Source: an uncultured Methanosarcinales archaeon (lineage in GTDB: Archaea > Nanobdellota > Nanobdellia > Woesearchaeales > JACJVV01). Taken from it: a stretch of 64,000 nucleotides of DNA. This document shows, in pieces, positions 1-64,000 of this stretch. The notes beneath the pieces were generated by a model. It did no database searches. It saw nothing but the letters and a program-made list of their open reading frames with translations, and was not told the DNA's origin. A program made the translations under genes and the position numbers. The DNA lies in contig CAZOOV010000008.1 in the NCBI GenBank assembly GCA_964581515.1, forward strand, positions 24,570 to 88,569, read 5' to 3'. Numbering within the stretch: position 1 is the first letter of the stretch; each line of letters starts with the position of its first letter.

Positions 1-17
1 GATATATCAATGCACAG

Positions 18-599
18 TTGATACCTGGTCAACCAAGAGAAGTGAGGGTTATTGCATATGATGAACTCGAGGAATTTGCAAGACCTTTAGCAGGATATGT
101 TTTGAAAGGCATGCTTCGAAGAGAAGAGCTTAAACCTGCAGAGGCACTTGAGACTGCAGAACAAAATCAAATAGATGTGGATATAAGAAAACCACATAAG
201 AAAAAACAGAATGCTGTTACAATCGATTATTTTGTAGGTGAGAACGGGCAGACACAAGCAAGCAGTATTAGAGGGACAATCAATGAAGGGGAGATGAGAC
301 TTAGCAGAATCAATGATTATAAGAATTTTGATTTTGAAATTGTTCCTGGGATTGTTGTGATGTTTGAATACAGCGATAAAGCAGGACTTGCAGATAAGAT
401 CGGACATGCTTTTGCACAAGCAGGATATAGCAAGACTATTGGTAGATTTAAGCCGAGGAATGGAAATGCTATGTACATGTTTTATGTCGAGAAGAACGAT
501 GGAGGTAATGATTTAACTGAAGTTAGAGAGCTTGCTAATGTTGTAGAAAATAAAATTCCAGAAGTCTATAAAAGTGCGGTGTTTGATTTCAGGACTTAG
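18..599 (+). CDS. ACT-domain protein, probable C-terminal fragment (ORF open to window start; first codon is TTG)
   Basis: Reading frame has no stop back to position 3. C-terminal ~70 aa resemble an ACT regulatory fold (GIVVMFEYSDKAGLADKIGHAFAQAGYSKTIGRFKP...MYMFYVE), similar to C-termini of prephenate dehydratase or 3-PGDH. Confidence 0.45.
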   Translation: MIPGQPREVRVIAYDELEEFARPLAGYVLKGMLRREELKPAEALETAEQNQIDVDIRKPHKKKQNAVTIDYFVGENGQTQASSIRGTINEGEMRLSRINDYKNFDFEIVPGIVVMFEYSDKAGLADKIGHAFAQAGYSKTIGRFKPRNGNAMYMFYVEKNDGGNDLTEVRELANVVENKIPEVYKSAVFDFRT

Positions 600-630
600 A
601 GTTTATTTGTTATGCAAGATGGATAAAGAG

Positions 631-957
631 TTACTCTATAGGGGTTGTATGGGTGGCCATATTATTTTTTTTCTCTTCAATATTTTTCAAGAAATATTGA
701 AGGCAATCTTTCCCGCAGAAAGTTGCCTTCTTCTTGAAATCTTCTGATCCGAAGATTAATGTCTGGGTTGTGCTGCTATGCGGGTCAATATCAGTATCAC
801 ACGTCGTGCAATACGTATGATGCTGTTTTTGCCTCTCCTTAATCTCGTTCTCTATAAATTTAGTTAGGTGTATGCCACCGTGATCAAGATCTTTTTTTAT
901 TTTCAGAAGTTCGTAATAATCAATTGTATGAATGATGTCTTTTAGTCTTTTTTGCAT
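631..957 (-). CDS. small hypothetical protein with CxxC...CxxxC (zinc-ribbon-like)
   Basis: 108-aa ORF; cysteine pairs CTTC and CGKDC; no recognisable family. Confidence 0.4.
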   Translation of the reverse strand: MQKRLKDIIHTIDYYELLKIKKDLDHGGIHLTKFIENEIKERQKQHHTYCTTCDTDIDPHSSTTQTLIFGSEDFKKKATFCGKDCLQYFLKNIEEKKNNMATHTTPIE

Positions 958-999
958 CTTTTACGCACCTCTTTATGATATTGCCTTAATGAAAAAATA

Positions 1000-1215
1000 A
1001 GAGGGGGTGTTGGCGCACCCTCCCCTCAGCAGTGAACTCCTGCATTCTGCAGAAGTCACCCCTCATCTTTTGGCAAATTCCAAACATGAAAGAGGGATGT
1101 GTTTTGGCACATCCCTCATGAATGAAATTTTGCAATTTCATCCATAGTCCTTGCGGACAAGGATGAAATTTTGCAATTTCATCCATCATCTAATTTTTCC
1201 TCTTTTTCCTGAGTC
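1000..1215. repeat. GC-rich cluster of perfect hairpins plus two direct copies of a 24-nt palindrome-containing unit
   Basis: Perfect 10-bp stem gagggatgtg/cacatccctc (1092-1117). 24-nt unit atgaaattttgcaatttcatccat at 1122-1145 and 1163-1186, each containing inverted arms ggatgaaat/atttcatcc. The two copies are separated by hairpin tccttgcggacaagga (1148-1163). Further hairpins follow at gggtgttggcgcaccc and agtctcgccagagact. Local GC is far above the flanks. Confidence 0.6.
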
Positions 1216-1697
1216 TCGCCAGAGACTTTAAATGTGAAATTTAATTTTGATTATTGTTTATGGTCGTTGAGTTTTTCAAACTCAACATACCACCTATTTT
1301 TCTTCTGATCGAATTGAAACACAACATGGTATTTTTTTTTCTTGTCAAGTGAGAATAACAAAGGCATCGGGATAGTTGTCTCAAAACTGGATCCTCGTTT
1401 GTAAAGTTTTCTTTTGAATTCAATCATCTTTGTTGTCTCTGTTTATACTTATTTTTTAGCTTTATTTTATATTATTTTATTTATATATATTTATACTTAT
1501 ATATAAACTTTTCTAATATAATTTATCTTATTTTATTTCTAATATATCTTTCTATTTATTAATTTTTTTATACTTATTTATTTATTAATAAAAATACTTA
1601 TATTTTAATTCTTTTTATTTATTTTGTCACTTTAAAGTGATTACAAACCAAAATCTTTATAAATAAGTTGTAACTACTTAGTGACAATATAGGATAT

Positions 1698-2495
1698 TTG
1701 GGGGTTAACCACATGAAAAAAGAGAACTTCACAATAAATGATCACGTTCAAAATACACCTCTTTCAAGAGGGTTTCTAGGAAGAATTGGAGCAAGATATG
1801 TATTACCTGTCTTGACTACATTAGGACTTGCAAGTTTAGTGCATGCGAGCGATATAGCTACAGATTATGACGGCGGAATTGACGCTTTAGCTACAAATGC
1901 AGTAGCAGGTGTTGTTTCAGGAACAAATGATGTTGTTACTACAACTAATGGTTATGATTCTGCTACTAATGATTATCAAAATGCTACAAACGAAGTTGAG
2001 AAAGCAAGCTCAACAACAAGGGTTGTCTCAAGCTCAAGAGCAGCTTCAAGTTCGAAACCAGCCTCAAGAGTTTATACTACAAGTGCTGCATCTGAGCCAA
2101 CTTATTCTGGTGAAAAAAGTGCAACTGAGGAAAATAAGCCGATTGCAACAGCACCTATGGCACCAATGAATGATAATACAAAAACAACTTCTGATGCTAA
2201 TGCTCCAGTTACAGCAAATGCAAGTACAAATTCAATTGTAGAACCAAGAATCTGTAGAATAGATCTTGTTGGTTCAAATATTGATATAGCTGCAACAAAT
2301 TTAGTTACTGATGCTTATTATATGTTACAGGAATCAGGAAATATGTTGCCAACAACCCCTGGTGGAAGTAATATTTGGGAGAATATTCAGAATACTTTTG
2401 TCAAATATACAGGTACTGATGGTGGTGTGACAAATTGGCTCGTGACTCCAAAAGGAGATGTTGGATTTTATAGAGTGAGGGGTGTTAAAGAATGA
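1698..2495 (+). CDS. secreted/membrane-anchored Ser/Thr/Ala-rich protein
   Basis: N-terminal hydrophobic segment (VLPVLTTLGLASLVHA) and low-complexity S/T/A/N-rich body. 4-nt overlap with the downstream giant surface protein gene (ATGA), suggesting co-transcription. Confidence 0.5.
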   Translation: MGVNHMKKENFTINDHVQNTPLSRGFLGRIGARYVLPVLTTLGLASLVHASDIATDYDGGIDALATNAVAGVVSGTNDVVTTTNGYDSATNDYQNATNEVEKASSTTRVVSSSRAASSSKPASRVYTTSAASEPTYSGEKSATEENKPIATAPMAPMNDNTKTTSDANAPVTANASTNSIVEPRICRIDLVGSNIDIAATNLVTDAYYMLQESGNMLPTTPGGSNIWENIQNTFVKYTGTDGGVTNWLVTPKGDVGFYRVRGVKE

Positions 2496-5400
2496 ACACA
2501 GCAAATAAAATGAGAAAAAGTTTCTTATCATTAACTATACTAAGAATTGCTATTTTATTATTATTTGTAGGAGTAGTATCAGCTCTTGAGTGTCAAGAGA
2601 TAAACCAATCAGGTGTATATATAATGGATCAGGATGTAAGTGTTACAGATCCTAATTCAAGTACATGTTTTACAATCGCTACTGATAATGTAGTGCTTCA
2701 GGGCAATGGAAAAGAAATAAACTATGATGGAAGACCTTTTACAGGTGTCTATGTAGCAAATGTAAATAATGTAACACTAGAAGGACTTGAAATTAATGAG
2801 CCTTATAATGGTATTGTTGTTTCAGGTAATGATGTGCTTGTTGACGACACAAAAGTTTATTTTGCAGAAAAATATGGAATACAAATAACAGGATTAGCAA
2901 GCAATGTTGTGATTGAAGATTCTTTATTTGATGATTCACAAGATTTTGATTTATGGGTTAATGATCAGAATTGTGATGTAACTGTTAATAATGTTGAAGG
3001 ATCTGGAAGCAGAGAAATTGGCTTCTATACAAGCGCTTCAAATACTGCTACAGTTGTTGATAAAGAATTCTCAGAACTTATCTTATGTGGAGCAGATGCC
3101 ATGAATTTTGATAATATTAAAGTATGGGGTTCACCTACTATTAATAATAATGGTGTATTGCTGTATGGTGCAGATGGATTTCACATGAAAGATTCTAATA
3201 TTGCAAGCAATAAATTTGGAATTGAGATATATGATAGTAATGCTGCTGATCTTGATAATGTTACAATAGAGAATAATGCTGGTCATGGATTATATATATA
3301 TGACTCAAGCGGTCATGAATTCAATGATCTTGTCCTAAGGAACAATATCGGTATGGGTCTATATGTAGAAGATAGTGAAAACATTGAGATTGCTGATTCT
3401 TTGATCGAATACAGCTGGGATCTTGGTGCATTCATAATCGGAACTACAGACAGCACTATCAGATCAAGCAATATAACATACAATGATGCTGGTGGAGTAC
3501 TAATACATACTAGTGATAATATAAGGGTTGATGATTGTATTGTTGATAAGAATAATGATGATACTGTATCTTCTTTATCGCAGATATATCCAACATCATT
3601 TGGATTTGGTATATCAAGCTGGGATTCAACAGTAGTTGAATTGCAAGATAACTTAATCGAACAGAATGATAATGAAGGTATCTTGTTCTACAAGACAACT
3701 CTTGGCGAAGTTGAGAGAAATACTGTACAGAACAATGGATACGGTATAATGCTTAGAGGAATAACTCATAACGGTGATGAAGGTAATACTGATAATGTCT
3801 TTGTCGGCAATGTCGTTAAGAACAATGTTGATGATGTCGCTTATCTATTTGATTCAAGCAGCAATAACATGATAAGAGACAGTGTTATTGAGACAGGAAC
3901 AAAAGTTGTTTCACAAGCGGGTTATTATCTATTAGATTCACTTAATAACGTATTACTTAACGTAACATATGATGATACAACACAAGAAGAATTAGTTACT
4001 TTCTTCCCAGGATATGATCCTGAACTTATCAGGAAATGGTATCTTAATGTTGATGTAGAAGATCAGTTCGGCGCTCCAGTTAGCAATGCAAATGTTGATG
4101 TTTATTACGGAGCTACACACACTGCTGATTATGTAGCAGGAGTATGGAACCCTATAGATCATATATTAAATAAGACAGGAAAATTTACTCCTATCTATAC
4201 AATTGAGGCAACAGCTCCAGATTGCAGTGATAATATGACACAGTTGTCAATACTACAAAATCTTGATTTGACATTAAGTCTTAATTGTTTAACTAATCAC
4301 GCACCTACTGCTATTGCAGATTCTTATTTTGTTACTGAGAATGGAGTGCTTCATGTATATGCTCCTGGAATCTTGTTTAATGATTCAGATGTTGATGCTG
4401 ATTCTTTAAGTGCAAGGCTTATTACAGGTACAGCAAATGGAGTTCTTAACTTCAGTGCAGATGAGGATGGTGCTTTTAATTATACACCAAATCCTGGTTT
4501 CTCAGGAATTGATTTATTTAGCTATGTAGCTAATGATGGTCAAAATGATAGTGTAAGAGTGTTTGTTACAATTAATGTGACTCCAATTAATCATCAGCCT
4601 ACTGCAACAGATTTATCTGTAAGCGTAAATGAAGGCGGACAAGTTGAAATCACACTTAATTGTACTGACAGTGATGGTGATGCATTGACTTATAGTGTCG
4701 CTTCACAACCAGCACATGGAACATTATCTCCAGTAGTTGGTGATAAGGTTGATTATACACCTGTTATTGATTATGATGGTGATGATGCTTTTACATACAG
4801 ATGTAATGATGGTAATATATTTAGTAATTATGGAACAGTTAACATAACTGTTATTGATGTTCCTTTCATAGTATCAGGAATTACATCAAACTTACCATTA
4901 TATACAAATGGAAGTCAAGATGAGAATATTAGTGTTAACTTCACAAGCAGTGTTTATCCGATTGCAGTATCATTTTGGATATACAATGCAACAGGTGCAT
5001 TAGTAAATTATCCTATTGCACAAAATGTTGCAAATGCTCTTGAGTTACCAGTAATATATACTGTTTCTTCAGGAACAGTTGAAGGAAACTATACAATTAA
5101 CATGAGTGTAACCCATAATGCAGATACAATGTATTATGAACTTGGCGATTTTATTGTAGACAAAACTGCACCTGGACTTGATATAACTTCTCCTTTGACA
5201 GGGGACATTGTTAATGGTGATAAAGTAATTGTCTTTATAGATGACGAGCCAACCAACCCAGAATGTTCAATTAATAATATTGCATGGGATTCATGCGTGT
5301 CAGGTGTAACAACCTTGAATGATCTTACAGGTTTTGCTGGACTTCCAGACGGTGATTTTGAGTTATTGTTAAGAGATACAGATCTTGCAGGAAACTCAAA

Positions 5401-6730
5401 CATTGATAATAGACCAAACATAACAAAGGATACATCAATACCTAATGTTACAAATGTTATGACTGATCCTGCTATGCCTCTTGCAAATAATGGCACAGAG
5501 CAGAATGTAAGTGTGAATTTCACAAGCAATGAGTATCCAGTAAATGTAACATTTAATCTATTCAATGAATCTGGAGCTTTGGTAAATAGCCAAGGTCCTA
5601 CTACTGTAACAAGTGCTTCAGAGACTGTGACTTTTACAGTACCAGCTGGACTAACAGATGGAAATTATACTCTGAATATGACTGTTGCAGACAGCATTGG
5701 AAATGAAGTTGAAGTTACAATCGGAACAATAGTTGTAGATACAACAATGCCTCCTTTTGTACAATTATCTGATGATGAATATAGCGTGCTTGTTGGTAGT
5801 GATACACAACTTAACATACTTGCAAATGATACTGCAATGTATACAAGCATATGGCTATATGATATTGCTTCAGCACCAGTATATGGAACAGCAACATCAA
5901 CACTTGATGGAAAAGCAGTAATATATACTTCAGGAAGTGCAACAGCAACAGATTATTTCACTTACAATGTTATTGATAGCAATAACAATACTTATGGCGT
6001 TGCTACAGTAACTGTTCATATTGTTGAGAACAGTGCTCCAGTGATAAATCTATCAGGAGTAAGCGCTGCAGGAACTGTTGGAGTGCAGTCTGTACTTGAT
6101 TTGAGTCCTTATGTGGATGATTCAGATAATGATTCATTGACATACAGTTCAAATGTTACAGCACTTGGTGGAAGTATAAATGCAAGCGGAGTAATAATTT
6201 GGACTCCTACCACTGCAGGAACATACACAATAAGTGTTAGCGTATGTGATGATTATCAATGTTCAACAGATGATTTTACTGTTACAGTAAGTGCACAGCA
6301 AAATAATAATGACAATAACAATAATAATGGCGGAAACAATAACAGAGGAAATAGCGGTAGACGTCCAAGAGTGACAGTATTTATTGATGATACCTCTGGT
6401 GGAAGACATTTTAATGTTACTGGACTACCTGATGGTGCATGGGATAAAGATGAAGACTTATCTGATGGAGAAGTCGATGTCTATGTGCCAAGCGGAAGTG
6501 ATGGTGTAGGTGATAATCAAACTGGTGATAATGAGACTACTCTAGGAAGAGGCATAACAGGATTTGCAATATTTGGTAATCCAGCAATGCTTTTTGGATG
6601 GGGAATCATAATCTTCTTGTTATTCATATTACTGATGGAATTGATATTATTAGTAATAATGAAGAAGAAAAGACAAGGTAGAGAAGCTAGTGTTAATAGA
6701 CCTGCTCCTTTTTTCGGAATGGTTAAATAA
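2492..6730 (+). CDS. giant cell-surface protein: signal peptide, parallel beta-helix repeats, cadherin/Ig-like repeats, Asn-rich linker, C-terminal TM anchor
   Basis: 1412 aa. N-terminal signal (LTILRIAILLLFVGVVSALE). Repeated NNxGxGLYxxDSxxxE/I motifs typical of right-handed beta-helix (PbH1-like). Tandem ~90-aa D/T-rich repeats (DADSLSA..., DSDGDALTYS...) resembling cadherin-like/Big domains. Poly-N linker. C-terminal hydrophobic helix followed by KKKRQGRE. Very many N-x-S/T sequons. Confidence 0.8.
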   Translation: MNTANKMRKSFLSLTILRIAILLLFVGVVSALECQEINQSGVYIMDQDVSVTDPNSSTCFTIATDNVVLQGNGKEINYDGRPFTGVYVANVNNVTLEGLEINEPYNGIVVSGNDVLVDDTKVYFAEKYGIQITGLASNVVIEDSLFDDSQDFDLWVNDQNCDVTVNNVEGSGSREIGFYTSASNTATVVDKEFSELILCGADAMNFDNIKVWGSPTINNNGVLLYGADGFHMKDSNIASNKFGIEIYDSNAADLDNVTIENNAGHGLYIYDSSGHEFNDLVLRNNIGMGLYVEDSENIEIADSLIEYSWDLGAFIIGTTDSTIRSSNITYNDAGGVLIHTSDNIRVDDCIVDKNNDDTVSSLSQIYPTSFGFGISSWDSTVVELQDNLIEQNDNEGILFYKTTLGEVERNTVQNNGYGIMLRGITHNGDEGNTDNVFVGNVVKNNVDDVAYLFDSSSNNMIRDSVIETGTKVVSQAGYYLLDSLNNVLLNVTYDDTTQEELVTFFPGYDPELIRKWYLNVDVEDQFGAPVSNANVDVYYGATHTADYVAGVWNPIDHILNKTGKFTPIYTIEATAPDCSDNMTQLSILQNLDLTLSLNCLTNHAPTAIADSYFVTENGVLHVYAPGILFNDSDVDADSLSARLITGTANGVLNFSADEDGAFNYTPNPGFSGIDLFSYVANDGQNDSVRVFVTINVTPINHQPTATDLSVSVNEGGQVEITLNCTDSDGDALTYSVASQPAHGTLSPVVGDKVDYTPVIDYDGDDAFTYRCNDGNIFSNYGTVNITVIDVPFIVSGITSNLPLYTNGSQDENISVNFTSSVYPIAVSFWIYNATGALVNYPIAQNVANALELPVIYTVSSGTVEGNYTINMSVTHNADTMYYELGDFIVDKTAPGLDITSPLTGDIVNGDKVIVFIDDEPTNPECSINNIAWDSCVSGVTTLNDLTGFAGLPDGDFELLLRDTDLAGNSNIDNRPNITKDTSIPNVTNVMTDPAMPLANNGTEQNVSVNFTSNEYPVNVTFNLFNESGALVNSQGPTTVTSASETVTFTVPAGLTDGNYTLNMTVADSIGNEVEVTIGTIVVDTTMPPFVQLSDDEYSVLVGSDTQLNILANDTAMYTSIWLYDIASAPVYGTATSTLDGKAVIYTSGSATATDYFTYNVIDSNNNTYGVATVTVHIVENSAPVINLSGVSAAGTVGVQSVLDLSPYVDDSDNDSLTYSSNVTALGGSINASGVIIWTPTTAGTYTISVSVCDDYQCSTDDFTVTVSAQQNNNDNNNNNGGNNNRGNSGRRPRVTVFIDDTSGGRHFNVTGLPDGAWDKDEDLSDGEVDVYVPSGSDGVGDNQTGDNETTLGRGITGFAIFGNPAMLFGWGIIIFLLFILLMELILLVIMKKKRQGREASVNRPAPFFGMVK

Positions 6731-6808
6731 TCAGTCATAATAACTGGTCAAGTGATTGACCTTATTTTATTATTCTTATTTATTTTAATTATTAACTTGA
6801 TTGTTAAT

Positions 6809-7708
6809 TTAATTTTTTATTGTATTTAGAAATTGGTTAAAGTCTTTTATTGGTGGGAGTCCGCTTTGTTCTGCTCCATATTTTCTATTGGCTGCCATGA
6901 CTTTCCTGATTGATTCTGCAGATGCATTTTGATTCATGCTATATGTGATGGTTTTTGATCCAAGCCAATATCTTGGGAAATAAGTAAATCTTGATTTAAA
7001 TTTGTATTTTGCTATTCTATGGTCTCTTTCATGTGCTTTATCTTCTGCACTCTCTGCATCTGCAATCATATTAAAATGTCTATTTTTCATAATCTCTGCT
7101 AGTTCTTCTTTTTTCATATCTTTCAAAGAGCGATGTCTGATTGCTTCATATATCCTTCCAAATGCTTGTCTAAGGCTATTTCTTTTGCTTTCTAGGGCAT
7201 ATTCATTACATGCAACAGTTGCTAATGTATTTAGATAAAAACCTGGTCTTTTTCTTGATTTGCCATCACTAAAAGGGTGTTTTTTTAGTTTTCCATCAAG
7301 CATTTTCTCAACATTTGCATAGTATGTTAATGCAACGCTATCAAAAGTCAAACAATCACTAAATGTTCCTGTTGTAAAATAATCTTCAAGTCCATTCTCT
7401 GTAATGAAATTATCTACTGTGCTTGCTTCTTTTGCTCTTTTTTCGGCAAGTCTTAATGCTTCATCAATTGATGAGTCATCTCTTGGTAGGACATCATTTA
7501 AATCGCTTGGAAGTATCTGCTTTTCAAATGCTTGTTCAAATATTATGCCTTCTCCTATGAATCTTCTTCTTGATTTAGGGACTACTCTTAGAAATGCAAG
7601 TTCATATAGGTCAGATGATACTGCTGCAATGACTCTGCAGTCTTTTCTCATGAATGTCTGATTAGCTAATGGTTCATATTCCTGTAACATAAATTTGAAT
7701 GGATGCAT
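6809..7708 (-). CDS. Fic/Doc-family-like protein (degenerate Fic motif HPFSDGKSRKR)
   Basis: 299 aa. Motif HPFSDGKSRKRPG resembles canonical Fic HPFx[DE]GNGRxxR with N>K and G>S substitutions. No other domain recognised. Confidence 0.45.
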   Translation of the reverse strand: MHPFKFMLQEYEPLANQTFMRKDCRVIAAVSSDLYELAFLRVVPKSRRRFIGEGIIFEQAFEKQILPSDLNDVLPRDDSSIDEALRLAEKRAKEASTVDNFITENGLEDYFTTGTFSDCLTFDSVALTYYANVEKMLDGKLKKHPFSDGKSRKRPGFYLNTLATVACNEYALESKRNSLRQAFGRIYEAIRHRSLKDMKKEELAEIMKNRHFNMIADAESAEDKAHERDHRIAKYKFKSRFTYFPRYWLGSKTITYSMNQNASAESIRKVMAANRKYGAEQSGLPPIKDFNQFLNTIKN

Positions 7709-7905
7709 ATATGATGTAATTGCTTTTGCTTATATAAAGTTTATAGTGCTTATATGTCTAAATATTCATATAATGAATAAACTCGTGATAATAGGAGATT
7801 AGATGAGAATGATGATAATGAATGATTAAATAAAAATTATAATACATAATTTAAGAATGATAATAAAAAATCAAATAAGAAAAAAAGAGAAATAAAAAAG
7901 AAGAT

Positions 7906-8664
7906 TTATTTCTTCTCTTCAGGTTTAGCGCCTGCTGCTGCGTCTCCGTCCTTAGCATCTCCCGCAGCTTCTTCTGCAGGTAGTTTTTCATGCTGGATGA
8001 CATCAGGTATCTCAGCTTCAATCATTCTCTTCTTGATCTCGTTTCTGGTCTTACCTGCCATCTCATTAAGGATCTTATCAGCTAATTCTTCGAATTCATG
8101 TCTACGCTGTTCGATCTCTTCTTGTAATTTCTTCTTCTCTTCTTCAAGCGCTTTCATTTCTTCTGCGCTTAGTTCAGTCTTACCTGATAGGATCTTGTCT
8201 TTGAATGCACCTTTGTCAATCTCTTGGCACATCTCTTTTCCTGATTTACCTTCAACCATGACACCCATGCCATTGCATGTGCCTATGATCTCTTTTACTC
8301 TGGCAAATGCATCTTTGCCTAGAAGGTTTTCTTCTTTCATCTGTGCTATTTTGATAACCTGTTCTATCTTAAGGTCTGCAACCTTATCAGTTTTAGCGTT
8401 GCTTGTACCTTTTGTGATACCTGCTTCTTTCTTGATTAGTCCTGATGCAGGTGGTGTACCAACAGAAATCGTAAATTCTTTAGATTCATCATCTACTTCA
8501 AGACATACTGGAACCTGCATACCATCGAATGCTGCTGTTTTCTTATTTATTTCAGCGATTACTTCGCCAATATTAACTCCCATTGGACCAAGTGCTGGAC
8601 CCAGTGGTGGAGCAGCTGTAGCTTTTCCGCCATTTACTAGAACATCTAATTTTTGTTTTCCCAT
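7906..8664 (-). CDS. rpl11: 50S ribosomal protein L11 (uL11) with ~110-aa Glu/Lys/Ala-rich C-terminal extension
   Basis: VLVNGGKATAAPPLGPALGPMGVNIGEVIAEINKKT... is the L11 N-domain signature; ends of the L11 C-domain (MGVMVEG) also present. Start chosen at internal MGKQKLDVLV (ORF extends to 8739). Follows spt5 as in the conserved archaeal cluster. Confidence 0.85.
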   Translation of the reverse strand: MGKQKLDVLVNGGKATAAPPLGPALGPMGVNIGEVIAEINKKTAAFDGMQVPVCLEVDDESKEFTISVGTPPASGLIKKEAGITKGTSNAKTDKVADLKIEQVIKIAQMKEENLLGKDAFARVKEIIGTCNGMGVMVEGKSGKEMCQEIDKGAFKDKILSGKTELSAEEMKALEEEKKKLQEEIEQRRHEFEELADKILNEMAGKTRNEIKKRMIEAEIPDVIQHEKLPAEEAAGDAKDGDAAAGAKPEEKK

Positions 8665-8765
8665 TTTCTTTTCTCCCACCTTATGGTGTTGGATTCCCTC
8701 TACTTTTTTGTTTGCATTAACCAAAGCAGTTTTGGGCAACCGGTTATTTTGTTTTATTCTTTAAT

Positions 8766-9968
8766 CTATTCTGAAGATGGTGTTGTTTCATCTTCATTTG
8801 TTTCACGACGGATAACTTTTACAGCGTCCATCTTGAGTGTGATTGGAATAGGTACAGCAGCTTCAAGAAGTTCTACTACAACTTCTTCTTTGCCTTTGTC
8901 TATCCTTATGATCTTTGCATTTTCACGCTTGAATGGTCCAGAGATTATCTCTACAATATCGTTTTGCTGTATATTTACTTCTCTTTTTACTTGTTCAAGC
9001 ATATGTTCGATCTCACTATATTGAATCTCATTTGGTAATATTCCTCTTGCATAAGGTATTCCAAATGCTGCTTGTTCTGCATCTCCTTTGTTTTCTGCTT
9101 CAATGAAGATGTAACCACGCATTCCATGCGCTCTTATTACAGAATATACTTTGAAATTTTTCTTTTCAGCATTTGATGTTAAGAAGTCCATTACTTGATC
9201 TTCTCTGTTTGCTGTTGTTCTTAGTGCATAAATATGAGTTTTTAAACCATCTGTATCTTCTTTTTCTTCTTCTTCTTTTGGTTTTTCTTCTTCAACTGGA
9301 GCTTCTTCTTTATCGCTCTCTTTAAGCTCATCTATCAATTGTTCATTCTCATCAACATCTGAGACTTCTTCAGTTTTATCTTCTTTTGGTTTTTCTTCTA
9401 CTTCTTGTTGTGGTTCTTCAATAGGAGTTTCTTCTTTTTTCTCCTCTGGTTTAGGAATATCTTCAGAAATTTCTTCAACTGGAACTTTTTTTGTTTCTAC
9501 TTCTTCAGTTTTTTCTTCTTTCACTTCTGGTTCTTCTTCTTTTGGAAGTTCATCAGTAGTTTTTTCTTCAACAGGCTCTTCTTGTTTTATTTCTTCTTGA
9601 ACTTGTTCTTCTGTCTCAACAGGTTTCTCTTCCACTTCTTGTTGTGGTTCTTCAATAGGAGCTTCCTTTGTTTCTTCTTCAGCAGGCTTTTCTTCAACAG
9701 GTTCTTCTGATTTTGCTTCTTCTATTTTTTCTTCAGTTTCTTTTTGTTGTTCTACTTGTTCTTCTGCTCTTTTAATTTGCTGCATTTCAGGTTCATCTCC
9801 TTGAGTTTTCTCGACGTCTTTTTCTATTTCTTCATCGATTTTTTCCAGGTTTTCATCAACCTCTTTTATTTCCTTCTCTTCTTCCTTTATCTCTTCGTCA
9901 AGTTTTGAATCAGAATCTTCATTATCTTTTAAATCAACAGGTTCTTGCTCTTTTTTTTCTTCTTCCAT
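8766..9968 (-). CDS. spt5: transcription elongation factor Spt5 (NusG-like) with ~240-aa acidic low-complexity N-terminal extension
   Basis: C-terminal 150 aa carry NGN and KOW regions (THIYALRTTANREDQV...MRGYIFIEAE...GPFKRENAKIIRIDKGKEEVVVELL). N-terminus is an E/K/P repeat region with internal nucleotide repeats. Start is 22 nt from the secE stop, supporting the long form. Confidence 0.8.
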   Translation of the reverse strand: MEEEKKEQEPVDLKDNEDSDSKLDEEIKEEEKEIKEVDENLEKIDEEIEKDVEKTQGDEPEMQQIKRAEEQVEQQKETEEKIEEAKSEEPVEEKPAEEETKEAPIEEPQQEVEEKPVETEEQVQEEIKQEEPVEEKTTDELPKEEEPEVKEEKTEEVETKKVPVEEISEDIPKPEEKKEETPIEEPQQEVEEKPKEDKTEEVSDVDENEQLIDELKESDKEEAPVEEEKPKEEEEKEDTDGLKTHIYALRTTANREDQVMDFLTSNAEKKNFKVYSVIRAHGMRGYIFIEAENKGDAEQAAFGIPYARGILPNEIQYSEIEHMLEQVKREVNIQQNDIVEIISGPFKRENAKIIRIDKGKEEVVVELLEAAVPIPITLKMDAVKVIRRETNEDETTPSSE

Positions 9969-9989
9969 TTTTTATTACCTAAAATTCAT

Positions 9990-10190
9990 CTAAAAAAAAT
10001 ACTGTTTAACCATGGTGATTATAAATCCAATAAAACCTATCAGCAAAATACCAATTCCAGTCACAGTTACGACTATCTTGAATTCTTGCATTGTTGGTTT
10101 TTTGGTCACCTTAAGTACTCTTCGACATTCTTTACCGAAGTTTTTCATTCTTTTCCAAAATGATTGTTTTTCTTCTTCCATTTTAATCAT
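9990..10190 (-). CDS. secE: protein translocase subunit SecE (Sec61 gamma)
   Basis: 66 aa, basic N-terminus then a single TM (IVVTVTGIGILLIGFIGFII). Position immediately upstream of spt5-L11 matches the conserved secE-nusG-rpl11 order. Confidence 0.7.
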   Translation of the reverse strand: MIKMEEEKQSFWKRMKNFGKECRRVLKVTKKPTMQEFKIVVTVTGIGILLIGFIGFIITMVKQYFF

Positions 10191-10299
10191 TGCTTGCTCA
10201 ACTAGGCCGTTTAAGACACTAGAAGAATTATAGGTTAAGAAGTAGGGATGTCTTTTTAAAGGTTACGCTTAAATGATAGGTATTATAGCATAATATTGT

Positions 10300-10770
10300 T
10301 TATATTAGTTCATTAAATACATGTCCATGAAAATAGCTCAGTATTGTACCATATATGAATGCTTCTTGGCTAATCTGGCTTCCATCTTCCTTTTTTAGAT
10401 GGTTACCTACCCTTTTATATGCATCTTTACATGTTTCTATCATTGTTTCAATATCTGCTTTTGGAAATCCAAGTCTATCTGCATCTTCAAGAAGATCATC
10501 TTCTAATTTTGAGATATCAAGTCCATATGTTTTCCATTTTTCAAGGGATAATTTATCATCAGCAAGATATTTTATCACTGAGTCATAGCTTAAGGTATGT
10601 CCTGATTCAGTATTGTAAAGAGGAATTCTAACTTCTTCACATTCCATTATGCCTATGAATGTTGCACTTTCTTCTCTTCTATGTATCCTGCAGAAATATT
10701 TTATTTCTTTAGGGAATGTGTCTTTTGTCTTTCTTGTTTCTTTTGTTTTTTTTGTTTCTTCTTGTTTCAT
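10300..10770 (-). CDS. hypothetical protein
   Basis: 156-aa ORF with normal composition; divergent from 10879..11565. Confidence 0.45.
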   Translation of the reverse strand: MKQEETKKTKETRKTKDTFPKEIKYFCRIHRREESATFIGIMECEEVRIPLYNTESGHTLSYDSVIKYLADDKLSLEKWKTYGLDISKLEDDLLEDADRLGFPKADIETMIETCKDAYKRVGNHLKKEDGSQISQEAFIYGTILSYFHGHVFNELI

Positions 10771-10878
10771 GAACTTTTTCGAAGGTTGCGATCTGTTTAA
10801 AAGATTTTCTGATTGATTCTATTCTATATCATAATAAAAGATAATAAGGGGAAGGATTTCTTTTATGATGAGGTATAG

Positions 10879-11565
10879 ATGGCAATTAGAGATTTAATCT
10901 TTTCAAAGAAACCAGAGTATAGGACATTGTATAATGTTGATTTAGATGTAAGGCCTAATTCTTCAGGAATGCCTAAATTAGTATACAATAGGAGCGTGGT
11001 TTGTTTCAAGAATGCAGGATTATTAGGAGAAAAACATGTGCTTGAGAATGGACTTCTTGTTGATGGATTTGATCCTAAATGTGATGTGATGCAAGAGGGT
11101 AAGTTTAGGATATTTTATAGGCAGGATAATGGAGAATCTATAAGGGATATTGTACAAAGAGCAAAACTTAGGACAAGTGGGTTTAATGATGCAATGCAGG
11201 AAGTAATCAAGCATGGAGAATATGCTGTTGATGAACTTGAAAGAATTGATCCTCTTTCAACCTTACCTTGGAATACTTACATGCAGATGCCTTATATCGA
11301 ATCAATGGAGTTGGTAACTCCTGCAGGTATTCAGACAATGCACGCACATACTAAAGATGATTTGATAAGGTTTTGGAAGCCTAATAAAGAAGATGTTCGT
11401 TATGATCTTAGTACTCTTAAGTATTATTTGTTTAATCAAGCTGTTAGTGGCTGGGATAGATCCTTTATGACTTCTATACTGAATGCTGGGAAAAGAAGGA
11501 AGGCACATAATCTTTGGGAAAAATTATGGGATGATCCTGCGTCTGTAGATACTGTTGAATTCTAA
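10879..11565 (+). CDS. hypothetical protein
   Basis: 228-aa ORF, no recognisable motif. Confidence 0.45.
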   Translation: MAIRDLIFSKKPEYRTLYNVDLDVRPNSSGMPKLVYNRSVVCFKNAGLLGEKHVLENGLLVDGFDPKCDVMQEGKFRIFYRQDNGESIRDIVQRAKLRTSGFNDAMQEVIKHGEYAVDELERIDPLSTLPWNTYMQMPYIESMELVTPAGIQTMHAHTKDDLIRFWKPNKEDVRYDLSTLKYYLFNQAVSGWDRSFMTSILNAGKRRKAHNLWEKLWDDPASVDTVEF

Positions 11566-11620
11566 AATAAATAATGACTAAAAGAAATAATAATCTTCAG
11601 GGAAATATCTAATAGGTATT

Positions 11621-12808
11621 CTAGACGAATTCTATCCCTAATTCGTCAGAGATCTCTTTTTGTTTCTTATTTAGAAGAGTATTGCCTGTACCAAAAATCT
11701 GTTCAGAATTGACTCCTGTAATAATTAACATGACTCTAACAGTCTGTTCCATATCCTCATAGATCTGTGCACCCCAAATAACTCTGGCATCAGTATCTAT
11801 CTTTTCGGTTACAGCCTCGACAACTCGTCTTGCTTCGTCTAATGTCAGTGATGAGCTTCCTGAAATGTTTATGAGTGCTCCGTTTGCTTCTTTTATATCA
11901 ACATTAAGCAGTGGATTGCTTATCGCTTTTTCTACAGCTTCTAACGCCCTATTATCTGTGTCTGATTCACCAACACCAATAAGTGCAACTCCTCCATTTC
12001 CCATAACTGCTTTTATATCAGCAAAGTCAAGGTTTACAAGACCAGCTTTTGTCACTAATTCAGCAATTCCTTTGACTGCGTTTGTTAGAATCTCATCAGC
12101 TACTTTGAATGCTGTATGAATTGGCAAATCGGGTGCAAGCTCTAAGAGCTTATCATTTGGTATTACGATTAATGTATCGCACGCTTCTCCAACTTTTTCA
12201 AGACCATATACTGCATTTTCATATCTTCTGTTTCCTTCCATTGCAAAAGGCATTGTAACAATACATATTGTGAGTGCACTTGTTTTTTTTGCAATCTCTG
12301 CTATCACAGGAATTGAACCAGAACCTGTTCCTCCTCCTAGACCGCATGTAATGAATACCATGTCAGCTCCAGAGACTGCTTTTTTTATCTCTTGCTCATT
12401 TTCTTTTGCTGCTTCTTCACCTAGTTTTGGATTTGAACCAGCACCCATACCTTTTGTAGCTTCTTTTCCAATAAGGATTTTTTTATCAGCAGTCGTATAA
12501 AGTAAGTCTTGTGCGTCTGTATTAATTGCAACAGTCTCAGCTCCAGCTATACCTACTTCAGAAATCCTATCGATAGTATTGTTTCCGCCTCCTCCTGTCC
12601 CAATTACACGGATTTTAGCGCTTTGAATATTGAGGAATTCTTCTAGTTCTTCGTCAAGTTGATTTTCAACAGGAGATTTGACTCCTTCAATTTTAGAAGA
12701 CTGATGCATTTTATCATATTTTTCAGTAGGAGCGTTTGTGCTTGTAGCAGTAGAATTTTCAGGTTGGACTTGTGTCTCTCCTTTTTCTTCATCAATATAC
12801 ATATCCAT
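11621..12808 (-). CDS. ftsZ: cell division GTPase FtsZ
   Basis: IRVIGTGGGGNNTI..., tubulin signature GGGTGSGS, and the T7 loop region are present. Confidence 0.9.
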   Translation of the reverse strand: MDMYIDEEKGETQVQPENSTATSTNAPTEKYDKMHQSSKIEGVKSPVENQLDEELEEFLNIQSAKIRVIGTGGGGNNTIDRISEVGIAGAETVAINTDAQDLLYTTADKKILIGKEATKGMGAGSNPKLGEEAAKENEQEIKKAVSGADMVFITCGLGGGTGSGSIPVIAEIAKKTSALTICIVTMPFAMEGNRRYENAVYGLEKVGEACDTLIVIPNDKLLELAPDLPIHTAFKVADEILTNAVKGIAELVTKAGLVNLDFADIKAVMGNGGVALIGVGESDTDNRALEAVEKAISNPLLNVDIKEANGALINISGSSSLTLDEARRVVEAVTEKIDTDARVIWGAQIYEDMEQTVRVMLIITGVNSEQIFGTGNTLLNKKQKEISDELGIEFV

Positions 12809-13013
12809 CTTATTTACCTCTAATATCCCTCTCTCTAACTATTAGTATATCCTAAGGTATACTCATATATAAATTTGATGGTTTAATCACTAAGCAAGGG
12901 CGAATACTTATTTTCAGATATTAACTATTATGTTGAGTTGTTGTATGTGTTGTTATACATTTACTAACTTATCGTACTAAATTTAATAAAGCTATAATGA
13001 TTTTTGAAGATTT

Positions 13014-13283
13014 ATGGTTGAAACGCTTAGTTCTGGAATAAAAAAGATTGAGATGTCTTCACATTTTGATAGGTGTACGCTTAGTGATGATGAGCTTAAA
13101 GATGGTATTGAGACATTATTTAGTATTTATGATGAATCACCTGATCCTAAACATAAGATGTCAGTAGCAGGACATGCTTATACTGGAATATTAGATCTGG
13201 CAAGAATTGGTAAATTAGATCTTGCAAAATCATATATAGAAAAATTTGAAAAAAAAATAGGTTATGATCAAATTCAAGATTGA
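13014..13283 (+). CDS. small hypothetical protein
   Basis: 89-aa ORF between ftsZ and the FKBP gene. Confidence 0.3.
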   Translation: MVETLSSGIKKIEMSSHFDRCTLSDDELKDGIETLFSIYDESPDPKHKMSVAGHAYTGILDLARIGKLDLAKSYIEKFEKKIGYDQIQD

Positions 13284-13309
13284 GTCTTAGTTAATTAGTT
13301 CTGTTTATT

Positions 13310-14041
13310 TTAGTTCTCTTTAGGAGCAGGAGTCTCTTCTTTCTTCTCAGCAGGTGCTGGGGAAGTTGTTGGCGTAGCTGTTTTCTTTTCTTCTCCTTGC
13401 TTTTTGTATTCTATCTCCTTTATCTCAGGTAAGACTTCAAGAACTTTTTTCTTAAGAACATCTGTAATATCCGGAGGCATATCGAATGCAAGCTCTACAA
13501 TTGCTTTTGTTCCTTCAATTGTTACTTTTGGTTCTTCGATCTGGAGCATTGCCCCCATTAGTGTAGATACTTTCTTGACAACGTCGTCAATCTGTTTTAT
13601 GATTTTTACTTTGTATACAACATCTTTTCCTGATAGTGGATGATTAAAATCAACTAATGTTCTTCCACCGCTGACAGTCTTAATTATACCCATCTGTTCG
13701 TCGATATTGACTTGAAGTCCAGGCATAGGGTTAATATTTGCTTTTTTGAATTTTGCTGTTGAGATGAGCTGAATCTGTTTTGGATCTTTCTTTCCAAAAG
13801 CGTCTTCTGTTGCTATCTCTACAGTGTAATCTTTTCCTACTTCTTTGTCTACAAGCTGTTTGTCTAGTCCAGGGATAGTCTGACCTTGACCTATGCATAT
13901 TGTAACAGGACCGTATTTAACACCTTCATTATGGATGCCACTATCTTTTGCAGTCTTTTCGTCAGTAGTGTCGAAGATTATCTCTTCTTCTTTTGTCAGT
14001 CCAGTATATTCAATCTCGATGAAATCATTTTTCTTAAGCAT
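13310..14041 (-). CDS. FKBP-type peptidyl-prolyl cis-trans isomerase (long archaeal SlyD-like form) with K/E/P/T-rich C-terminal tail
   Basis: FKBP motifs including VDFNHPLSGK and an IF-domain-like insert. C-terminal ~40 aa low-complexity (EEKKTATPTTSPAPAEKKEETPAPKEN). Confidence 0.8.
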   Translation of the reverse strand: MLKKNDFIEIEYTGLTKEEEIIFDTTDEKTAKDSGIHNEGVKYGPVTICIGQGQTIPGLDKQLVDKEVGKDYTVEIATEDAFGKKDPKQIQLISTAKFKKANINPMPGLQVNIDEQMGIIKTVSGGRTLVDFNHPLSGKDVVYKVKIIKQIDDVVKKVSTLMGAMLQIEEPKVTIEGTKAIVELAFDMPPDITDVLKKKVLEVLPEIKEIEYKKQGEEKKTATPTTSPAPAEKKEETPAPKEN

Positions 14042-14165
14042 TGTGATTACCTCATTATTTGATGTTTTTTTTGTTTTTTTGATATCTTTTTGATATTTTG
14101 TTGTTATTTTGCGTTATGTGTGTTGAGTCGTGGTTTGTTTATAAATGTTTTTGCAAGATGATTAA

Positions 14166-15140
14166 TTATGAACTCTCGTCTATAAATCTGTATTTATATT
14201 CTTCCCATATGGTTAGTGTGCTATAATCTGAAACAATCCCTGAGAAATTGTTCATGAACTCACGCATGAGTTCTCTGAACTCTTCTATGTTTTTAACTTC
14301 TATATCTATTTCAAGTTGCCAAGGTCCTAAGCAATTGACCATATAGATAATATTTTTCTTATTGAGGCAGTATTCAATAAGCTGTTTTTCTTTTTGTTGG
14401 TTCATATTGTTTAATGTTATCAATACTTTGAAGAATATGCCTTGAAGTTTGCTGACATCAGGCCATATCATATAATGCTCTATTATATGCGCTTTCTCGA
14501 GGTTTTTTATTCTTTTAATTATTGTGTCTGCGGATATCTTTAATTTTGTTGCAATCTCTGTCGCTCTTACTCTTGAATTTTTGGAGAGTTCTTTTAGGAT
14601 TGTTATGTCAATCTTATCTAGTTTAATATCAACTGGTTTTCCACCCCATTCAATTACTCTTTCAGTGGTTGCTTTTTTGTCAATCAGATAATCTCGGTAG
14701 AAATATTGAGCTTGTACGATTGTTGTTGTGTCGCTCTCTTTGATGAATCTCCCATATTTATTGTGAATGTCCATGATTATTTTGTGCAATTCAAACATAG
14801 ATTTGGCTTTTGGAGCATAGATTAAGGAATATTTTCCATCGCATGATGAGACCCAACTTATATTTTGATTTCTTATTAATGAGTCTATCATCTCTTTTTC
14901 TTCTTCATTAGTTATATTATGTAATTTAACATAAACTTTATGATGAGTGTATCCCAATCTTGAAGTGTTTATAATTGTTAGATAATTTCTTATTATTCCT
15001 TCTTTATGATATCTTTTGAGCCTGTAGAGGATGCTCTCTCTAGAGAGAGAAACCTTCTTTGCAATCTTTGAAAGAGGTTGTCTTGCATTTCTGTCAAGTT
15101 CATACAATATTTGTCTGTCTTTTTTGTCAAGTTTAACCAT
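14166..15140 (-). CDS. Lrp/AsnC-family transcriptional regulator with two tandem HTH-RAM units
   Basis: Two HTH segments (DKKDRQILYELDRNARQPLSKIAKKVSLSRESILYRLKR and DKIDITILKELSKNSRVRATEIATKLKISADTIIKRIKNL), each followed by an RAM-like domain. Confidence 0.6.
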   Translation of the reverse strand: MVKLDKKDRQILYELDRNARQPLSKIAKKVSLSRESILYRLKRYHKEGIIRNYLTIINTSRLGYTHHKVYVKLHNITNEEEKEMIDSLIRNQNISWVSSCDGKYSLIYAPKAKSMFELHKIIMDIHNKYGRFIKESDTTTIVQAQYFYRDYLIDKKATTERVIEWGGKPVDIKLDKIDITILKELSKNSRVRATEIATKLKISADTIIKRIKNLEKAHIIEHYMIWPDVSKLQGIFFKVLITLNNMNQQKEKQLIEYCLNKKNIIYMVNCLGPWQLEIDIEVKNIEEFRELMREFMNNFSGIVSDYSTLTIWEEYKYRFIDESS

Positions 15141-15258
15141 ATTTTTACTAATATTGCTTATTTTTAATAAATTTATCGGTTTTCATTAAAAATTCATTAA
15201 ATACTTTAATATAAATAAGAGTATTATCCTTTAATATTAACTATTGGGGTGATATAAA

Positions 15259-15837
15259 ATGGATACAACACTTGAAGAAAAAACAAAACAAAGAGAGGAA
15301 CAATATGTAGAGACAGTTATGTCATGGCAGCAAATAAGAGAGTTGATGGAGGATAGTTGGAATTGGAGGATAGAAAATGATGAGCTTAAGGGCAGATGCA
15401 ATGTAGGGGGCTATGAGGATGGGATTGAATGTGAATTGAAGTATGGGAGAGATTCACATTTCGGGCTCTATCATAAAGGTGTAGAGATTGAGATAGACAG
15501 CAAAGAGGATTATGCAGAATTCCCTTCTGAGAGTACTAGGTGGTATGGCGAGATAGTAGATAGGATTCAAGCAGAATTTACAGAAGCGTATAATAAGCCA
15601 AAGAAGAAAGATATCCCTTGGTTCCTTATAGGTATAACTGCTGCTACAATTGCATTATGTAGTGTAGCTGTCTATTCAAAGATAAATCAAAGATCTGAAC
15701 AAGATCAAAAATTAGGACAGCAACCAGCATTGACAAGGATGCTTGAGGAAGGAGATGTCATAGGATATTCTGGGAACAATTATCAGATTAGAGATAATAA
15801 TGGGAGTCCAGAATTAAGGTATCATAGATTGCAGTAA
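15259..15837 (+). CDS. hypothetical single-pass membrane protein
   Basis: 192 aa with one TM (IPWFLIGITAATIALCSVAVY). Confidence 0.45.
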   Translation: MDTTLEEKTKQREEQYVETVMSWQQIRELMEDSWNWRIENDELKGRCNVGGYEDGIECELKYGRDSHFGLYHKGVEIEIDSKEDYAEFPSESTRWYGEIVDRIQAEFTEAYNKPKKKDIPWFLIGITAATIALCSVAVYSKINQRSEQDQKLGQQPALTRMLEEGDVIGYSGNNYQIRDNNGSPELRYHRLQ

Positions 15838-15866
15838 TTCAGCTATTAGCTTGTTGTTTTATTTTT

Positions 15867-16421
15867 TTATTTTATTCTCTCATTTATTTTTTTTATTGTT
15901 GTTCTTATGGCTTCTTCTATATTAAGATTTGTTGTGTCTATTATTATATCATAATTGTTCTTGTCATATGCATCGATGCTGTAAAATTTCTTATATCTTT
16001 TTTTCTCAGAATTCATCCTTCTCTGGATCCATTCTTTCATCTCATCAATATCTTTTGCTTCTCCTTCATCCCTGCCAATACCTTCTACTATATCATTGAA
16101 TATTCGCTTTGCTCCTTCATTGATGTCACAGTCTATGAACAGTTTAATTGACTTTGGAATGAAATGCCATGAGATTCTTCCTTCTATTAGGAAATTGTCT
16201 TCTTTTTCTCCTAATTCTTTCTGATAATTGTCTATATCATTATCTGTTACTGGGTTATCTTCTGCTTGTTCTTGTCCTATTGTGACATTTACACCTTTTT
16301 TCTTAGCAATATCTCTCCACATCTGACCCATATTGTAATGTTTTAGATTGAATTCTTTGATAAGGCTTGCTGCAATAGTGCTTTTACCAGAACCAGGCAT
16401 TCCTGAGATTGTTATTATCAT
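15867..16421 (-). CDS. cmk: P-loop nucleotide kinase, archaeal cytidylate-kinase-like
   Basis: Walker A at N-terminus (MIITISGMPGSGKSTIA). Size ~180 aa typical for archaeal CMP/AMP kinases. Confidence 0.55.
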   Translation of the reverse strand: MIITISGMPGSGKSTIAASLIKEFNLKHYNMGQMWRDIAKKKGVNVTIGQEQAEDNPVTDNDIDNYQKELGEKEDNFLIEGRISWHFIPKSIKLFIDCDINEGAKRIFNDIVEGIGRDEGEAKDIDEMKEWIQRRMNSEKKRYKKFYSIDAYDKNNYDIIIDTTNLNIEEAIRTTIKKINERIK

Positions 16422-16497
16422 ATATGTATGTAAATGCTACTCATTTATATTTGTTTTTAGCTTTATTAATTACTATTTCTATTAAAATCTGATTAGT

Positions 16498-17193
16498 TTG
16501 ACCACAATCTTTTTAAAAACAGGACTTTTTGGTAAATGTATGAAATGGGGGTTCATAGTTTTACTTGTACTATTAGTCTTACCTATCTGTTTTGCAGGAA
16601 GTACTCAGTTCAAAGACTTGTATGAGATTAGTAATAAATCTATAACAAGAAATGATACTATGAGGGCTTTTGAGGCCTATAGATTCAGGTTTAATGGTGC
16701 TGAAGTAAAATTAACCATTGATACTATGACACCTGAGAAAGTTTATTTTTCTATTATCAGTAATACTTATGAGGATAAGGAATTTGCATTGGAGAAATTC
16801 AGCAAGAAGTCTTTTGATCTTGATAATGATGGGCTTGTTGATTTTACATTTGGGCTTGATGAGATCATAATGTCAAATACCAAAAGAAGAATAACTACGA
16901 TGTTTTCAACAGAAGAAGCGATGGGCATTGAGACATTTGAGCTTGATGATATCCCTATTGTTGAGGATGATACTGTTGTAGAAGAAGATGTTAAACCTAA
17001 GAATATTACTACTGAGAATCTGACAGATGATTATGAATTGCTTTTGGACCAAGAAGAAGAAGTAGAGGATGACTCTAAACCAATGTCATCAATGAGTTTT
17101 AATCTTGTTATATGGCTTATTGTATTACTTATAGTGGTAGTCATTGGAGGCGCTTTCTTTTTGTTATACAAGAAGCATCATGAAATTTTATAA
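16498..17193 (+). CDS. secreted protein with acidic region and C-terminal TM anchor
   Basis: Signal-like N-terminus (start may be internal at MKWGFIVLLVLLVL), D/E-rich middle, C-terminal TM (LVIWLIVLLIVVVIGGAFFLLYKK). Confidence 0.5.
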   Translation: MTTIFLKTGLFGKCMKWGFIVLLVLLVLPICFAGSTQFKDLYEISNKSITRNDTMRAFEAYRFRFNGAEVKLTIDTMTPEKVYFSIISNTYEDKEFALEKFSKKSFDLDNDGLVDFTFGLDEIIMSNTKRRITTMFSTEEAMGIETFELDDIPIVEDDTVVEEDVKPKNITTENLTDDYELLLDQEEEVEDDSKPMSSMSFNLVIWLIVLLIVVVIGGAFFLLYKKHHEIL

Positions 17194-17360
17194 AATTATT
17201 TTATGATATTGCGCTTTAATAATACTTTTAAACAAACTTAAACTACTCAATCCAGAAAATTTGAAATAAAGGGGGAAATATTAAAATATGGCAAACCCAC
17301 GAGAAATCTTTGATTTCTGAGGGTTTCCAATCTTATATTGATTCATATAAAGGTGATAAA

Positions 17361-19004
17361 ATGGCAAACCCACAGGTACAACCGATATTTATTTTGCCAG
17401 AAGGAACTACGAAAACTTCTGGACTTAACGCTCAAAAGGTAAACATAGAAGCAGCTAAACAAGTTGCTGATCAAGTTAGATCCACTTTAGGTCCAAAAGG
17501 AATGGACAAGATGATTGTTGATTCTTTAGGAGATGTAATTGTAACAAATGATGGTGTAACAATCTTACAGGAGATGACAATAGAGCATCCTTCTGCAAAA
17601 ATGATTGTTGAAGTTGCTAAGACCCAGGAAGATGAAGTAGGAGATGGTACAACAACAGTTGTCGTTCTAGCAGGAGAATTTCTTAAGAATTCACTGGAAC
17701 TTCTTGAAAAAGGAGTGCACCCTACAGTTATAGTGAAAGGATACAGGCTAGCATCCAATAAAGCATTAGAAATACTTAATGATGTTTCTGAACCAATCAC
17801 TCTTCAAGATAAGTCAAAACTTATCAAGATAGCACAGACAGCTATGACAGGAAAAGGTGCAGAACAATCAAAAGAAATACTTTCAGAGCTTGTCGTCAAA
17901 GCAGTACTTGATGTTGCTGAGCAGGAAAGTGATAAGATCAATGTCAATATATCAAATATCAAGATTGAGAAAAAAGTAGGCGGAAGCATTGAAGATAGTG
18001 AACTTGTTGAAGGAATCATTCTTGACAAGGAAAGAGTTCATTCTGGAATGCCTAGAGCAGTTGAAAGTGCACATATAGCACTTCTTAATACTCAATTAGA
18101 GATAAAGAACACTGAAATAGATGCAAAGATACAGATAACTGATCCTTCACAGATGCAAGCGTTCCTTGACCAGGAAGAGGCTATGATTAAGAAGATGATA
18201 GATAAAGTAATAGCATCTGGAGCAAATGTAGTATTATGTCAGAAAGGAATTGATGATCTTGCACAGCATTATCTTTCAAAAGCAGGAATATTTGCTGTAA
18301 GAAGAGTAAAGCAAGGTGATATGAAAAAACTTGCTATGGCTACAGGAGCAACAATAGTGAATAATCTTGATGATCTTTCATCTGACGATCTTGGAAAAGC
18401 AGGAAAGATTGAGGAGATAAAAGTAGGAGACGAGAGCATGACTTATGTAAGGGAATGCAAAAATCCTAAATCAGTCACATTACTTGTAAGAGGCGGAACA
18501 GAACATGTAATTGATGAAGTAAAACGTGCTGTTGATGATGCAATTGGAGATCTTAGTGCGACACTTAATGTTGGGAAAATAGTCTACGGCGCTGGTTCAA
18601 TAGAAATTGAGATGTCTATGAAATTAAAGAAGTATTCAGAAAGTTTATCTGGCAGAGAACAATTAGCTGTTGAAGCATTTGCAAAAGCAATGGAAGTAAT
18701 TCCAAGGACACTTGCAGAGAATGCTGGTCTTGATCCTATCGATATAATAGCTGCACTTAAATCAGCACATGATAAAAAAGAGATTACAATGGGTATTGAT
18801 GTATTCTCTGGAAAAATTAAAGACGCTGCAAAGATGGGTGTTATTGAACCTTTGAAGATCAAGACACAAGCTGTATCTTCAGCAGCAGAAGTTGCTACTA
18901 TGATCCTTAGGATAGATGATGTTATCTCAGGTTCAACAGGTCCACCTCCAGACATGGGTCCAGAAGGAATGCCTCCTGGTGGAATGCAGATGCCTACTAT
19001 GTAA
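17361..19004 (+). CDS. ths: thermosome subunit (group II chaperonin)
   Basis: [29 protein letters not shown]..., the ATP-binding block [14 protein letters not shown], and the GGM-like C-terminal tail. Start placed at [10 protein letters not shown], preceded by AGGTGA. Confidence 0.9.
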
Positions 19005-19013
19005 TCAAAGTAA

Positions 19014-19394
19014 ATGTCTAAGAATTTTTTTGATTCAATAAGAAGAGAATTAATTATAGCAGTAATTATTATAGTGTTGATTGTTCTGATTCTAGGTATA
19101 TTATCTTTTTTTAACCTAAATTATTATATTGAAGAGGAAATTGATAATGAAGATTCTGGTGTGATTGTTAGAACATCTGCTCCTGGGCTGATTGATCCTA
19201 ATGTAGTAATAGATATATGGGATTTTAGGACTAAAGAAGATTGTGAAGCAAATGATGGGTATTGGACTTTTGTCAATGAGAGTTATGCAGAATTCAATGT
19301 AACGGAATGGGTCTGTTTTGAATTACCAGATAATCCTTATGTGGAGATTGTGGAATATATTGATGAAGAAAATGATGAGAATAGTGAACATTGA
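19014..19394 (+). CDS. small membrane protein with acidic C-terminal half
   Basis: 126 aa, one TM then D/E-rich region. Confidence 0.4.
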   Translation: MSKNFFDSIRRELIIAVIIIVLIVLILGILSFFNLNYYIEEEIDNEDSGVIVRTSAPGLIDPNVVIDIWDFRTKEDCEANDGYWTFVNESYAEFNVTEWVCFELPDNPYVEIVEYIDEENDENSEH

Positions 19395-19407
19395 GAGAAT
19401 GAATAGC

Positions 19408-19500
19408 TTGTAAAAAGTCTGCTGGCACGGCGCTACTATAATCCCAAAATAAACATTTAGGGATTATCGCCTCATCAGGCAAAGCTGACTTTTTATCCAT
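19408..19500. other. GC-rich nested stem-loop element in intergenic region (possible small structured RNA or terminator)
   Basis: Outer arms aaaagtc/gactttt, inner hairpin tataatccc...gggattat; a TGATGA (C-box-like) on minus strand. The terminal motif I could find is CAGA, not the canonical CUGA D box. Confidence 0.3.
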
Positions 19501-19543
19501 TATTATTAGTAAACAATAAAAATATGAAGGTGATTCTTGTATT

Positions 19544-20347
19544 ATGTTATACATGATTGGGCTTGGACTGGGTAATGAGAAAGATATTAGTATCAATGCT
19601 CTTGAAGCAGTGAAGAAATGTAATAAAGTGTATTTAGAATCATATACTTCAATACTTCAGACTTCTGTTGAGAATATGGAAAAGTTTTATGGTAAGGATA
19701 TTATCATTGCAAATAGGGAATTGGTTGAAAAGAAGGCAGAAGAGACCATACTTAAGGATGCATCTGAAGGTGATACTGCATTTTTGATAATCGGTGACGT
19801 ATTTGGTGCTACTACTCATGTAGATCTTGCTCTTAGAGCGAAGAAAGCAGGTATTGAAATAAAATATTTCAATAATGCATCTATCATGAATGCGATTGGA
19901 GTCTCTGGTTTGGAACTTTATAAATTTGGGAAAACTACATCAATGGTATTCTTTGAAGATAATTGGAAGCCAACAACTGCATATGATGTTGTTGAGATGA
20001 ATAAAAAAAATGGTATGCATACTTTAGTGCTTCTTGATATCAAGACTGCTGAGTCTTCAAAAGAAGATATATTGAAAGGAAATGATAAACCGCTTCCTCC
20101 TAGATTTATGACAGTTAATGATTGTCTGAAACAGTTTATTGAAATTGAAAAAGAGAAGAAAAAAGGGTTATTTGATGAGAATACTATTGTTGTAGGATGT
20201 GCAAGAATAGGAAGTGATGATTTCATTGTTAAATCTGGAACTGTTAAAGAACTTACTTCGTTTGATTTTGGAGGACCTTTGCACTGCGTAATTGTTCCAG
20301 GAGATTTGCATTTTATGGAAGAAGAATTCTTGAATTCGTATAATTGA
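19544..20347 (+). CDS. dph5: diphthine synthase (Dph5)
   Basis: MLYMIGLGLGNEKDISINALEAV..., a tetrapyrrole-methylase-like fold typical of Dph5; 267 aa. Confidence 0.85.
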   Translation: MLYMIGLGLGNEKDISINALEAVKKCNKVYLESYTSILQTSVENMEKFYGKDIIIANRELVEKKAEETILKDASEGDTAFLIIGDVFGATTHVDLALRAKKAGIEIKYFNNASIMNAIGVSGLELYKFGKTTSMVFFEDNWKPTTAYDVVEMNKKNGMHTLVLLDIKTAESSKEDILKGNDKPLPPRFMTVNDCLKQFIEIEKEKKKGLFDENTIVVGCARIGSDDFIVKSGTVKELTSFDFGGPLHCVIVPGDLHFMEEEFLNSYN

Positions 20348-20415
20348 GTAGTGTATTACTACTTATCAGTACTAAAAGATAGAAACCTTTATAAACTCAT
20401 ATTCATTAATGTGGT

Positions 20416-20877
20416 TTGGTGGTACTTATGAGTGATATGGACAAATTAGAGTCAAATATTTATGCATCATTTAGTAGAGTTAAGTCAGATATTCTAAAGT
20501 TAAGCGGTGAAATCACAAAAATAAGCGAAGCTATGACTAAACTTGCTGAAGAACAAGGTGACATGAAAGAAAATATAGGCGAGATGGCAAAAAAAGTTGC
20601 AGTCTTCAACAGTTGTATGAGACAACTTGATAAGGTTGCAGATAAAGCAACATCTAGTCCTAAGACAAAAACAGTTGTTGTCGAAAAGATTAAAGTAAAG
20701 AAAGTAGCTGCAAAACATAAGAAGAAGACATATGTCGCTTCAAAATCAGGCAAGAAATTCCATATGCCAGAATGTATCTTTGCAAAGAACATCAAACCTA
20801 AAAGCATGGTTAAGTTCAAGAGCAAGAATGCAATGCTGAATAAAGGATACAAGCCATGTGTTTGCGTTCAGAAGTAA
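20416..20877 (+). CDS. coiled-coil protein with C-terminal Ada-like zinc-binding domain
   Basis: C-terminus FHMPECIFAKNIKPKSMVKFKSKNAMLNKGYKPCVCV matches the Ada metal-binding pattern (H-x-P-x-C ... A...GY[KR]PC.xC). Confidence 0.45.
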   Translation: MVVLMSDMDKLESNIYASFSRVKSDILKLSGEITKISEAMTKLAEEQGDMKENIGEMAKKVAVFNSCMRQLDKVADKATSSPKTKTVVVEKIKVKKVAAKHKKKTYVASKSGKKFHMPECIFAKNIKPKSMVKFKSKNAMLNKGYKPCVCVQK

Positions 20878-20928
20878 TTATTCTTTTTATTATCTTTATT
20901 TTTTTAATATTTTTTAATTTTATTTTTG

Positions 20929-22485
20929 TTAATTTATGAAGCCTTCTATAACCATCTTTTCTGCATATTTTGCAGGTTCTTTTATTGCTTCTTGTGTGAT
21001 TCTTATGTGGGATTGCATTTTAAATCCTACATCAATTAAGTCTTCTATATGACATGTTGTAGTTCCTTGTATGATACTTCTTACTTCCATTGAATTATTA
21101 AGCATAGTTTCATTAATTAGTTCTGTTGATGCTTGTGGGTCTATACTTAATTTTACTTTATATTGACTTTCAAATTCTCTACAGAAATCACGTAAATCTT
21201 GTTGCATAGTATATATTCTTTCTTTTACCTTTTCTGGTTCAAGCAAGAAATGTATTCCATATGATGCTGCTGCTCTTCTGAATCTTTTTGCTATATCAAT
21301 TTTTTTTAATTCTCCCATATATACACCAACTCTAGTTTCATATTTCTTTCTTACAAAATCTTTTTGATTAGTATAAGTTATTACTTTTTCTGGTTCTTCA
21401 CTTCTTAGTTTTGGTGGATTTTGTTCTAAATAGTAATTTAATGTTTTTTGTGGGTCTTGGACGAGTTCAGGAGTTACCAAGAGTTCTCTACAACTCATTG
21501 AAGGCATACTATAAAGGAAAGGATATAATGCGTTATCAATCACTTCATGCAGCCCTCTTGCACCCATTCTTAGATCAATTGCTTTTTGCGCTAATACACC
21601 TAATGCATCTTCTTCAAATTCTATATCAATCCCATATGCACCAAACTCCAGTTGTTTATTTTGGATGACAGGAGAATTTTTCATGCTAAGTATGCTACCC
21701 AATTGCTCAACATCTAATTCATCAAGTTCTGATATGAAACTTATCCTTCCTAAGAATTGACTGATGAAACCATAATTTTCTAAAGCTTTTTTTACAGGTA
21801 CTTTATCTGTAACTGCACCATAACCTAAACTCTTTTTTTCAGTCTGGAGTCCGTCAAATGCTCCGCTAAGAATAAAAAATATATCGCTTGTGTTTAATGT
21901 GACTTCTTCTACTTTTCGTTCTTCTCTATAATTTACATACATTTCAGTCCCTTGAAAAATTCTAAGTAATTCTTCTTGTACTGATTTTCCTGTGATATCT
22001 TTACCAAATCCATCTGATGACGCTGCAATCTTATCTATTTCATCCAAATAGACAATTCCTAATTGAGCAATAGCTGGTATCTGGTTTGCTCTATCAAATA
22101 ATTTCTGGAACATGCCTTCTGTACTTCTTCCAACATAACCTGCTTGTGTATATTGGGTAGAATCAGTGATGTAATACGGGACTTTTAGTAATTTTGTTGC
22201 AAGTTCAAGCATATAGGTCTTACCAGAACCTGTTGGACCCATGAATAAGAGAATTGGCTTTGGTAGATGGTCATTATCTATTCCCATCGCCTCTTTATAC
22301 TGTAATTTCTTGTAATGTGAACAGAGGGCTGTTGCAAGTGTAATTTTTGCTTCTTCTTGCCCTACAACAAATTGATCGAGATATAGTTTGAATTCCATGG
22401 GTCTTAAGTCAAATTCCATTAAGTTCATGAATTCTCTTGCCATGTATTTTCTATTCATTATACATGTTTTAAATATTTGTATCAA
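20929..22485 (-). CDS. ClpX/HslU-like AAA+ ATPase (no N-terminal zinc-binding domain; extra C-terminal ~150 aa)
   Basis: LYLDQFVVGQEEAKITLATALCSHYKKL, Walker A LLFMGPTGSGKTYM, Walker B LGIVYLDEIDKIAASS, and sensor GARGL match the ClpX-type unfoldase family. No ClpP or HslV gene adjacent. Confidence 0.7.
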   Translation of the reverse strand: MIQIFKTCIMNRKYMAREFMNLMEFDLRPMEFKLYLDQFVVGQEEAKITLATALCSHYKKLQYKEAMGIDNDHLPKPILLFMGPTGSGKTYMLELATKLLKVPYYITDSTQYTQAGYVGRSTEGMFQKLFDRANQIPAIAQLGIVYLDEIDKIAASSDGFGKDITGKSVQEELLRIFQGTEMYVNYREERKVEEVTLNTSDIFFILSGAFDGLQTEKKSLGYGAVTDKVPVKKALENYGFISQFLGRISFISELDELDVEQLGSILSMKNSPVIQNKQLEFGAYGIDIEFEEDALGVLAQKAIDLRMGARGLHEVIDNALYPFLYSMPSMSCRELLVTPELVQDPQKTLNYYLEQNPPKLRSEEPEKVITYTNQKDFVRKKYETRVGVYMGELKKIDIAKRFRRAAASYGIHFLLEPEKVKERIYTMQQDLRDFCREFESQYKVKLSIDPQASTELINETMLNNSMEVRSIIQGTTTCHIEDLIDVGFKMQSHIRITQEAIKEPAKYAEKMVIEGFIN

Positions 22486-22594
22486 CTAAAATATGTGTTT
22501 GAATTAGTAGTTTACTGATTATTTGATAAGATTAGAATTTAGATGTCATAAGCATTAAATTTTTAAATGGTTATTAAATTCTTGATTGTATTAT

Positions 22595-22761
22595 AGCCCC
22601 GTAGTGTAGTGGTCAATTAATGTTTATGCATTAGACCAATCATCCAGGATTTTGGAATGAGAACCTTTATTGTTTCTTATGAAAATGTCCTGGGACCTCG
22701 GTTCAAATATCAAAGTGGAGCGATGAAGCTCAAACTTTGTTTGAAAGTCCGGGCGGGGCTA
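22595..22761 (+). tRNA. intron-containing tRNA, my fold gives tRNA-Pro (anticodon UGG); at least two, probably three introns
   Basis: Acceptor stem AGCCCCG (22595-22601) pairs with CGGGGCU (22754-22760), discriminator A22761; U8 present. T-arm 5' strand CUCGG (22697-22701) and canonical T-loop UUCAAAU (22702-22708); the 3' strand CCGGG lies 40 nt away (22749-22753), implying an intron at 60/61. Anticodon stem AGGAU (22646-50) and loop UUUGGAA (22651-57), then a 29-nt insert and GUCCU (22687-91). D-arm region 22603-22645 is ~25 nt too long and did not fold for me. Confidence 0.55.
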
Positions 22762-22762
22762 T
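22747..22762 (+). repeat. attL: 16-nt gtccgggcggggctat, the 3' exon end of the tRNA
   Basis: Identical 16-mer recurs at 28974-28989; the 11-mer gggcggggcta recurs again at 29950-29960. Confidence 0.65.
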
Positions 22763-22825
22763 CTTCCTTTTTGAAAGGTTTTAGGGACAAGTTTTATATA
22801 TTGGTATTGTTTAGTTAGTTCTAAT

Positions 22826-24100
22826 TTGGTAGATTTGAAGCTGAAAAAGAAAAAAGAGAAGCAAAAAGAGCCTAAACCGATTAAAGGTATTTCTAAACAA
22901 AACTCTGATTTAATACTTCAATATTGTAGTGATATGGCTCAAGGAAAGAATGTTGCACCGACAAGTACTAAAGGTCCTAGAGCTAAAGATAGAGTTGGTT
23001 CTTTGAAAAGCAAAATGAAAAGAATGACTGAATTCATTGAAGAATTGTTTGGTGTTACTGATTTAAGAAATCTTACAGATGACTATGTTCTTGAATTGAT
23101 TAATGGTATGCGTACAGGTAAATATAGACAAGAAGATGGTAATAAATATGAGTCTGTAGATAGTTATGCAAAAACACTTGCTGCATTTTGGCATTGGTAT
23201 ATGCGTATTGAAAGGAAAAAAGATAATCATGTTCAAGATATTATGCTTGATGTTAAGAAAACAGGAGATAAAAAACCACCATGGGTTTATATGAATCAGG
23301 AAGAATTCAATAAATTTGTTAATAGATGTAAATGGGATTATAAGATATTATGCACCTTCATATATGATTCTGGTATTAGGTCACCCTGGGAATTGAAAAA
23401 TATTAAAGTTTCTGATATTACTTGGGATGAGAAAAATGAACGATATCAGTTATATATAAGAGATGAAGTATCAAAAACATTTGCTAGAAAGATTAAATTA
23501 ATGTTGTGTACTAAACTCTTAAAAGAATGGTTAGCAGAAAGAAATGGTAAGGAATTATTATTTGATTTAAATCCAGAAATAAATAATCAATATTTGAAAA
23601 GAGTTGCAGAAAGAATATGGGGAGAGAAAACAAGCAAAGGAAGAAAGAAATATAAGGATATTATAATGATGGACTTACGGCATAGTTCTGCTTGTTATTG
23701 GTTACCACGATATAAGTCTGAATCTAATTTAAAATATAGATTTGGTTGGAAAAAGTCTGATATGATACATTATTATTCAGAATTTTTAGGAATGACTGAT
23801 AATATTCAAGAAGAAGATTTACTTGTTGATGTGAGTGCAACTGAACTGCAAAATAAGTTTGAGGAAGAAAAGAATCAGAGATTACTTATGGAAGAAAATA
23901 TGCAACAGCAACAGAAAGAGTTTGAAGAATATAAAGAAGCTATGAATCCTATTTTAGAGAAACTAATGCAAGGTTTAGATGGTATGGAAATGGTTGGTAG
24001 ACAACCTAATGGTGCTGGTATATTTAGTAATGCTAAACAGAAGAATAAACCAAAGATAAGTAAGAAAGATGTTGAATTTGCTAAAGGTAGGAATAAATAA
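22826..24100 (+). CDS. int: tyrosine recombinase / integrase
   Basis: Box I-like SGIRSPWEL, HxxR-like MDLRHSSACYWL, and candidate catalytic Tyr in DMIHYYSEFLG. 64 nt from attL. Confidence 0.75.
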   Translation: MVDLKLKKKKEKQKEPKPIKGISKQNSDLILQYCSDMAQGKNVAPTSTKGPRAKDRVGSLKSKMKRMTEFIEELFGVTDLRNLTDDYVLELINGMRTGKYRQEDGNKYESVDSYAKTLAAFWHWYMRIERKKDNHVQDIMLDVKKTGDKKPPWVYMNQEEFNKFVNRCKWDYKILCTFIYDSGIRSPWELKNIKVSDITWDEKNERYQLYIRDEVSKTFARKIKLMLCTKLLKEWLAERNGKELLFDLNPEINNQYLKRVAERIWGEKTSKGRKKYKDIIMMDLRHSSACYWLPRYKSESNLKYRFGWKKSDMIHYYSEFLGMTDNIQEEDLLVDVSATELQNKFEEEKNQRLLMEENMQQQQKEFEEYKEAMNPILEKLMQGLDGMEMVGRQPNGAGIFSNAKQKNKPKISKKDVEFAKGRNK

Positions 24101-24136
24101 AAATGTTTATAGATTATAATATGCAAGAGATGTGTA

Positions 24137-25411
24137 ATGATGGATAAAAAGGGTCAAATAACTTTTTTTATAATTGTTGGAGTAATTTTCATATTATTAG
24201 TACTATTCTTTATTCTTTTCAATAATACTTCTTTTGAAGTGGACAATGTAAATAGCTTAGATACAGGTCAAATTCAATCTTATGTTACTTCTTGCATTGA
24301 AACAACAGCAGAAAAAGGAATTTATTTTATTTCATTGCAAGGTGGATATTATGAAACTTCAGTACCTTATCAACAATATGCTTTTATGGATATACCTATC
24401 TATTGGGATAGTCAGTCAAATATTCCTGATAAATATGTTATTGAACAAGAATTAATTAAGTATATCAAAGCAGAAGTAAACAACTGTCTGAATAATTTTA
24501 CTTTTTTAAAGAAACAAGGATATGATATAACAAATGGTTCTATTGTTGGTAATGCTGTTATAAATGACAATGGGATTGTATTGAACATTGAATATCCATT
24601 ACGTATAATATTTGGAGAGGAACAAGGTACAATTGATAGATTTAAAGCAACTATTGATTTTGATTTTCAGAGAATATATGGTATTGTAAATAAAATTATT
24701 ACAGAACAGATTAAGACGCCTAATGATATGCCATTAGGTTATATTTCTTATTTAGCTTTTGAAGAAAATTTTTTATTTGAGACCGTTAGTATAGAGAAAG
24801 ATGTTATACTTTTTGAATTAATATTTAATGATACTTATAATGGTCAACCTTTTATTTATGCTTTTGTAAGTAAGTATAATTGGTCAAATCTTGATTATGA
24901 TAATAGCTTATATGTTGAACCAATCCCATCATTTATCATTAATGAAAGTAGTACTTTTGAATATACAGTCAGAGCAAATGGAAGTAATGTTCAATATTCA
25001 GATTATACTGGTTTATTTGATATACATGAGAGTACAGGATTAATTATATTTAATACTGATAATGTACCTAATGGTGAACATAATATTTTGATTAAAGTAG
25101 TAGATGAAAATGGCAATGAGGGATATGCTTATATGCATTTGACCGTTGATATGCCTAATCAAAAACCAATTATTAATCCAATAGGTGATCTAACTGTAAA
25201 TGTTGCTGAAGAGTTTGTTTATACAGTTCAAGCATCAGACCCTTCAAATACATTTCTGACTTATCTTGATGATACTGGATTATTTAATATACATCCAATG
25301 ACAGGGAAAATAAAGTTTACACCTACATTAACTGGTAATTATTCAATAAAAATTACTGCTTTGAATGGAGAAGGTCATAGTTTTGAATACATGAGGTTAG
25401 AAGTAATATGA
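24137..25411 (+). CDS. element-encoded membrane-anchored protein with repeated Ig-like segments
   Basis: N-terminal TM (ITFFIIVGVIFILLVLFFILF). C-terminal half has two similar ~90-aa segments (FEYTVRANGSNVQYSDYTGLFDIHESTGLIIF and FVYTVQASDPSNTFLTYLDDTGLFNIHPMTGKIKF). Confidence 0.5.
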   Translation: MMDKKGQITFFIIVGVIFILLVLFFILFNNTSFEVDNVNSLDTGQIQSYVTSCIETTAEKGIYFISLQGGYYETSVPYQQYAFMDIPIYWDSQSNIPDKYVIEQELIKYIKAEVNNCLNNFTFLKKQGYDITNGSIVGNAVINDNGIVLNIEYPLRIIFGEEQGTIDRFKATIDFDFQRIYGIVNKIITEQIKTPNDMPLGYISYLAFEENFLFETVSIEKDVILFELIFNDTYNGQPFIYAFVSKYNWSNLDYDNSLYVEPIPSFIINESSTFEYTVRANGSNVQYSDYTGLFDIHESTGLIIFNTDNVPNGEHNILIKVVDENGNEGYAYMHLTVDMPNQKPIINPIGDLTVNVAEEFVYTVQASDPSNTFLTYLDDTGLFNIHPMTGKIKFTPTLTGNYSIKITALNGEGHSFEYMRLEVI

Positions 25412-27519
25412 GATTATCATATTTGTTGATACTGTTATTAGTTATTCCAGTAGTATTTGCACCATGTCCTCCAGGAGATAGTGGGGATAGTTGTGATTAC
25501 ACAAGTCAAGAAGATATAAATAAATTAGAAGGACAAGACCTTGTTACAGCAATTAATGAGGGTAAAATAACAGATCTTGATTTAGTGGATGATAATAGGC
25601 TTGCAGATGCTATTAGAACTGATCCTTCAATCTCAAATGATTTAGGGAATACTGACTTAGCTAGAGCAGTAAATCAAGATTTATCTCTAATGGATAATCC
25701 ATCTGTTATGGATGAGTTTGATTCAAGAGCACAATCCAATACGCATATACTAAATAATAATCCAAATATTAAGGAAAGGTGGTTTGCTGATAATGGAATA
25801 ACAGATGATGGAGCAGAGATTGAAAATTATGATGGTTCTATCGTTAGTACGAAAGGCAGTCAAGCAACTACATTTAATATTAATAATCATCCAGGAGCAA
25901 GAGTTACAAAAGATGGCAAGTTAGTATTGGTTGATGGAACAGAGATTGCTAATGCTGATGTAACTATTTTAGAAGATGGGAGTTTAAATATTGATGCTGG
26001 TAATACTGATTTGTCTGATTCTGACAGTGCAGATGTTCATGTGAATGCTGGAACTGTTCAGATAGATGATAAATTATATACCACCACAGATAGCTCTACA
26101 ATAAATGTAGCTATTAATAATGGTATAACAAAAATTACAGGTGAAAATATAATTGAATCTCAAGATGGCATAGTAACTGCTGCTTTTTCAGGTGAAATCT
26201 CACTATTTTCAGACGGACATATGGCTTTTGCTGCAAATACCGAATATAGTCAATATAGTAATGGAGAAAAATCTAAAACAGTTACTGTAAATGGTTTAAC
26301 TGAATTTTATACAAATGCAGGATGTGATGAAACAGTTAGTTGCATCCAATATGTTGATGGTAATATGAGAGTTATTGCAAAAGATGATAATAATATTGAT
26401 ATTAAGACGTTTGATGATTCAATAGAAAGATTAGTTGTTGATGGAATTAGTGATGAAAGTACAGTTGTTTTTAATGACAATGGAAATGTTGAGATGACTT
26501 TTTCTAATAATCCAGTTGTTGTTAAAGGTGAATTAACTCAACTGCAAACAGTAGTTGAAACGGATATTACTGTAAAAGAAGGAGTAGCAATCAAACAAAT
26601 ATATTCAAGTGATGGCGTAGAAGTAATCCCCATTAATCCCGATGGAGCTGATAGATTTGCTAATTCTATCTATTGGAAAAGAGTTAGTGAGGATGGAGAG
26701 TTTGTTGATTTGACTAGAGAAGAAGTGATTGAGCAATATGGTATTGACATTGTTTTTGGAGATGACATTGAAGTAAGTGAGGAAGTTCGACAAGCAGTTA
26801 TTAGTGATATTGTGAATTATTATGAAACTTTTCCTTCTCCTGATGATAAAGATGTTATAACTATTAAGATAGAAAGTAATAATGCACGAGGTTCAAGTTA
26901 TGATATACGGGATAATTCTATTAATTTAGTATTAAATGAAGATGGTTCTTTATGGGCAATAAGTGATGAAATAGGTAGTTTTGGAACAATAAGGCATGAA
27001 TTAGCTCATCTACATGAGGATCTTCGTTATCCTTCTTTGAGTAGAGCTAACATGGCGAGTCTTGGAGTGGAAGGAAGGTCTTATTTTGAAAGTGTTATAT
27101 TACAAACTCCATTTTTTCAAGAGTGGATGAATATACAAGGAATTGAATCAACTGCAGATTTAATTGCTAACCAGAATACCTTGACTACACTTAAACCATC
27201 AGATAATGAAGAGTATGGGAATGTAAGAGTTTGGAGTAATGAAGAATGTAATTCTCAAGATCCTTGTCATGGGTATATAAGACCTTATGGAACTGTTTTA
27301 ACTGAAGATTATAGTACTTATGTAGAAAGGATTACTGCTGATCCTACATTCTTTATGAGAAATAATTTAGTTGGTGATAATTCTGACCCACGTTACAGAC
27401 AAAAAATAGACCTTTTGCTTGAGCATAATTATATAACTCAATATGAATATGATGCAGTATTTTATCCTGAAAGGTATTTTACTGATGAAGAATTGCAACA
27501 ATTATTAGCTAACTCTTAA
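25408..27519 (+). CDS. element-encoded secreted protein with HExxH (zincin-like) motif
   Basis: Signal peptide (LLILLLVIPVVFAP); HELAHLHEDL at ~residue 530. Overlaps the upstream gene by 4 nt (ATGA). Confidence 0.5.
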   Translation: MRLSYLLILLLVIPVVFAPCPPGDSGDSCDYTSQEDINKLEGQDLVTAINEGKITDLDLVDDNRLADAIRTDPSISNDLGNTDLARAVNQDLSLMDNPSVMDEFDSRAQSNTHILNNNPNIKERWFADNGITDDGAEIENYDGSIVSTKGSQATTFNINNHPGARVTKDGKLVLVDGTEIANADVTILEDGSLNIDAGNTDLSDSDSADVHVNAGTVQIDDKLYTTTDSSTINVAINNGITKITGENIIESQDGIVTAAFSGEISLFSDGHMAFAANTEYSQYSNGEKSKTVTVNGLTEFYTNAGCDETVSCIQYVDGNMRVIAKDDNNIDIKTFDDSIERLVVDGISDESTVVFNDNGNVEMTFSNNPVVVKGELTQLQTVVETDITVKEGVAIKQIYSSDGVEVIPINPDGADRFANSIYWKRVSEDGEFVDLTREEVIEQYGIDIVFGDDIEVSEEVRQAVISDIVNYYETFPSPDDKDVITIKIESNNARGSSYDIRDNSINLVLNEDGSLWAISDEIGSFGTIRHELAHLHEDLRYPSLSRANMASLGVEGRSYFESVILQTPFFQEWMNIQGIESTADLIANQNTLTTLKPSDNEEYGNVRVWSNEECNSQDPCHGYIRPYGTVLTEDYSTYVERITADPTFFMRNNLVGDNSDPRYRQKIDLLLEHNYITQYEYDAVFYPERYFTDEELQQLLANS

Positions 27520-27941
27520 AACCTTTTAATTTTCTATCAGTTTCCATTTCTGGTATCCGATGGGTTGCGCCTAGAACAACCTCGCGGAACCGCCTTTTAA
27601 ATTTAGTAGTGAGGGAATACTTGGACTGAACTGCTAATTTAAATGGTTAGGTGAGCATAAATAATAGCGCAACTTATCGGAAATGGAAACGTACTGCTGC
27701 CACCACTATTACTTCTATCTGTTTCCAGAGTGGACAACGAAGGGTTTGCGCCTTAAATATTTTTGAAAATGCGTTAGCTATTTTCTTTTTAGAATTTTTT
27801 GATTAGTTACCTGTTTTGTTTTACACCATTTTACTATGTTTTACCCCTTATTGTGTAGTTTTGAGTACTGTTGTTACCGTCGAGGTTTAACACACTTTGT
27901 ACAAGTAGGGTATTTATTTATATAGAGTAAGTTATAACACT
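27520..27941. promoter_or_regulatory. structured non-coding region of the element, candidate replication origin and rep promoter
   Basis: GC-richer than flanks. Inverted repeat cagtttccatttctgg ... cggaaatggaaacg ~130 nt apart, a third copy ctgtttccagagtgg, and direct repeat gggtt(t)gcgcct. Lies directly upstream of rep. Confidence 0.35.
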
Positions 27942-28940
27942 ATGGACATCATGAAATACGATGTCAATCAAAAAAGTTTGTTGGAATTCCCTTATTCACT
28001 TGAAAATAAAGCAACATCTGGAACAAATAATAGAGAAAAAGAAGTAGAAGTAATTATTAATGGACTAAAAGAATATCTTGGTGTTGATGAATCATTGGAT
28101 CATGAGATATGGAAGTATATTAATCGATTAAGGTTGTGCTGTAAACAGTTTTTAACGCTTACATGTGATAATGGTTGTGGTAAGTATAAAGTTGGAATAG
28201 GTTGTAATTTAGCAGTATGTCCTGTGTGTGGTAAGAAACAGTACAAAAGGTTCATATCAAAATATAAGGATAACTTTAGAAGTTGGATGAATCCAAAACA
28301 TTTGACTTTAACATTAAAGAATTTAGATACAATAACAATAGAAGATTATAAAACGCTTTCTTATTGGTGGAAAAGGTTACGGCAAGAACTTAAAAGACAT
28401 GGTGACAAACATAACGTTAAGTATGAGTTTACTTATGGTATATGGGCATTTCATAATCATAACTATGGTAGAGGTTATCATTTACATTTACATATTGTCT
28501 TTGATGGTACAAGAATACCACAGCGTCTAATAAGTAGATTGTGGGAAAGGATTACTAAAGGTTCTAAAATTGTAGAAATACATGAGATAATAACAACTAA
28601 ACAGTTGAGTAAAGCAATTCAGTATGTTGGTAATTATGTAGTTAAGGGTGGTGGTAGTGAAGCTACTGTTCATACACTACTTGAAATGTTCTTTGCTAGT
28701 CGTAATGTGAGAAAATACAATACCTTTGGTAAGTTAAGGGTTGAGATGAAACGAGCTAAATTAACCTCTATCTGTCCTTTCTGTGGTGCTGTAATGGTAT
28801 TTGATGGTATTTTTATGAAATTTGAATTGGAGTTTACAAGAAAGCCATTCTTCAAGCCAATATTCAAACTGCGTCCAAAAACAGAAACACAGTTAAATAT
28901 CAACCACTTTACTTCAACTAATAATGCTGATAAAGCATAA
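27942..28940 (+). CDS. rep: rolling-circle replication initiator (HUH endonuclease Rep)
   Basis: Motif I FLTLT, CxxC...CxxC zinc finger, motif II HLHLHIVF (HUH), motif III YVGNYVVKG (Y-x3-Y...K), all in the canonical order. Confidence 0.7.
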   Translation: MDIMKYDVNQKSLLEFPYSLENKATSGTNNREKEVEVIINGLKEYLGVDESLDHEIWKYINRLRLCCKQFLTLTCDNGCGKYKVGIGCNLAVCPVCGKKQYKRFISKYKDNFRSWMNPKHLTLTLKNLDTITIEDYKTLSYWWKRLRQELKRHGDKHNVKYEFTYGIWAFHNHNYGRGYHLHLHIVFDGTRIPQRLISRLWERITKGSKIVEIHEIITTKQLSKAIQYVGNYVVKGGGSEATVHTLLEMFFASRNVRKYNTFGKLRVEMKRAKLTSICPFCGAVMVFDGIFMKFELEFTRKPFFKPIFKLRPKTETQLNINHFTSTNNADKA

Positions 28941-28973
28941 TCATGTTTCTTAATTCTTTCATAATGGTCGAGT

Positions 28974-28989
28974 GTCCGGGCGGGGCTAT
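28974..28989 (+). repeat. attR of element 1 (also attL of remnant islet): gtccgggcggggctat
   Basis: Exact 16/16 match to the tRNA 3' end at 22747-22762. Confidence 0.65.
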
Positions 28990-29081
28990 AGAGTATTTTG
29001 CGACCTTGAAGGGTTTTATGCCCTTTTTGGTTTTTTCTAAAAAACTTGTATTTTATAAGATATATATAAACATGGGCTGGC

Positions 29082-29852
29082 TTATCTTTTTCTTTTAATA
29101 ACTTTAGAAAACAACAATATTATGTTACGAACTAAAATAACTATAATATAGGAGTATATTGTATTAACTATAAAGAAGATTAACAATAAAGAAGGACTAA
29201 ATACCTGGAAGTCTCCAAAACCTCCTGTCAATAACTTGTATGGAAAGGCACTAGGGAAAAAAAGAAAGATTCCTAACCCACTATATAATTTCATAAGTTC
29301 ATATAGAAACGATCTGAAAGGTAATAAATAACCAAGAATTGGTGAAAAAACCCATATGACAAAAAATAAATTTAAAATAATAACTGAAATTATTGTACCT
29401 TTAGACAAATCTAATTTAATATATCTTTGGATAGCATAAATTATCGAACCAATAATTAAACCACCAATACCTAGAATCAACAGCAAGGGAAGGATTTGAT
29501 ATTTGATTACCATGGGAAGATTTGTGCTTAAGGTAAAACCTCGTGAACGAAACCAATGTAGGGTAAGGATAATGCATTCAAAAAAACCAATAATCAGATA
29601 AATTAAAAAAGGAGTTAGGCAAATACTTGTTATCTTAAAATATGTTGAAAAAGATCTGTAAGCTTTTAAAATATATTTGTAGTTAACTATTATTAAGATA
29701 ACACATAATATTACAATTCCTAAAGCTTCTGCAAAAAATTGTGTGCTTTGACTAATAATTGTAGTGAAATAATAGTAGACAATAAATAAAAATGAGATAA
29801 TTAAGATAAGTGAAATACTGGTACGAACAATAACTCCCTTTTTTTCTTCCAT
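29082..29852 (-). CDS. polytopic membrane protein (islet cargo)
   Basis: 256 aa, ~8 hydrophobic helices, basic C-terminus. Lies between the second and third att copies. Confidence 0.5.
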   Translation of the reverse strand: MEEKKGVIVRTSISLILIISFLFIVYYYFTTIISQSTQFFAEALGIVILCVILIIVNYKYILKAYRSFSTYFKITSICLTPFLIYLIIGFFECIILTLHWFRSRGFTLSTNLPMVIKYQILPLLLILGIGGLIIGSIIYAIQRYIKLDLSKGTIISVIILNLFFVIWVFSPILGYLLPFRSFLYELMKLYSGLGIFLFFPSAFPYKLLTGGFGDFQVFSPSLLLIFFIVNTIYSYIIVILVRNIILLFSKVIKRKR

Positions 29853-29949
29853 ATGAATTAATTTATCTTGATAATTTAAATCTTTTATCCTTTTTTAGAA
29901 ATATAGCAGTTATATTATATCCCTTAAACCTTTCAAAAACCCATTAACA

Positions 29950-29960
29950 GGGCGGGGCTA
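29950..29960 (+). repeat. third partial att copy gggcggggcta
   Basis: 11/11 identical to the tRNA 3' end; delimits a ~1-kb tandem remnant islet (28990-29960). Confidence 0.5.
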
Positions 29961-30033
29961 CTTCTTTTCTTAATAATATGGTTATCATCATCATTATGGC
30001 AATTTTTATAACTGCAAGAATAATCTTCTATTC

Positions 30034-30825
30034 ATGCTAATGATTAATTGGCCTTTGGTCTTGTTTACAACAGTTGCACTTTATGCTCTGACAATATTAT
30101 TATTGCCTTTCAATGCTATATATGCAACAATATTTTTGTTTGCAATAATATCATTTTGGAGCAGACTTCCTGGTGTAGGAATACCTCATCCTTTATTCAT
30201 ACTTTATAATACAGATTTTGTCGATTTGTTTGCTCTTTTGCTTGCTGTAAATCTAGGTCCTCATTGGGGTATAACAATGGTAGTATTCGGCAATATCTGG
30301 TCAAGGGTTTGTGGCGTACATCCTGAATGGGGCGCCGTAGTCAGTGACACGCTTTCCTTGTCAACAGCATGTCTATTCATGCCTTTTGTCCATCCTATGT
30401 TAGGTAGTGATATCTTATATTCGATGTTTGCTTTTACAGCTATTAGATGGGTCTTTTGGCAGATCTATGATGTTTTTGTCTGGCCTCAAGTTTGGGCAAA
30501 TATATGGCATAAGGTAGCACTTACACTTATCGGCACTCCTGTTATCTTCATAATCAATGGCTTTTATGCTTCTGTTTTTGGAGATTTCTTTGATAAGCTA
30601 CTTGAGAAAGGTGTTCAATTCAATTGGATACTTTTCTTTTTTGTTACAGCTATAATCACTATCTTTTATGTTTCTGTATTTGGATTTTCAAAAAGCCATT
30701 CAAAAGCAGTCAAGAAGACTGTTAGGCGTGTGATTAAAAATAGGATTAAGAAAAAGAAAGAAGTTGGTAGGAGTAGTGAGAATACTGAGCTTGATGATAT
30801 GAGAAGGATACAAAATAATATTTAA
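30034..30825 (+). CDS. polytopic membrane protein, paralog A (unknown family, WSRxPGVG motif)
   Basis: 263 aa, ~8 TM, basic tail. Full-length similarity to 39719..40519 (NWP...LYxLTIxxLPF..YATIFLFAxIxFWSRxPGVG...). Confidence 0.6.
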   Translation: MLMINWPLVLFTTVALYALTILLLPFNAIYATIFLFAIISFWSRLPGVGIPHPLFILYNTDFVDLFALLLAVNLGPHWGITMVVFGNIWSRVCGVHPEWGAVVSDTLSLSTACLFMPFVHPMLGSDILYSMFAFTAIRWVFWQIYDVFVWPQVWANIWHKVALTLIGTPVIFIINGFYASVFGDFFDKLLEKGVQFNWILFFFVTAIITIFYVSVFGFSKSHSKAVKKTVRRVIKNRIKKKKEVGRSSENTELDDMRRIQNNI

Positions 30826-30852
30826 TGTGTTTGTTTTAATCAGAATATTTAT

Positions 30853-31572
30853 TTATCTGACTTCTTTCCATTCCTTGGAATATGATCTCTTGAAGAAGAG
30901 ATTATACCAATAGTTAAGGAAGTATACCCAAAATATCTTAATATAACCTTCTTTTCGAAATCTTCTTGGAGATCCATAAATTGTGACATCATGGAAAAAC
31001 TTTATCTTGCCGACTTTCTTTAGTCTTGCAAATAAATCATAATCTTCTCCTGCATTGAATTTCTCATTATATCCACCTATCTTTTTGAAAGTACTTTTTC
31101 TGAAGATCTGGCACTCTCCTCTTGCTGCTGATGAGCCAAATAAAGTGAGAATCTTAATTACAATATCTAATATGAACTGTGCAATCCTATCTGACCATAT
31201 TAATTCTTCAGGATATATCTTGACATTTGCTGTTGCTCCTACAATTTTCTTGTCTTCAAATGCTTCATTGATTCTCTTAAAGATTTTACCATCTTTGCCA
31301 ATCCTTATATCAGCATCAAATTGTACTATTATATCACCTTTAGCTGCATATGCTCCTGCATTTCTTCCTTGAGGAATATTTTGTCTTGTCTTCTTTTTGT
31401 GGACTACGACTGTATCAGCATATTTTTTGGCTATTTTAATGGTAGCATCACTGCTGCCTGCATCAGAAACAATAACTTCTAGATTGAATTTCTTTTTTAA
31501 TGTCTTGAATTGTTTAAGAGTACGTCCTATACATTTCTCTTCATTCTTTGTTGGTAAGACGACGCTTATCAT
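30853..31572 (-). CDS. family 2 glycosyltransferase (Dpm1/dolichyl-phosphate sugar synthase-like)
   Basis: VVLPTKNEE...VIVSDAGSSDAT...QFDADI (DxD)...AGEDYDL; GT-A fold signature; 239 aa. Confidence 0.8.
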   Translation of the reverse strand: MISVVLPTKNEEKCIGRTLKQFKTLKKKFNLEVIVSDAGSSDATIKIAKKYADTVVVHKKKTRQNIPQGRNAGAYAAKGDIIVQFDADIRIGKDGKIFKRINEAFEDKKIVGATANVKIYPEELIWSDRIAQFILDIVIKILTLFGSSAARGECQIFRKSTFKKIGGYNEKFNAGEDYDLFARLKKVGKIKFFHDVTIYGSPRRFRKEGYIKIFWVYFLNYWYNLFFKRSYSKEWKEVR

Positions 31573-31575
31573 GCT

Positions 31576-32016
31576 TTATCTCCATAAGAAATACCATGAA
31601 AGGAGTGAAATAACTATTCCTACGATATAAAATAATGGTATAGCAAGTTTTCCGCACTTAAGCCAAGGATACCAAGTTACATGTTTAGGATTCCACCACT
31701 TTATGCTGAATTTAGGATTTACTAAGAACCATCCGAAATCTTCTACAATAACGCCTGAAGAATATGCACTTAGTACTATACCAAACAATCTCCAATCAAA
31801 TCCAAATATTATGAAAGGCAATGTCATAAGTACTGGGTACATGATAAAGAATAACCAGAAATGGTACGCTGTCAGAACTGTGTAATTACCTATTTTAAGT
31901 TTCCATCCTAATTTTCCTTTGTCCCAAGGATGATTGCCTTCTACATATGCTTCCCAAAAAGAAGTGGCAATCATGGCTAGATAGACCCAACCAAAAGTTA
32001 AGTAGATATTTATCAT
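31576..32016 (-). CDS. small 4-TM membrane protein co-transcribed with the GT2 gene
   Basis: 146 aa, Trp-rich, 4 hydrophobic segments; 4-nt gap to GT2 start. Possible GtrA-like partner (inference). Confidence 0.45.
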   Translation of the reverse strand: MINIYLTFGWVYLAMIATSFWEAYVEGNHPWDKGKLGWKLKIGNYTVLTAYHFWLFFIMYPVLMTLPFIIFGFDWRLFGIVLSAYSSGVIVEDFGWFLVNPKFSIKWWNPKHVTWYPWLKCGKLAIPLFYIVGIVISLLSWYFLWR

Positions 32017-32114
32017 ATTTTAATTTTAGATTGTTTTGTTTATAAAAGTTTGTATAAGATTTGATTGAAATCTATTATCAAAATCTATTTAAATACAAGA
32101 ATTCTGGAAATCAT

Positions 32115-33404
32115 ATGCGAATCATATTTGGAGTGAACAGTGAAGGCATGGGACATGCTACAAGGAGCTGTGGTGTAATAGATTATCTTTTGAAGAAAGG
32201 CCATGAAGTCCATATCTTTACTAGCGATCGTGCTTATGACTACCTTTCAAAGAAATTTAAGAATATATATAGAGTAAAGGGTTTTCATGTAATTTATCAT
32301 AATGATTCTGTTCGTAATTTTCATTCAGCAGTATTTTTGCTTAAAACGCTTGATAAGGATCTTGTTACAACATATCATTTTCTTAAAGAATCTATTAACA
32401 AGATTAAACCTCATGTGATAATATCAGATTTTGAAAGCCTTACAGCTTTTATGGGGAAAAAAGCAGGAATACCAGTAATCTCATGTAATAATATCTCAAT
32501 CATAAATAGGACTAATATCGATATGAGGCTTCTTATAAAATTATATCCTAAATTATTTAATTTTACAGCAGAAATACTTCAGACTTTTGATTCAGATTAT
32601 TATTTTATTCCGACTTTCTTTTATCCTGAAGTTAAATATCACAATGTGTTCTTGACTGACCCAGTAGTCAGAAAGGAAATATGTAAACTTCGTCCAAAAT
32701 ATGGTAATCATATTCTTGTATATCAGACTTCTTCAACTAATGTAAGGCTTCTTAATTTACTTAAAAAGATAAAAGATGAGAAGTTTATTGTTTATGGTTA
32801 TGGGAAAAGAAAGACTGATAAGAATTTGATATTCCACGAATTTAATGAGACAAAGTTCCTAATTCATTTTGCAAATGCGAAAGCAGTATTCATGGGTGGG
32901 AGTTTTTCTTTGCTTTCAGAAGCATTATATCTTAAAAAACCAATTGTCAGTGTTCCTTTAAGAATGCACTTTGAGCAGATGGTTAATGCATTTTATGTTG
33001 AGAAGTGCGGTTATGGAAAATATCATGAGGTTTTATCTGAAAAGAATGTTTATGATTTTCTTGAGAATATTGATGTATATAAGAATAATCTTAAGAAATA
33101 TAATTTTAGTCCAACACAATTTTCTGAGAAGATTGAAGCAATGGTCAGGATTATCGGAAAAGAACCAGATGAGAAGAATATCCGTAAATTGTACAAATAT
33201 ACTGCTATCAAAAGGATGATACTTCTTTCTTTGGTTGCTACAATGTTCCAGGCACAGCTTAGAGGAGCAAAAGACATACTTAAGACAAATCCGCTTAAGG
33301 TACTTAAAATGGATTATAAGCCATTATCACATTTAACAGGTTACCCAAGAAAAGTTTATAAAAACATCTCTAACTTTATTGTTAATGATAAAAAGAAGAA
33401 ATAG
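32115..33404 (+). CDS. GT-B-fold glycosyltransferase, MJ1255/TIGR00661-like
   Basis: N-terminal MRIIFGVNSEGMGHATRS (G-x-G-H-x-x-R glycine loop of MurG/UGT-like GT-B enzymes). ORF extends to 32061; start placed at internal Met. Confidence 0.5.
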   Translation: MRIIFGVNSEGMGHATRSCGVIDYLLKKGHEVHIFTSDRAYDYLSKKFKNIYRVKGFHVIYHNDSVRNFHSAVFLLKTLDKDLVTTYHFLKESINKIKPHVIISDFESLTAFMGKKAGIPVISCNNISIINRTNIDMRLLIKLYPKLFNFTAEILQTFDSDYYFIPTFFYPEVKYHNVFLTDPVVRKEICKLRPKYGNHILVYQTSSTNVRLLNLLKKIKDEKFIVYGYGKRKTDKNLIFHEFNETKFLIHFANAKAVFMGGSFSLLSEALYLKKPIVSVPLRMHFEQMVNAFYVEKCGYGKYHEVLSEKNVYDFLENIDVYKNNLKKYNFSPTQFSEKIEAMVRIIGKEPDEKNIRKLYKYTAIKRMILLSLVATMFQAQLRGAKDILKTNPLKVLKMDYKPLSHLTGYPRKVYKNISNFIVNDKKKK

Positions 33405-33599
33405 GTTCTTAAATGCCTTATCTAAGTTCTTGTTATTCTCAGCATATATACATTTTATCTTATTAGTTTCATATACATTTTATCATATGGATTTTATGTC
33501 TATGAATTATTTCAATATATTAGATTTAGAATTTTTATTCCCATCAATCTTAGAAGGTTTAAGGATGCAGATACTTGCTGGATTGATTGCAGTTTTTAT

Positions 33600-33878
33600 C
33601 TATGTCCTTTTTTTCTTTGATTTCTTCTGAGATGATTTTGAAGAATTATTTCTTGAATCTTTTGACTTGTTTTTTTCTACATTCTCTAGTCTATAGTGTA
33701 ATTTTAGGAGTTCAGCATATAATAATCCTATTACACATAGAAGGAAACTCTCAGCAAGAGTCGTAAAATGGATTACATAAGCATATATTGCAACTAATAT
33801 ATGTCCTGCAGCTATAATGAGTGTGAATGCTTTTCTTTTAGGCGGTAGTGCTTGAAAATGTTTGTCTATTATGTCCAT
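33600..33878 (-). CDS. small 2-TM protein with Lys/Ser-rich tail
   Basis: 92-aa ORF downstream of dus on the same strand. Confidence 0.3.
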   Translation of the reverse strand: MDIIDKHFQALPPKRKAFTLIIAAGHILVAIYAYVIHFTTLAESFLLCVIGLLYAELLKLHYRLENVEKNKSKDSRNNSSKSSQKKSKKKRT

Positions 33879-33913
33879 TTTATTATCCTCTTTTTTTAGC
33901 TTAATCTTATATT

Positions 33914-34861
33914 TTATTTGATTATAGTTCTTATCTCTTTTATTGTTTTTGCTTTTCTGATTAATTTTTTAGCTGCTGGAGCTCCTTTTGTCTGATGCAA
34001 AAGCCAGATGCAATGATCCTTTATTTCATTGAGCGATTCTCTATTCTCATATCTTATATAGAAGTCTATGAAACCCTTTATCAGTTTTTTAGGGTTTTTT
34101 GTGTCTTTACTAAATTCGCCCTTGCTTTTGCCGTTATCAAGGAGGAAGTTTGTGTATTCGAAGATCTCTGGATTTCTCATTGCCGCTCTTCCTATCATGA
34201 CAGCATCGCATCCTGTTCTTTCTATCATTGATTTTGCATGACCTGGCAGAGTTATGTCTCCATTTCCAATAACTGGTATTGAAACATTATCTTTTATCTC
34301 TTTGATTATATTTATATCTGCTTTTCCGCCGTAATGTTCTTCTGCAGTCCTTGGATGTACTGAGATTGCTGATATCCCTTCTTTTTCTAGAATCTTTGCA
34401 ACTTCTAATGCGTTTATGTTATTATTCCATCCTGAGCGAATTTTTGCAGTGACTGGTTTTTTTGTAGCTGATACACATGTTTTTGCTATTTTTGCTATAT
34501 GTTCACGTGATTTCATTAGATAACTTCCTGCTTTTTTCTCTAGAAATTCATCTTCTGGACAGCCAAAGTTTATGTCAATGATATCAACATATTTTTCTGC
34601 TATCTCGACTGCTGTTTTCCAATCATCTTTTACAGAGCCAATCAGTTGTAGTGCAATTGGTGACTCTTCTTCTTTTATATTGAGAAATTCTGTTAAGGAA
34701 CCATCATGATGCTTCTCTATAATTGTTTCTACCTCATACATCTGTGTGAAAAGAAGCCCAACATTGTATTTTCTGCATAAGAACCTAAATGATGTACAGT
34801 TCACTCCTGCCATAGGTGCAAGCACTGTCTTGTTCTCTATGTTAATATTTTTTATTTTCAT
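33914..34861 (-). CDS. dus: tRNA-dihydrouridine synthase (Dus)
   Basis: VLAPMAGVNCTSFRFLCRKYNVGLLFTQM..., the INFGCP catalytic-Cys region, and a TIM-barrel FMN pattern; 315 aa. Confidence 0.85.
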   Translation of the reverse strand: MKIKNINIENKTVLAPMAGVNCTSFRFLCRKYNVGLLFTQMYEVETIIEKHHDGSLTEFLNIKEEESPIALQLIGSVKDDWKTAVEIAEKYVDIIDINFGCPEDEFLEKKAGSYLMKSREHIAKIAKTCVSATKKPVTAKIRSGWNNNINALEVAKILEKEGISAISVHPRTAEEHYGGKADINIIKEIKDNVSIPVIGNGDITLPGHAKSMIERTGCDAVMIGRAAMRNPEIFEYTNFLLDNGKSKGEFSKDTKNPKKLIKGFIDFYIRYENRESLNEIKDHCIWLLHQTKGAPAAKKLIRKAKTIKEIRTIIK

Positions 34862-34895
34862 TAAGAATCAGTCCTTGATATTATTATTGTTATTA

Positions 34896-35285
34896 TTATT
34901 TATTGAAATTTTTTAGTTTTGTCTGGAGCTTTTTATGTAACTTGACTATTTTTGGACTATGGATGTGCTGAATTATGTCAAGATATTCTCCTACACTCTT
35001 ATTTATGTCATTAAATATCTTGAATCCTTTTTTTGTGAAGCTGAGTTCCTTATTCTTGTATTTTATATATTTCTTTTTTTCTAATGATTCAAGATTCTTG
35101 TATAATGCTCTTGATTTCTTATGTGCAGATTTTGAAGATATCAGAATATCTATAAAGACGCTCTTTGATATCGTAACTGCTAATGGTTTATTTGTGAATC
35201 GATTACTGAAGCGTCTATAACATTGTCCTAATGAGTACAATACGAATATTTCTGGTTTTGATAGTGTAGACTGCTTCTCAGTCAT
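34896..35285 (-). CDS. hypothetical basic protein (possible winged-helix)
   Basis: 129 aa, K-rich. Confidence 0.4.
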   Translation of the reverse strand: MTEKQSTLSKPEIFVLYSLGQCYRRFSNRFTNKPLAVTISKSVFIDILISSKSAHKKSRALYKNLESLEKKKYIKYKNKELSFTKKGFKIFNDINKSVGEYLDIIQHIHSPKIVKLHKKLQTKLKNFNK

Positions 35286-35374
35286 TTTACCTCTTGTTTT
35301 ATAGGATTTATTGACTAGAATATATATAATTTACTGTGTCTTTAGGTTCATTGCTTAAGAATTGTTTAAGAATT

Positions 35375-35713
35375 TTATTTGTGATGCATATAACCTGGAA
35401 GAGTCTTTGCTGTTAGTGCTTGTCCTGCCCTGAATCCATATCCCAGAAATTGTCCAGGTAAAGATAGTACATATATGCATGTTCCTTCAACTGGCCCATG
35501 CACTTCTTTATCTGTTCTGAACATCTGTACTGCACTGTTTTTGACAGCGGTTCCCATATTGCTTGTAGTATACCCATAGTAGAAATCAAATTCTTTAACA
35601 GCATTTACTGCTCTTATCCCATTCAAAGCGATGAATGTAGAAGCCAATAATCCGCATAAGGTCCTTATTGCTCTTTTTTCTGTTTTTGTTTTAGCGGGTT
35701 TTGATTCATTCAT
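35375..35713 (-). CDS. small secreted protein
   Basis: Signal-like N-terminus (LCGLLASTFIALNGIRAVNA). 4-nt overlap with the upstream 562-aa gene. Confidence 0.4.
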   Translation of the reverse strand: MNESKPAKTKTEKRAIRTLCGLLASTFIALNGIRAVNAVKEFDFYYGYTTSNMGTAVKNSAVQMFRTDKEVHGPVEGTCIYVLSLPGQFLGYGFRAGQALTAKTLPGYMHHK

Positions 35714-37398
35714 ATTTTATCCCTTGGTGGTCTATCTTTGCCTTGATATTCATTTTTGTTATCTTTATTTGTCATTGTTTCTAATTTATATATTCCTTTA
35801 TTGATCTGATCGACAATCCTATCTCTCCATGTAGGCTTATAATCAGACTTTGGTTCTTCATATTTTTGTTCTGGCTCTTCTTGTTTAGGTTCATCTTTCA
35901 TTGTTGTTGTGTGGATCATGCTGCTGAATCTGCTTTTTTTTGGTCTGTCCCATGAATATGTCTCTTGTCTTCCTCTAAGCCATTCATCCCTGTCGCTGTT
36001 TCTTGATTTTCTTTTTTCTTTATACCAATTGAAGTTGTTACCTAACCTGTCAAGTCCGAAGCCTGCTGCTCCACCGACAAGTAAACCAAGTACGCCGTAA
36101 ATCGCGACCATCCATCCTCTGTATTTTTCCATGGTAAATCCTCCATGGAAGCTTTTTTCATATAAATCAATTACAGTATCCCTTATTTCATATGCTTGTT
36201 TTTTTATTTCGCCTTTATCTTCTACTCTTCCATATAAGACATCATCTACATACTTGTCAATCTTCGCTTTTAGACCTGGAATTCTTCCTTGAGCATATTG
36301 GATCGGTTGGATCGCGTCTCTTAATGATTTCTCTAATGATTGACCGTGTGCAAGTGCTGATTCAGCTAATTGGAATTCTCTAGGTCCAGAATGACTTCTG
36401 CTTGTTGTATTATAATGAACTGTTTTAGCAGTTGCTTTTGCTGCTCTCCATTTAGGAGCATCTTTTTTCATAGTAGCCAATGGATCTCTGAATGTACCTC
36501 TGTTTCTGTGCAGGTTTGATCCAAATCTCCATGTATTTGCAATCCTTACGATATCAGCTTCAGTCATTTCTTCTATATCTTTTTCTTTCTCTCTGCTTTC
36601 CATGATTGCGTCTCTGTTCTCTTCTCCTACTTTTGCAGCCATCATCATGTTAATATTTATTGAAAGATCCTTAAATTGCGCTACTAATGCATCTAAACTT
36701 TGAGAAGCAGCTTCTCCTGCTTTCTTGTGATATGTGAAATAATGATCTGTATCGTCATATACATCTACCCAATATGTTTCAGTAGAATAAGTTGTATTTC
36801 CTTTACTGTCTGTATGAGATACCTGTCTTGTACGCATCTCTGAATGATAATTATCATCATGTTTTTCATCCCATGATCTTGCAAAATTACCATTTACTCC
36901 TCTTATTCCATTAGCGACTTGGCTGAATGGTGCTAATTCTTTAAGCGCAGCTTGTGCGTCTAGTGGGACTGTCTCTAAGAAGTCTGCAAGATTATGTCTT
37001 GGAGTTATTGTCTTGAATCCATATGTATACTCATGTGAAGACATCCTGTTGTGGAGTCTTGTAGCAAAGTTTTCATAAGCCTCTCCAGCTGATTTTGAGA
37101 ATGCGAATGAATGGTTCCATGTTTCAAGAACTTTCATTATTGTGTCATTAAGTCCTGCATGATATAGTGTGAAAGAATCTACTTCTTTTTCCTGAGCTGC
37201 TGCATTGTCTTTTATCTGGCTGATCTCTGAGAAGCCGAGTTTGAATATCTTGTCTCTGTTGTATTCCCATCTCTGACCAAGACCTGTCATCATAGCAGCG
37301 CTTAGAAGTCCAACTACTGCTATTTCAGCAGGAGTTTCTCTAAAAAGCCATTTCATTCCTTTTAAAGATTTCAGGTAAGCATTGCTAATTTTGCTCAT
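35710..37398 (-). CDS. large hypothetical membrane protein (2 TM)
   Basis: 562 aa; TM near N-terminus and at ~430 (WMVAIYGVLGLLVGGAAGFGL); charged C-terminal tail. No known domain. Confidence 0.55.
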   Translation of the reverse strand: MSKISNAYLKSLKGMKWLFRETPAEIAVVGLLSAAMMTGLGQRWEYNRDKIFKLGFSEISQIKDNAAAQEKEVDSFTLYHAGLNDTIMKVLETWNHSFAFSKSAGEAYENFATRLHNRMSSHEYTYGFKTITPRHNLADFLETVPLDAQAALKELAPFSQVANGIRGVNGNFARSWDEKHDDNYHSEMRTRQVSHTDSKGNTTYSTETYWVDVYDDTDHYFTYHKKAGEAASQSLDALVAQFKDLSININMMMAAKVGEENRDAIMESREKEKDIEEMTEADIVRIANTWRFGSNLHRNRGTFRDPLATMKKDAPKWRAAKATAKTVHYNTTSRSHSGPREFQLAESALAHGQSLEKSLRDAIQPIQYAQGRIPGLKAKIDKYVDDVLYGRVEDKGEIKKQAYEIRDTVIDLYEKSFHGGFTMEKYRGWMVAIYGVLGLLVGGAAGFGLDRLGNNFNWYKEKRKSRNSDRDEWLRGRQETYSWDRPKKSRFSSMIHTTTMKDEPKQEEPEQKYEEPKSDYKPTWRDRIVDQINKGIYKLETMTNKDNKNEYQGKDRPPRDKI

Positions 37399-37504
37399 AT
37401 AAAGGGAAAGTGATTATTTGTTTATAAATGTTATAGTTTTAACTACTAGTAAGTGGTTACAAAACGAAAACTTTATAAATAGAAGGAATCTGCTAGTGTG
37501 TATG
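37399..37504. promoter_or_regulatory. compact bidirectional promoter with two palindromic TTTATAAA boxes
   Basis: tttataaat at ~37432-37440 and ~37467-37475 (self-complementary TATA-like), each ~25-35 nt from the divergent ATGs at 37398 (minus) and 37505 (plus). Confidence 0.35.
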
Positions 37505-39673
37505 AATACTATAGTTGAAGCTGAACCGCAAGTGAGAGATACTGTCATAATCAAGTATCATACTTGGATGCATTCTGATGATCTTGAGAAAGTAGTAGCT
37601 CAGACTGAAGCAAGGAAAGTGACTGATTTTGGCGATTTTGATCCTATTCTGAAGGAATTTAAGCCTGAAAACAAGGATATATTCCGTTATGATTCTACTG
37701 ATGGTGTTGATACTATATTATATGCTTGTGAATCTTTTGCGCATAAACCTAAAGATAAGCTTTTTGATTCTATATTTGTAGTGCATGGTGATGTAGGAAT
37801 TCAGGAACTAGCTGATGATGAATATGCTGAACTTGTACCTCCTAATGATGTTTTTGAAGCAATTGGAGGAAGCACTAAAGTTAGGATAAAGAAATGCACT
37901 CCCGAAGAGAAAGAAGAGATGCAGACAACTGAGATGAGAATGGTTGATTTTGCTTTCAAGACTGAAGTAGATCTTGCTGATGAGAATGGAGTTAAGGATC
38001 TTGTTGATAGGATTGAAGCACATGTTGATAGTCTTGTTCCGGATAATGATGAAAGAAGGTATGTAGATGTAAAGATAAGGAAAGCTACTGATGAATCAAG
38101 GATCAATCTTGAAAGAGCAAAAGGTAAAAGATCAAACTTTGAATTCAATGGAGAATATTATCCTGTTTCTTTAGGAAAGGGTTATGTAGAAGTATCACAG
38201 CATAAGTCTGATCATTATATTGGAGTAAAGTCAGGTAGTGCTCCTGATATGGGAAAAGGATTATTTCCTTTGTTAGATATTCCAAACTTAGTGACTTGGA
38301 ATGGTGCAGATGGATCTACAAATCCTGGTGCAAAAACAGAAAAGACTAAACAAAAAGAAAAATCAGAACCAGAACTTAAGTCAGAACCTAAGTCAGAACC
38401 AAAAGAAGAAGAAAGATTTGGCATACGTCCTATATTTGATGAGGTCTATTCTTTTGCAATGGCTGTTGAGGGAGTACTTCCTAGGAGAACTGTTAAAGAT
38501 GATGTGGAAATACTTGATGATTCTGGTTATATAGATTATGAACTTGGGTTGCTTGAGGATAAGATTTTAAGTCCAAAGGAATCTGAGCGTATGATAGGTG
38601 GTTATCTGTCTGAGGCAAAACGCTTTATGAATGATTTTGATGTTCCTGGAAAAAGAAAAGGAGAATTCTATGAAACTGTTGGACCACGTCTTAAGGGATT
38701 TGCTCAGGAGAGATGGAAGAACAGGAATAAAAGAAGAAGAGCAAGAAAACAAGGGAAAGGTGATCCATTATCTGTTATGATCGCTCAGATGACAAAAGGT
38801 ATGCATGCGACAAGGATTGGTCATGGTATATCACCTGTTGGAAGATCTAATCTTGGGAAGACATATCATCATGTGACATATAATCGGCCGCATATTCCTA
38901 CAAAAGAAGAAGCTTGGGATTTGGTTTCAAGAGAAAGACAATCAGAACATGCAAATGCTCCTAAAGAACCAAAGATGCATAAGGCAGATGCTAAACTTTG
39001 GAATCATTTAGAAAAATATGGATCAGATATATGGACTTATGTTTATCCGGAAAGCAAGCCTGGAAAAGGTGATATGAAAGTACTTGGTTTACATACTGCA
39101 GAAGGAGTTAAGCCGATGATGTGGGTATTTGATGAACACATTGGTGGTCATTCTATGGGATTTGGCATGATCAGTTCACCTGATGTACAAAGAGGCAATT
39201 CCAGTCATGTACGTTCTTTTAGAGCATATTATTTTATGGAAGATGGTAATTTCTTTACAGCTGAAGGATGCAGAGATATGGTTCATTATCTTTGTGGTGG
39301 TTCTTTTAGTCCAATACAAGAACTTGATCTTGAGGATCCAGTAGTTGCAGCAATGTCTGTACATCCAGATAGATCACTCAGATGTTTTGATTTTGGAAGC
39401 TATATGATGAAGCTTAATGAATATCAAGGTAATGGTCATGATAACATGATGAGAGATGAAGTATTCGGAAGTTACATGAATCCTGCACTTGTCGATGTTG
39501 TTGCAGAAGAAGTGACTGCAAAAAGAATTAAGAATTCTGCTCGGTGGAGTTTTGGTAGAGCTGATGATAAGCCTGTGAAAGCTCCTGAGTTCTCATTGAA
39601 ATCAGGTTTTGATAAACAGGAAATGCTTTTCAAGATGATGGAAATGTGCAAGCCTGATGTTTCTTATAGATAA
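37505..39673 (+). CDS. large hypothetical cytoplasmic protein
   Basis: ORF runs 37418..39673. First 29 codons are AT-rich and TATA-like, so start placed at MNTIVEAEPQ. No recognisable domain; KSEPK repeat linker mid-protein. Confidence 0.55.
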   Translation, partial: NTIVEAEPQVRDTVIIKYHTWMHSDDLEKVVAQTEARKVTDFGDFDPILKEFKPENKDIFRYDSTDGVDTILYACESFAHKPKDKLFDSIFVVHGDVGIQELADDEYAELVPPNDVFEAIGGSTKVRIKKCTPEEKEEMQTTEMRMVDFAFKTEVDLADENGVKDLVDRIEAHVDSLVPDNDERRYVDVKIRKATDESRINLERAKGKRSNFEFNGEYYPVSLGKGYVEVSQHKSDHYIGVKSGSAPDMGKGLFPLLDIPNLVTWNGADGSTNPGAKTEKTKQKEKSEPELKSEPKSEPKEEERFGIRPIFDEVYSFAMAVEGVLPRRTVKDDVEILDDSGYIDYELGLLEDKILSPKESERMIGGYLSEAKRFMNDFDVPGKRKGEFYETVGPRLKGFAQERWKNRNKRRRARKQGKGDPLSVMIAQMTKGMHATRIGHGISPVGRSNLGKTYHHVTYNRPHIPTKEEAWDLVSRERQSEHANAPKEPKMHKADAKLWNHLEKYGSDIWTYVYPESKPGKGDMKVLGLHTAEGVKPMMWVFDEHIGGHSMGFGMISSPDVQRGNSSHVRSFRAYYFMEDGNFFTAEGCRDMVHYLCGGSFSPIQELDLEDPVVAAMSVHPDRSLRCFDFGSYMMKLNEYQGNGHDNMMRDEVFGSYMNPALVDVVAEEVTAKRIKNSARWSFGRADDKPVKAPEFSLKSGFDKQEMLFKMMEMCKPDVSYR

Positions 39674-39718
39674 TCTATAAATTAGTTTTCTAAATCTTCA
39701 GAGGGAGGGCAATCTTTT

Positions 39719-40519
39719 TTATAATTGCTCTTTGATCCATTGCATCTCTTCAAGATCTCTGTCTGGTTGAATAGTTCTTTCTTGTTGTATAAACTTTTCT
39801 TTTTGCATAGTCCTTTTTGCAATATGTCTGACAATCTTCTTCGCTCTCTTACCAGTTTTTTTTGGAGAGAGTCCAAGATATAATATGGATACTGCTATGA
39901 TTACTATTGTTGCAAATAAAAATAATATCCAGCTGAATGCAACACCTTTTTGGAGCAAGCTTTCAAAGAATGTTCCGAATATTTTAGCGTAAAACATATT
40001 GACTACAAATACAGCGACAGCAGCTCCAGTTTCTATGAGAAGCAATTGCGGAATGCTGAACATTGGCCAGATGAATCCGAATATGAAAAAGCCAAGGCTA
40101 CGAAGTATTGTGTAAACTGCAACTAGTGCGAAAATATTTCCTCCAACTATTACATATAATAATGGTGCCATGACTGCAATTACTGATTGGATTATCGCGT
40201 CCTTGATTACTCCTTGCCACGGTGGATATATTCCTGCTGCTCTTGATGATAGGTTGCAGAACACTGTGAATATGACTGCTTCTATCACTCCTACATGTAT
40301 CGCTACAAATAATGTGAATATATCTATCAAGTCTGATTGATATAATATGAAGAATGGATGATAACATCCTACTCCTGGCATCCTGCTCCAGAAAGCTATC
40401 AATGCAAATAGGAAAATTGTCGCATAGACTGTACTGAAAGGAAGTGTGATTATTGTAAGCACATACAATATGATTGTAAAAAATATGATTATAGGCCAGT
40501 TTAAGCTTAGTATCTTCAT
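39719..40519 (-). CDS. polytopic membrane protein, paralog B
   Basis: 266 aa; clear homolog of 30034..30825 in inverted orientation. Confidence 0.6.
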   Translation of the reverse strand: MKILSLNWPIIIFFTIILYVLTIITLPFSTVYATIFLFALIAFWSRMPGVGCYHPFFILYQSDLIDIFTLFVAIHVGVIEAVIFTVFCNLSSRAAGIYPPWQGVIKDAIIQSVIAVMAPLLYVIVGGNIFALVAVYTILRSLGFFIFGFIWPMFSIPQLLLIETGAAVAVFVVNMFYAKIFGTFFESLLQKGVAFSWILFLFATIVIIAVSILYLGLSPKKTGKRAKKIVRHIAKRTMQKEKFIQQERTIQPDRDLEEMQWIKEQL

Positions 40520-40626
40520 CTTTGTTACCCCCTAATATTGGTAGCAGTTGTAACTATTTTAACTTTTATCCTCCTAATTGGGACTATAAACGAAAGGTTT
40601 ATATTGTATAGTGTGGTTATATTGGT

Positions 40627-41358
40627 ATGGATGTCAGTATTTTAGAGGATCTTGGACTTACTCAAGCAGAGATTAAGGTATACATAGCTCTTCTTGAACA
40701 AGGGTCATGCACTGCTGGAACAATACTTGAGAAATCTGGTGTTCAGAACTCTGTGGTTCATAGGGCTTTGAATACGCTTATTGAGAAAGGGCTTGTAAGC
40801 TTTATCCTTGAAGGTAAGAGAAGAGTGTATCAAGCGACTGATCCTGAGAATTTCCATGATTTCATAGATGACAAAAGAAAAAGATTCGATCAGATACTTC
40901 CTGAACTCAAACAAAAACAAGAGATTGCAAAAGTTGATTCTTTCGGTGAGATTTTCAAAGGGAAGAGAGGACTTAATCAGATGTATATGACATTGCTTAA
41001 TTCTGGCGGCAAGGAATATAATACTTTTGGTGGTGGTAAAAGAGTTTCGTATGATGCTATGGGTAAAACGTGGTGGAAGAATCTGCATGCAAGGATAAGA
41101 GATAAAAAAATAAAAGCTAGACAAGTGTTTGATGAGACAATCAGAATTTTTGGTAAACAATTAAGTGTAATCTCAAAAAGCAAAATAAAATATTTGCCAA
41201 AAGAATATGAACAATTGCAGGAAACAATCATCATCGGAGATTATGTTGGAATTGCAATATTTACTGAAAATCCTTATGGAGTGTTGATAAAAGATAAGGC
41301 TGTGGCAGAAGGATATCGTAAACAGTTTGAGATTTTGTGGAAGCAGGCGCGTTCTTGA
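40627..41358 (+). CDS. TrmB-family transcriptional regulator
   Basis: N-terminal wHTH LGLTQAEIKVYIALLEQGSCTAGTILEKSGVQNSVVHRALNTLIEKGLV typical of TrmB, plus a C-terminal effector domain. Confidence 0.75.
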   Translation: MDVSILEDLGLTQAEIKVYIALLEQGSCTAGTILEKSGVQNSVVHRALNTLIEKGLVSFILEGKRRVYQATDPENFHDFIDDKRKRFDQILPELKQKQEIAKVDSFGEIFKGKRGLNQMYMTLLNSGGKEYNTFGGGKRVSYDAMGKTWWKNLHARIRDKKIKARQVFDETIRIFGKQLSVISKSKIKYLPKEYEQLQETIIIGDYVGIAIFTENPYGVLIKDKAVAEGYRKQFEILWKQARS

Positions 41359-41492
41359 TTTGATATTTTGAAATTGGTGTAAGGCTATTTTATTTTTCTA
41401 TATCTATTTCATAATATCTAGATTCTATTTGAAGCAATTATATAAATGATTATTTTGAGTATAATCCTATTGATAATAATTAATAATATGGG

Positions 41493-41957
41493 GTGTTGTT
41501 CATGAATGTATCGGATGAGTTTTTTCTTGGAATTAAAAGAAGCATGTCACATGCTGAGTCTGTTGGTGTTAGTGGACCTAAGGTTGTTGATGTTAATGTA
41601 GATGATCTTGTAAGACAGCTTGAAGAAAAAGGAATTACTGTTGATCTTGAAGATAGTGTTGTGCATTATTCATACAAAAGATGTGAACTTGATTATGATG
41701 CTGAGGCACCTATGGATGGTGTTACACTTGATCCTACTAAAGTTACAATTAAAGGTTATACTCTTGCTGGTGATTTAAACATAGTATTGATGGATATTGA
41801 TAAAGTCTCTACTCCTCCTGCTTTAAGAGGCAGAAGAGGAGGTTCAGCATCATATAAACGCGGTATTGAGTGTAAATTGGATTACAAAGGAGAAGGAGAA
41901 GACGGAGCTCAAGTAATCAAGAATGCAAGAGAATTGCTGCAAGAATTATATAAATAA
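41493..41957 (+). CDS. hypothetical protein
   Basis: 154-aa ORF. Confidence 0.4.
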   Translation: MLFMNVSDEFFLGIKRSMSHAESVGVSGPKVVDVNVDDLVRQLEEKGITVDLEDSVVHYSYKRCELDYDAEAPMDGVTLDPTKVTIKGYTLAGDLNIVLMDIDKVSTPPALRGRRGGSASYKRGIECKLDYKGEGEDGAQVIKNARELLQELYK

Positions 41958-42038
41958 CTTTTAATTTATTTTTATTCTCTTTTTTTTTAGTTATTCTTTA
42001 TTTTATTTCTTTTTTTATTCTTTATTTGCTTAATTATC

Positions 42039-43028
42039 TTATCCTTGGCCTTCACTATTTTCTCCTGAACATTCTTGATTGTTTTCTTCTGAGTTGTTTC
42101 CTTCTGTTTTTTCTTCCCTGTCTCCTTCCTCTCTGTCTCCTCCTTCTGCTTTTTTCTCTTTTCCTTCTTCTTCTTTGCTCTTCTTTTCTATTGCTTTCTC
42201 AAGCTTTCCCATGTCATATTCTTCTATCTCACCAGTCTTTTTGTCGATTATGTACAATGTGTGATTTTTTGTGGTTATCCTTTTGCTGTTCCTCATAACT
42301 TTTCCACAATCACTTTCTGAACTGACAAGAATCCTATCGCAATCTTTTATTATTGTCATTGTATAATACTGCGCCTGTTCTCTTGATATTACTTTGCTTT
42401 CATCATAAGAACATAGGACATATACTTTATCAGTGTTCTTTGAGTAAAATATCAGATTCATTGATGAATAACTGCTGCATTCTTTGACGATTTCATCTAC
42501 AAACACTTTTTCCAGTCCTTTTGCTGTGATACATGATGGTTTTGATGATTTTGATGAGAAGTATGAATCAATTCTTCTCATTATGTAGTTTGAATCGCTC
42601 TCTTTTCCATCTCCTAATCCTCTTATTGTGCCATTGTGCATTCCTACTATGCTTTCAAGCTCTATCGGTTGGATATTTGATGGATCTTTATTTCCTTCAG
42701 TTACAAGACGTGCATGCATCATGCTGACATATGGGTCTTCAGGTACATCTCTTGTTGATTCTTCGTCAGATACTGAGAATACTGCTCTATCATATCTTTT
42801 TGTTGTGCTTTTTTCTTTTGAATGATAATAAGCACCGAATCCATCCCCATGTATCAGTCTTTGTTCTGGATCGTAGTGTGTGCTGTCTACAAAATGACCG
42901 TATCTGAATGGCACAGTATTGTTTCCCAGTGCCATATTTTTCATATGCTGAAGTTGAGAAGAGAGGTCCTGCCTTGACAGGCCTCCTTCTTTTGCTATCA
43001 GCATCGACATCCTGCACATCTTCAGCAC
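42039..43028 (-). CDS. class-II (Ntn) glutamine amidotransferase-like protein (YafJ/EgtC-like) with acidic Glu/Lys-rich C-terminal tail
   Basis: N-terminal MCRMSMLIAKEGG (Cys2 nucleophile context), GATase-2 like core; 7-nt overlap with upstream ligase gene. Confidence 0.55.
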   Translation of the reverse strand: MLKMCRMSMLIAKEGGLSRQDLSSQLQHMKNMALGNNTVPFRYGHFVDSTHYDPEQRLIHGDGFGAYYHSKEKSTTKRYDRAVFSVSDEESTRDVPEDPYVSMMHARLVTEGNKDPSNIQPIELESIVGMHNGTIRGLGDGKESDSNYIMRRIDSYFSSKSSKPSCITAKGLEKVFVDEIVKECSSYSSMNLIFYSKNTDKVYVLCSYDESKVISREQAQYYTMTIIKDCDRILVSSESDCGKVMRNSKRITTKNHTLYIIDKKTGEIEEYDMGKLEKAIEKKSKEEEGKEKKAEGGDREEGDREEKTEGNNSEENNQECSGENSEGQG

Positions 43029-44170
43029 CCCAAACTGGTTCTGAAAGTACTTATCATGCTTCTGTATGTTGCTTCAACACCTTTGCTTTTTGCCATATTT
43101 AGCATTGTGTCAGAATGCATGCCGTTAATTGTTTTCTCATGTAATGGTTGAAGATATTGCTGTTCAGATGGTTCAAGAAAATTTGATAGTCTTTCCATCA
43201 TCATCCTGTAAGTGAATCCTTTTGCAAGAGGCTCAGTCCTTGCCTTTGTAAAATTCTCATCTACATGATTAGGGAAAAGCCTTCCAGTGCAAAGCCTTTC
43301 TGTAACAACAGCTTTAGTGAGCGCTACTAAAGATAGATAATCATCTACTGTATGTTGTTTGTCAATCGATCTTATCTCAGCAGCTACTCCTCGGTGTGGC
43401 ATGGGTCTCATGTATTTATACATCATATTTGGGTGTTGAAACACAGGCAGTTCTTCAAGATGGGCTGCGTAGTCTTTTAAAGAATGCATCTCATCTGGCA
43501 CTCCAGTAAGATGCGGGAACTTGCCTATTGCAGCGTCGTATACATCCATCCTATTGCTGTTCTTGCCATTGATCTCTCCCATCTTGAAAGGAGATGATAC
43601 TGAGAGCGCCATCATTGTAGGAAGAAAATATCTTATTGCATTGAATATGTCAAATGCTTGTGTTTCATTTTCTGCACCTATATTTATCTGATCTGAAGCG
43701 ACAGCAACTGCATTTTTTCTGAAATCAGGCCCAAGTGTATCTATCAATAGTTCATATCTTGGTCCAGGAGTTATTGTGAACTCTTCTGTATCAAAAAGTG
43801 AGACTGGCAGTATACATGCACCTGCTTTATCTAAAACTGATATGACTTTTTTTGTTGTGTCTTTTAGAGAGTTTTCTAATTCTTTTATTGATGTTGATGG
43901 ATGAGCAAGTATCTCTATCTGTTCTGATGCAAGCTCTGGCTTTACAAACTCATTGAATTCAGGGAGCGATGATAATTCGTCTAAGCAATTCTTTGGTTTT
44001 AATGTTTCTTTATCAACTACAAAGAATTCCAGTTCTGGTCCAAACATCACTCCTGAATAATTTCCTTCTACTGTGTAAGTATCTTGCACAAGTCCATCGC
44101 ATTTTATTGTTATTCCATTATTTGTTGTATTGTTATCTACTGTACTATTATTTGTTTCATTGTTGTTCAT
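43022..44170 (-). CDS. glutamate-cysteine-ligase family 2 (GCS2/YbdK-like) carboxylate-amine ligase
   Basis: GVMFGPELEFFVVD... N-terminal motif and overall ~380-aa size typical of GCS2. Confidence 0.6.
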   Translation of the reverse strand: MNNNETNNSTVDNNTTNNGITIKCDGLVQDTYTVEGNYSGVMFGPELEFFVVDKETLKPKNCLDELSSLPEFNEFVKPELASEQIEILAHPSTSIKELENSLKDTTKKVISVLDKAGACILPVSLFDTEEFTITPGPRYELLIDTLGPDFRKNAVAVASDQINIGAENETQAFDIFNAIRYFLPTMMALSVSSPFKMGEINGKNSNRMDVYDAAIGKFPHLTGVPDEMHSLKDYAAHLEELPVFQHPNMMYKYMRPMPHRGVAAEIRSIDKQHTVDDYLSLVALTKAVVTERLCTGRLFPNHVDENFTKARTEPLAKGFTYRMMMERLSNFLEPSEQQYLQPLHEKTINGMHSDTMLNMAKSKGVEATYRSMISTFRTSLGC

Positions 44171-44430
44171 TTTTTATTCCTCCATTTATTCTTGTTAGTC
44201 TATTTTTCAAAAAAAGAAATCAAAATAAGATGAATATCATATCATGGTCTATGAGAAAAAGTACTTACTGCCAAAATGAAGAAATGCATCTAGTAGAATT
44301 GTTATTAGAATAATCTTTTTTTTCTTTTTGGTTTGAGTATTTCATTTTACTTTTGTTGTTCTTTAGTGCTATTTAATATTTGTGGCATAAATAGAAAGAT
44401 TTATTAATAAATGTATTATTTTATGTTATA

Positions 44431-45069
44431 ATGTCACAAATAGAACATAATTTTAGGCAATTTCTCAGTAAAAAACCTGAAATTGAAAAATGCTATATAG
44501 CAGGGTTAATTAATAGGAGATCGCTTGCAAGGCATCTTATTAATGAAGGTATTGCAAAAAAGAGTCAACTAGAAGCAGTCATAGCAATGTTAAGAAGGTT
44601 TGAATTTAATAAGGATAATAAAAATATAAAGGAAGCATTCTCAAACATAAGGGTGAATCTTAAAGATAATATTTTAATTATGGATTTTGATAAAGATAAA
44701 GAAATCTTGAAAAAGTTGCAAAGGACAGTCCCTCTTATTAATTATGATAATGGGGATACACTTAAGATTGTCTTAAGCACTTCTTCTATCAGATTATTTA
44801 TTGATGCAAAGAATGAGGCTAAGGTAAAAGAAGTTTTGGGTGATTTTAAACTTAAGAAAAAGTATAAGAACATTTCTGAAATCAGTATGATTTTTTCAGA
44901 TGATGCGATAAAGCAGAAAGGGATAATGTCGACAATAGCAAGAGAGTTTGCTTTGAATGATATTGTCATTACTGAATGTTTGACTGCTACTCCTGAGATG
45001 ATAATATATCTTGATGAGAAGTATGTGCTTAAGGCTTATGAGATAATTAAAGGGTTGCAGAAAGGATAG
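44431..45069 (+). CDS. hypothetical protein
   Basis: 212-aa ORF, possible small-molecule-binding alpha/beta fold; unassigned. Confidence 0.4.
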   Translation: MSQIEHNFRQFLSKKPEIEKCYIAGLINRRSLARHLINEGIAKKSQLEAVIAMLRRFEFNKDNKNIKEAFSNIRVNLKDNILIMDFDKDKEILKKLQRTVPLINYDNGDTLKIVLSTSSIRLFIDAKNEAKVKEVLGDFKLKKKYKNISEISMIFSDDAIKQKGIMSTIAREFALNDIVITECLTATPEMIIYLDEKYVLKAYEIIKGLQKG

Positions 45070-45119
45070 AATTAGAGAATTAGTTAATAATATAATAATA
45101 ATGATGGGTATAAAAAATA

Positions 45120-46187
45120 ATGAAACAAAATAAGAATTATTCATATAATTTATATCCTATTTGTGAAGGATGTAAGCAATGTGTGAAGGGTAGGAAGACT
45201 GTTATATATATTACTGGTCTTTGTCCGAGGAAATGCTATTATTGTCCTCTTTCTGATAATAAAAGGCTTAGAGATGTTATGTATGTGAATGAGAGGAAGA
45301 TAAAAGACATCAAAGAAATAGCTGAAGAAGTAAAGATATCAAAATCAACAGGTGCTGGCATTACTGGAGGAGACCCTCTTCTAAAGATGCAAAGGACATG
45401 TTCTGTCATCAAGCAGTTGAAGAAAAAATTCGGGAAAAAATTCCATATCCATCTTTATACCTCATTTGATTTAGTTGATAATAAAAAATTGAGGAGTTTA
45501 TATGATGCTGGGCTAGATGAAATCAGATTTCATCCTGATCTTGATGATGAAAAATATTGGGAAAGGATGAAACTTGCAAAAACACAAGGTTTTGATTGGA
45601 AAGTAGGAGTTGAGATTCCTTCTATCCCAGGTTATTATAATAAAACATGGAAATTAATTAAGTTTATCTCACCTTATATTGATTTTTTGAATATAAATGA
45701 ACTGGAGATATCTGATACAAACGGAAATTCACTTAATGAAGAAGGTTTTGTATGCAAGGATGAGTTTTCATACGCTATCAAAGGAAGTCATGATATGGCA
45801 CTTAAACTTTTATCTAAGGTTGAGAAAGAAATCCCTAAAATGAAAGTACATTATTGTACATCAAAACTCAAGGATAGGGTGCAGATGGGCAACCGGCTTA
45901 AGATAAGGGCAGAAAGTATAAAGAAACCTTATGATATTGTGAATGATGAAGGTATGATTGTTCGTGGGATTATAGAGGCTGACTTATGTGTTGTTAAAGA
46001 GCTAATTGAATTGTTCGGTATTCCTAGGAAATTGATTGCTTATGATAAGGAAAAGAAGCAGATAATGATTGCTTCATGGGTGCTTATGGATATATATAAA
46101 GAACTTCCTTACAAGTCGGCAATCATTACAGAATATCCTACTTGGGACAGGATGATTGTTGAACTTGAATACCTTAAAGAAGGTTGA
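45120..46187 (+). CDS. radical SAM domain protein
   Basis: CPRKCYYCP (Cx3Cx2C) at residues ~35-43, preceded by an extra CEGCKQC motif; 355 aa. Confidence 0.7.
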   Translation: MKQNKNYSYNLYPICEGCKQCVKGRKTVIYITGLCPRKCYYCPLSDNKRLRDVMYVNERKIKDIKEIAEEVKISKSTGAGITGGDPLLKMQRTCSVIKQLKKKFGKKFHIHLYTSFDLVDNKKLRSLYDAGLDEIRFHPDLDDEKYWERMKLAKTQGFDWKVGVEIPSIPGYYNKTWKLIKFISPYIDFLNINELEISDTNGNSLNEEGFVCKDEFSYAIKGSHDMALKLLSKVEKEIPKMKVHYCTSKLKDRVQMGNRLKIRAESIKKPYDIVNDEGMIVRGIIEADLCVVKELIELFGIPRKLIAYDKEKKQIMIASWVLMDIYKELPYKSAIITEYPTWDRMIVELEYLKEG

Positions 46188-46293
46188 TAATAATTAATAA
46201 TGATGATTAATGATTATGAGGATAATTAATAATATCATAGAATAATATTTGATAATAATATTTATAAACCAATTAGAGTAAGAATTTAACAAG

Positions 46294-46785
46294 ATGATGG
46301 AGAAAACAAAACTAATCATAACTTTTTGTACGTTATTATCATTATTGCTATTTTTAGTTAGTTGCAACAATGATGATTTTGTAAATCCTGATGATATTGG
46401 TCCGGGTCAGCAGATTTCTAATCCTGCTTCTGTCTATTGTATTGAGAATGATGGAAATCTAAGGATTGATGATTCTCCTGATGGGCAGATTGGTATCTGC
46501 GTATTTGCAGATGGTTCAGAGTGCGATGAATGGGAGTTTTTTAGAGGAGAATGCGGTGAAGTGAAGGATGATGAGCCTAAAGATGATCCTGGTTCTGGTT
46601 CGTGTAATTCAGATAGTGATTGTGTTCCAAATTCGTGTTGTCATGCTGATAGATGTACTGATCTTACTCTTGCTCCTGATTGTTCTGGTTTCAGATGCAC
46701 GCTAAATTGTGAGCCAGGCACTCTTGATTGCGGGCAAGGTTCATGCAGATGTATAGATAATAAATGCAGGGCAATCATTGGTTGA
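46294..46785 (+). CDS. secreted Cys-rich protein (DUF333-like N-domain plus C-terminal Cys-rich domain)
   Basis: Signal peptide; NPASVYCIENDGNLRID...GQIGICVFADGSECDEWEFFRGEC resembles DUF333; 12 further Cys in the last 60 aa. Confidence 0.5.
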   Translation: MMEKTKLIITFCTLLSLLLFLVSCNNDDFVNPDDIGPGQQISNPASVYCIENDGNLRIDDSPDGQIGICVFADGSECDEWEFFRGECGEVKDDEPKDDPGSGSCNSDSDCVPNSCCHADRCTDLTLAPDCSGFRCTLNCEPGTLDCGQGSCRCIDNKCRAIIG

Positions 46786-46838
46786 ATAAGAGATTAAAGA
46801 TGAAGTTAAGATAATAATGAAGTTAAGATAATACTAAA

Positions 46839-49800
46839 ATGAAATTAAGATATCTTTTGATGATAATACTTGTACTTTGTGCGATTGTTCTAGGTTCTGA
46901 AATAGACATAATGGAGACTGCGACACCTACTCTGGTAAGTGTTGAGATATATAATGAAGCTTCTACTGATGTTGTCTTGGCAGAAGAAGAACTTATTGGA
47001 AAAGAAATTATCATTGAGGAAGAAATTATTGAAGAAGTTGAGCCTGAGCAGAAAGTCATTGTTATCATGAAGGAAAAGAGAAGAGGAACTTCTGTTGCAT
47101 CTGCAAGTATTGGTGTTAGAAGCGTTAGAGAAGAAGTCGCTGATAAGATTGATGAAAGGAAGATTGAGCATGAGTTTAATACATTCAGAGGGTTCTCTGC
47201 AGAGCTTACTGAGAGTGAAATAGAAGAGCTTAAAGAAGATAGTGATGTTGAAGCTGTTGTTGTCGATCAGATGAGATATTTTGAGATGAGTGAGTCTCTT
47301 GGTGTGATAAATGCAACAGATGCATGGGCAATCCAGAAGAATGGAATCAATCTAACCGGTACAGGACAGAGTGTATGTGTTATAGATACTGGTGTTAATT
47401 ATCTTCACGATGATCTTGGTGGATGTCTTGGAGATGGTTGTAAGGTGGTTGGAGGATATAATACTTATCTTGAAAACGCTGATCCTATGGATTATAATGG
47501 ACATGGTACTCATGTTGCAGGAACAGTTGCAGCTAACGGAACAATACAAGGTGTTGCTCCTGGTGCAAATATAATTGCAATAAATGCTTATAATCATAAT
47601 TTAGGTGGTTTTTCTGATAGCGATATAATTCAAGGTATAGAATGGTGTATCAATAATGCATCTACATATAATATCTCAGTCATATCTATGAGTCTTGGAG
47701 GCAGTACAGGGTATTCAACATATTGTGATGCACAGCCTGGTGAAACCTCTTATGTTGCTCCTATTGCTGCTGCAACTGCTGCTGGGATAAGCGTAGTTAT
47801 AGCTAGCGGAAATGATGGATATTCATCAAAGATAGATAGCCCTGCATGTATTGCAAATGCTATCCCTATTGGAATGACTTATGATGCTTCATTTACAGGG
47901 ACATTATGCTGGGGCGGTGGAAGTTGTCCTGGTGGGAATACTTGTGATGATTCTAATGGTGATGTTGATGATGTTGTATGCGCAAGCAATAGAAATTCAA
48001 TAGTGCAGTTATTTGCTCCTGGCGCTCTGATAACTTCTACTTCATATAATCTAGGATATGAAGTCATGGGAGGAACTTCTATGGCAACACCACATGTAGC
48101 TGGTGCATTTGCTGTGATAAATCAATATCTTGTACTCAATGGTAGTTCAATGACTCCTTCAGAGATTGAATCATTGTTCAATAGCACAGGTGAACAAATA
48201 TATGATAGTGTATCTGGACTTTATTTCTCAAGGATTGATCTTTATTCTGCACTTAATAGCATTGTAGATGTTATACCTCCAAACATGAATCTTCTTACAC
48301 CATCAAGTGGAATAGCAACAAATAATAACAGCATTACAATCAATTTTACAGCTACTGATGATATAGATAGTATTCTTGCTTGTGATGTGTATATCAATAG
48401 TGTTCTGAATAATTCATTTAATGTCTCAAATGGCTCTTATGCTAATTATTCTGCTTATTATCCTGAGGGAAGTTATACTTGGTATGTGAATTGTACAGAT
48501 AATAATACTAATGTTAATATAAGTGAGATTAGGACTTTTAGCGTTGATAGGACAGCTCCTTTATTTGTTGATAGGATAAATGATCCAATGATGTATAGAA
48601 ATGACAGCGATTATATCTTAAATGTAACGGTTGTCGGCGATAATACCAGTGCAGTAATAATCTCTTTGTATAATGGTACATGGAATAATTTCTCTATGCA
48701 AAATAGTGGGACTAATTATTATTTTGCAAGCAGTGCAACATTTCAGATAGCAAGTAATACTCTTTATAATTATTATTTTTGGGGAAATGATTCACTCAAT
48801 AATATCAATTATACTGTTGCATCTAATTTTACTGTGATTGGAACTAGTGCTAGTCAAACAATTGCTAATACTCCCAATGTGAATATTGGTGATGATTATG
48901 ATGAAATCATTGTTCCAGAAAATTCAGTCTTAGAAAACGTTACAGTGAATTCTACAGGTGATGTTTATCTAAATCTTAGTAGTATAATATCAAATGATTC
49001 AGTAACAATACCTAATAATTTTACATTGATAAGGGAAGCAGTTGTGAATTATACTGCTTATATCCCTTCTGGTACAGAAGTACAGGGTCCAAGTGGTTGG
49101 AACGGTACAATAAATCTGCCGATTGTCAGAAATTCTTCTGATTATACAGCACCTTCAGGAGATGTTGAGGTTGTAGTTGATATGGGTTCAAGCATAAGAC
49201 TTAACTTTTCACAGGCTGTAAAGATAATCATTGGAAATATGTCTGGAAAAAGTGCTGCATGGACAAACGGGGCAGGAACACTTAGTGCAATATCAACAAC
49301 ATGTACTAGTGTTACAGTGCCAGGGATAAGTTCTGGTGAGTGTTCTATTGATAGTGGAAGTGATCTTTTGATATGGACATATCATTTTACTGAGTTTGCA
49401 GCTTATAGTCCGGCAAGTGGCGGTGATACATCTAGTGGCGGTGGTGGCGGTGGTGGTTCATCTTCATCTGTAACTGTCATGAATGTAACTGATGCTGTTG
49501 GACATGTAGTAGATGGTAAAGCAGGAAGGACTTATTCATTTTATATTGGAAAGGATAAGAAGACAATAAGAGTGCATAAGATTGTTTCAGGCTCTGTTGT
49601 ATTCATCGCTGAATCACCTAAGGCATTCTTTACTCTTGCTCCTGGACAGGATATAAGTGTTGATTTTGATAATGATAAGGTATATGACATTAATGTTGAA
49701 CTTTTATCTTTAATAGACTCAAAATATGCTGATTTTAAGGTGTATATAGGAGGTAGAGAACAAAAGAGAGAACTTGTTGCTTTTACAAATCCACTTGAAA

Positions 49801-50015
49801 CAGAAGAACCTGTTCAGATAGAGGGAGATATTGATGATACTCTCAATGTTTCATCAGGTGAAGTTGTAAAACAGCCAAGAAATATTAATACTGATTTGAT
49901 TATGGGTATTGTAATTACTGTTATAATATTTATTCTTGTTCTTGTAATGATGCTTGTTATTTATCTTGCAAGGAAAAATAGCAATGAAATTGAAATTGAA
50001 GAAAGATTAGATTAA
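46839..50015 (+). CDS. subtilisin-like serine protease (S8), surface-anchored
   Basis: Catalytic triad blocks VCVIDTGV (Asp), HGTHVAGTVAANG (His), GTSMATPHVAG (Ser). N-terminal signal and propeptide; long N-x-S/T-rich C-terminal region; Gly-rich linker; C-terminal TM plus basic tail. Confidence 0.85.
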   Translation: MKLRYLLMIILVLCAIVLGSEIDIMETATPTLVSVEIYNEASTDVVLAEEELIGKEIIIEEEIIEEVEPEQKVIVIMKEKRRGTSVASASIGVRSVREEVADKIDERKIEHEFNTFRGFSAELTESEIEELKEDSDVEAVVVDQMRYFEMSESLGVINATDAWAIQKNGINLTGTGQSVCVIDTGVNYLHDDLGGCLGDGCKVVGGYNTYLENADPMDYNGHGTHVAGTVAANGTIQGVAPGANIIAINAYNHNLGGFSDSDIIQGIEWCINNASTYNISVISMSLGGSTGYSTYCDAQPGETSYVAPIAAATAAGISVVIASGNDGYSSKIDSPACIANAIPIGMTYDASFTGTLCWGGGSCPGGNTCDDSNGDVDDVVCASNRNSIVQLFAPGALITSTSYNLGYEVMGGTSMATPHVAGAFAVINQYLVLNGSSMTPSEIESLFNSTGEQIYDSVSGLYFSRIDLYSALNSIVDVIPPNMNLLTPSSGIATNNNSITINFTATDDIDSILACDVYINSVLNNSFNVSNGSYANYSAYYPEGSYTWYVNCTDNNTNVNISEIRTFSVDRTAPLFVDRINDPMMYRNDSDYILNVTVVGDNTSAVIISLYNGTWNNFSMQNSGTNYYFASSATFQIASNTLYNYYFWGNDSLNNINYTVASNFTVIGTSASQTIANTPNVNIGDDYDEIIVPENSVLENVTVNSTGDVYLNLSSIISNDSVTIPNNFTLIREAVVNYTAYIPSGTEVQGPSGWNGTINLPIVRNSSDYTAPSGDVEVVVDMGSSIRLNFSQAVKIIIGNMSGKSAAWTNGAGTLSAISTTCTSVTVPGISSGECSIDSGSDLLIWTYHFTEFAAYSPASGGDTSSGGGGGGGSSSSVTVMNVTDAVGHVVDGKAGRTYSFYIGKDKKTIRVHKIVSGSVVFIAESPKAFFTLAPGQDISVDFDNDKVYDINVELLSLIDSKYADFKVYIGGREQKRELVAFTNPLETEEPVQIEGDIDDTLNVSSGEVVKQPRNINTDLIMGIVITVIIFILVLVMMLVIYLARKNSNEIEIEERLD

Positions 50016-50189
50016 TAATAAGATTAAGAATAAAATTGAGAGTAAAATTAGGAGTATAAGATTTCTAATAATTAAATTAATTAGGAGATGAAATTAAGGG
50101 ATAGATAGGTAGGTTAGAAAAATAAATGAAATAATGAATAGAGAAATAAATAAAGAAGATAAATAAAAAAATAAAATTAAATATAAAAT

Positions 50190-52289
50190 CTAATAAACCG
50201 GAATCTTTGTTGATGGTTCATTAAGTTCTATATTCTTTACCTTATGCAAGTCATCTAATGCATTGATCCTCAATAGCTTACTTGACTTGGTATAGAGCAT
50301 ATCTTCAATGTAGAGGCTTCTTTCTACTGCAGGTTGCCAGTAATATTCTGTTGCAGATGAATGATCTATCAAGCCTCTTAATTTAATCTCGTCTTGTTTT
50401 ATCTTAAAGACGAATGCTCCATTGTAGCTTTCTCCTTTGTCAGAGTAATCATAGCTGTATACAGGGATTACTAATAGCTCCTTATCTTTTGAGAATAAGA
50501 ACGCTTTATGTTCGTACATTGCACTAGATTGCACATAACGTTCATCTGTGACATACTGTGCTACTTCTTCAGGATTAGCTACATCGCTTACATCGAACAA
50601 TGATATCTTTAAGCCAGTTGTTCTTCCTGTCTCTGTTGCATCTTGTCCAATACCTATTATTGTATCTTCATCATATGGATGTAGGTATCTTGAGAATCCT
50701 GGAATCTTTAGTTCTCCAAGTTCTTTTATATTCTTTGGACTGCTTAAATCAATAACAAAGAAAGGATCAATCTGTCTGAATGTTACCATATATAGTCTTC
50801 CTAAGATGAATCTTGTTGAATATATCTGTTCACCACTAGCCATACCTTCAATGCTGTCAAGTTCATCAAGGTCCATGTCAAGCGTATAGATGTTGTTTTG
50901 TGACTCAGTCCTTGTACTGTCAAACCTTGACCATCTTGCACTTACAGTGGTTGCAATTCTTAAGACATCATTGTATTCGTCAAGTGAGAATTGGTTGATG
51001 ATATGGCCTGGGACTTTGCTGTTTGCTTCAGGCTTTACTTCATTATCATCTACTGCAATCCTATTGATTACTGTATATTCCATGTATTTTGTCTCATTAA
51101 GTTTCTTCTTGAGAAGTATTTCTGCTTTATCTTGAAGTTCATCTTGCTCATCACGGTCCATCCTTGAAAGGAATGTTGAATAGACTTGCCATATCTTGTT
51201 TTTCTTCTCATATTGAGACAAGACATCATTATCTGTAAGTTTTATCTTTTCTATAAGATTAATCTCTCTTTCAGATAATTCATCCTCTAGAAGTTCCATG
51301 GTAATCTGTTGCTGAAGTTCATATTCGCTTAAGTATTGCGTATAAGTTATGTAGATGTTTTCTTGTGACATATACATGTTTTGGCTTCCTTCTACAACTA
51401 CAGCAGTTGTACTTACATCTTCAGATGTATCATCAAGATTAATTGTATTAGTTATAACATACATTGGACTTTGATAATGGATGTCATAATAATAAATGCT
51501 ATTTAGAGAGACTGTTTTTATTTCACCTTCTTCTATGAATCTAGGTAAAGGTTGATCTACATAATATTGAGGATAAGTTGTAGTTATGAAGTAAACATAG
51601 TCTCCCTTCATCCTTGCTCTGAAATAACCACCTTCAAATTTGTATTCTTTCTCAAGTTCTGGATCATCTCTATCGCTGATATCATATACATTGAAGAATG
51701 ACATACTTGAATATGGTACAAAATCATATTTATCATAGTAATCATAGTCATAATCATTACCAAATACTGCAAGTGTATCGTCATTTATGAAAAGACTTGA
51801 TGGATTACTATCAAACTTAATTGTTGAAACTATCTCTGCATCTTCTCCTGGATATGCTTTGATTATGTATAATATATTGCTTGAAATTGTGTAAATGTAG
51901 TCTCCATCTGTCTTTATGATGTCTGCTTCATCTACTCCTTCTACTTGGATATTTGTTTCTGAAAAGTCAAGAGATTGTTCTTCGAAAGCAGCTCCTGATA
52001 CTGTTGGTGATATAGCCATATCTGCCATCATCTCTACTCCCATTCCTCTTCCCATTGATTTCATTGAATAAATATCATTATATCCTCCTGATGTGTCTTG
52101 TAGGAGATTTAATAATTCACTCTCATCCTTGAATTGTTTTGTATTGATATCTTTATCATAGTCAAATGAATATTCATCATAGGTGCCTGTACCTGTCGGT
52201 GTAGTGGTTCCTGGTTCAACAGGCTGGCATGCAGCTATGAATAATAAACTAATTATGGTTACACATAAAATCATGATCTTGTTTTTCAT
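50190..52289 (-). CDS. secreted lipoprotein-like protein (LFIAAC lipobox-like), beta-rich
   Basis: 699 aa; signal peptide ending ...SLLFIAACQP; Y/D-rich. Confidence 0.55.
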   Translation of the reverse strand: MKNKIMILCVTIISLLFIAACQPVEPGTTTPTGTGTYDEYSFDYDKDINTKQFKDESELLNLLQDTSGGYNDIYSMKSMGRGMGVEMMADMAISPTVSGAAFEEQSLDFSETNIQVEGVDEADIIKTDGDYIYTISSNILYIIKAYPGEDAEIVSTIKFDSNPSSLFINDDTLAVFGNDYDYDYYDKYDFVPYSSMSFFNVYDISDRDDPELEKEYKFEGGYFRARMKGDYVYFITTTYPQYYVDQPLPRFIEEGEIKTVSLNSIYYYDIHYQSPMYVITNTINLDDTSEDVSTTAVVVEGSQNMYMSQENIYITYTQYLSEYELQQQITMELLEDELSEREINLIEKIKLTDNDVLSQYEKKNKIWQVYSTFLSRMDRDEQDELQDKAEILLKKKLNETKYMEYTVINRIAVDDNEVKPEANSKVPGHIINQFSLDEYNDVLRIATTVSARWSRFDSTRTESQNNIYTLDMDLDELDSIEGMASGEQIYSTRFILGRLYMVTFRQIDPFFVIDLSSPKNIKELGELKIPGFSRYLHPYDEDTIIGIGQDATETGRTTGLKISLFDVSDVANPEEVAQYVTDERYVQSSAMYEHKAFLFSKDKELLVIPVYSYDYSDKGESYNGAFVFKIKQDEIKLRGLIDHSSATEYYWQPAVERSLYIEDMLYTKSSKLLRINALDDLHKVKNIELNEPSTKIPVY

Positions 52290-52320
52290 TTTGATTGCCT
52301 CCTAATATTTTTTTATTTTT

Positions 52321-53334
52321 TTATTGGAATATATTTGTTAACCAGTCTAGGAATTTATTCCATGTATTTTGCTCTGGTATTTCTTCTATTTCTTCTATAT
52401 TAGTATTATCTCTATCTGTGTTATCTATTGGTTTTTTATCATTACCAATATCATTTGTATCTTCTGGTTCTCCACATTTGTATATGGGACATCCATCTTT
52501 ATAATATTCTCCACTTTCATAAACTGGTTCACATAATGGCATCATGCATAGTTTTTCTTTTACTTCTTTTATATCTTCTTCTGTTGTTTTCTCTTCTGTT
52601 GTCCTTGCGTCTTTTGTTGCTTCTACATATTTTATCTTGAAAAGGTCTATTAGCATCTCACTAGTTACGTCCTTACTTGATACGGTTCTGTAATTGAGAT
52701 TTAAGTCTGTTAATACTTTTTGCAGTTCATCTGAGAAAAGAATCTGTTTTTGTGTTAAACTTTCACCTTTGATTATTATTGCTTCATTGCTGTAAAAAGC
52801 AAGTGTTATCTTATATTCTAATTCTCGTGCATTGACTTCATTGAATGTGAATGTTGAGTTTGGTCTTTCATAACCATTATCTTCCAATTTGAAAGCAATA
52901 TCTGTGAATGTTGTTATATCTGATATCGCTGCACTTTCATCAATACCCATGCCAAAATAAGGTATGCTTTTCTTATTATGTTTTAATTCAAATATTGCAA
53001 AGTATTCTTGGTTTATCTTTGATATTCCATTTAATCTTAATGTGATGCTCTCAAAAACTTTGTTTGATTCTAATGCATAAGTCTCTCCAGTTGATAGTAG
53101 ACCACTGTCCTCTGCATTTACACTGATTTTTGCTTTTCTATCTTCAAGATCATCAGCCATCGTTATATCTTCAATTGTAATCTCATAAGCATAATTATCG
53201 AGTACATATGTTTTGGTACTTCCTTCTTTAACCTGGTCATTAATAACATCATTATAATTTTCGCCTAATACAACTGTACTTGTAGATATTATCATGATTA
53301 TCATGAAAGTTAATATGTAAATTATTTTTTTCAT
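52321..53334 (-). CDS. secreted protein with one copy of a Cys-rich module shared with 55398..57179
   Basis: Signal peptide. Segment CMMPLCEPVYESGEYYKDGCPIYKCGEPED parallels CKMPACEGAYETGEYYENGCAVYKCPPEP in the 621-aa protein. Confidence 0.5.
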   Translation of the reverse strand: MKKIIYILTFMIIMIISTSTVVLGENYNDVINDQVKEGSTKTYVLDNYAYEITIEDITMADDLEDRKAKISVNAEDSGLLSTGETYALESNKVFESITLRLNGISKINQEYFAIFELKHNKKSIPYFGMGIDESAAISDITTFTDIAFKLEDNGYERPNSTFTFNEVNARELEYKITLAFYSNEAIIIKGESLTQKQILFSDELQKVLTDLNLNYRTVSSKDVTSEMLIDLFKIKYVEATKDARTTEEKTTEEDIKEVKEKLCMMPLCEPVYESGEYYKDGCPIYKCGEPEDTNDIGNDKKPIDNTDRDNTNIEEIEEIPEQNTWNKFLDWLTNIFQ

Positions 53335-54239
53335 TCAGAGTCACCTTTTTTTACTGCTTTTTTGATTAGCTCAATAATTATTATTAGAATTATGACAAAA
53401 ATGCATCCAGCTAAGAACCACAGTGCATAATTTGGTATTGTTTGTGCAATTTCGGGTGTTTTGTCTACTGTTGTTTTGACAGCTTCATTAATCGCTTCGG
53501 GTGCTACATCAGATACTTTGGATATTGTATTGTTTAATGCAGGAGCTACTGTATCTGCTGCAATGTTTTCTGCAGCATTTGTAGCAGCTGTTGAGGCTAC
53601 TTCTTCTGCTCCTGTGGCTGCAGTGGTTGCTACTATCTCTTGTGCACCTGTTGTAGCTGCAGCTGCAGTAGAATCAGCAACTTCTTGAATTACTTGTTTT
53701 CCTCCTTCTCTTGCAATGTCATATTGAGCAGTATCTCCAACTGATTTCATTGCAGATCCTGAAGCTCTTCTGAAGTAATTTTGATATATATGTATAAATG
53801 CAGTGCCTACAAGACTTACTAATGCAATAGGTAGTAATGATCTTAATTTACTCTTGAGTCCCTTAGTACTGACATTTTTTGGTGCTATTATTATATATTG
53901 ATTTGCTAACTTGTAATGATTTACTTCTTTTCCTCTCTTAGAATAATGATATTCTTCTGCAACAACAAGTCCGCTCTTTATTAATTGCTGAAGATTGTAG
54001 TGTACAGTAGAAAGCGGAATATTCAAGTGCTCTGAAAGTTCTGTCTCGGTTGATTCTTTATCAGCATCAGCTAGGTAATCTAATATCTTCCTGCTTGTCT
54101 CATTTGTTATGACTTGAGCGACTTGTTTAGCTTGGTCCTCTTCAAGATTAATTAATAATAGTTTTTTTCTTGCCATAATGAGTATAAATTGGGTGGTTTT
54201 TAAATATATATCTTTGACTTCAAATTGATTTGAAGTCAT
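53331..54239 (-). CDS. membrane-anchored winged-helix (ArsR-like) transcriptional regulator
   Basis: wHTH (SRKILDYLADADKESTETELSEHLNIPLSTVHYNLQQLIKSGLV), central TM, Ala/Thr-rich repeats, C-terminal TM. Start may be internal (MARKKLLL). Confidence 0.5.
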   Translation of the reverse strand: MTSNQFEVKDIYLKTTQFILIMARKKLLLINLEEDQAKQVAQVITNETSRKILDYLADADKESTETELSEHLNIPLSTVHYNLQQLIKSGLVVAEEYHYSKRGKEVNHYKLANQYIIIAPKNVSTKGLKSKLRSLLPIALVSLVGTAFIHIYQNYFRRASGSAMKSVGDTAQYDIAREGGKQVIQEVADSTAAAATTGAQEIVATTAATGAEEVASTAATNAAENIAADTVAPALNNTISKVSDVAPEAINEAVKTTVDKTPEIAQTIPNYALWFLAGCIFVIILIIIIELIKKAVKKGDSE

Positions 54240-54287
54240 ATTGAGCTTAATTGTGTTTAATTTGTCCTATATTTTGTTGTAATGTAA

Positions 54288-55190
54288 TTATAATAATATA
54301 CTGACTAATACTAGAGTCATCAGATTGCCAAAAAGCAATGTGATAATGAATCCTATAAGGAAGCTTGGTATGAATGGGATTCCTACTTTGACTGCAATCT
54401 TGCTTATTTTGTATTTCTTTAAAAGAGCTATTTGAGCTTTGCTTATTCCGAGGTCTTTTGGACCTGTAATATATTTGCCTTTATGTCTGATTTCTTTGTC
54501 TATCCAGTCTCCTTCTGTAACTTTTGATGGAGGTAGCATAACAACCATGCTACTTCTTTCAACACTTTTTGCGAAGATATAAGCATATATTGTACCAATA
54601 CATAATGCAGCTAGTGTAATAAATATAAATGCAAAATCTTTAAAGAAAAAACTACAGATAATTAGTATGATTGCTGCAATGATGCATGATCTTTTCATGA
54701 CTTTTGCATTTGAGGAAGCTTTTTTCCATGATTTGACAAATTTTTTCTTATTTTTAATACCTAAAACTATGCTCCATATTAAGCCAAATAATGAACCTGC
54801 TATGAATGCGTTTATTATGAATGATACAAGTAGGCTGTTGAGTATTCCATAAACGCTGACTGGTATTATCTTAAGTCCAAATAAAATACCTAGCCCCATC
54901 ATCATTTTGCTGTCTCCTCCACCCCATTGGCCAGCATAAAACATTCCTAGGGCGATTGCCATTGCAATAAGAAATCCTATAAAACCATCTAGTATTATCA
55001 TTGGATTGAGCGTGATTGCTGCAAATAGAAGTCTTAATGCAATCGCTGAGATAAAAAGACCATAATTGACCATATCTGCGACTTCTCTTTTTTGGAAATC
55101 TGTTATTGAGCCAATTGTCATGACTACTAATGCCAAGATTACCATTATAAGATTATATGAGCTTTGTGCTATTAGGTCTAATATAAACAT
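54288..55190 (-). CDS. A24-family prepilin/preflagellin peptidase (PibD/FlaK-like)
   Basis: Asp in TM1 context (ITDFQKREVAD) and second catalytic Asp in GGGDSKMM; multi-TM; 300 aa with C-terminal extension. Confidence 0.7.
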   Translation of the reverse strand: MFILDLIAQSSYNLIMVILALVVMTIGSITDFQKREVADMVNYGLFISAIALRLLFAAITLNPMIILDGFIGFLIAMAIALGMFYAGQWGGGDSKMMMGLGILFGLKIIPVSVYGILNSLLVSFIINAFIAGSLFGLIWSIVLGIKNKKKFVKSWKKASSNAKVMKRSCIIAAIILIICSFFFKDFAFIFITLAALCIGTIYAYIFAKSVERSSMVVMLPPSKVTEGDWIDKEIRHKGKYITGPKDLGISKAQIALLKKYKISKIAVKVGIPFIPSFLIGFIITLLFGNLMTLVLVSILL

Positions 55191-55397
55191 AATATTATCC
55201 TGGAACTAGCTTTTTATAAAGTTTTGTGAGAATTTCGAGATTAAAAAGAGTAGAATAGAGTAGAATAAGAGAAATTAAGAGAAATAAAAAGAAATAAAAA
55301 AAGAAATAAAGAGAAATAAAAAGAAATTATGAGAAATAAAGAAAAGAATAGAAAAAGAAAAATAAAAAAAAGAATAAAAACTAGTTCAGTTTGAAAA

Positions 55398-57179
55398 CTA
55401 GAACAGTTTGCTTATCCAGCTAAGGAATGTCTGCCACGCACTTGAACTGACACATTCACTGTCAATACAAAGATTAGTGGAACACTCATAGTTGTTGTTG
55501 CATGAGTCTCCTTCTTGACTTTGCTTATTCCATTCAAAGTCAATGCCACAAAATACAGCCTTATCGTCAAGATTTAATCTTGTTCCTTGTGTTAGGCATC
55601 TGTCTTTGTATTCACAACCTTGTTCACATACAGGTGGTTCTGGGTCATCTATACAAATATAGATTGGACAATCGTACTTGTCGTATTTTCCTGTAAACTC
55701 AAGATCTTCGCAGACAGGTACACTGCAGACATTGTTGCCTTTTACAATTTTGAATTTTGCACTTACTGTATGTATAATTGGTGGTTCAACCATACAATCT
55801 ATTACAGTATTGCTATCACTATCTGCGGTTATATTGCTGTTTTGTTCTTTTCTGGTACTAGTCACTCCGCAATCATATGGCAATGTTGGGTCTATGTCAT
55901 AATAATTGAAGTTGAGTTCATATGTACCTATCGGTACTTGTTTGCCACTAGATATATGATTCGTATATACTTCTGTAATCTCTTTTGTTGTTCCTTCTAT
56001 GATCTCTTCTTTAGAATCATACTCAATAGTATTATACACTACGGTATCATAATCTTTTGTGATTTCTTCTTTTATCTCTTCTTCGACTTCATATACTTCT
56101 ACATTAGATTCTTCTATGTCATAATCATCTGTCTCATATACTTCAATATTATAATCATCTATTTCTTCATCTATATCATATGTTATGTCATATTCTTCTC
56201 TACAATTGTCATCATAGCTGTATTCTATCTGATTCCATGTATCTATGATTTTTGTCTCTCCTGGTTCTATCTCACCGATTCCAAATACAGTTGGTCTTGG
56301 AAGACATAGATCCAACAATAACAATTTTCTTGCATTTATTGTGTTGACATATTCTTTTGTCTGGTATATTTGGTATGCACTCTTTGGTGTTGCAGAGTTC
56401 ATTGAGTAAAATATTGAATGTTTATTGTTGTTCTTGACTTTGATATTTATCTTATTGCCTTGTTCATAGTCATCTTTAAGCAAAACTTCAACTTCAACTG
56501 GCTCTGGTGGACATTTGTAGACTGCACAACCATTCTCGTAATATTCTCCTGTCTCATATGCACCTTCACATGCAGGCATTTTACATACTTGGGTTTCGCA
56601 TGAGTAAATTGGACAATTGTATTCATCATATCCGTGGATGATCATATTTCCTTCACATATAGGTTCTATACATGAATATGTTATTTCTTCACATATATAA
56701 TTGGGACAATTATATTCATCATATCCAGTTATAATGAGCTCTCCATTACAGACTGGTTCTGCACATGCAATCTCTATGCATTCATATTCTGGACAACCAT
56801 TATTATCATAATATCCTGTTGTGTAGCAATTCTCTGATGCAGGAACTGAGCAGGCAATGTCTTCGTCTACATCTTCTATCATAATGCATTCGCCGTCTTT
56901 ACAACCATTGGGACAATCGTAAAAAACAACATCAGCCATGCCATCATTCCTACAGTAGTTCTCCTCTAGCATGCTTGGGAACAATTCATCATCATCAGGC
57001 ATACACCTATCTATATTATTGAAAGGCAATCCATAAACATCTGTTGAGTTTATTGTGCCTGTATTATAATAATCCATACCATCATCATTTTCAATACACT
57101 GTGCAAATACTACATTTATCATCATCAATATAAGTCCGAATGCGAACATTATTTTTTTTATTCTTCTCATTTTTTTCAT
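55398..57179 (-). CDS. secreted Cys-rich repeat protein
   Basis: Signal peptide (MKKMRRIKKIMFAFGLILMMINVVFA; SD-like GAGGGG upstream). At least five repeats of C-x-xP-x-C-[EN]-G-x5-G-Y-D-E-Y-N-C-P-x-Y-x-C. Acidic Y/D/E-rich central region. Confidence 0.55.
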   Translation of the reverse strand: MKKMRRIKKIMFAFGLILMMINVVFAQCIENDDGMDYYNTGTINSTDVYGLPFNNIDRCMPDDDELFPSMLEENYCRNDGMADVVFYDCPNGCKDGECIMIEDVDEDIACSVPASENCYTTGYYDNNGCPEYECIEIACAEPVCNGELIITGYDEYNCPNYICEEITYSCIEPICEGNMIIHGYDEYNCPIYSCETQVCKMPACEGAYETGEYYENGCAVYKCPPEPVEVEVLLKDDYEQGNKINIKVKNNNKHSIFYSMNSATPKSAYQIYQTKEYVNTINARKLLLLDLCLPRPTVFGIGEIEPGETKIIDTWNQIEYSYDDNCREEYDITYDIDEEIDDYNIEVYETDDYDIEESNVEVYEVEEEIKEEITKDYDTVVYNTIEYDSKEEIIEGTTKEITEVYTNHISSGKQVPIGTYELNFNYYDIDPTLPYDCGVTSTRKEQNSNITADSDSNTVIDCMVEPPIIHTVSAKFKIVKGNNVCSVPVCEDLEFTGKYDKYDCPIYICIDDPEPPVCEQGCEYKDRCLTQGTRLNLDDKAVFCGIDFEWNKQSQEGDSCNNNYECSTNLCIDSECVSSSAWQTFLSWISKLF

Positions 57180-57303
57180 TTTTCTCCCCTCGTCAATAAT
57201 CTTGAAACAATTTTTTGTTATGAAGGTATAAAATGAAGCGGATTTTATATAGCCTGGGTACACTGCAAATTGACTTGAAGTTATAGAAAAAGTGTTTTGT
57301 TAT

Positions 57304-57705
57304 CTATGCAGCTCTTCTGATGAAGCCTTCTATGTCCTTTATTGCGTCTTCAACTTCTCTTTTGAGGACTTTTCTTGGTTTTTGGCCTTTATCTTCATCT
57401 TCTCTTGCCTGAAATATTTCAGAACCTACCTGGATAATGACTCTGATTGCTCTGTGTCCTTCTTTATCGCGATCATTATCAGGTTTTACAAGAATGGTAA
57501 TCTCTTTGCCTAATTTGTTATTTTCTGATATTTTACAGAAAAATGAGCAATATTGTGAATGTTTGTTGATATAGCCATATTTTACTTTTGTAAAGTCATT
57601 TGTTATATTGAATTTATGGAGAATTCTGTCAATCTCATGATGCAATCTCTTAAGATATCGTCTTTTTTTGAGCTCTTTTGCTACTTCTTTTAATAATGGA
57701 TCCAT
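57304..57705 (-). CDS. hypothetical protein
   Basis: 133-aa ORF. Confidence 0.4.
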   Translation of the reverse strand: MDPLLKEVAKELKKRRYLKRLHHEIDRILHKFNITNDFTKVKYGYINKHSQYCSFFCKISENNKLGKEITILVKPDNDRDKEGHRAIRVIIQVGSEIFQAREDEDKGQKPRKVLKREVEDAIKDIEGFIRRAA

Positions 57706-57949
57706 GAACTATTTCATATAATCTGAATATATATTATTTATGGCTTTTGAGGACAATAAACAGCAACATTTATAAAGGGATTGAGGTTCGTTTAGATTAC
57801 CTGTGATTGATGATGGTATTGTATAAATACTATATAATACCGGAATGAGGAGTTATTCTCATAATCGCATATAATGAAAAGGTTAAACCTTGAAGGAATT
57901 AATATATAAACGAGGTTTAAACTTTAAAACAACCGGAGGAAGTTTTAAA

Positions 57950-58441
57950 ATGTCAGAACTATCAAAAGAAAAACTTGACAATCTATATGAAGTTATAGAA
58001 GTCGCAAGATCAACTGGAAAAATTAGAAAAGGAACAAATGAAGCTACAAAAGCTGTTGAGAAAGGTAGCGCTAAAGTTGTAGCTTATGCAGAAGATGTTA
58101 CACCACCTGAAGTAATAATGCATATACCTTTGTTATGCAAAGAAAAAGGAATACCATGTTACGCTATACCTAGTAAAGAAGAATTAGGTTCTGCTGCAGG
58201 ACTTGTTGTTCCTACATCTGCTGTTGCAGTTGTTGATGAAGGTAAAGGTACTAAAGTTCTTCAAGAATTCTTGAAATCTGATAAAGCTGCTGCTCCAAAA
58301 GCAGAAGAAAAACCAGCTGAAGAAAAGAAAGAAGAAGTTAAAGAAGAAAAAGCAGAAGAAAAACCAGCTGAAGAGAAGAAGGAAGAAAAAGCTGAAAAGG
58401 AAGCAGAAGAAAAACCTGCTGAAGCTGAGAAGAAAGAATAA
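57950..58441 (+). CDS. rpl7ae: ribosomal protein L7Ae with ~60-aa Lys/Glu/Ala-rich C-terminal extension
   Basis: YEVIEVARSTGKIRKGTNEATKAVEKGSAKVVAYAEDVTPPEV...PCYAIPSKEELG is the L7Ae/L30e signature; tail AEEKPAEEKKEEVKEEKAEEKPAEEKKEEKAEKEAEEKPAEAEKKE. Confidence 0.85.
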   Translation: MSELSKEKLDNLYEVIEVARSTGKIRKGTNEATKAVEKGSAKVVAYAEDVTPPEVIMHIPLLCKEKGIPCYAIPSKEELGSAAGLVVPTSAVAVVDEGKGTKVLQEFLKSDKAAAPKAEEKPAEEKKEEVKEEKAEEKPAEEKKEEKAEKEAEEKPAEAEKKE

Positions 58442-58452
58442 GGTGTTGATAA

Positions 58453-58788
58453 ATGGCAGACGAAAAGACCAACAACACTGAAAAGAAGTCAAGTCCGGCT
58501 CCTAAACCTGATTCAAAATCAGCTGCTAAACCTGCTGCTGGTAAAGATGCTCAACAAGGAGTTCATTTTACAAGAGCTTTTTCTGCAAAAGTTGAAGAAG
58601 TTATTGGAAGGACTGGTTCACGAGGAGAAGCAACACAAGTACGATGCACTATCCTTGAAGGAAGAGATGAAAACAAAGTCATCAGACGTAATGTTAAAGG
58701 GCCTGTTCAGCCAGGAGATGTTTTGATGCTCAGAGAAACAGAAATTGAAGCAAGACCTCTTAATAGAAAAGGAAGGGGAAATGCATAA
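58453..58788 (+). CDS. rps28e: ribosomal protein S28e with ~40-aa Lys/Ala/Pro-rich N-terminal extension
   Basis: [54 protein letters not shown] matches S28e. Confidence 0.85.
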
Positions 58789-58800
58789 AGTTTACTATAG

Positions 58801-58986
58801 GTGAATAAAATGGTTAAATGCTCATTTTGTGGAATAGATATCCCTGAAGGAACAGGTTTGATGTATATCAAGAAGGATGCAAAAATATTTCATTTTTGTT
58901 CTAGAAAATGTGAAAAGAATACATTCAAGCTGAAAAGAAAACCTAGGACAGTTAAGTGGACAAAGTCCTACGTTAAAGGAGAATAA
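58801..58986 (+). CDS. rpl24e: ribosomal protein L24e
   Basis: MVKCSFCGIDIPEGTGLMYIKKDAKIFHFCSRKCEKN (C4 zinc-ribbon L24e). Confidence 0.85.
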   Translation: MNKMVKCSFCGIDIPEGTGLMYIKKDAKIFHFCSRKCEKNTFKLKRKPRTVKWTKSYVKGE

Positions 58987-58992
58987 GGGAAA

Positions 58993-59493
58993 ATGGCAAA
59001 AGAACAATGTTTAGTTTTGATTAAACCAGATGGTTTAGTTAAGTCATTAACAGGCAACATTATCTCAAAGCTCTCAGAAACTGAGCTTAAGATTGTTGCT
59101 GCAAAGATGGTCAGAGTAAGTAAAGAACTTGCTGAAGAACATTATAGACATTTAAAAGAAAAAGATTTTTTTGATGAACTCATAAAGTATATACAAGGGG
59201 CTTATCATACAAGAAGAGTCATGGCTATGGTTTATGAGGGTGATAATGCAATTGAGAAAGTTCGAAGAATTGCGGGAGCAACAAATCCTGAAGAATCAGA
59301 ACCAATCTCAATAAGAGGAAAATATGGGAGAATAACGACTGGAGGAGTATTTGAAAATGTAGTTCATGCATCAGAAAATCCTTCAGAAGCAGAAAGAGAA
59401 ATTAAACTTTGGTTTAATGCAAATGAACTTGTTTCTCATATTTATCCAACTGAAACTAATAAAATCGAGCAAGAAATGCTCGTTTGGAAATAG
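58993..59493 (+). CDS. ndk: nucleoside diphosphate kinase
   Basis: QCLVLIKPDGLVKSLTGNIISKL...NVVHASENPSEAEREIKLWF matches Ndk; Ala replaces the usual Gly in the NxxHGSD block. Confidence 0.8.
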   Translation: MAKEQCLVLIKPDGLVKSLTGNIISKLSETELKIVAAKMVRVSKELAEEHYRHLKEKDFFDELIKYIQGAYHTRRVMAMVYEGDNAIEKVRRIAGATNPEESEPISIRGKYGRITTGGVFENVVHASENPSEAEREIKLWFNANELVSHIYPTETNKIEQEMLVWK

Positions 59494-59503
59494 GTGATTA
59501 ATA

Positions 59504-61690
59504 ATGGCAGAAAAAATGGTTGACAGAATTAAAAATATCTCGTCAAATCCAGATAAAATTAGAAATATAGCTATCTGTGCTCATATTGATCATGGAAAGA
59601 CAACATTTTCAGATAACCTACTTGCAGGAGCAGGTATGATGTCAGAGAATCTTGCAGGTGATGCAAGAGCTCTAGATTTCCATGATGATGAAGCAGAAAG
59701 AGGAATTACAATCGATAGCGCTTCAGTAAGTATGGTACACGCGTTTAAAGAAGAAGAATACTTAATTAACCTTATCGATACACCTGGTCACGTTGATTTT
59801 GGTGGTGACGTAACAAGAGCTATGAGAGCTGTTGATGGAGCAATTGTATTATGCTGTGCGTCTGAAGGTATCATGCCGCAGACTGAAACAGTACTTAGGC
59901 AAGCTCTTAAAGAAAGAGTAAGACCAGTACTTTTTATCAATAAAGTTGATAGGTTGATTAAAGAACTGCAACTTACTCCGGAACAGATGCAGGAAAGATT
60001 TCTTGGTATAATCAAAAGCGTAAATGTACTTATACAAAAAATTGCAGAGAAAGATTATGGTGAGAAATGGCAATGTAATGTAGCTGAAGGACAAGTTGCA
60101 TTCGGTAGTGCTTATCATAATTGGGCACTTAGTATACCTTACATGCAGGAGAAAGGAATAACTTTCAAAGAGATAATTGATGCATATACAAGTGGTAATC
60201 AAGATGATATTGATGCACTTGCTAAAAAAGCACCAGTTCATGAAGTTGTACTTAACATGGTAATCAAACATCTTCCAAAACCAACTGAAGCTCAGGAATA
60301 TAGGATACCTAAGCTATGGCATGGCGACTTAGAGAGTGAGGATGGTATTGCTTTAAGAAAATGTGATCCAAATGGTCCATTATTCTATGTACCTGTAAAA
60401 ATTGTTATTGATCCACAAGCAGGAGAAATCATTTATGGGAGGCTTTTTAGTGGAACTTTAAAGAAAGGTACTGAAGTTTATCTTAACAGAGCAAAACAAA
60501 AGTCCAGAGTACAGCAAGTATTCATTGCTAATGGGGCTAAAAGAGAAATTACAGATGATGTACCTTGTGGAAATATTGTTTTGATTGGAGGAGTAAAAAC
60601 TCTTGTAGGAGAGACAATGACTACAAAAGAATCAGATGTATTTGATGAGATCTCACATCTTTTTGATCCAGTAATCTCTAAAGCTATTAAAGCAAAGAGT
60701 CCTGGTGATCTCTCAAAACTAGTAGATATCTTAAGGGTTATTCAGAAAGAGGATCCTTCTATTAAGATTGAGATTGATGAAGAGACTGGACAAAACTTAA
60801 TGCATGGAATGGGTGAATTGCATCTTGAAATCATTGAGAATAGAATTAAAAGTGAGAAAGGACTTGAAGTTGAAACGAGCCCTCCTATTGTAATATTTAG
60901 AGAGTCAATCTCAAAACCATCAACTGGTGAGTTCGAGGGAAAATCTCCAAATAAACACAATAAGTTTTACTTTACTGTTGAGCCGGTCGAAGAAGCTGTT
61001 GCTTTAGCAATGAAAGAGAAGAAAATTGTAGATCAAAGAGTCAAAGGAAAGAATCTTGAATTAAGAGATACATTTGTTGAGTGTGGATATGACACTAAGG
61101 TAGCTCTTAAGATAAAAGAAATCTACAATGGAAATATATTCATTGATGCAACAAAAGGACAAGTTCATATGATTGAAGTTATTGAGATGATCCTTGATAC
61201 TTTCAAAGACGTAATGAACAATGGTTCACTTGCAAGAGAACCTTGCTTTGGTGTTAAAGTAATACTTCATGACATGAAATTGCATGAAGACGCTATTCAC
61301 AGGGGTCCAGCACAGATCTATCCTGCAATCAGGGAAGGTATTAGAGGAGCAATGCTTCAAGGTGCTTCACCAATCCTTTTTGAACCGGTTCAAGTTCTTC
61401 AAATTGAAGGTCCAGATGAATATATGGGTGAACTTTCAAAGCTTGTTACAAGCAAGAGAGGTCAACTTCAAGATGTTGAACAAGAGAATGGAAACGTTAC
61501 CATGACTGCTAAAATGCCAGTAATGGAACTTTTGGGATGGTCATCTGACTTAAGGTCTTCAACTTCTGGTAGAGGTATCTCATCTGTAATTGATCAGATG
61601 TTTGAGAAACTTCCAATGGAATTGCAAGATAAAGTAATTAAGCAGATTGTTGACAGAAAAGGACTAACTGACGGACAACTTGGACTTTAA
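59504..61690 (+). CDS. fusA: translation elongation factor 2 (aEF-2)
   Basis: NIAICAHIDHGKTTFSDNLLAGAGMMSE, LINLIDTPGHVDFGGDVTRAMRAVDGAIVL...GIMPQTETVLRQAL; 728 aa with EF-G/EF-2 domain order. Confidence 0.9.
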   Translation: MAEKMVDRIKNISSNPDKIRNIAICAHIDHGKTTFSDNLLAGAGMMSENLAGDARALDFHDDEAERGITIDSASVSMVHAFKEEEYLINLIDTPGHVDFGGDVTRAMRAVDGAIVLCCASEGIMPQTETVLRQALKERVRPVLFINKVDRLIKELQLTPEQMQERFLGIIKSVNVLIQKIAEKDYGEKWQCNVAEGQVAFGSAYHNWALSIPYMQEKGITFKEIIDAYTSGNQDDIDALAKKAPVHEVVLNMVIKHLPKPTEAQEYRIPKLWHGDLESEDGIALRKCDPNGPLFYVPVKIVIDPQAGEIIYGRLFSGTLKKGTEVYLNRAKQKSRVQQVFIANGAKREITDDVPCGNIVLIGGVKTLVGETMTTKESDVFDEISHLFDPVISKAIKAKSPGDLSKLVDILRVIQKEDPSIKIEIDEETGQNLMHGMGELHLEIIENRIKSEKGLEVETSPPIVIFRESISKPSTGEFEGKSPNKHNKFYFTVEPVEEAVALAMKEKKIVDQRVKGKNLELRDTFVECGYDTKVALKIKEIYNGNIFIDATKGQVHMIEVIEMILDTFKDVMNNGSLAREPCFGVKVILHDMKLHEDAIHRGPAQIYPAIREGIRGAMLQGASPILFEPVQVLQIEGPDEYMGELSKLVTSKRGQLQDVEQENGNVTMTAKMPVMELLGWSSDLRSSTSGRGISSVIDQMFEKLPMELQDKVIKQIVDRKGLTDGQLGL

Positions 61691-61784
61691 GTCTAAGTCT
61701 TTTTATTTTTTTATCTTTTATCTTTCTAATATTCTTTTAATTTTAGAATTATTTTTATTAATTAGTATATCATATTTATTATAA

Positions 61785-62453
61785 TCATATCCTAATTCCG
61801 TGATGCCTTAATAATGTTATCTTGTTAGCATAAGTTGACATCTGTGCTATCTTGACTCTCATGTCAAAGTTTGTAAAAGCAGGATTCTCACGAAGTCTTC
61901 TGTGATACTTCATGAGTTCAACAGCTGTTGCTCTGAAAATAGGTGTATCAGTCTGTTGTAAAAGAGATAATTGGTCAAGTTGATGTGCATCTGCTCTTGT
62001 TTCTAATACGTCTTCAAGTGTTGTATCTCCTAAATGCCTTATGTTTCTATATGTTATTCTTGTAATCCCTGGAAGTTCTATCCCATTTTGGTAATCTTGA
62101 GTATGCTGATATTCATGATGTGCAAGTATAGAAGCAGCTGCTAGTGGAGAAAGCTCTTCAAATAATTTTTTATTGACAAATAATGTAGTTGGAAGATCTT
62201 TGCCTATGAAGGATGAAAGCATGAATGAATGCACATGGCTGTCTTCTGCTCTAGCATATGCTCTTTGTTCTTTTGCAGTCATATCATCAATAATCCCTTC
62301 TGAACTGAGCCTTTTAACATGTTCTAAAGCTGATTGTCTATCTTTATTATATACGAGCCGTACTATACTCTTACAAGGATACATTTCTAAGAACTGATCC
62401 AGATAAGCCTGTCTTAGTGATTCATCTCTTATTGCTTGTTTGAACTCTATCAT
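61785..62453 (-). CDS. hypothetical protein with HExxH motif (possible zinc metallohydrolase)
   Basis: ILAHHEYQHTQD contains H-E-Y-Q-H; 222 aa. Confidence 0.4.
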   Translation of the reverse strand: MIEFKQAIRDESLRQAYLDQFLEMYPCKSIVRLVYNKDRQSALEHVKRLSSEGIIDDMTAKEQRAYARAEDSHVHSFMLSSFIGKDLPTTLFVNKKLFEELSPLAAASILAHHEYQHTQDYQNGIELPGITRITYRNIRHLGDTTLEDVLETRADAHQLDQLSLLQQTDTPIFRATAVELMKYHRRLRENPAFTNFDMRVKIAQMSTYANKITLLRHHGIRI

Positions 62454-62560
62454 TTTTTAAGTGATTTTTTTAGTAATTTCTTTAGTAATTAGTAATTATT
62501 ATTTATTTGTAATATCTTTACATAGTTTTATGTAATTATTCTTTGTTAAATTTTGTGAAA

Positions 62561-63337
62561 TTATCTTCTATATAATCTTCTTCTGACTGGTTCTCTTTTA
62601 ATAGGTCTTGTACTTACTATCTCTTTTTTACCAGAATAAGGTGTAATTCTTACAGTTGCAATATGTTCAGGAACAGTTCTTACATTACATACTGCTGGAT
62701 GATAAGTTGTAGTAGTATATGCATCTCTTACTTTGATTGTCTTTCTTTTTCTTAGATTATCAGGTCCAAAATCTGTGCTACTTCTTCCTGCAGTAAGCAC
62801 TTCTCCTGCAACGTCCATTGCACTTCCTAATATTCCTGCACCAACTTTGAGAATGCTGACTTTACCTGCTCCTTTGATATATGTTGTAGGAACACTATTT
62901 GTCTCTGTGTAAGCTTTTTGTACTGTTGTTGCTTTTCTCTGCTCAGGTACATATTCATCTATATCGTAAGAAAATATTTTAACCATATTTATTGTGTTTG
63001 AGCTTGTTATTGCTGGATCGCTCTCTATATCTGCAGCTAAAGCTTTTATTTTGTCTTCTATTACATCATAATTCTTATTGTATACATCTTGATGAATTCC
63101 ATTCATCCTTGCAACATATTTAAGTTCTGGTGGAGGTAATCGTGGTAATCTGCTCGCTGGTATTACTAGTTTTTTTTTTGGTGTTGGAGGGGTTCCTGGA
63201 CCTGTTCCTGGACCTGCATGTGCTGTTTCAGAAATAGGTAGTAATGAAGCTACTGATATTAGTCCAATTCCTAAAGTTTTGACTAATTGGTCCAGTTTCA
63301 TTTTATTTATGCTTTGTTTGTCTGAAAGAATATCCAT
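62561..63337 (-). CDS. secreted protein with Pro/Gly/Thr linker
   Basis: Signal-like N-terminus (LGIGLISVASLLPISETAHA), PGTGPGTPPTPKKK linker; 258 aa. Confidence 0.45.
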   Translation of the reverse strand: MDILSDKQSINKMKLDQLVKTLGIGLISVASLLPISETAHAGPGTGPGTPPTPKKKLVIPASRLPRLPPPELKYVARMNGIHQDVYNKNYDVIEDKIKALAADIESDPAITSSNTINMVKIFSYDIDEYVPEQRKATTVQKAYTETNSVPTTYIKGAGKVSILKVGAGILGSAMDVAGEVLTAGRSSTDFGPDNLRKRKTIKVRDAYTTTTYHPAVCNVRTVPEHIATVRITPYSGKKEIVSTRPIKREPVRRRLYRR

Positions 63338-63646
63338 TCTCCATGGACATATGTATATTCTCCACTCATATCTGGTTCATCATATTCTATTATTTTATGT
63401 CCCAGAAATCCTTTTTTTTTCATTTTGTGTTTCGCCTCTTTAATTGGTTTATTTTGTGATTCTTATTTTATTGATATTTTTCAAGTTCATCAGTCAAGTA
63501 TGCTGATGCACTTTCGTCTTTTTCTTCTGATTTAGGAGTTGAATCATTCAATATCTCTGCAAGTTCGTTTTCTTTTTGTTCACTTGCAGCTGCAACAACT
63601 GCATCATCTGGTGTTCTAACTCCATTTTCTTTAGCAACATCTTCTA

Positions 63647-63871
63647 TCATTCGTTCTCCCTCCTTTTTTTCATTTTTTTACCTATTCTGAATTTAGCTCT
63701 ATGTACTACTTGATCTGTAACTATCTTCTTTTTTATAGGATCATAATAATGCCGTTTGGTTATTGTTATCACAACTTTCTGTTTTTTTCCAGGTAGCTTT
63801 AGCTCGATGCTTTGCTTAGTTGTAACATCAAAATCTTGTGCTGACATTGTTCTTTTATTTGTAGATTCCAT
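63647..63871 (-). CDS. small basic hypothetical protein
   Basis: 74-aa K/R-rich ORF; overlaps downstream 60-aa acidic ORF (63468..63650) by 4 nt. Confidence 0.3.
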   Translation of the reverse strand: MESTNKRTMSAQDFDVTTKQSIELKLPGKKQKVVITITKRHYYDPIKKKIVTDQVVHRAKFRIGKKMKKRRENE

Positions 63872-64000
63872 TTTTACTCCTTTATAGTAACAATGAAACT
63901 TGTTACTTATAAATGTTTCGTTTCTTAACTACTTTGTAGTAATAAATTTGTCTTTTGAACAGGTTTTTATTTATTTTTAATATTGAAAATAAATTCCAGT

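What the first reader, a model, noticed from the sequence alone, without database searches (positions are those of the whole stretch)
1000..1215. GC-rich cluster of perfect hairpins and a duplicated 24-nt palindromic unit upstream of a small zinc-ribbon gene
In ~200 bp: a perfect 10-bp/6-nt-loop hairpin (gagggatgtg...cacatccctc); two direct copies of atgaaattttgcaatttcatccat (each internally an inverted repeat ggatgaaat/atttcatcc) separated by a tccttg-cgga-caagga hairpin; and further stems (ggtgttggcgcacc, agtctcgccagagact). GC content is far above the flanks. Either a structured non-coding RNA or a twin-operator array upstream of 631-957 (minus strand). The 67-aa ORF predicted here is probably an artefact of the GC island.
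Basis: seen in the sequence. Interest (0 to 1): 0.5.

Follow-up and report, generated by a model that had tools for sequence, protein, structure and literature searches.

The report
Conserved structured RNA spacer in archaeal operon
The hairpin cluster is real and is this genome's enlarged copy of a previously undescribed, conserved, folded RNA segment lying between two small genes of Woesearchaeota (DPANN archaea), most likely a terminator-containing regulatory spacer and not a pair of DNA operator sites.

Summary
All the hairpins and the duplicated 24-mer are present at the stated coordinates and are far beyond chance. The region (958-1250) is the spacer between two co-oriented minus-strand genes, a 58-aa gene and a 108-aa zinc-ribbon gene. 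The pair is conserved across Woese-/Nanoarchaeota and is usually tightly adjacent.

Fourteen lineages, all with a 108-aa protein at least 56% identical to the window's, carry the same ordered module on the gene strand:
- hairpin A, presenting an invariant UGGCGAGA;
- a purine-rich ribosome-binding site (most members);
- an invariant AUGAUGGAUGAA forming the 5' arm of hairpin B;
- a GC hairpin followed by a U-run.

The RNA-level, gene-strand reading rests on four things: stems that covary, G·U pairs found only on the gene strand, GNRA/UNCG loops on that strand, and variable half-site spacing. These argue against DNA operators.

The "twin" unit is a duplication of hairpin B seen only in this genome's population. 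The 67-aa ORF has no homologues; only its start is conserved. Rfam has no match.

Best reading: a cis-acting intercistronic/3'-UTR attenuator-like element. The mechanism is inferred, not shown. Moderately interesting as a new archaeal RNA motif.

The parts
1251..1427 (-). 58-aa gene, the first gene of the unit. It has a promoter-like AAAAAATAAGTATA box about 20 nt upstream and no Shine-Dalgarno sequence.
   Evidence: ORF. The family has more than 1000 clusters at 65-80% identity in Woese-/Nanoarchaeota. It lies upstream of the 108-aa gene in about 35 loci. Promoter context.
1212..1227 (-). Hairpin A (AGUCUC-UGGC-GAGACU), carrying the invariant box UGGCGAGA at 1214-1221.
   Evidence: The box is invariant in 13 of the 14 members; L100 has GGGCGAGA. 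The helix is 93% paired with G-C->A-U and C-G->U·G changes. In L007 and L099 the whole box sits in a loop closed by a different stem.
1199..1209 (-). Purine-rich ribosome-binding-site-like tract GGAAAAAGAGG.
   Evidence: The full tract is present in 9 of 14 members. The same kind of AAAGAGGTG motif precedes ordinary genes in these genomes. It can pair with the U-run after the terminator in minimum-free-energy folds.
1178..1189 (-). Invariant box AUGAUGGAUGAA. It gives the start codons of the non-conserved upstream ORF, UGA stop codons in the other two frames, and the 5' arm of hairpin B.
   Evidence: Invariant columns TGATGG.TG.A in 13 sequences. ORF 986-1189.
1161..1184 (-). Hairpin B, copy 1 (GGAUGAAAUU-GCAA-AAUUUCAUCC). 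The loop is a GNRA tetraloop on this strand.
1148..1163 (-). Small hairpin UCCUUG-UCCG-CAAGGA (UNCG-type loop on this strand) between the two B copies. Specific to this genome.
   Evidence: No counterpart in relatives.
1118..1145 (-). Hairpin B, copy 2 (AUGGAUGAAAUU-GCAA-AAUUUCAUUCAU). This is the lineage-specific duplicate and directly abuts the first terminator-like hairpin, as hairpin B does in relatives.
   Evidence: dG is -12.8 on the gene strand and -6.2 on the reverse complement.
1082..1117 (-). Terminator-like hairpin T1 (GAGGGAUGUG-CCAAAA-CACAUCCCUC) plus tail UUUCAUGUUU.
   Evidence: Top-ranked terminator-like site in the first 20 kb. Equivalent GC hairpin plus U-rich tail in all 14 members.
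1067..1085 (-). GUUUGGAAUUUGCCAAAAG, a small hairpin/segment containing GCCAA. Similar to UUUGGAAUUGCCAAAAUUCC in L100 and to GCCAA-loop hairpins in L007 and L099.
1032..1059 (-). Hairpin GUGACUUCUGCA-GAA-UGCAGGAGUUCAC, part of the second module.
991..1027 (-). Terminator-like hairpin T2 (GAGGGGAGGGUG-CGCCAA-CACCCCCUC) plus U-run UUAUUUUUUC. The loop CGCCAA is complementary to UGGCG of box A.
   Evidence: second-ranked site. The YGCCAA loop is conserved while the stem covaries (6 of 10 pairs with double changes) in L007, L089, L090, L099 and L100. GCCAA enrichment.
631..975 (-). Shine-Dalgarno sequence (GAGGUG, 967-972) and the 108-aa zinc-ribbon gene (631-957). There is no canonical TTTATAWA box between T2 and the ATG.
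986..1189 (-). 67-aa ORF running through all the hairpins. It is not a conserved protein.
   Evidence: Only a self-hit in 5.8 billion proteins. No Pfam, NCBIfam or PADLOC match. The equivalents in relatives are 4-67 aa and unrelated beyond M-M-D-E/G (read from the sequences).

Best explanation
The region is the transcribed, minus-strand spacer of a conserved Woesearchaeota gene pair (58-aa gene, then 108-aa zinc-ribbon gene). It is a member of an undescribed family of structured mRNA elements.

The family module, in 5'->3' order:
1. Hairpin A, displaying an invariant UGGCGAGA.
2. A strong ribosome-binding site (most members).
3. An invariant AUGAUGGAUGAA (start codons, plus UGA in the other two frames) that forms the 5' arm of hairpin B.
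4. A GC-rich hairpin followed by a U-run.

The window's copy has hairpin B duplicated, an extra small hairpin, and a second terminator-like module.

Proposed mechanism (inferred):
- Transcription starts at the 58-aa gene promoter.
- The GC hairpin and U-run stop most transcripts, or define a stable 3' end for them. The very highly conserved 58-aa product is therefore made in excess.
- The Shine-Dalgarno-led 108-aa gene, which has no canonical TATA box of its own here, is expressed only from read-through.
- The two invariant boxes are recognition sites that set the level of read-through. They could act through a trans-acting protein (possibly one of the two gene products), through ribosome loading at the short upstream ORF, or both.
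- A loop-loop pairing between UGGCG of hairpin A and the conserved CGCCA(A) loop of the terminator hairpin could lock the fold.

Shown: the conserved module, its strand, its hairpins, and the operon context. Inferred: termination, read-through control, loop-loop pairing, and the identity of any trans factor.
For: Context:
- The organism is an archaeon (thermosome, Spt5, FtsZ). Homologues of the 108-aa protein are named Woesearchaeota or Nanobdellota.
- The 58-aa and 108-aa genes are adjacent and co-oriented in about 35 loci. The spacer is usually 0-60 nt, so this is an operon.

Family:
- Fourteen members share the order A, RBS, B, GC hairpin and U-rich tail.
- A covariance model built on 5 of them recovers 13 at E <= 7e-6 and the fourteenth (L099) at E = 0.0016 in the wider search. 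It finds nothing else significant in the window or in about 90 other loci.
- Invariant boxes: TGGCGAGA and TGATGG.TG.A.

RNA level and strand:
- All 14 B hairpins fold, and each is more stable on the gene strand than on the reverse complement (for example -12.8 against -6.2 kcal/mol).
- 24 of 165 pairs are G·U.
- Stem positions 10-13 show three to five pair types each, for example AU/UG/CG, UA/AU/GC/CG and UA/AU/CG.
- Helices A and B are 91% paired, against 38-53% when the partners are slid.
- The terminator stem has 6 of 10 pairs with double compensatory changes in 5 sequences, while its loop stays YGCCAA. The covariation score is reached by 1/500 shuffles.
- On the minus strand the loops are GCAA (GNRA, twice) and UCCG (UNCG).
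- Whole modules fold with z = -3.9 to -8.

Terminators and promoters:
- T1 and T2 are the two best terminator-like sites in the first 20 kb, both on the minus strand.
- The 108-aa gene has an SD but no TTTATAWA box, unlike most genes of the window. The 58-aa gene has a conserved promoter-like box and no SD.
- In L100 a divergent gene separates the pair, and the element stays attached to the 58-aa gene. This marks the hairpin and U-run as a transcript boundary.

Loop complementarity: GCCAA occurs 14 times in the 14 spacers against 3.2 +/- 1.7 in shuffles (0/500), nearly always in hairpin loops. CGCCA occurs 9 times against 1.0. It is not a general feature of hairpins in the window.
Against: - There are no transcript data, so termination, read-through and 3' ends are unobserved.
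- Archaeal termination is generally driven by oligo-U tracts without a need for hairpins (my knowledge). Several members have weak U-runs (L050, L092, L096). The hairpins may therefore serve stability or protein binding and not termination.
- In L005, L006, L094, L099 and L100 an AT-rich stretch with TATA-like boxes follows the terminator. There the 108-aa gene probably has its own promoter, and the element is a 3'-UTR, not a leader.
- The upstream ORF is 4-67 aa and stops at inconsistent places. Five members lack a good RBS. A uniform ribosome-mediated attenuation mechanism therefore does not fit all members.
- The proximal 9 bp of hairpin B show only one-sided changes. Real covariation lies in the distal part, which was scored from single-sequence folds anchored on the conserved arm.
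- Six members have no GCCAA loop. The proposed loop-loop pairing has no covariation to test it.
- The 14 sequences are related, so the enrichment statistics overstate independence.
Confidence: 0.5

Rival explanations
1. A separate small non-coding RNA gene (trans-acting sRNA, or a processed 3'-UTR-derived sRNA). It would be transcribed or processed from just after the 58-aa gene and end at the hairpin and U-run. Its conserved single-stranded or loop sequences (UGGCGAGA, the anti-start arm UUCAUCCAU) would pair with other RNAs, for example start regions reading AUGGAUAAA/AUGGAUGAA such as that of the 108-aa gene.
For: - The element ends in terminator-like hairpins.
- It stays with the 58-aa gene when the pair is split (L100).
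- The invariant loop sequence suggests recognition in trans.
- The 3' arm of hairpin B is complementary to the AUGAUGGAUAAA-type start of the 108-aa gene in L005, L006, L007 and L099.
- L092 and L095 carry AGAUGAUGGAUG upstream of the 58-aa gene too.
Against: - In L050 and L094 hairpin A starts 0-6 nt after the 58-aa stop codon, and in L096 the ORF runs through it. There is no room for an independent promoter.
- No canonical TATA box lies in the window's 30-nt gap.
- The window's own 108-aa gene start (AUGCAAAAA) lacks the complementary sequence.
- No other target or copy is visible in 64 kb.
Confidence: 0.17
2. Evolutionary debris without regulatory function. The original SD and start of the 108-aa gene (AUGAUGGAU...) was left behind when terminator-type hairpins and a new start were inserted or duplicated between the two genes. 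The window's extra copies are further slippage duplications. Only the transcription stop matters.
For: - The ancestral state is tight coupling.
- The upstream SD and start box resembles the real gene start in a lineage-specific way. L050 has AAAGAGGCGAAAT...GATGGA twice; L007 and L099 have GATGGATGAA twice.
- Modules are repeated a variable number of times (1-3).
- The upstream ORF peptide is not conserved.
Against: - Two boxes of 8 and about 12 nt are invariant across lineages whose flanking 108-aa protein has diverged to 56-70% identity. Meanwhile the neighbouring stems change by compensatory substitutions. Neutral debris would have decayed.
- The loop sequence YGCCAA is conserved over covarying stems.
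Confidence: 0.13
3. DNA-level regulatory site(s). The palindromes (twin 24-mers), or the invariant boxes TGGCGAGA and GATGATGGATGAA, are operators for a transcription factor controlling the 108-aa gene.
For: - The repeats are perfect palindromes in this genome, 41 bp (about 4 helical turns) apart.
- Invariant primary sequence is what a protein-binding site looks like.
- The neighbouring small proteins have unknown function and could bind nucleic acid.
Against: - Only one copy exists in all 13 relatives.
- Half-site spacing varies from 7 to 14 nt, and G·U-type substitutions destroy the DNA palindrome but keep the RNA stem.
- The sites lie 125-230 bp upstream of the ATG and upstream of two terminator-like hairpins. 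They are not over a TATA box or transcription start.
- No further copies exist in 64 kb.
- Hairpin A keeps pairing through UCUC->UUUU, which works only in RNA.
Confidence: 0.06
4. The 67-aa ORF (986-1189) encodes a real small protein, and the structure is incidental.
For: - It has a strong RBS and double AUG.
- It is called as a gene in one metagenome annotation (L003).
Against: - There are no homologues and no family match.
- The repeat copies are 41 nt apart, so they fall in different reading frames.
- ORFs from the same start in relatives are 4-67 aa with unrelated sequence.
- The distance from box A to box B is not constant modulo 3 (read coordinates).
Confidence: 0.02

Closest known systems
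Bacterial intrinsic-terminator attenuators and leader regions (leader-peptide attenuators such as trp/his; ribosomal-protein operon leaders)
   Same: - A structured RNA ahead of a gene that ends in a GC hairpin and a U-run.
- A short upstream ORF with its own RBS.
- Conserved recognition sequences next to covarying stems.
- A setting among small, housekeeping-type genes; the pair sits by the L11 and IF5A genes in several loci.
   Different: - The host is an archaeon, where hairpin-dependent attenuation is not an established mechanism (my knowledge).
- The upstream ORF peptide and length are not conserved, and no regulatory codons are evident.
- No alternative antiterminator pairing was identified.
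- The element can behave as a 3'-UTR of the upstream gene (L100).
Archaeal ribosomal-protein/L7Ae-type autoregulatory mRNA sites (L1 in Methanococcus, L7Ae k-turn in its own 5'-UTR; from my knowledge)
   Same: A small structured mRNA site with invariant nucleotides displayed on a hairpin near a start codon, in an operon of small conserved proteins. This is a plausible target for one of the encoded proteins.
   Different: - No k-turn could be drawn: there is no tandem G·A with a 3-nt bulge.
- No rRNA mimicry was tested.
- The two proteins have no recognised RNA-binding domain. Foldseek gives only weak eS21-like hits for the 108-aa protein (E about 0.1, TM 0.3-0.45) and nothing for the 58-aa protein.
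Type III toxin-antitoxin RNA repeats (ToxI/ToxN)
   Same: Direct repeats of a short structured unit, then a terminator hairpin, then a small protein gene on the same strand.
   Different: - There are only two copies, and only in this genome; relatives have one.
- The repeat covers 29 of 41 nt, not a full tandem unit.
- The downstream protein has no PADLOC or ToxN-like match.
Box C/D sRNA
   Same: AGAUGAUGG resembles a C box (RUGAUGA). Weak sub-threshold Rfam hits to plant C/D snoRNAs were seen.
   Different: - All hits are far below the gathering scores (20.9 against 50 bits, and similar).
- There is no conserved CUGA D box or terminal stem in the alignment.
- The box is Watson-Crick paired inside hairpin B.
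Kissing-loop folds such as the purine riboswitch (P2/P3 loop-loop) or regulatory kissing complexes
   Same: Two hairpin loops with conserved, mutually complementary sequences (UGGCG and CGCCA) flank a central hairpin. The purine tract and U-run can form a closing helix in minimum-free-energy folds.
   Different: The pairing is only inferred, is absent from 6 of 14 members, and has no covariation. No ligand pocket or junction conservation was identified.

Membership tests
Any Rfam 15 family | A covariance-model score at or above the family's gathering threshold. | tested here: not met
   No match at gathering over the whole window. The best sub-threshold hit is LhrC at 29.7 bits against 110. 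There is no hit with E <= 0.1 in 12 related loci. No tRNA or tmRNA was found.
Intrinsic (hairpin + U-run) terminator / attenuator | A GC-rich stem-loop immediately followed by a U-rich tract on the transcribed strand, downstream of a gene or leader. | tested here: met
   T1 (1117-1092) and T2 (1020-1005, extended to 1027-1001) are the top two sites in 20 kb. The equivalent is present in all 14 members. The stem covaries.
Intrinsic (hairpin + U-run) terminator / attenuator | Transcripts actually end there, and read-through is regulated (an alternative antiterminator structure, or a factor or ribosome dependence). | not testable with these tools
   No transcript data are available. No conserved alternative pairing was found. 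The upstream ORF stop positions are inconsistent.
DNA operator array (dimeric transcription-factor sites) | A palindrome with fixed half-site spacing, conserved in orthologous promoters, placed over or next to the core promoter. | tested here: not met
   Spacing varies from 7 to 14 nt. G·U-type changes are present. Relatives have a single copy. The location is 125-230 bp upstream of the ATG, behind two terminator-like hairpins.
Type III toxin-antitoxin (ToxIN-like) | At least 2 exact tandem repeats of a 34-45-nt unit conserved across homologous loci, followed by a ToxN/AbiQ-family endoribonuclease gene. | tested here: not met
   The repeat is 29 nt of a 41-nt period, is specific to this genome, and has no PADLOC hit.
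Box C/D sRNA | C (RUGAUGA) and D (CUGA) boxes brought together by a terminal stem to form a k-turn, with guide regions between them. | tested here: not met
   There is no conserved CUGA. The Rfam snoRNA hits are below threshold.
CRISPR array | At least 3 direct repeats of 24-48 nt separated by unique spacers of similar length. | tested here: not met
   There are two repeats separated by 12 nt.
Dispersed repeat / MITE | Multiple copies in the genome, terminal inverted repeats, and patchy presence among close relatives. | tested here: not met
   No other copy exists in 64 kb by BLAST, pattern or covariance model. The position is syntenic in 14 lineages. The rest of the genome was not available.
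Protein-coding gene (67-aa ORF) | Homologues with a conserved sequence and reading frame. | tested here: not met
   Self-hit only. The reading frame is not preserved among relatives.

The most novel reading that the evidence does not exclude
The module is a genuine regulated transcription attenuator or riboswitch-like sensor in a DPANN archaeon. In this reading it is a three-helix fold: the purine tract and U-run form a closing helix, and hairpins B and C are held together with hairpin A by a UGGCG:CGCCA loop-loop contact. Its formation, controlled by a protein, a ribosome at the start-stop box, or a small ligand, would decide whether RNA polymerase stops before the 108-aa gene. That would be hairpin-type attenuation in Archaea, and a handle on the function of a very widespread, uncharacterised 58-aa/108-aa gene pair next to the ribosomal L11 cluster.
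Probability: 0.15. Interest if true: 0.8.

Novelty: new variant of a known kind. Interest (0 to 1): 0.5.

Why it matters
Very few cis-regulatory RNAs are known in Archaea and essentially none in DPANN lineages, none of which are studied in pure culture.

This element is a compact, well-defined candidate. It has two invariant boxes, three covarying hairpins, and 14 members. It sits between two uncharacterised small genes that are conserved across Woese-/Nanoarchaeota; the 58-aa family alone has more than 1000 sequence clusters.

The element gives a concrete handle for three things:
- asking how gene ratios within archaeal operons are set;
- asking whether hairpin-assisted termination operates in these organisms;
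- guessing the function of the two proteins, for example through RNA-binding tests.

For annotation, it shows that the 66/67-aa ORF called here is spurious. It also shows that N-terminally extended models of the 108-aa protein (P0002, P0003, P0017, P0020) arise from reading through the element.

Tried and rejected
- **Rfam and tRNA scans.** Rfam was run at gathering and at permissive thresholds on the window and on 12 relatives, and ARAGORN was run once. Nothing was found.
- **Further copies of the 24-mer or any part of the region.** A search of the 64-kb window found none, so there is no visible regulon or dispersed repeat.
- **MAFFT and RNAalifold on the whole module.** The alignment put the 3' arms out of register and predicted almost no structure. 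I replaced it with a covariance-model alignment, an anchor-based pair table, and a sub-alignment of five similar members.
- **IMG/VR scan with TGGCGAGA...TGATGGRTGRA.** It gave 62 hits, about the number I estimate by chance, and almost all lie in coding sequence. The exception is a giant-virus-like contig (L106) with TTGGCGAGAC followed by a 55-nt tandem repeat starting AGATGATGGATGAA. The covariance model scores it at only 14 bits, E = 0.19. I left it as an unexplained coincidence.
- **Function of the two proteins.** I searched Pfam, NCBIfam and PADLOC, PDB sequence searches, and AlphaFold models with Foldseek. The 108-aa model (pLDDT 84) gave only weak eS21-like hits. The 58-aa model (pLDDT 66) gave nothing. 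My initial impression that the 58-aa protein is AbrB-like is not supported by any tool.
- **Other structural readings considered and dropped.** K-turn or C/D box, T-box-like UGGN:NCCA pairing, H/ACA, a CsrA-type GGA site, a sarcin-ricin-like GAGA loop, and L11-site mimicry were each considered from the sequence. None had its defining features, or none could be tested.
- **Literature searches.** They found nothing on Woesearchaeota riboswitches or archaeal leader-peptide attenuation.
Full report
**Observation.**
- A perfect 10-bp, 6-nt-loop hairpin lies at 1092-1117.
- Two exact copies of a 24-mer lie at 1122-1145 and 1163-1186. Shuffles gave 0 matches, and there is no other copy in the window even with 3 mismatches. 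The repeat extends to 29 nt at 93% identity with 41-nt spacing.
- Each copy is itself a hairpin.
- A tccttg/caagga hairpin lies between the copies.
- Further stems lie at 1001-1027 and 1212-1227.

The 251-nt stretch folds much better than shuffled sequence on both strands, with z = -8.05 on the minus strand and -6.97 on the plus strand. GC is raised mainly at 1001-1100 (0.53 against about 0.3).

**Context.** The window is from an AT-rich (33% GC) archaeon encoding a thermosome, Spt5 and FtsZ. Homologues of the neighbouring proteins are labelled Woesearchaeota or Nanobdellota.

The region is the 293-nt spacer between two minus-strand genes: a 58-aa gene (1251-1427) and the 108-aa gene (631-957).
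- The 108-aa protein is a real family with invariant Cys50, Cys53 and Cys85 and a mostly conserved Cys81.
- The 58-aa protein belongs to a very large family of more than 1000 clusters at 65-80% identity.
- The two genes are adjacent and co-oriented in about 35 independent loci.
- In most lineages the spacer is 0-60 nt or the genes overlap. The pair is therefore ancestrally a tightly coupled operon, often next to the L11 and IF5A genes.

**A conserved module.** In every examined locus where the 108-aa protein is at least 56% identical to the window's and the 58-aa gene is adjacent or nearby, the spacer is long and structured. These loci are the window, L005, L006, L007, L050, L089, L090, L092, L094, L095, L096, L098, L099 and L100. 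All share one architecture on the gene strand:
1. Hairpin A, carrying UGGCGAGA.
2. In 9 of 14 members, the purine tract GGAAAAAGAGG, which is the usual ribosome-binding context in these genomes.
3. The box (R)UGAUGG(A/G)UG(A/G)A, forming the 5' arm of hairpin B.
4. A GC-rich hairpin followed by a U-rich tail.

UGGCGAGA and UGAUGG.UG.A are invariant in the 13-sequence alignments. L100 has GGGCGAGA.

A covariance model built from five members finds 13 members at E <= 7e-6 and the fourteenth (L099) at E = 0.0016. It finds nothing else significant in the window or in about 90 other loci. Rfam has no counterpart.

**RNA, not DNA, and which strand.**
- *Hairpin B.* It folds in all 14 instances. It is always more stable on the gene strand than on the reverse complement, and 24 of 165 pairs are G·U. 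Beyond the sequence-conserved first nine pairs, the stem continues with different base pairs in different lineages. Position 10 is AU, UG or CG. Position 11 is UA, AU, GC or CG. Position 12 is UA, AU or CG. As a result the 'half-sites' GGAUGAA and UUCAUCC are 7-14 nt apart.
- *Formal pair counts.* On the model alignment, 91% of cells are paired, against 38-53% when the partners are slid. Changes in the proximal pairs are only one-sided, and there is one G-C->A-U swap in hairpin A.
- *Hairpin A.* It keeps pairing through UCUC->UUUU (L089, L090), which works only in RNA. In L007 and L099 the whole box is presented in a loop by a different stem. The octamer itself, not the stem, is therefore the conserved object.
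- *Terminator hairpin.* Its stem shows 6 of 10 pairs with double compensatory changes among five sequences, while its loop stays YGCCAA.
- *Loops.* On the window's minus strand the loops read GCAA (twice) and UCCG, which are GNRA and UNCG tetraloops. On the plus strand they are UUGC and CGGA.

These points make a DNA operator reading unlikely and fix the functional strand as the gene strand.

**What is special in the window.** Relatives have one hairpin B. The window, and the identical contigs L001-L004 from the same population, has hairpin B twice with a private UCCG hairpin between the copies. It also has two terminator-like modules: T1 at 1092-1117 and T2 at 1001-1027 with U-run 991-1000. 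Removing one 41-nt period restores the family consensus exactly, as read. L005 and L006 also carry a second module. The 'duplicated palindromic unit' is therefore a lineage-specific expansion of a conserved hairpin.

**The ORF.** The 67-aa ORF (986-1189) starts at the invariant AUGAUG. It has no homologue except itself and no family hit. ORFs from the same start in relatives are 4-67 aa and unrelated. In L089 and L090 they run in frame into the 108-aa gene, which explains the N-terminally extended gene models P0002 and P0003. The distance from box A to box B is not constant modulo 3. The start site is conserved; the peptide is not. The box also places UGA in the other two frames.

**Terminators and promoters.**
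- T1 and T2 are the two best terminator-like sites in the first 20 kb, both on the minus strand.
- Most genes in the window have a TTTATAWA box about 30-40 nt upstream of the ATG.
- The 58-aa gene has a conserved AAAAAATAAGTATA box and no SD.
- The 108-aa gene has an SD (GAGGUG) and no canonical box between T2 and its ATG.

In the window the 108-aa gene therefore most likely depends on read-through. In L005, L006, L094, L099 and L100, AT-rich TATA-like sequence follows the terminator. In L100 a divergent gene is inserted there while the element stays with the 58-aa gene. The hairpin and U-run thus behave as a transcript boundary, and the element can equally be described as the 3'-UTR of the 58-aa gene.

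**Loop complementarity.** GCCAA is strongly enriched in the 14 spacers, with 14 occurrences against 3.2 +/- 1.7 in shuffles (0/500). CGCCA occurs 9 times against 1.0. Almost all occurrences are in hairpin loops:
- terminator loops in the window (T2), L007, L089, L090, L099 and L100;
- extra hairpins upstream of hairpin A in L007, L099 and L100.

Such loops are not a general feature of the window. (Y)GCCAA is complementary to (U)UGGCG of box A over 4-7 bp, depending on the member. I infer a loop-loop contact, but six members lack it and there is no covariation to test it. The purine tract and the U-run pair with each other in several minimum-free-energy folds, which would close hairpins B and C into a junction. 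This too is only a prediction.

**Mechanism.** I commit to a cis-acting intercistronic/3'-UTR element.
- Its GC hairpins and U-runs stop, or define the stable 3' end of, most transcripts from the 58-aa promoter. Expression of the 108-aa gene is thereby limited to read-through.
- Its invariant boxes are recognition sites for a protein and/or the ribosome that tune the read-through.
- Shown: the conserved, strand-specific structure and its context.
- Inferred: every mechanistic step.

The rivals, in order of weight, are a discrete sRNA, functionless remnants of a duplicated gene start, DNA operators, and a small protein.

**Comparison with known systems.** The element works most like bacterial terminator-containing leaders and attenuators, and like ribosomal-protein operon leaders. 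It is not a member of any Rfam family. It fails the defining tests for type III toxin-antitoxin repeats, C/D sRNAs, CRISPR arrays, operator arrays and MITEs (see the membership table). The proteins gave no functional clue.

**Verdict.** The twin-operator idea is rejected, and the ORF is non-conserved. The element is a new, clade-restricted archaeal RNA motif of a familiar general kind. It is of moderate interest, and would be higher if regulated attenuation were demonstrated.

Noticed in passing
window 1440-1640 (and upstream of the 58-aa gene in L007, L010, L012, L050, L053, L056, L092, L094, L095, L100): The extremely AT-rich (8-16% GC) divergent region upstream of the 58-aa gene holds four copies of ATAAGTAT. 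The box AAAAAATAAGTAT lies 10-30 nt before the 58-aa ATG in nearly all related loci, whereas other genes in the window use TTTATAWA boxes. It is probably a conserved special promoter or operator of this gene.
   Followed up: partly
window 1251-1427 (-): The 58-aa protein belongs to a family of more than 1000 clusters at 65-80% identity across Woese-/Nanoarchaeota. It has no Pfam match, no PDB sequence match and no fold match (AF2 pLDDT 66). It often lies next to the L11 and IF5A genes. It is an uncharacterised, apparently core, small protein.
   Followed up: partly
window 631-957 (-): For the AF2 model of the 108-aa zinc-ribbon protein (pLDDT 84), all top-50 Foldseek PDB hits are eukaryotic ribosomal protein eS21. 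The hits are weak (E about 0.1, TM 0.3-0.45), so they are not evidence of homology.
   Followed up: partly
L106:5270-5595 (also L108, L150; IMG/VR contigs with RNase H1, GT25 and C5-methylase genes): A giant-virus-like contig has TTGGCGAGAC followed 4 nt later by a 5.7-copy, 55-nt tandem repeat. Each unit starts AGATGATGGATGAA and the array ends in a T-run. The 26-nt match to the archaeal boxes is unlikely by chance, but the covariance model scores it at only 14 bits (E = 0.19). Unexplained.
   Followed up: partly
L092:1166-1185 and L095:327-346: The sequence (A)GATGATGGATGTCGATTT also occurs about 45 nt upstream of the 58-aa gene, downstream of its promoter box. The GAUGAUGGAUG box can therefore flank the gene on both sides.
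   Followed up: no
window 8766-9968 (-): The Spt5/NusG NGN and KOW domains occupy only residues 246-366 of a 400-aa ORF. This implies a long N-terminal extension or a mis-called start.
   Followed up: no
window 20929-22485 (-): A ClpX-like AAA+ ATPase (NCBIfam ClpX E = 3.5e-75, below the cut-off) in an archaeal genome.
   Followed up: no
window 988-1003 (+): The reverse complement of the T2 U-run reads GAAAAAATAAGAG. This resembles the AAAAAATAAGTAT promoter box of the 58-aa gene and could in principle drive an antisense transcript across the element. It is not seen in relatives and is probably a coincidence.
   Followed up: no

Follow-up and report, generated by a model that had tools for sequence, protein, structure and literature searches.

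The DNA that we analyzed is a 64-kb stretch (the window) whose gene content is archaeal: it encodes a thermosome, diphthine synthase, L11, Spt5, FtsZ, TrmB, and the series L7Ae-S28e-NDK-aEF2. The first-pass annotation had assigned the locus to an archaeon, and these genes bear that out. The window also contains an open reading frame for a ClpX-like AAA+ protein (Table 1). Alternative ATG starts are present at M10, M15, M20, and M23, and the public gene call for the identical sequence (P0001) starts at M20, which gives a protein of 499 amino acids. The G+C content of the gene is unremarkable.

Divergent from the ClpX-like gene is a gene for tRNA-Gln. In the unspliced window, no tRNA was found by ARAGORN or by Rfam (at the gathering threshold and at E ≤ 1), and when ARAGORN was run with introns allowed and relaxed settings, a poor Ile model was all that it produced. 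We spotted the tRNA-Gln by eye and confirmed it after manual splicing (exons at 22595-22616, 22640-22656, 22688-22708, and 22749-22761). The 3' end of the tRNA is the attachment site of an integrated element, and the 16-nt sequence that bounds this element on both sides is a repeat of that 3' end. The first-pass annotation had connected the ClpX-like gene to an integration hotspot. We found no such connection, as the gene lies 5' of the tRNA and outside the att-bounded element.

Table 1. The ClpX-like gene, its domains and motifs, and the adjacent tRNA and integrated element. Positions are those of the window.
Feature	Positions	Strand	Residues	Basis or remarks
Whole ORF, ClpX-like AAA+ protein	20929-22485	-	518 aa	Counted from TTG at 22485
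Stop codon of the ORF	20929-20931	-		
AAA+ large (alpha/beta) domain, including the GQEEAK box-II helix	21736-22404	-	~28-250	Pfam AAA_2/AAA; ClpX alignment; AlphaFold pLDDT mostly >85
Walker A, GPTGSGKT	22216-22239	-	83-90	Alignment to E. coli ClpX
Pore-1 loop GYVG, predicted substrate-gripping aromatic-hydrophobic loop	22129-22140	-	116-119	ClpX alignment
Walker B, within VYLDEIDK	22039-22044	-	D148-E149	ClpX and family alignments
LGY at the position of the ClpX IGF ClpP-docking motif	21820-21828	-	L220-G221-Y222	Alignment to E. coli ClpX
Arginine finger (FLGRIS)	21745-21747	-	R247	Invariant in the family; aligned to FIGRLP in E. coli ClpX
Genuine AAA+ small (lid) domain	21418-21723	-	~255-356	Pfam ClpB_D2-small, 1.3e-7
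Sensor-2, GARGL, inside the genuine lid	21550-21564	-	308-312	ClpX alignment
C-terminal extension: helical hairpin, then second, degenerate lid-like domain	20932-21372	-	~372-518	
Duplicated core of the C-terminal lid-like domain	20944-21183	-	435-514	
tRNA-Gln(UUG) with three introns	22595-22761	+		Hand-spliced sequence accepted by ARAGORN
Integrated element, ~6.2 kb	22747-28989			Bounded by a 16-nt direct repeat, GTCCGGGCGGGGCTAT, at 22747-22762 and 28974-28989
Integrase of the element	22826-24100			
Two large proteins of the element	24137-27519			
Rolling-circle Rep-like protein of the element	27942-28940			

A ClpX-like ATPase module with a duplicated lid

The homology of this protein to ClpX is well above the level of chance: residues 25-350 match NCBIfam's ClpX model PRK05342 with E = 3.5e-75, and a sequence search matches ClpX chains in the PDB with E = 6.6e-58. 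When we used Foldseek with the AlphaFold model as the query, the best 50 matches were all ClpX (target-normalised TM of 0.73-0.82). The protein had been described as ClpX/HslU-type, which is correct, and it is nearer to ClpX: NCBIfam's HslU model gives E = 1e-40, and its score of 140 bits (cut-off 362) comes from two separate stretches. Both of the equivalog cut-offs for ClpX are missed (253.4 vs. 359 bits for PRK05342 and 225.8 vs. 370.75 bits for TIGR00382). The relatives P0122 (292 bits) and P0003 (313 bits) are likewise under the ClpX cut-off.

Alignment to E. coli ClpX confirmed all of the Walker A, Walker B, and sensor motifs that were reported at first pass, and the N-terminal helix that was quoted as ClpX-type, VVGQEEAKITLATALCSHYKKL, is residues 40-62 of the 518-residue protein. 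Both glycines of the pore-1 loop (G116 and G119) are invariant across the family alignment. Where canonical ClpX has the RKH loop (PPQGGRKHP), this protein has YVNYREERKVEE, in which 3 residues are deleted and histidine is absent, and the RKH motif is unconserved throughout the archaeal-type family described below. The pore-2 loop is shorter than in ClpX, where it makes contact with the N-terminal loops of ClpP.

The IGF tripeptide of ClpX has a role in docking onto ClpP (PMC7547079). The first-pass annotation proposed a search for an IGF or LGF docking loop, and an IGF-type tripeptide (LGY) is found at that position, which is conserved across the family. Tyrosine replaces phenylalanine, G221 is invariant in the family alignment, and residues 216-228 around the tripeptide have pLDDT below 50 in the AlphaFold model. 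Relative to E. coli ClpX, the loop is shortened by 10 or more residues, and it is the shortest in the family. The docking position is hydrophobic-G-[F/Y] in all 22 archaeal-type sequences, all 24 sequences of a bacterial "long" family (see below), and all 17 canonical ClpX sequences. Within the archaeal-type family, the length and the remaining sequence of the loop are variable and the tripeptide is kept.

A Pfam scan of the protein gave no match to the zinc-binding N-domain (PF06689), which canonical ClpX proteins from the same searches do carry. The AAA+ module is preceded by only ~25 residues, with a single cysteine. There is no space for a separate N-domain because the tRNA gene begins 110 nt upstream of the ORF. 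At the other end of the protein, homology to ClpX stops around residues 350-358, which leaves another ~160-168 residues. The absence of the zinc-binding N-domain and the presence of an extra C-terminal region (~165 residues beyond the ClpX homology) had both been claimed from the sequence, and both claims hold.

The C-terminal extension is preceded by a disordered linker (residues ~357-375), and its domain is modeled confidently by AlphaFold. When we compared this domain to the protein's own lid with hhalign, they matched at 95.5% (E 1.6e-8). Together, the hhalign result and the AlphaFold models show that the AAA+ lid is duplicated and that the C-terminal domain is its degenerate copy. This copy has no sensor-2 motif. 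Pfam and PDB sequence searches with the C-terminal domain gave only noise, and a word-seeded search with the C-terminal 174 residues by themselves gave no matches.

An archaeal family and its bacterial sister

The first-pass annotation called this protein an orphan. In fact, many archaeal contigs encode proteins of ~480-540 residues that form a coherent family with it. The same full architecture runs from end to end in 20 or more divergent proteins, at 28-37% identity: the N-domain is missing, and a linker connects the ClpX-like AAA+ module to a C-terminal domain that is conserved. For instance, phmmer matches to P0122, P0125, P0133, P0134, and P0136 cover residues ~20-510 of the query. Motifs in the C-terminal domain are conserved (Y389 and the AAxYG block; alignment A2), and the last residues of the proteins are not. 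One member, P0137, is named as being from Candidatus Woesearchaeota archaeon. When we used the family alignment for a profile search, canonical ClpX dominated the results and no new members were found. We also considered whether longer relatives have a fused protease, and rejected this: they contain only repeated AAA+ modules, except for P0263, which is a ClpX-like/FtsH fusion and is not a close relative.

The 11 neighbourhoods of archaeal-type genes are housekeeping contexts. The neighbours of the archaeal homologs include deoxyhypusine synthase, aEF1a, aEF2, L7Ae, S28e, L24e, TYW3, TrmI, prefoldin, LonB, and GlmS. Clustering of the neighbours from these 11 loci found none that was common to more than three related contigs.

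To place the protein among its relatives, we used neighbor joining, a distance method, with 338 AAA+ columns and 100 bootstraps. Canonical and mitochondrial ClpX form a clade (75% bootstrap support; 97% for the bacterial sequences only, once the fungal ones are left out) that excludes our protein. The archaeal-type group is not a supported clade in this tree. A grouping with a known archaeal AAA family, which the first-pass annotation had asked about, was not seen: models for PAN, Cdc48, FtsH, and CdvC give 15-30 bits, as compared to cut-offs of 500 or more, and the relative P0122 scores 25 bits for CdvC (cut-off 650). The protein is thus none of the known archaeal unfoldases PAN, Cdc48/VAT, LonB, and CdvC. 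The proposal of a diverged lineage was sound, as the protein is outside the canonical clade and under the equivalog cut-off, and its gene, with ordinary G+C content, is not a recent copy of canonical clpX.

These results show that the gene belongs to a subfamily of AAA+ ATPases that is related to ClpX, distinct, and uncurated, and that many Woesearchaeota-like DPANN genomes retain such a gene, standing alone, on the chromosome.

The archaeal-type proteins have a bacterial counterpart, a "long ClpX-like" family. An example is P0003 from Desulfotignum phosphitoxidans, which has 581 residues and is annotated only as "AAA family ATPase." The C-terminal lid-like domains of the two families are homologous (98.4% by hhalign, E 6.7e-15), and this shared domain has no match in Pfam. 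Both families also lack the zinc finger, have the IGF-type tripeptide, and score below the cut-off for ClpX, and neither is represented by an equivalog-level model in NCBIfam. Only the bacterial-long proteins have a ~60-residue N-terminal domain, a ~15-residue insertion at the RKH position, and the HslU-like motifs ETGYVGG and DVSRxGVQ. Their genes are linked to clpP in 0 of 36 cases. Instead, they are directly upstream of hemB in 11 of 13 dereplicated groups, with ahbA/C/D. In contrast, the archaeal gene has neither the hemB/ahb linkage nor a conserved neighbour.

Within the window, the sole heme-related candidate was a tandem HTH protein (14166-15140), which we considered as a siroheme decarboxylase (AhbA/B). 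We rejected this because it scored just 38 bits (cut-off 140) and matched Lrp/AsnC better; it is a tandem Lrp/AsnC regulator. In general, heme biosynthesis is not known from DPANN archaea. We searched the literature and found no paper that connects ClpX with these archaea or with ahb genes, and searches for ClpX or ClpP together with DPANN taxa returned nothing relevant. Similarly, the supplementary tables of the DPANN and Woesearchaeota genomics papers that we examined had no entries for clpP or clpX.

A possible docking partner and possible roles

As the first-pass annotation had stated, no ClpP or HslV is encoded nearby: tblastn across the 64-kb window, with E. coli ClpP and HslV as queries, found neither. 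The 8 kb past the end of the window and all 11 archaeal-type neighbourhoods are also free of clpP. By comparison, canonical clpX has clpP directly upstream at 30 of 41 loci from a metagenome scan (seeded with the longer alignment A4) and at 2/2 loci from a scan of genome contigs, which used a single protein as the query and yielded only these two bacterial clpX loci. Among 51 of the largest ORFs in the window (including the ClpX-like ORF), the only proteases that Pfam identified were a subtilase and a prepilin peptidase.

The explanation that we favor, and that we consider somewhat better than even, is that this distinct ClpX-related subfamily consists of unfoldases that dock on a partner encoded elsewhere. 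Judging from its homology, the protein is probably a hexameric unfoldase: it would assemble into a ring, as ClpX does, and its GYVG loops would grip the tail of a substrate while ATP hydrolysis draws the polypeptide through the pore of the ring. The second lid-like domain might take the place of the missing N-domain, either by binding substrates or adaptors or by controlling assembly of the ring. Most likely, the ring would dock on a partner whose hydrophobic pockets resemble those of ClpP and feed unfolded protein into it, because the hydrophobic-Gly-aromatic tripeptide is kept in every member of the family. Whether the partner is a ClpP-family peptidase is about an even call. Some other kind of partner seems quite unlikely. 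By analogy to mitochondrial ClpX, which activates ALAS, the protein might instead have no partner and be purely a remodeller, which we view as a tentative possibility. The bacterial sister family is linked to heme enzymes and not to a peptidase, which fits with a chaperone-like role.

ClpX is the nearest curated family and the IGF-type tripeptide is present and conserved, so the locus might be half of an ordinary ClpXP, with clpX acquired from bacteria and a canonical clpP elsewhere in the genome. Woesearchaeota and Pacearchaeota do carry bacterial DnaK/DnaJ/GrpE and GroEL/ES (PMC8204110). However, the protein fails both equivalog cut-offs, lacks the zinc-finger domain and the RKH loop, has an extra domain that is found in no canonical ClpX, and lies outside the canonical clade; also, none of the archaeal-type genes is adjacent to clpP, as most canonical clpX genes are. 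We think that an ordinary ClpXP is unlikely. A stand-alone remodeller or chaperone, which would partially unfold specific clients without a peptidase and in which the tripeptide loop would have another role, is a more serious rival, yet we still consider it doubtful. No archaeal-type context has a peptidase neighbour, ClpP is reported to be missing from archaea (PMC6600665), and the docking and pore-2 loops of our protein are shortened. The location of the sister family's genes at hemB parallels the role of mitochondrial ClpX in heme synthesis, where ClpP-independent partial unfolding activates ALA synthase (PMC7077987, PMC7547079). On the other hand, unless there is a docking partner, it is difficult to see why the tripeptide is kept in 22 of 22 sequences, at ~30% identity and within a variable, disordered loop. 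The apparent lack of heme biosynthesis in DPANN archaea and the reassignment of the window's one heme-related candidate to the Lrp/AsnC regulators also argue against a heme-related role of this kind.

Two other ideas relate to the setting of the gene. It lies 110 nt from a tRNA integration site and 340 nt from an integrase, and its AAA+ module matches the phage family phrog_4339 (E = 6e-61), so it might be cargo of the integrated element or of an archaeal virus, such as an unfoldase for anti-defence or takeover. This is hardly credible, as the att repeats enclose only the integrase/Rep side and the gene is beyond the 5' end of the tRNA. Furthermore, the archaeal homologs adjoin genes for ribosomal proteins, aEF2, aEF1a, GlmS, TrmI, and DHS, with no integrase. 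An IMG/VR scan matched the AAA+ part only and found no homolog with the C-terminal domain, and PADLOC gave nothing beyond weak, generic AAA matches. The first-pass annotation also raised the possibility that the protein works with the proteasome. It might then be a ClpX-derived cap that activates the archaeal 20S particle. The archaeal host and the missing ClpP/HslV suggested this idea, and no tool result favored it. The protein ends in ...EGFIN, with no C-terminal HbYX motif and no penultimate tyrosine, and the C-termini of the family are unconserved; the PAN models score 15-17 bits (cut-off 500); and the archaeal-type neighbourhoods that we examined contain no proteasome genes. We consider a proteasome cap to be highly improbable.

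Descriptions of ClpXP usually confine it to bacteria and organelles. What is new here is that a ClpX-type family of putative unfoldases can be delimited at core chromosomal positions across divergent DPANN archaea. The family retains the ClpP-docking tripeptide and has a duplicated lid instead of a zinc finger, which would be a different architecture for recognition. This raises the question of whether some archaea have a ClpXP-like protease or whether they reuse the ClpX motor with another partner or alone. Also, the shared C-terminal domain ties the archaeal proteins to the family in hemB/ahb operons, which hints that the connection between ClpX and heme seen in mitochondria may be wider than has been assumed. 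We can speculate further, though we think it unlikely that either of these scenarios is correct. These DPANN archaea might have no ClpP, with the loop docking on another ring-shaped partner; if so, the long-kept tripeptide would serve a ClpP-fold protease of the NfeD/SppA type or some other assembly. Or, the archaeal and hemB/ahb-linked families might be an old sister lineage of ClpX, in which case the ancestral job would be to activate enzymes by partial unfolding, not proteolysis, and the duplicated lid would recognise the clients.

Comparison with ClpX and HslU

The AAA+ module is ~35% identical to that of bacterial ClpX (PRK05342/TIGR00382; e.g., PDB 6wrf and 9ndj) over ~320-345 residues. 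They share the fold, Walker A and B, the GYVG loop, the arginine finger, the sensor-2 GARGL motif, and a hydrophobic-Gly-aromatic tripeptide at the IGF position. The archaeal protein differs in having no C4 zinc-binding N-domain, no RKH loop, shorter pore-2 and IGF loops, LGY instead of IGF, an extra C-terminal helical region with the duplicated lid, no adjacent clpP, and an archaeal host. Mitochondrial ClpX (CLPX/Mcx1) is a strong structural match as well (9dvy). Unlike our protein, it groups with canonical ClpX in the tree and shows no duplication of the C-terminal lid in alignments; it is described as having its own insertion inside the AAA+ domain. HslU is on the same HslU/ClpX branch within the AAA+ proteins, and it also lacks the zinc finger. 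But HslU has a large I-domain in its ATPase domain, whereas the ClpX-like protein has no insertion between Walker A and Walker B, and HslU lacks the IGF loop entirely, whereas the ClpX-like protein keeps its LGY loop.

Genomic setting of the ClpX-like gene

The gene content of the window is archaeal (thermosome, diphthine synthase, L11, Spt5, FtsZ, TrmB-type regulators, and L7Ae-S28e-NDK-aEF2), and the G+C content is 29–37% throughout, with no anomaly at the ClpX-like gene. The gene is monocistronic, with a convergent 153-aa ORF downstream and a divergent tRNA gene 110 nt upstream. An identical protein, P0001, is encoded on a 6.3-kb Logan contig; its public gene call begins at M20. The N-terminal half of the 153-aa ORF is coiled-coil-like, and a C-terminal stretch rich in Cys and His (KKFHMPECIFAKNIKP...GYKPCVCV) looks by eye like a small metal-binding domain; neither Pfam nor PHROG gave a match.

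ARAGORN and Rfam did not report a tRNA anywhere in the 64-kb window. The introns of the tRNA-Gln sit in the D-loop, after the anticodon loop, and in the T-loop. Because these tools missed it, further intron-rich tRNAs may hide in the window. The tRNA region ends in 16 nt (GTCCGGGCGGGGCTAT, 22747-22762) that are repeated at 28974-28989 (repeat family D5). Between the repeats are an integrase (a weak match to Phage_integrase), two large proteins, and a Rep-like protein; this element may represent an integrated DPANN plasmid or virus of small size. The first-pass annotation had placed the ClpX-like gene beside a tRNA/integration hotspot. The hotspot is real (tRNA, repeats, and integrase), but since the repeats bracket the integrase/Rep side, the ClpX-like gene, which is on the 5' side of the tRNA, falls beyond the element and is independent of it. 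On another retrieved contig (L001, from Logan), the integrase end of the element adjoins the same ClpX-like gene.

Features of the window, motifs of the ClpX-like protein (by alignment to E. coli ClpX), and related loci
Feature	Position	Strand	Details
Thermosome	17310-19004		
Diphthine synthase	19544-20347		
153-aa ORF	20416-20877	+	
ClpX-like ORF	20929-22485	-	518 aa from TTG; alternative ATG starts M10, M15, M20, M23
Walker A	aa 83-90		GPTGSGKT
Pore-1 loop	aa 116-119		GYVG
Walker B	D148-E149		
Arg finger	R247		
Sensor-2	aa 308-312		GARGL
tRNA-Gln(UUG)	22595-22761	+	three introns; read by eye; spliced 73-mer accepted by ARAGORN
tRNA-Gln(UUG) exons	22595-22616, 22640-22656, 22688-22708, 22749-22761	+	
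Integrated element	22747-28989		~6.2 kb; bounded by 16-nt repeats of the tRNA-Gln 3' end
Integrase of element			divergent tyrosine integrase
Large protein 1 of element			424 aa; Ig-like (He_PIG) domain
Large protein 2 of element			703 aa; no matches
Rep-like protein of element			rolling-circle type; IS91-type zinc-binding N-terminus
Spt5 (NGN-KOW), L11, FtsZ, TrmB-type regulators	in window		
L7Ae-S28e-NDK-aEF2 cluster	57890-61690		
Tandem archaeal paralogues	L008 7343-10564; L009; L019 4348-7569		
Bacterial ClpX-like paralogue loci	L002 8001-13021; L021, L023-L052, L054, L055, L058, L063, L065		

Domain architecture of the ClpX-like protein

Pfam matched AAA_2, AAA, and ClpB_D2-small in this protein and gave no match to the ClpX zinc finger (PF06689). 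The top NCBIfam models are two ClpX equivalogs, PRK05342 (253 bits, E = 3.5e-75, aa 25-350) and TIGR00382 (226 bits), both below their curated cut-offs (359 and 370.75). HslU came next at 140 bits, and the PAN, FtsH, and Orc1 models reached only ~15–17 bits. Solved structures, ranked by sequence, placed ClpX chains (E = 6.6e-58) ahead of mitochondrial ClpX and then HslU. When we compared an AlphaFold2 model derived from the alignment of the family (mean pLDDT 82.7) to the PDB with Foldseek, the best 50 matches were all ClpX (target-normalised TM 0.73–0.82, ~35% identity, ~345 columns). So, the earlier description of a ClpX-like protein without a zinc-binding N-domain holds.

The protein is a recognisable AAA+ motor, and its catalytic and pore motifs are intact. 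In our own alignments, of which that to ClpX agrees with the one obtained from the PDB search, it differs from E. coli ClpX in lacking the RKH motif of the pore-entrance loop, where it has a 3-residue deletion, and in a pore-2 loop that is two residues shorter. At the position of the IGF docking tripeptide it has L220-G221-Y222, in a loop that is at least 10 residues shorter and is predicted by AlphaFold2 to be disordered (pLDDT <50 for aa 216-228).

The extra C-terminal region that the first-pass annotation had noticed is an additional domain and is modelled confidently. It has no sequence match in Pfam or the PDB, and a word-seeded search found no homologues. Folded alone with a 19-member family alignment (pLDDT 86.5), it forms a long helical hairpin, then helix-strand-helix-helix-strand-helix-helix. 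This is the same order as in the genuine lid, or AAA+ small domain, of the full model (aa 259-355); the lids of DnaA, RFC, and MuB were named alongside as comparisons. Also, profile-profile comparison aligned the C-terminal core (aa 435-514) to aa 278-355, the lid of the same family (Prob 95.5%, E 1.6e-8). The two share the blocks 'F..YGI.L.F...A...L' and 'L.VT...V.DP...L', and the core lacks the sensor-2 GARGL. The shared fold order and the profile match imply that the extension is a degenerate internal duplication of the lid. The architecture is thus a ClpX core with no zinc finger and a duplicated lid. We infer that the extra lid-like domain may take the place of the N-domain as a recognition or adaptor module; equally, it could modulate assembly.

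Archaeal relatives and a probable docking partner

With the ClpX-like protein as query, phmmer exhaustively searched 1.84 billion representatives and found ~20 proteins of 480–540 aa that match it from residue ~20 to ~510 at 28–37% identity. Examples are P0122, P0123, P0125, P0126, P0128, P0133, P0136, P0137 (MBS3166078.1, recorded as 'AAA family ATPase [Candidatus Woesearchaeota archaeon]'), P0139, P0140, P0142, P0147, P0156, P0161, P0170, P0183, and P0184. They can be aligned over their full lengths, and their C-terminal regions contain conserved blocks. To judge from these relatives, the window probably belongs to a Woesearchaeota-like DPANN archaeon. Their genes are found near deoxyhypusine synthase and agmatinase; aEF1a and S10; TYW3 and TrmI; L11; or SRP54, prefoldin, and LonB. 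In two other archaeal lineages (loci L015-L018), L7Ae-S28e-(L24e)-NDK-aEF2 directly flanks the gene, and GlmS lies on its opposite side. In the window ~35 kb separates the gene from this cluster, which means that its place on the chromosome has changed from lineage to lineage. A metagenome scan added three archaeal-type loci. Clustering the neighbouring ORFs of 11 loci found nothing in common beyond three related contigs, and IMG/VR contained no homologue that carries the C-terminal domain. The gene is not an orphan, as had been proposed, but is conserved in archaeal chromosomes, in housekeeping neighbourhoods.

One groundwater archaeal lineage has two divergent paralogues of 531 and 520 aa (P0140 and P0128) in tandem on one strand, an arrangement that suggests a possible hetero-hexamer. 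Other relatives (P0129, P0131, P0132, P0121) have more than one ClpX-like AAA+ module: some have two per polypeptide (776–987 aa), and one family from Candidatus Caenarcaniphilales has three (1238 aa). In P0263, a ClpX-like module seems to be joined to an FtsH-type AAA plus M41 peptidase.

In a neighbor-joining tree of the AAA+ module (a distance method only, rooted on HslU), canonical and mitochondrial ClpX form one clade (75%; 97% for bacterial only) and the ~580-aa bacterial-long proteins form another (61%; core 93%). Neither clade includes the archaeal-type sequences, whose branches are long and unresolved; the query adjoins P0138 and three proteins with two ClpX-like modules. This supports the view that the query is not a canonical ClpX, as far as sequence distances can tell. 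Neither the archaeal-type nor the bacterial-long family has a curated NCBIfam match at the equivalog level.

We classified 80 loci from the metagenome scan by tblastn and sought clpP within 8 kb on either side. clpP was directly upstream of canonical clpX at 30 of 41 loci, and was absent from all 36 bacterial-long and all 3 archaeal-type loci. Both canonical loci from the genome scan had clpP upstream (E ~1e-86), and none of the earlier archaeal-type loci did. In the window, as the first-pass annotation had stated, tblastn found neither ClpP nor HslV; among the 51 ORFs scanned, the only proteases were a subtilase and a prepilin peptidase. There is no local peptidase gene beside the archaeal-type gene.

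Nevertheless, the docking tripeptide is conserved. The IGF position is hydrophobic-Gly-[Phe/Tyr] in 22/22 archaeal-type, 24/24 bacterial-long, and 17/17 canonical or mitochondrial proteins; in contrast, HslU has no loop of this type. In ClpX, the tripeptide docks in hydrophobic pockets on ClpP (PMC7547079). That it is retained at ~30% identity, in a loop that is disordered and otherwise varies, points to selection, and hence to a docking partner. By homology to ClpX, the protein would form a hexameric ring that unfolds clients by ATP-driven translocation through its pore, and the conserved tripeptide suggests that the ring would dock on a partner.

We see about an even chance that the ring docks on a ClpP-family peptidase encoded elsewhere in the genome. 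Against this, clpP is absent from every neighbourhood we examined, archaea are stated to lack ClpP (PMC6600665), and the query's loop is the shortest of the family, with Tyr for Phe. On the other hand, Woesearchaeota and Pacearchaeota acquired bacterial DnaK and GroEL systems (PMC8204110), and acquisition of a ClpP would thus not be implausible either. A somewhat less probable explanation is that the protein has no partner and would act as a stand-alone remodeller, as mitochondrial ClpX does for ALAS (PMC7077987); this would leave the selection on the tripeptide to be explained. A docking partner of another kind seems unlikely. The proteasome had been suggested, but the family alignment shows no HbYX motif or conserved C-terminus. 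We rate the protein as an unfoldase derived from ClpX whose accessory architecture differs, and which occurs in a domain of life where it was not expected.

A bacterial sister family and heme operons

Bacterial 'AAA family ATPases' of 500–665 aa that lack the zinc finger also align over the query's C-terminus. They come from Desulfotignum, Thermodesulfobacteriota, Spirochaetota, Pseudomonadota MAGs, and Verrucomicrobiales. In the C-terminal domain they are homologous to the archaeal proteins (hhalign Prob 98.4%, E 6.7e-15). Two features set them apart from the archaeal-type proteins: an N-terminal domain of ~60 aa and an insertion where the RKH motif would be. This ClpX-like paralogue of ~580 aa, with the same duplicated-lid C-terminus, is mostly found directly upstream of hemB and never beside clpP.

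Specifically, hemB follows the bacterial-long gene in 11 of 13 dereplicated groups (median gap 176 nt), a radical-SAM AhbD-like gene is nearby in 5 groups, and AhbA is nearby in 3. NCBIfam models confirm AhbC (723 bits, cut-off 650), porphobilinogen synthase (489 bits, cut-off 297), and AhbD (558 bits, cut-off 500) at the Desulfotignum locus, and AhbA (171 bits, cut-off 140) at locus L023. The window has no hemB or ahb link. A tandem HTH protein at 14166-15140, considered as AhbA/B, scored 38 bits (cut-off 140) and is an Lrp/AsnC regulator. The library we searched, whose incomplete coverage makes it weak evidence of absence, held no paper linking ClpX or ClpP with DPANN lineages, or ClpX with ahbC/D.

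Two things make the protein worth following up: the conservation of its docking loop in archaea, and the bacterial sister family in heme operons. The association of the bacterial-long family with hemB and ahb genes echoes the involvement of mitochondrial ClpX in heme synthesis.

Follow-up and report, generated by a model that had tools for sequence, protein, structure and literature searches.

A probable tRNA-Gln(UUG) gene with three bulge-helix-bulge introns in a Woesearchaeota-like DPANN archaeon

The 64,000-nt stretch of archaeal DNA analysed here (the window) contains, at positions 22595-22761 of the + strand, what is very probably a tRNA-Gln(UUG) gene of a Woesearchaeota-like DPANN archaeon, interrupted by three protein-spliced bulge-helix-bulge (BHB) introns. 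The transcript would be spliced in the manner established for archaeal tRNA processing. The gene is of a split kind that was known before and that escapes standard gene finders; as many as three introns in one archaeal tRNA are already documented, and our analysis adds a tRNA-Gln example from a lineage that is poorly catalogued. Added interest comes from a conserved three-intron tRNA-Gln clade to which the gene belongs, from a relative that is precisely intronless, and from the use of the gene as an integrase target site.

Exon-intron structure and predicted processing

The 167-nt tRNA-like sequence was present as the initial annotation had described it, with a perfect 7-bp acceptor stem (AGCCCCG/CGGGGCU), U8 and a discriminator A, and with a T-stem (CUCGG/CCGGG) and T-loop (UUCAAAU) in which the 3' strand lies 40 nt further on than expected. 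The following list gives its four exons and three introns together with two putative flanking signals.

22560-22567, + strand: TATA-box-like TTTTTAAA, a possible archaeal promoter, ~30 nt upstream of the mature 5' end
22595-22616, + strand: exon 1, 22 nt; acceptor 5' strand, U8 and A9, D-stem 5' strand, D-loop to A21
22617-22639, + strand: intron 1, 23 nt; D-loop, Sprinzl position 21/22, relaxed BHB
22640-22655, + strand: exon 2, 16 nt; D-stem 3' strand, C26, anticodon stem 5' strand, U32 to G37 with anticodon UUG
22656-22686, + strand: intron 2, 31 nt; canonical position 37/38, strict hBHBh'
22687-22707, + strand: exon 3, 21 nt; G38, anticodon stem 3' strand, variable loop GGAC, T-stem 5' strand, U54 to A59
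22708-22747, + strand: intron 3, 40 nt; T-loop, position 59/60, hBHBh'
22748-22761, + strand: exon 4, 14 nt; U60, T-stem 3' strand, acceptor 3' strand, discriminator A73
22762-22772, + strand: T-rich tract TCTTCCTTTTT, a possible archaeal terminator judged from sequence only; conserved beside the intronless allele L130 described below

Because the region is AT-rich, the promoter call on TTTTTAAA is weak and only putative. The anticodon arm consists of the stem CAGGA/UCCUG and the loop UUUUGGG with anticodon UUG, that is, a standard 5-bp stem and 7-nt loop.

Each of the three junctions is able to form a 3-nt bulge, a 4-bp helix and a 3-nt bulge. The search for BHB or relaxed motifs that had been suggested with the initial annotation returned a fully paired central helix (H 4/4) at all three junctions, the one in the D-loop being relaxed. 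Both flanking helices are present at introns 2 and 3. In intron 1, the central helix GGUC/GACC is accompanied by the bulges AA-U and AA-U and by the inner hairpin UAAUG/CAUUA (H 4/4 and h' 6 bp in the BHB scan); there is no directly abutting outer helix, the D-stem being offset by 4 unpaired bases. Intron 2 combines the central helix UUUU/GAAA and the bulges GG-A and AU-G with an inner helix of 7 bp (H 4/4, h 7, h' 7). In intron 3, the central helix UUCA/UGAA lies between the bulges AA-U and AG-U, the T-stem serves as the outer helix (H 4/4, h 5), and the inner part is made up of the stem CAAAGU/ACUUUG and a GAGC/GCUC hairpin. The motif GCGAUGA, which resembles a C-box or K-turn half-site, occurs at 22719-22727 and also in the T-loop intron of another tRNA-Gln locus (L091), maybe by chance.

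The exons have a G+C content of 57.5%, against 29.8% for the introns and 33.4% for the whole window. Folded as a single strand, the 167 nt reach -62.8 kcal/mol, compared with a shuffle mean of -39.2 (z = -6.56; 0 of 200 shuffles match). This minimum-free-energy fold has the shape of a cloverleaf with three extended arms and contains the caaagu/acuuug helix around a gagc...gcuc hairpin that had been pointed out earlier; the conformation in which all three BHB motifs are formed (-46.7 kcal/mol) is not the minimum-free-energy fold.

ARAGORN called no tRNA in the whole unspliced 64-kb window, and Rfam gave no family at its gathering score in the window and no tRNA at E <= 10 around 22300-23100; at 22595-22761, the Rfam miss is what is expected of a three-intron gene. 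Removal of the three segments left a 73-nt canonical cloverleaf that ARAGORN called tRNA-Gln(TTG), and when the D and T inserts alone were removed, the intron mode of ARAGORN itself found the 31-nt anticodon intron. An unguided MAFFT alignment with 11 intronless homologues opened exactly three gaps, of 23, 31 and 40 columns. The boundaries were also enumerated blindly, by scoring each of 23,609 BHB-compatible segment combinations that leave 73 nt against a profile built from 64 real genes. The highest ranks went to variants of the chosen three introns, and the chosen set had a PSSM score of 102.2, real genes scoring 84.4-118.4.

The predicted spliced product is identical at 73/73 positions to an intronless tRNA-Gln(UUG) at positions 1323-1395 of L130 (JGI 3300009320 Ga0117909_1036139), a locus that we reached via a homologue of the neighbouring integrase. 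In a pairwise alignment of the window with L130, the exons were 100% identical and the three gaps of 23, 31 and 40 nt fell at exactly the predicted intron bases. Rfam RF00005 matched the L130 tRNA over its full length with 54.6 bits (E = 2.8e-11; gathering score 29). The check by ARAGORN or a covariance model that had been proposed earlier failed, then, on the unspliced gene and succeeded on its spliced form, which ARAGORN called tRNA-Gln and whose sequence is the one scored in L130. An independent JGI assembly, which shares 17,275 nt with the window at 100% identity, carries the same 167-nt gene, so that the gene is no assembly artefact.

These results uphold the earlier view of a multi-intron archaeal tRNA gene with a canonical 37/38 intron, a 40-nt T-arm intron and an intron in the D-arm. 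The last of these had been put forward as a probable third intron in an over-long D-arm, and both the gap against the intronless homologues and the L130 allele support it, at 23 nt. The other two needed adjustment: the anticodon-loop intron had been assigned to the right site, but it measures 31 nt and not 29 nt, the stem register having been off by one, and the T-arm intron keeps its length of 40 nt but moves from 60/61 to 59/60 by BHB geometry, a shift that leaves the spliced sequence the same. That the locus is a chance cluster of GC-rich hairpins, or a mere attachment site and no tRNA gene at all, has next to no probability. The 3'-terminal 16 nt do coincide with the att core of an integrated element, but that core spans just the last 14 nt of the gene, and the full-length match to the tRNA-Gln family lies far beyond chance. 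In the window, the 22-nt 5' exon has a single occurrence, against an expectation of 0.

In the processing that we propose for this tRNA-Gln gene, a precursor of at least 167 nt would be transcribed, the splicing endonuclease EndA would cut both bulges of each BHB, RtcB would ligate the four exons, and RNase P and RNase Z would trim the ends. CCA would be added, since it is not encoded at the 3' end of the gene, and the tRNA-Gln would be charged via GluRS and then GatDE. Because the D-loop BHB is relaxed, a broad-specificity EndA would be needed, which would imply a broad EndA substrate range in the lineage. A scan of 26 window ORFs revealed no EndA, the window being only a fraction of the genome. 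Broad-specificity EndA in DPANN is associated with an L3 loop in PMC5829648.

Isotype of the spliced product

The gene had been read in the initial annotation as tRNA-Pro(UGG), a call that was not borne out and that goes back to an anticodon arm read one base out of register; homology and the 73/73 identity with L130 indicate tRNA-Gln(UUG). A tRNA-Pro(UGG) with three introns would have an anticodon intron of 29 nt and the loop UUUGGAA or UUUGGAU. A strict BHB can be drawn for it one base over, with the 5' exon ending at A62 and the 3' exon starting at U92 (H 4/4, h 6, h' 6); the energy of its anticodon arm is -7.7 kcal/mol, compared with -8.6 kcal/mol in the Gln register, and ARAGORN calls the corresponding splice variant Pro(TGG). 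The two BHB registers of the anticodon intron are thus about equal in structure and energy, and thermodynamics gives no choice between them. The Gln register is preferred over the Pro register because of homology, namely the matches of the 5' exon and the intronless L130 allele.

Exon 1, which is identical in L130, recurs, unchanged or nearly unchanged, at the 5' end of at least 120 archaeal tRNA-Gln genes. Scanned against archaeal genomes with three R/Y positions, it matched at least 120 loci, and ARAGORN called mostly tRNA-Gln (TTG or CTG) on 121 such matches; the only Pro calls among the 121 (L052, L063 and L101) were made in its intron mode on intron-bearing genes. The spliced product aligned without gaps to 64 distinct intronless archaeal tRNA-Gln genes, and on the 64-gene alignment 97.1% of the cloverleaf cells were paired, as against 80.3% after shuffling. 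A1-U72 was found in 65/65 aligned tRNA-Gln sequences, the window included, and A73 was nearly invariant. A1-U72 and A73 are the identity elements for GatDE.

In the Gln register, the product is a standard cloverleaf of 73 nt that has G37 and A1-U72. The Pro register demands a product of 75 nt with A37 and either a 6-bp anticodon stem or a 9-nt loop, and it loses the fit of the D-stem; an NGG anticodon combined with a 5-bp stem, a 7-nt loop and G37 was not found at 22595-22761. The 5' exon, A1-U72 and the full spliced sequence all agree with tRNA-Gln genes, and the anticodon loop UUUUGGG is shared by the intronless relatives L050, L067 and L119. The intronless L130 allele shows exactly the junction of the Gln register, which effectively refutes the Pro isotype; we regard tRNA-Pro(UGG) as highly improbable and retain tRNA-Gln(UUG).

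Relatives, host lineage and possible intron loss

The same exon-1 scan recovered 40 intron-bearing tRNA-Gln genes, with introns in the D-loop (8 genes), at 37/38 (21 genes) and at 59/60 (17 genes). All three sites are filled only in the window within this 40-gene set; singly or pairwise, they are used in many other archaeal tRNA-Gln genes. The site of intron 1 is filled in 7 other tRNA-Gln genes and in two further loci, L141 and L139. Our automatic BHB picker went wrong for the anticodon intron (in L139) and for the D intron (in L093, L101 and L106), and these introns were placed manually or omitted.

Exon and intron positions covary among these genes. In the T-loop, the window has A57-U, with an unusual A57, where 16 homologues have G57-C. 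In the central helix, U32-A alternates with C32-G among ~40 homologues, and the wobble base, U34 or C34, follows its intron partner in the ~40 intron-bearing homologues.

Two closer relatives (L141/L142 and L139/L140) were found via homologues of the diphthine synthase. L141/L142 is a 184-nt tRNA-Gln(UUG) gene with introns of 20, 46 and 45 nt at the three sites of the window gene, all with central helices of 4/4. Its exons differ from those of the window at 1 nt, exons 2 and 3 being identical in the window, L130 and L141, and the intron interiors are unrelated save for the ends that form the BHB. L139/L140 is a 247-nt tRNA-Gln(CUG) gene with a D-loop intron of 34 nt and a T-loop intron of 110 nt; its anticodon-loop insert of ~30 nt has a poorer BHB and was placed by hand. 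ARAGORN called neither the L141 nor the L139 gene. A metagenome pattern scan for exon 2, a gap and exon 3 gave 0 matches, and a metagenome scan for diphthine synthase gave 7 loci, with a tRNA-Gln near 0/7.

The window gene adjoins an integrated element, is followed downstream by several partial copies of its 3' end and is uncalled by standard finders, as might be expected of a decaying or disabled tRNA gene whose insertions are unremoved scars, for example of mobile elements active at an integration hotspot, with the functional tRNA-Gln located elsewhere. We judge this quite improbable. The four exons are intact and identical to the L130 allele, which is intronless and looks like a working gene, and each insertion lies within a BHB whose central helix is 4/4. 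The L141 gene, whose flanking genes are ~30% diverged, keeps the three sites and the BHB ends despite a different intron sequence, and the changes between exon and intron positions are compensatory.

Several other features were observed in the tRNA-Gln genes of the scan. The T-loop introns of L064 and L110 measure 112-115 nt, and the insertion in L015 is longer. A ~34-nt palindromic repeat, CAAACTTTTAGAAAAAGTTTGATCAAAAACGGAAA, occurs twice in the L064 intron and once, in part, in the L015 insertion; by its sequence it looks like a small mobile repeat carried within the intron. In L026, a 25-nt tRNA-Gln 5' fragment with an intronless exon 1/exon 2 junction lies ~1 kb from the complete gene, where the same junction is interrupted by a D-loop intron.

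Proteins encoded in the window include a thermosome, FtsZ, diphthine synthase, L7Ae and L11, and the window shares its diphthine synthase/tRNA-Gln neighbourhood with Woesearchaeota MAGs. Its best protein matches carry the names Woesearchaeota, Nanoarchaeota or Nanobdellota. These findings point to a host among the Woesearchaeota-like DPANN archaea; from the initial guess of Thermoproteales, DPANN or Korarchaeota, it is the DPANN part that stands, and neither synteny nor best protein matches indicate a Thermoproteales host. Three MAGs labelled 'uncultured Methanosarcinales' (L027, L055 and L060) show diphthine-synthase/tRNA-Gln synteny of the Woesearchaeota type, L055 having FtsZ as well, and these labels look doubtful.

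The nucleotide identity of the diphthine-synthase region is 78% between L130 and L141, 70.5% between the window and L130, and 69.5% between the window and L141. By this flanking-gene identity, L130 appears to be closer to L141 than to the window. Parsimony over this one short region suggests that the three-intron state was ancestral to the window, L130 and L141 and that L130 has precisely lost all three introns. Such a precise and simultaneous loss would point to gene conversion, or to a cDNA of the spliced tRNA that recombined with the gene.

Three other features of the window were noted. A ClpX-like AAA+ gene (Pfam AAA_2 and ClpB_D2-small) lies on the - strand at 20929-22485, between a small ORF and the tRNA; it was found only in the lineage of the window and is absent from this place in L130 and L141. 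The ORF at 33914-34861 (- strand) encodes a Dus-family dihydrouridine synthase (Pfam E = 7.9e-70), here in an archaeal genome. An intergenic cluster of perfect GC-rich hairpins at 990-1190 includes two copies of GATGAAATTTTGCAATTTCATCCAT, and a comparison of the cluster with Rfam gave no convincing match.

The adjoining element and known systems

A 6.2-kb element (22747-28989) adjoins the 3' end of the tRNA gene, with four ORFs between two copies of a direct repeat.

22747-22762, + strand: attL core GTCCGGGCGGGGCTAT, consisting of the 3' exon and 1 nt on each side; exact 16-nt direct repeat with 28974-28989
22826-24100, + strand: tyrosine integrase (Pfam Phage_integrase, E = 4.2e-5 and 23.8 bits, under the curated cut-off of 27.1 bits)
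24137-25411: large ORF with an Ig-like He_PIG domain, within the element
25408-27519: large ORF without a Pfam match, within the element
27942-28940: weakly rolling-circle Rep-like ORF (weak PHROGs match), within the element
28974-28989, + strand: attR core, the second copy of the tRNA 3' end, which closes the element
29950-29960, + strand: third, partial copy of the tRNA 3' end, GGGCGGGGCTA

By chance, 0.01 matches would be expected for the 16-nt direct repeat. Homologues of the integrase numbered 1985 at E <= 1e-5, many of them with PF00589 and several named as integrases from Nanoarchaeota or Pacearchaeota; the integrase had no match in PHROGs, and a viral-contig scan with it found no relatives. 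A 4.5-kb member of the element family, with 82-94% nucleotide identity, occupies the same site beside the intronless L130 tRNA, where the element arm left of attR is also conserved. L141 presents an empty site, in which the homologue of window positions 39713-41341 comes immediately after the tRNA with no integrase between them; ~17 kb of the window (22762-39712) therefore looks like an island of serial insertion or rearrangement. The GGGCGGGGCTA copy is probably a remnant of an older integration, and nine other tRNA-Gln loci have downstream duplicates of the 3' end of 12-21 nt. The locus thus displays the marks of a tRNA-targeting element, namely a tyrosine recombinase beside the tRNA, a repeat at the far border and an empty site in a relative.

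Since the att core is confined to exon 4 and the element occurs in hosts with as well as without introns, the T-loop intron forms no visible barrier to integration, and the idea that the introns block integration is unsupported. The use of the 14-nt 3' exon by the integrase with or without the intron argues against a simple protective role of the latter. We also considered whether the arm left of attR (..CGAGUG-U) mimics the 3' end of the T-loop intron, and dropped this idea because the same arm is found beside the intronless L130 gene. That the intron content of tRNA-Gln in this clade is under active reshaping, perhaps through a conflict with the very large family of DPANN integrases that target the 3' end of the gene, seems to us rather unlikely; if it were true, T-loop position 59/60, where att identity blocks begin, would be a hotspot common to introns and integrases.

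The element resembles other tRNA-targeting tyrosine-integrase elements in that its integrase adjoins the 3' end of the tRNA and that it is bounded by a direct repeat of this end. In a T-loop sublocation class that Williams reportedly described in 2002, the att identity block of the integrase extends from the T-loop to the 3' end of the tRNA. Unlike in those elements, the att core here coincides with the fourth exon and follows right after the T-loop intron.

With three BHB introns, two of them non-canonical, the window gene ranks among multi-intron tRNA genes (at least two BHB introns, at least one of them non-canonical). Related lineages hold alleles of this one tRNA with 0, 1, 2 and 3 introns, and the intronless allele equals the spliced product. 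Such an allele set would be useful for studies of the gain and loss of BHB introns and for the training of intron models specific to DPANN. ARAGORN and Rfam miss the window gene and the L141 and L139 genes, so genomes of this DPANN clade would seem to be without tRNA-Gln. This apparent absence skews estimates of tRNA complement and completeness, a problem raised in PMC5829648, where incomplete DPANN tRNA sets are predicted to reflect unidentified disrupted tRNA genes.

Up to three BHB introns per tRNA gene are established chiefly for Thermoproteales, among them Pyrobaculum and Thermofilum (Sugahara et al. 2007/2008, cited in PMC4033280; PMC8450103). The window gene is like these in having up to three short BHB introns, one at 37/38 and the others at non-canonical positions that include the D- and T-loops, in being hidden from standard finders, and in the rapid gain and loss of introns. 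Unlike in the Thermoproteales, the host is a low-GC (33%) Woesearchaeota-like DPANN archaeon and not a crenarchaeote, and the sharing of introns between genes (intron transposition) known from the Thermoproteales left no sign here, where one gene was compared.

PMC3239211 and PMC5829648 link disrupted DPANN tRNA genes to broad-specificity EndA, of the epsilon2 type in ARMAN-2 and of the alpha4 type with the L3 loop in Pacearchaeota and Woesearchaeota; the parts consulted name neither the window gene nor a conserved three-intron tRNA-Gln clade. The gene described here is like the disrupted DPANN tRNA genes in that it comes from the same superphylum and carries introns at non-canonical positions and with a relaxed BHB.

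Follow-up and report, generated by a model that had tools for sequence, protein, structure and literature searches.

Within the 64,000 nucleotides of archaeal DNA analysed here (the window), a tRNA gene ends in a short sequence that recurs about 6.2 kb downstream, and the question raised by this locus is what kind of genetic unit lies between the two copies: a plasmid, a provirus, an island that no longer moves, or a product of transposition. Between the repeats, and in a single copy in the window, are found a tyrosine integrase gene (int), two surface-protein genes, a 422-nt non-coding region, and a gene for an HUH-type Rep protein (rep). All four open reading frames are present on the + strand at the coordinates given by the initial annotation. 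We consider it likely that this is an integrative rolling-circle plasmid of a marine, small-genome (DPANN-type) archaeon, with a unit of 6,227 bp when one copy of the shared core is counted, consisting of two separable modules and swappable cargo. The element is probably still functional.

The target tRNA gene and the integrase

The repeated 16-mer (GTCCGGGCGGGGCTAT) has two exact copies in 64 kb, both on the + strand, at 22747-22762 (attL) and 28974-28989 (attR), as the initial annotation had noticed, and no match was obtained in 100 shuffles of the window. The first copy ends the gene of tRNA-Gln(UUG) (22595-22761, + strand), which carries three introns and is 73 nt long when spliced. Its exons (22595-22617, 22641-22655, 22687-22708, and 22749-22761) are separated by a 23-nt intron in the D-loop (22618-22640), a 31-nt intron at position 37/38 (22656-22686), and a 40-nt intron in the T-loop, at position 60/61 (22709-22748). 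The unspliced gene was missed by both ARAGORN and Rfam, and ARAGORN calls tRNA-Gln(ttg) only once the D-loop and T-loop introns are deleted. The spliced product forms a normal cloverleaf and is identical at 73 of 73 positions to an intron-less tRNA-Gln at a related locus, L001, which together with the ARAGORN call confirms that the first repeat copy ends a tRNA gene. In the minimum-energy fold of the pre-tRNA, the acceptor stem is retained and each intron forms one separate hairpin. Multi-intron tRNA genes escape standard tRNA finders, and the integration sites are overlooked with them, which constitutes an annotation gap. Canonical introns are not enriched in the targeted tRNAs (15 of 46, compared to 11 of 35 other tRNAs).

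The L001 locus contains a related element, situated after the intron-less copy of the same tRNA, and comparison with it defines the true shared core as 13 nt (CCGGGCGGGGCTA), located at 22749-22761 in attL and 28976-28988 in attR. The identical 13-mer flanks the L001 element, and the additional GT and T that surround the core in the window are absent from it. In attL, the core comprises the 3' strand of the T-stem, the 3' strand of the acceptor stem and the discriminator, that is, the 3' exon of the tRNA. The earlier proposal that the att core coincides with the exon directly following the T-loop intron is thus correct, whereas its extent of 16 nt is not. The repeats, the tRNA, and the boundaries are established, and the repeat-bounded integrated element is real. 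Directly 3' of the tRNA begins the left arm (22763-22825, + strand), conserved in L001, with an oligo-T tract (CCTTTTTG) and a TATA-like box read from the sequence (TTTATATA, 22793-22800, + strand, 25 nt upstream of the int start codon). The oligo-T tract might act as a replacement terminator, and the region of the TATA-like box is a putative int promoter.

The int gene (22826-24100, + strand) encodes a protein of 424 amino acids, a length shared with L001, and the att core ends 64 nt before its start codon. The catalytic residues R185, K217, Y282xxR285, W308, and Y317 are fully or almost fully conserved among 27 family members, with Y282-D-x-R285 nearly invariant, so that the intact tyrosine integrase described close to attL was borne out. 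The score against Pfam PF00589 (Phage_integrase) is 23.8 bits, under the gathering cut-off of 27.1; the L001 ortholog and many homologs have a precomputed PF00589 match, and the catalytic domain of XerH aligns weakly. The assignment of the protein is established, as is purifying selection on the gene (dN/dS of 0.16 against L001). The signature R..YxxR..Y is that of pNOB8-type integrases (PMC8371274). In the SSV-type (type I) arrangement attP lies within int, which is split on integration, whereas here the gene is unbroken, with both repeats outside its limits. As judged from the intact gene, the external att sites, and the signature, the integrase is of type II (pNOB8) behaviour, in agreement with the mode of integration first suggested.

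About 1985 homologs of Int were found. Species-representative genomes contain matches to the family at >300 places, and the family is almost confined to assemblies of Pacearchaeota, Woesearchaeota, and Nanoarchaeota. Among the family members with enough upstream sequence, 44 of 71 (62%) lie within 300 nt downstream of a tRNA on the same strand, and at three loci (L042, L056, and L060) repeats of 13-14 nt, at the same tRNA positions, bound elements of 3.3-5.3 kb. The element opens a view on a large integrase family whose targets are the 3'-terminal 13-14 nt of many different tRNAs. With pNOB8-type elements it shares an int gene that stays whole after integration and adjoins attL, the rebuilt 3' part of a tRNA as target, and the R..YxxR..Y signature. 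It differs in its Int family, which is almost confined to the assemblies named above, and in the core of only 13-14 nt. The element is also tiny, replicates by an HUH Rep, and is not a conjugative plasmid; its likeness to pNOB8-type elements is one of signature and gene layout.

The Rep protein and a candidate origin

The rep gene (27942-28940, + strand) encodes a protein of 332 amino acids. A word-index search returned one relative, and Rep was for this reason taken for an orphan protein; this was rejected when an exhaustive search gave 1,801 relatives at E <= 0.001. Pfam Rep_1 (PF01446) is matched by 56 of 60 relatives at E <= 0.01 (best 2.6e-21), while the window's own Rep scores 21.3 bits against it, under the gathering cut-off of 33.2. 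The initial view of Rep as an HUH protein was upheld by the profile matches of these relatives, by the motifs, and by the modelled fold. The HUH fold and the motif order I, II, III are both present: motif I is HLTLTLKN (residues 120-127, with T122-L123-T124), the HUH histidines H182 and H184 are invariant in 60 of 60 relatives, and motif III is Y228-x3-Y232 within YxxKYxxK, with tyrosine in 43 of 60 and 54 of 60 relatives, respectively. The motifs reported earlier were found in their order, except that the FLTLT named as motif I (residues 70-74) belongs to the N-terminal Cys-rich zinc-binding domain (C66, C75, C79, C88, C93, and C96). When Rep was modelled from an alignment (pLDDT 81.7), the top structural matches were HUH Reps and transposases; a single-sequence prediction without alignment reached pLDDT 37 and was not used. 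Searches of PDB sequences with Rep gave zinc-ribbon noise only, and tblastn revealed weak similarity (23-28%) to Reps of bacterial plasmids of 2-2.6 kb. Compared to L001, rep shows 51 synonymous and 9 non-synonymous differences (dN/dS of 0.036). Rep is a divergent zinc-ribbon Rep_1-type HUH protein under strong purifying selection.

Initiators of the Rep_1 family (pC194/pUB110) and phiX174 protein A have in common with this Rep the order of motif I, HUH, and YxxKYxxK, and the occurrence of Y or E at the first motif III position across the family. At position 228 the Rep relatives alternate between Y and E, and the Rep of plasmid pC194 has Glu at the equivalent position. Compared to the Rep_1 initiators, the protein encoded here is extended by an IS91-like zinc domain at its N-terminus and by a CxxC (C278xxC281) in its C-terminal part. 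This zinc domain raises the question whether Rep could be an IS91/Helitron rolling-circle transposase that moves by one-ended transposition with the integrase as passenger. Both kinds of proteins have an N-terminal zinc-binding domain and, after it, a two-tyrosine HUH domain, Zn_Tnp_IS91 is matched by 53 of 60 relatives, and there is a weak NCBIfam match to an IS91 transposase over residues 49-192 (23.5 bits against 125). However, Rep_1 is matched by 56 relatives and Y2_Tnp (PF04986) by only 1 of 60, a helicase domain is absent, and the Y/E alternation at position 228 also speaks against a transposase. IS91 elements are not known to carry flanking direct repeats or to depend on an integrase for insertion, whereas the unit analysed here is flanked by tRNA-derived repeats of 13-16 nt with its own integrase adjacent. 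The duplicated tRNA end lies next to an integrase, as in dozens of Int family members without Rep, and only one copy of the element occurs in 64 kb. Transposition by Rep is therefore very improbable.

Upstream of rep lies a conserved non-coding region (27520-27941, + strand, 422 nt), for which the annotated structure of about 420 nt was corroborated by a fold better than that of 99 among 100 shuffled sequences (z = -2.64). It is ~97% identical to the corresponding regions of L001 and L002, and the similarity begins directly after the cargo genes. The region contains an imperfect long hairpin (27540-27690) and three copies of the two-part motif GTTTCCA...TTGCGC, starting at 27540 (+), 27690 (-), and 27721 (+); of the occurrences of these rare motifs in the window, three of six and three of eight are found here. 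Another TATA-like box (TTTATATA, 27917-27924) precedes the rep ATG by 17 nt and might belong to a rep promoter; a bacterial promoter scan, a method that is not applicable to archaea, performed no better than on shuffles. Rfam gave no match to the region even at E <= 1. By its conservation, its fold, and its enrichment in these motifs, the region is a candidate replication origin. In contrast to pC194 and phiX174, whose classic nick sequence is CTTGATA, the region does not contain this sequence, and since only ACTTGG is found, in the hairpin loop, any placement of the nick site is a guess.

Cargo genes and the possibility of a virus

The first cargo gene (24137-25411, + strand) encodes a 424-aa protein with Ig-like domains in its C-terminal half (Pfam He_PIG, 29.3 bits, where the cut-off is 24). 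The protein begins with MMDKKGQ and then a hydrophobic segment, an arrangement that resembles the class III (pilin-type) signal peptides of archaea. The second (25408-27519, + strand), overlapping the first by 4 nt, encodes a secreted protein of 703 amino acids. Its N-terminal ~370 residues form a conserved domain, and the C-terminal part, with the sequence HELAH, is variable. Only 8 homologs were found, and only the N-terminal half aligns. The initial annotation was thus right about two overlapping genes for secreted or membrane proteins, and the HExxH that it pointed out is present but belongs to a portion without conservation among homologs. The overlapping pair is also found on contigs that have neither int nor rep, namely L097-L100 (with two occurrences in L098), where the partner of the first cargo gene is 48% identical. 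In the L001 element, both cargo genes are replaced by one unrelated membrane protein. No defence match to the cargo was given by PADLOC. For organisms whose way of life is attachment to other cells, a cargo of surface proteins is suggestive.

An exported cargo could also belong to the provirus of a very small, pleomorphic-virus-like temperate virus, with the cargo proteins on the virion surface, Rep responsible for replication, and Int for lysogeny. The archaeal pleomorphic viruses, to which it would be similar, leave by budding and have few structural proteins. The size of the element is close to that of the smallest archaeal pleomorphic viruses, which counts for a virus. So does the fact that all non-replicative genes encode exported proteins, and the predicted structure of Rep finds matches among microvirus Reps and in a protein of HRPV-1. 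Pleolipoviruses such as HRPV-1 and SNJ2 are likewise small circular replicons with a rolling-circle initiator, and SNJ2, which integrates into a tRNA gene, rebuilds a rep-int operon on excision (PMC13107129); in the circle proposed here, 112 nt would separate rep from int. The Rep-Arvir of SNJ2 is, however, related to Rep_trans and not to HUH proteins (PMC13107129). Neither cargo protein has a PHROG match, no PHROG structural match was obtained in the element, and among its four open reading frames there is no homolog of pleolipoviral structural proteins (spike, internal membrane) or NTPase and no gene for a small membrane protein. Scans of IMG/VR with the attL pattern, Rep, and the Int alignment returned no match, and thus no relative of Rep or of the Int family. 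The exchange of both cargo genes for one unrelated protein in the sister element, and the occurrence of the pair apart from int and rep, also argue against virion genes. A small virus with structural proteins unlike known ones is possible, but the viral interpretation as a whole is unlikely, and we infer that the element is a plasmid. Quite improbable, too, is a more specific version, in which the element would be the provirus of a new minimal (6.2 kb) temperate family of Pacearchaeota/Woesearchaeota-type DPANN archaea, the exported cargo would supply interchangeable virion or host-attachment proteins, and the T-loop intron at the core would reflect a conflict between host tRNA and integrase.

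Transfer, kinship, and a probably stranded neighbour

For an integrative rolling-circle plasmid, a mechanism that is conventional in its steps can be proposed. The type II integrase would recombine attP of the circle with the terminal 13 nt of tRNA-Gln(UUG). As these 13 nt are also present on the element, the tRNA would be rebuilt at attL, with the oligo-T tract of the element behind it, and the second core copy would stay at attR. The excised circle would have the order non-coding region, rep, the 112 nt with attP, int, and cargo, with all genes on the same strand. Like phiX174 protein A, the zinc-ribbon HUH Rep has two tyrosines; it would nick a single strand within the 422-nt region, and the nick would prime rolling-circle replication. 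The cargo is a two-gene surface-protein cassette that is also found elsewhere in related archaea. Compact and apparently complete, with its 13-nt target, integrase, Rep, and 422-nt candidate origin, the element is a possible vector backbone for Pacearchaeota/Woesearchaeota-type DPANN archaea, for which few mobile elements were found in the literature searched and genetic manipulation is still impossible.

The L001 locus provides evidence that the unit is transferred. Its similarity to the window is limited to 22745-24085 and 27526-28988, with the outer limits at the repeats; this agrees with the earlier expectation that the repeats delimit a mobile unit in relatives, and it supports mobile behaviour of the repeat-bounded unit. 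The host flanks of the two loci share ~70% DNA identity (two flank proteins, 73% and 55%), compared to 82% for int and 94.5% for the non-coding region with rep; at the protein level, Rep is 98% and Int 80% identical. The rep module is more similar than the flanks, so its transfer must postdate the divergence of the hosts. Synonymous divergence is unequal (dS 0.32 in rep, 0.85 in int), and this, along with the swapped cargo, indicates ongoing exchange of modules. The nearest relative of Rep lies inside another integrated, repeat-bounded element with a tyrosine recombinase. The Int and Rep families also occur together in L004, L036, and L058, where element ends were sought and none was delimited.

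The pairing of an integrase with a rolling-circle Rep, which the initial annotation presented as a new family, is real, but its novelty was overstated, since NitAQ6f-E2, a cryptic integrated thaumarchaeal element with an integrase, a rolling-circle endonuclease, and a SNJ1 RepA-like Rep, has already been described (PMC6563490). NitAQ6f-E2 is likewise archaeal, with a tyrosine integrase, a rolling-circle initiator, short att sites, and no viral hallmark genes. It comes from another archaeal phylum. Between SNJ1 RepA and the Rep of the window only the zinc finger aligns (hhalign probability 73%, 44 columns), and homology does not extend over the full length. The element is of a familiar kind; its lineage is undescribed so far.

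The initial annotation called for an empty site and a circular form, and neither was found: no circular junction was detected, and an exact look-up of both flank proteins and Rep returned occupied sites only. All long contigs with identical flank proteins (contig counts 7 to 9), from several samples, carry the element at the same place, and two short contigs (L089 and L090) merely begin inside the same sequence. For this reason, current mobility is inferred only from comparison. The same observations would fit a fixed, immobile genomic island that was integrated long ago and inherited vertically, with int and rep retained for other reasons or not yet decayed. Such an island would also be in line with a variant on a short contig (L102), whose int is truncated beyond residue 321 and which suggests that some copies in the population may be decaying, and with a probably decayed neighbour downstream, which implies that such elements do get stranded here. 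Set against this are the perfect repeats, the full-length int and rep under purifying selection, the transfer of the rep module after the host split, and the unequal dS values of rep and int with the cargo swap. Immobility is thus a reading to which we give little credence, and a plasmid that has moved is preferred.

The neighbouring stretch (28990-29960) is probably what is left of a second element that had integrated in tandem. The sequence of its left end (TTTTGCGACC, at 28995) is similar to the arm next to int in the two closest int relatives, and inside the stretch a gene on the - strand (29082-29852) encodes a multi-pass membrane protein of 256 amino acids. At 29948-29960 there is a third att-like copy (CAGGGCGGGGCTA) matching the core at 12 of 13 positions, which the initial annotation had overlooked and which brings the att-like core matches to three, where 0.01 are expected.

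The integrated element at tRNA-Gln(UUG)

The 16-mer GTCCGGGCGGGGCTAT occurs in the window in only two exact copies, 22747-22762 and 28974-28989, both on the + strand, as the initial annotation had it, and 0 of 100 shuffles matched it with two mismatches permitted. All four open reading frames expected between these repeats (attL and attR) were found on the + strand: the tyrosine integrase gene int (22826-24100), two cargo genes for proteins of 424 aa (24137-25411) and 703 aa (25408-27519), overlapping by 4 nt, and rep (27942-28940), encoding the rolling-circle (HUH) initiator and preceded by a non-coding gap of 422 nt. The unit, including one copy of the att core, comprises 6,227 bp, and its G+C content is 30.8% compared with 33.4% for the window.

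No tRNA was reported by ARAGORN or Rfam in the whole 64 kb. The tRNA-Gln(UUG) at attL was recovered by enumerating deletions in the D-arm and T-arm, with the anticodon-loop intron left to ARAGORN. Its exon limits (22595-22617, 22641-22655, 22687-22708, and 22749-22761) were set by alignment to the intron-less tRNA-Gln of the related contig L001 (1323-1395). The window gene thus defined contains three introns of 23, 31, and 40 nt, at the D-loop, at 37/38, and at the T-loop, whereas its L001 counterpart, with flanks 70% identical, has none. The spliced window tRNA is identical to that of L001 at 73/73 positions and folds into a normal cloverleaf. It follows from the exon map and this identity that the repeat covers the tRNA 3' exon starting right after the T-loop intron, in agreement with the earlier claim; the end of this intron abuts the exact start of the 13-nt core.

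A third att-like copy, CAGGGCGGGGCTA (12/13 match), is located at 29948-29960, 960 bp beyond attR. The stretch 28990-29960 opens with TTTTGCGACC, like the int-proximal arms of two other contigs, L004 and L005, and its sole gene encodes a 256-aa membrane protein on the opposite strand. This stretch looks like a remnant of a second, tandem element, and if so the host's own flank may begin only at 29961, ahead of a gene for a 261-aa membrane protein (30040-30825). L102, a short contig of a different sample, is 100% identical in positions 1-2172 to window 21617-23788 and continues (2173-2582) with 410 bp of unrelated AT-rich sequence containing degenerate repeats of ~45 nt, so that its Int is cut after residue 321, slightly beyond the catalytic Tyr; it represents either an insertion/rearrangement variant or an assembly chimera.

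A sister element and evidence for a mobile unit

Close relatives of the window Rep were found only on two JGI contigs, L001 (7,210 bp) and L002. Host genes in L001 1-1277 correspond to window 19580-20914 with 70% identity, and the tRNA that follows them is continued by the core and int (L001 1379-2719, window 22745-24085, 82% identity). The next segment, L001 2791-4407, is unrelated to the window and encodes a 538-aa membrane protein replacing both cargo genes; it is followed by the non-coding region and rep (L001 4404-5869, window 27526-28988, 94.5% identity), and past L001 position 5869 there is no similarity to the window. Since CCGGGCGGGGCTA borders the L001 element on both ends (1383-1395 and 5857-5869), the core that the two elements have in common measures 13 nt. 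The additional GT and T of the window 16-mer are absent from the L001 repeats; the 16-nt att repeat initially proposed therefore holds as an exact repeat within the window, but not as the length of the core. A gene for a ClpX-like AAA+ ATPase (20929-22485, - strand), located in the window between a conserved gene of 150 aa and the tRNA, is missing from the corresponding L001 interval.

It could be considered that the element is a dead, fixed island. No empty site was found, all long contigs of the window strain being occupied by the element, and no circular junction was found, the scans of public metagenomes being uninformative. However, the att repeats are perfect, and the element is more alike between contigs than the hosts are: Rep and Int of the window and L001 are 98% and 80% identical, compared with 73% and 55% for flank proteins. 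Selection on both genes also argues against a dead island, with dN/dS of 0.036 for rep (51 synonymous and 9 non-synonymous differences) and 0.16 for int. Synonymous divergence differs between rep (0.32) and int (0.85) and the cargo is swapped; the element is a mosaic of modules.

The integrase family and known systems

The window Int falls slightly below the Pfam cut-off and has about 1,985 homologs; an alignment of 27 homologs shows conservation of R185, K217, Y282xxR285, W308, and Y317. The R..YxxR..Y pattern is that of pNOB8-type integrases (PMC8371274), to which Int is likened by this pattern and by gene layout. An intact tyrosine integrase with pNOB8-type integration had been suggested, and the conserved catalytic residues and the whole gene outside the att site bear this out. 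Since int is intact and located outside that site, type II behaviour is indicated; archaeal integrated elements with an integrase of this type and a tRNA gene as target are well known (PMC8371274).

Members of the Int family occupy at least 300 places in species-representative genomes, nearly all in Pacearchaeota, Woesearchaeota, or Nanoarchaeota assemblies, with more than one copy in several genomes. For 44 of the 71 Int-family genes with at least 300 nt of upstream sequence, a tRNA on the same strand ends no more than 300 nt upstream; most of the targeted tRNAs are those for Asp, Glu, Gly, Ser, and Gln. Three contigs (L042, L056, and L060) contain elements of 3.3-5.3 kb bounded by 13-14-nt repeats at the same tRNA positions, with no Rep and with cargo unlike that of the window, including reverse-transcriptase-like genes as judged from translation. 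The window element conforms to this family-wide plan. The reverse-transcriptase-like genes are located at L042 13022-14488, where a YVDD motif is visible, and L060 11121-12347; these two Rep-less elements (4.8 and 5.3 kb) also encode paired proteins of ~217 aa. The closest non-orthologous integrase (51% identical) belongs to L004 6856-18178, with a Rep_1 protein within the next 3 kb and, past it, genes with CTD10, MC6/MC7, and DUF2326 domains. In L005/L006, the identical 13-nt tRNA-Gln core (9921-9933, - strand) is found upstream of an integrase with 48% identity but faces the opposite way, which suggests that int is at the far end of that element or that its attP is inverted.

The combination of an integrase with a rolling-circle Rep had been put forward as a new family, but an integrase together with a rolling-circle endonuclease has already been described for the thaumarchaeal element NitAQ6f-E2 (PMC6563490). 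Excision of SNJ2 restores a rep-int operon (PMC13107129); in the excised circle of the window element, rep and int would be separated by 112 nt, although the SNJ2 Rep belongs to an unrelated, non-HUH family. No description of the DPANN integrase family or of the window element was found in the literature searched. The find is real and well delimited; its plan is already known, and the element itself adds another example.

Rep, the non-coding region and cargo

At E <= 0.001, an exhaustive search retrieved 1,801 relatives of Rep; apart from identical sequences, the closest of them is 39% identical. Domain matches among 60 relatives were to Rep_1 (56/60), the IS91 zinc-binding domain (53/60), and REP_ORF2-G2P (47/60). 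Six N-terminal Cys are conserved, as are motif I, PK-x-LTLT-x-KN (residues 118-127), K235, and C278xxC281; H182 and H184 are present in 60/60 relatives and Y232 in 54/60, while position 228 is Y in 43/60 and E in 13/60. Of the motif series in the initial annotation, the HUH pair (H182/H184) and Y228/Y232 stand, but FLTLT (70-74) is part of the zinc domain rather than motif I. The Y/E switch four residues ahead of the catalytic Tyr is in line with the phiX174 protein A / pC194 RepA group. The best PDB matches of a Rep model built with an alignment (pLDDT 81.7) are HUH proteins, namely SIRV1 ORF119, Helraiser, parvovirus NS1, and geminivirus, AAV, and circovirus Reps; among predicted structures of viral proteins, microvirus Reps and an HRPV-1 protein are included in the best matches. 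Weak similarity to Rep of 2-2.6-kb bacterial plasmids was seen by tblastn, whereas SNJ1 RepA aligns over the zinc finger only. The Int and Rep families are present together in L004, L036, and L058. The closest relative of Rep (39% identical) is encoded in L094 7331-20930, a 13.6-kb stretch bounded by the 16-nt repeat TGCCCCGGCCGGGACT, the reverse complement of a tRNA-like 3' end, which also contains a more distant tyrosine recombinase (424 aa, same length), membrane proteins, and a MoxR/DUF58 pair.

The region between cargo and rep had been described as structured, and its fold is indeed better than 99 of 100 shuffles. It is ~97% identical in L001 and L002, the similarity beginning directly past the cargo end, and contains an imperfect hairpin of ~150 nt (27540-27690) and three copies, two direct and one inverted, of the two-part motif GTTTCCA...TTGCGC, accounting for 3/6 and 3/8 of the half-motif occurrences in the window. 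Only two copies of TTTATATA exist in the element, 25 nt upstream of the int start and 17 nt upstream of the rep start, and they would fit archaeal TATA boxes with short leaders. The region had no Rfam family match and no CTTGATA nick sequence; it is read as a candidate origin and rep promoter.

The 424-aa cargo protein begins with MMDKKGQ and a hydrophobic stretch, resembling an archaeal pilin-type signal peptide, and contains Ig-like domains, with He_PIG above cut-off. For the 703-aa protein, which carries a signal peptide, only eight homologs were found, and these share its N-terminal ~370 residues; the HExxH noted earlier is present in this protein as HELAH, but outside this conserved part. 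An overlapping pair of this type (427 and 972 aa), a cassette of a pilin-like Ig protein and a large secreted protein, also occurs in the marine contigs L097 (5169-9367), L098 (two adjacent paralogous pairs, 222-4420 and 5029-8284), L099, and L100, 6.6-10 kb in length, on which neither Int nor Rep is present. These data bear on whether the element is a virus (provirus) rather than a plasmid. Against a virus speak the interchangeable cargo, its occurrence outside elements, the lack of structural-protein matches, and the scans of IMG/VR, in which neither the Rep nor the Int family was found; the cargo also had no PHROG or PADLOC matches. Roughly 1-8 kb from an element or cargo cassette, four unrelated contigs encode a protein of ~310-325 aa with two HTH_AsnC/HTH_24 domains (window 14166-15140, L004 4147-5073, L005 7829-8785, and L097 1169-2137), which may be just a common DPANN gene.
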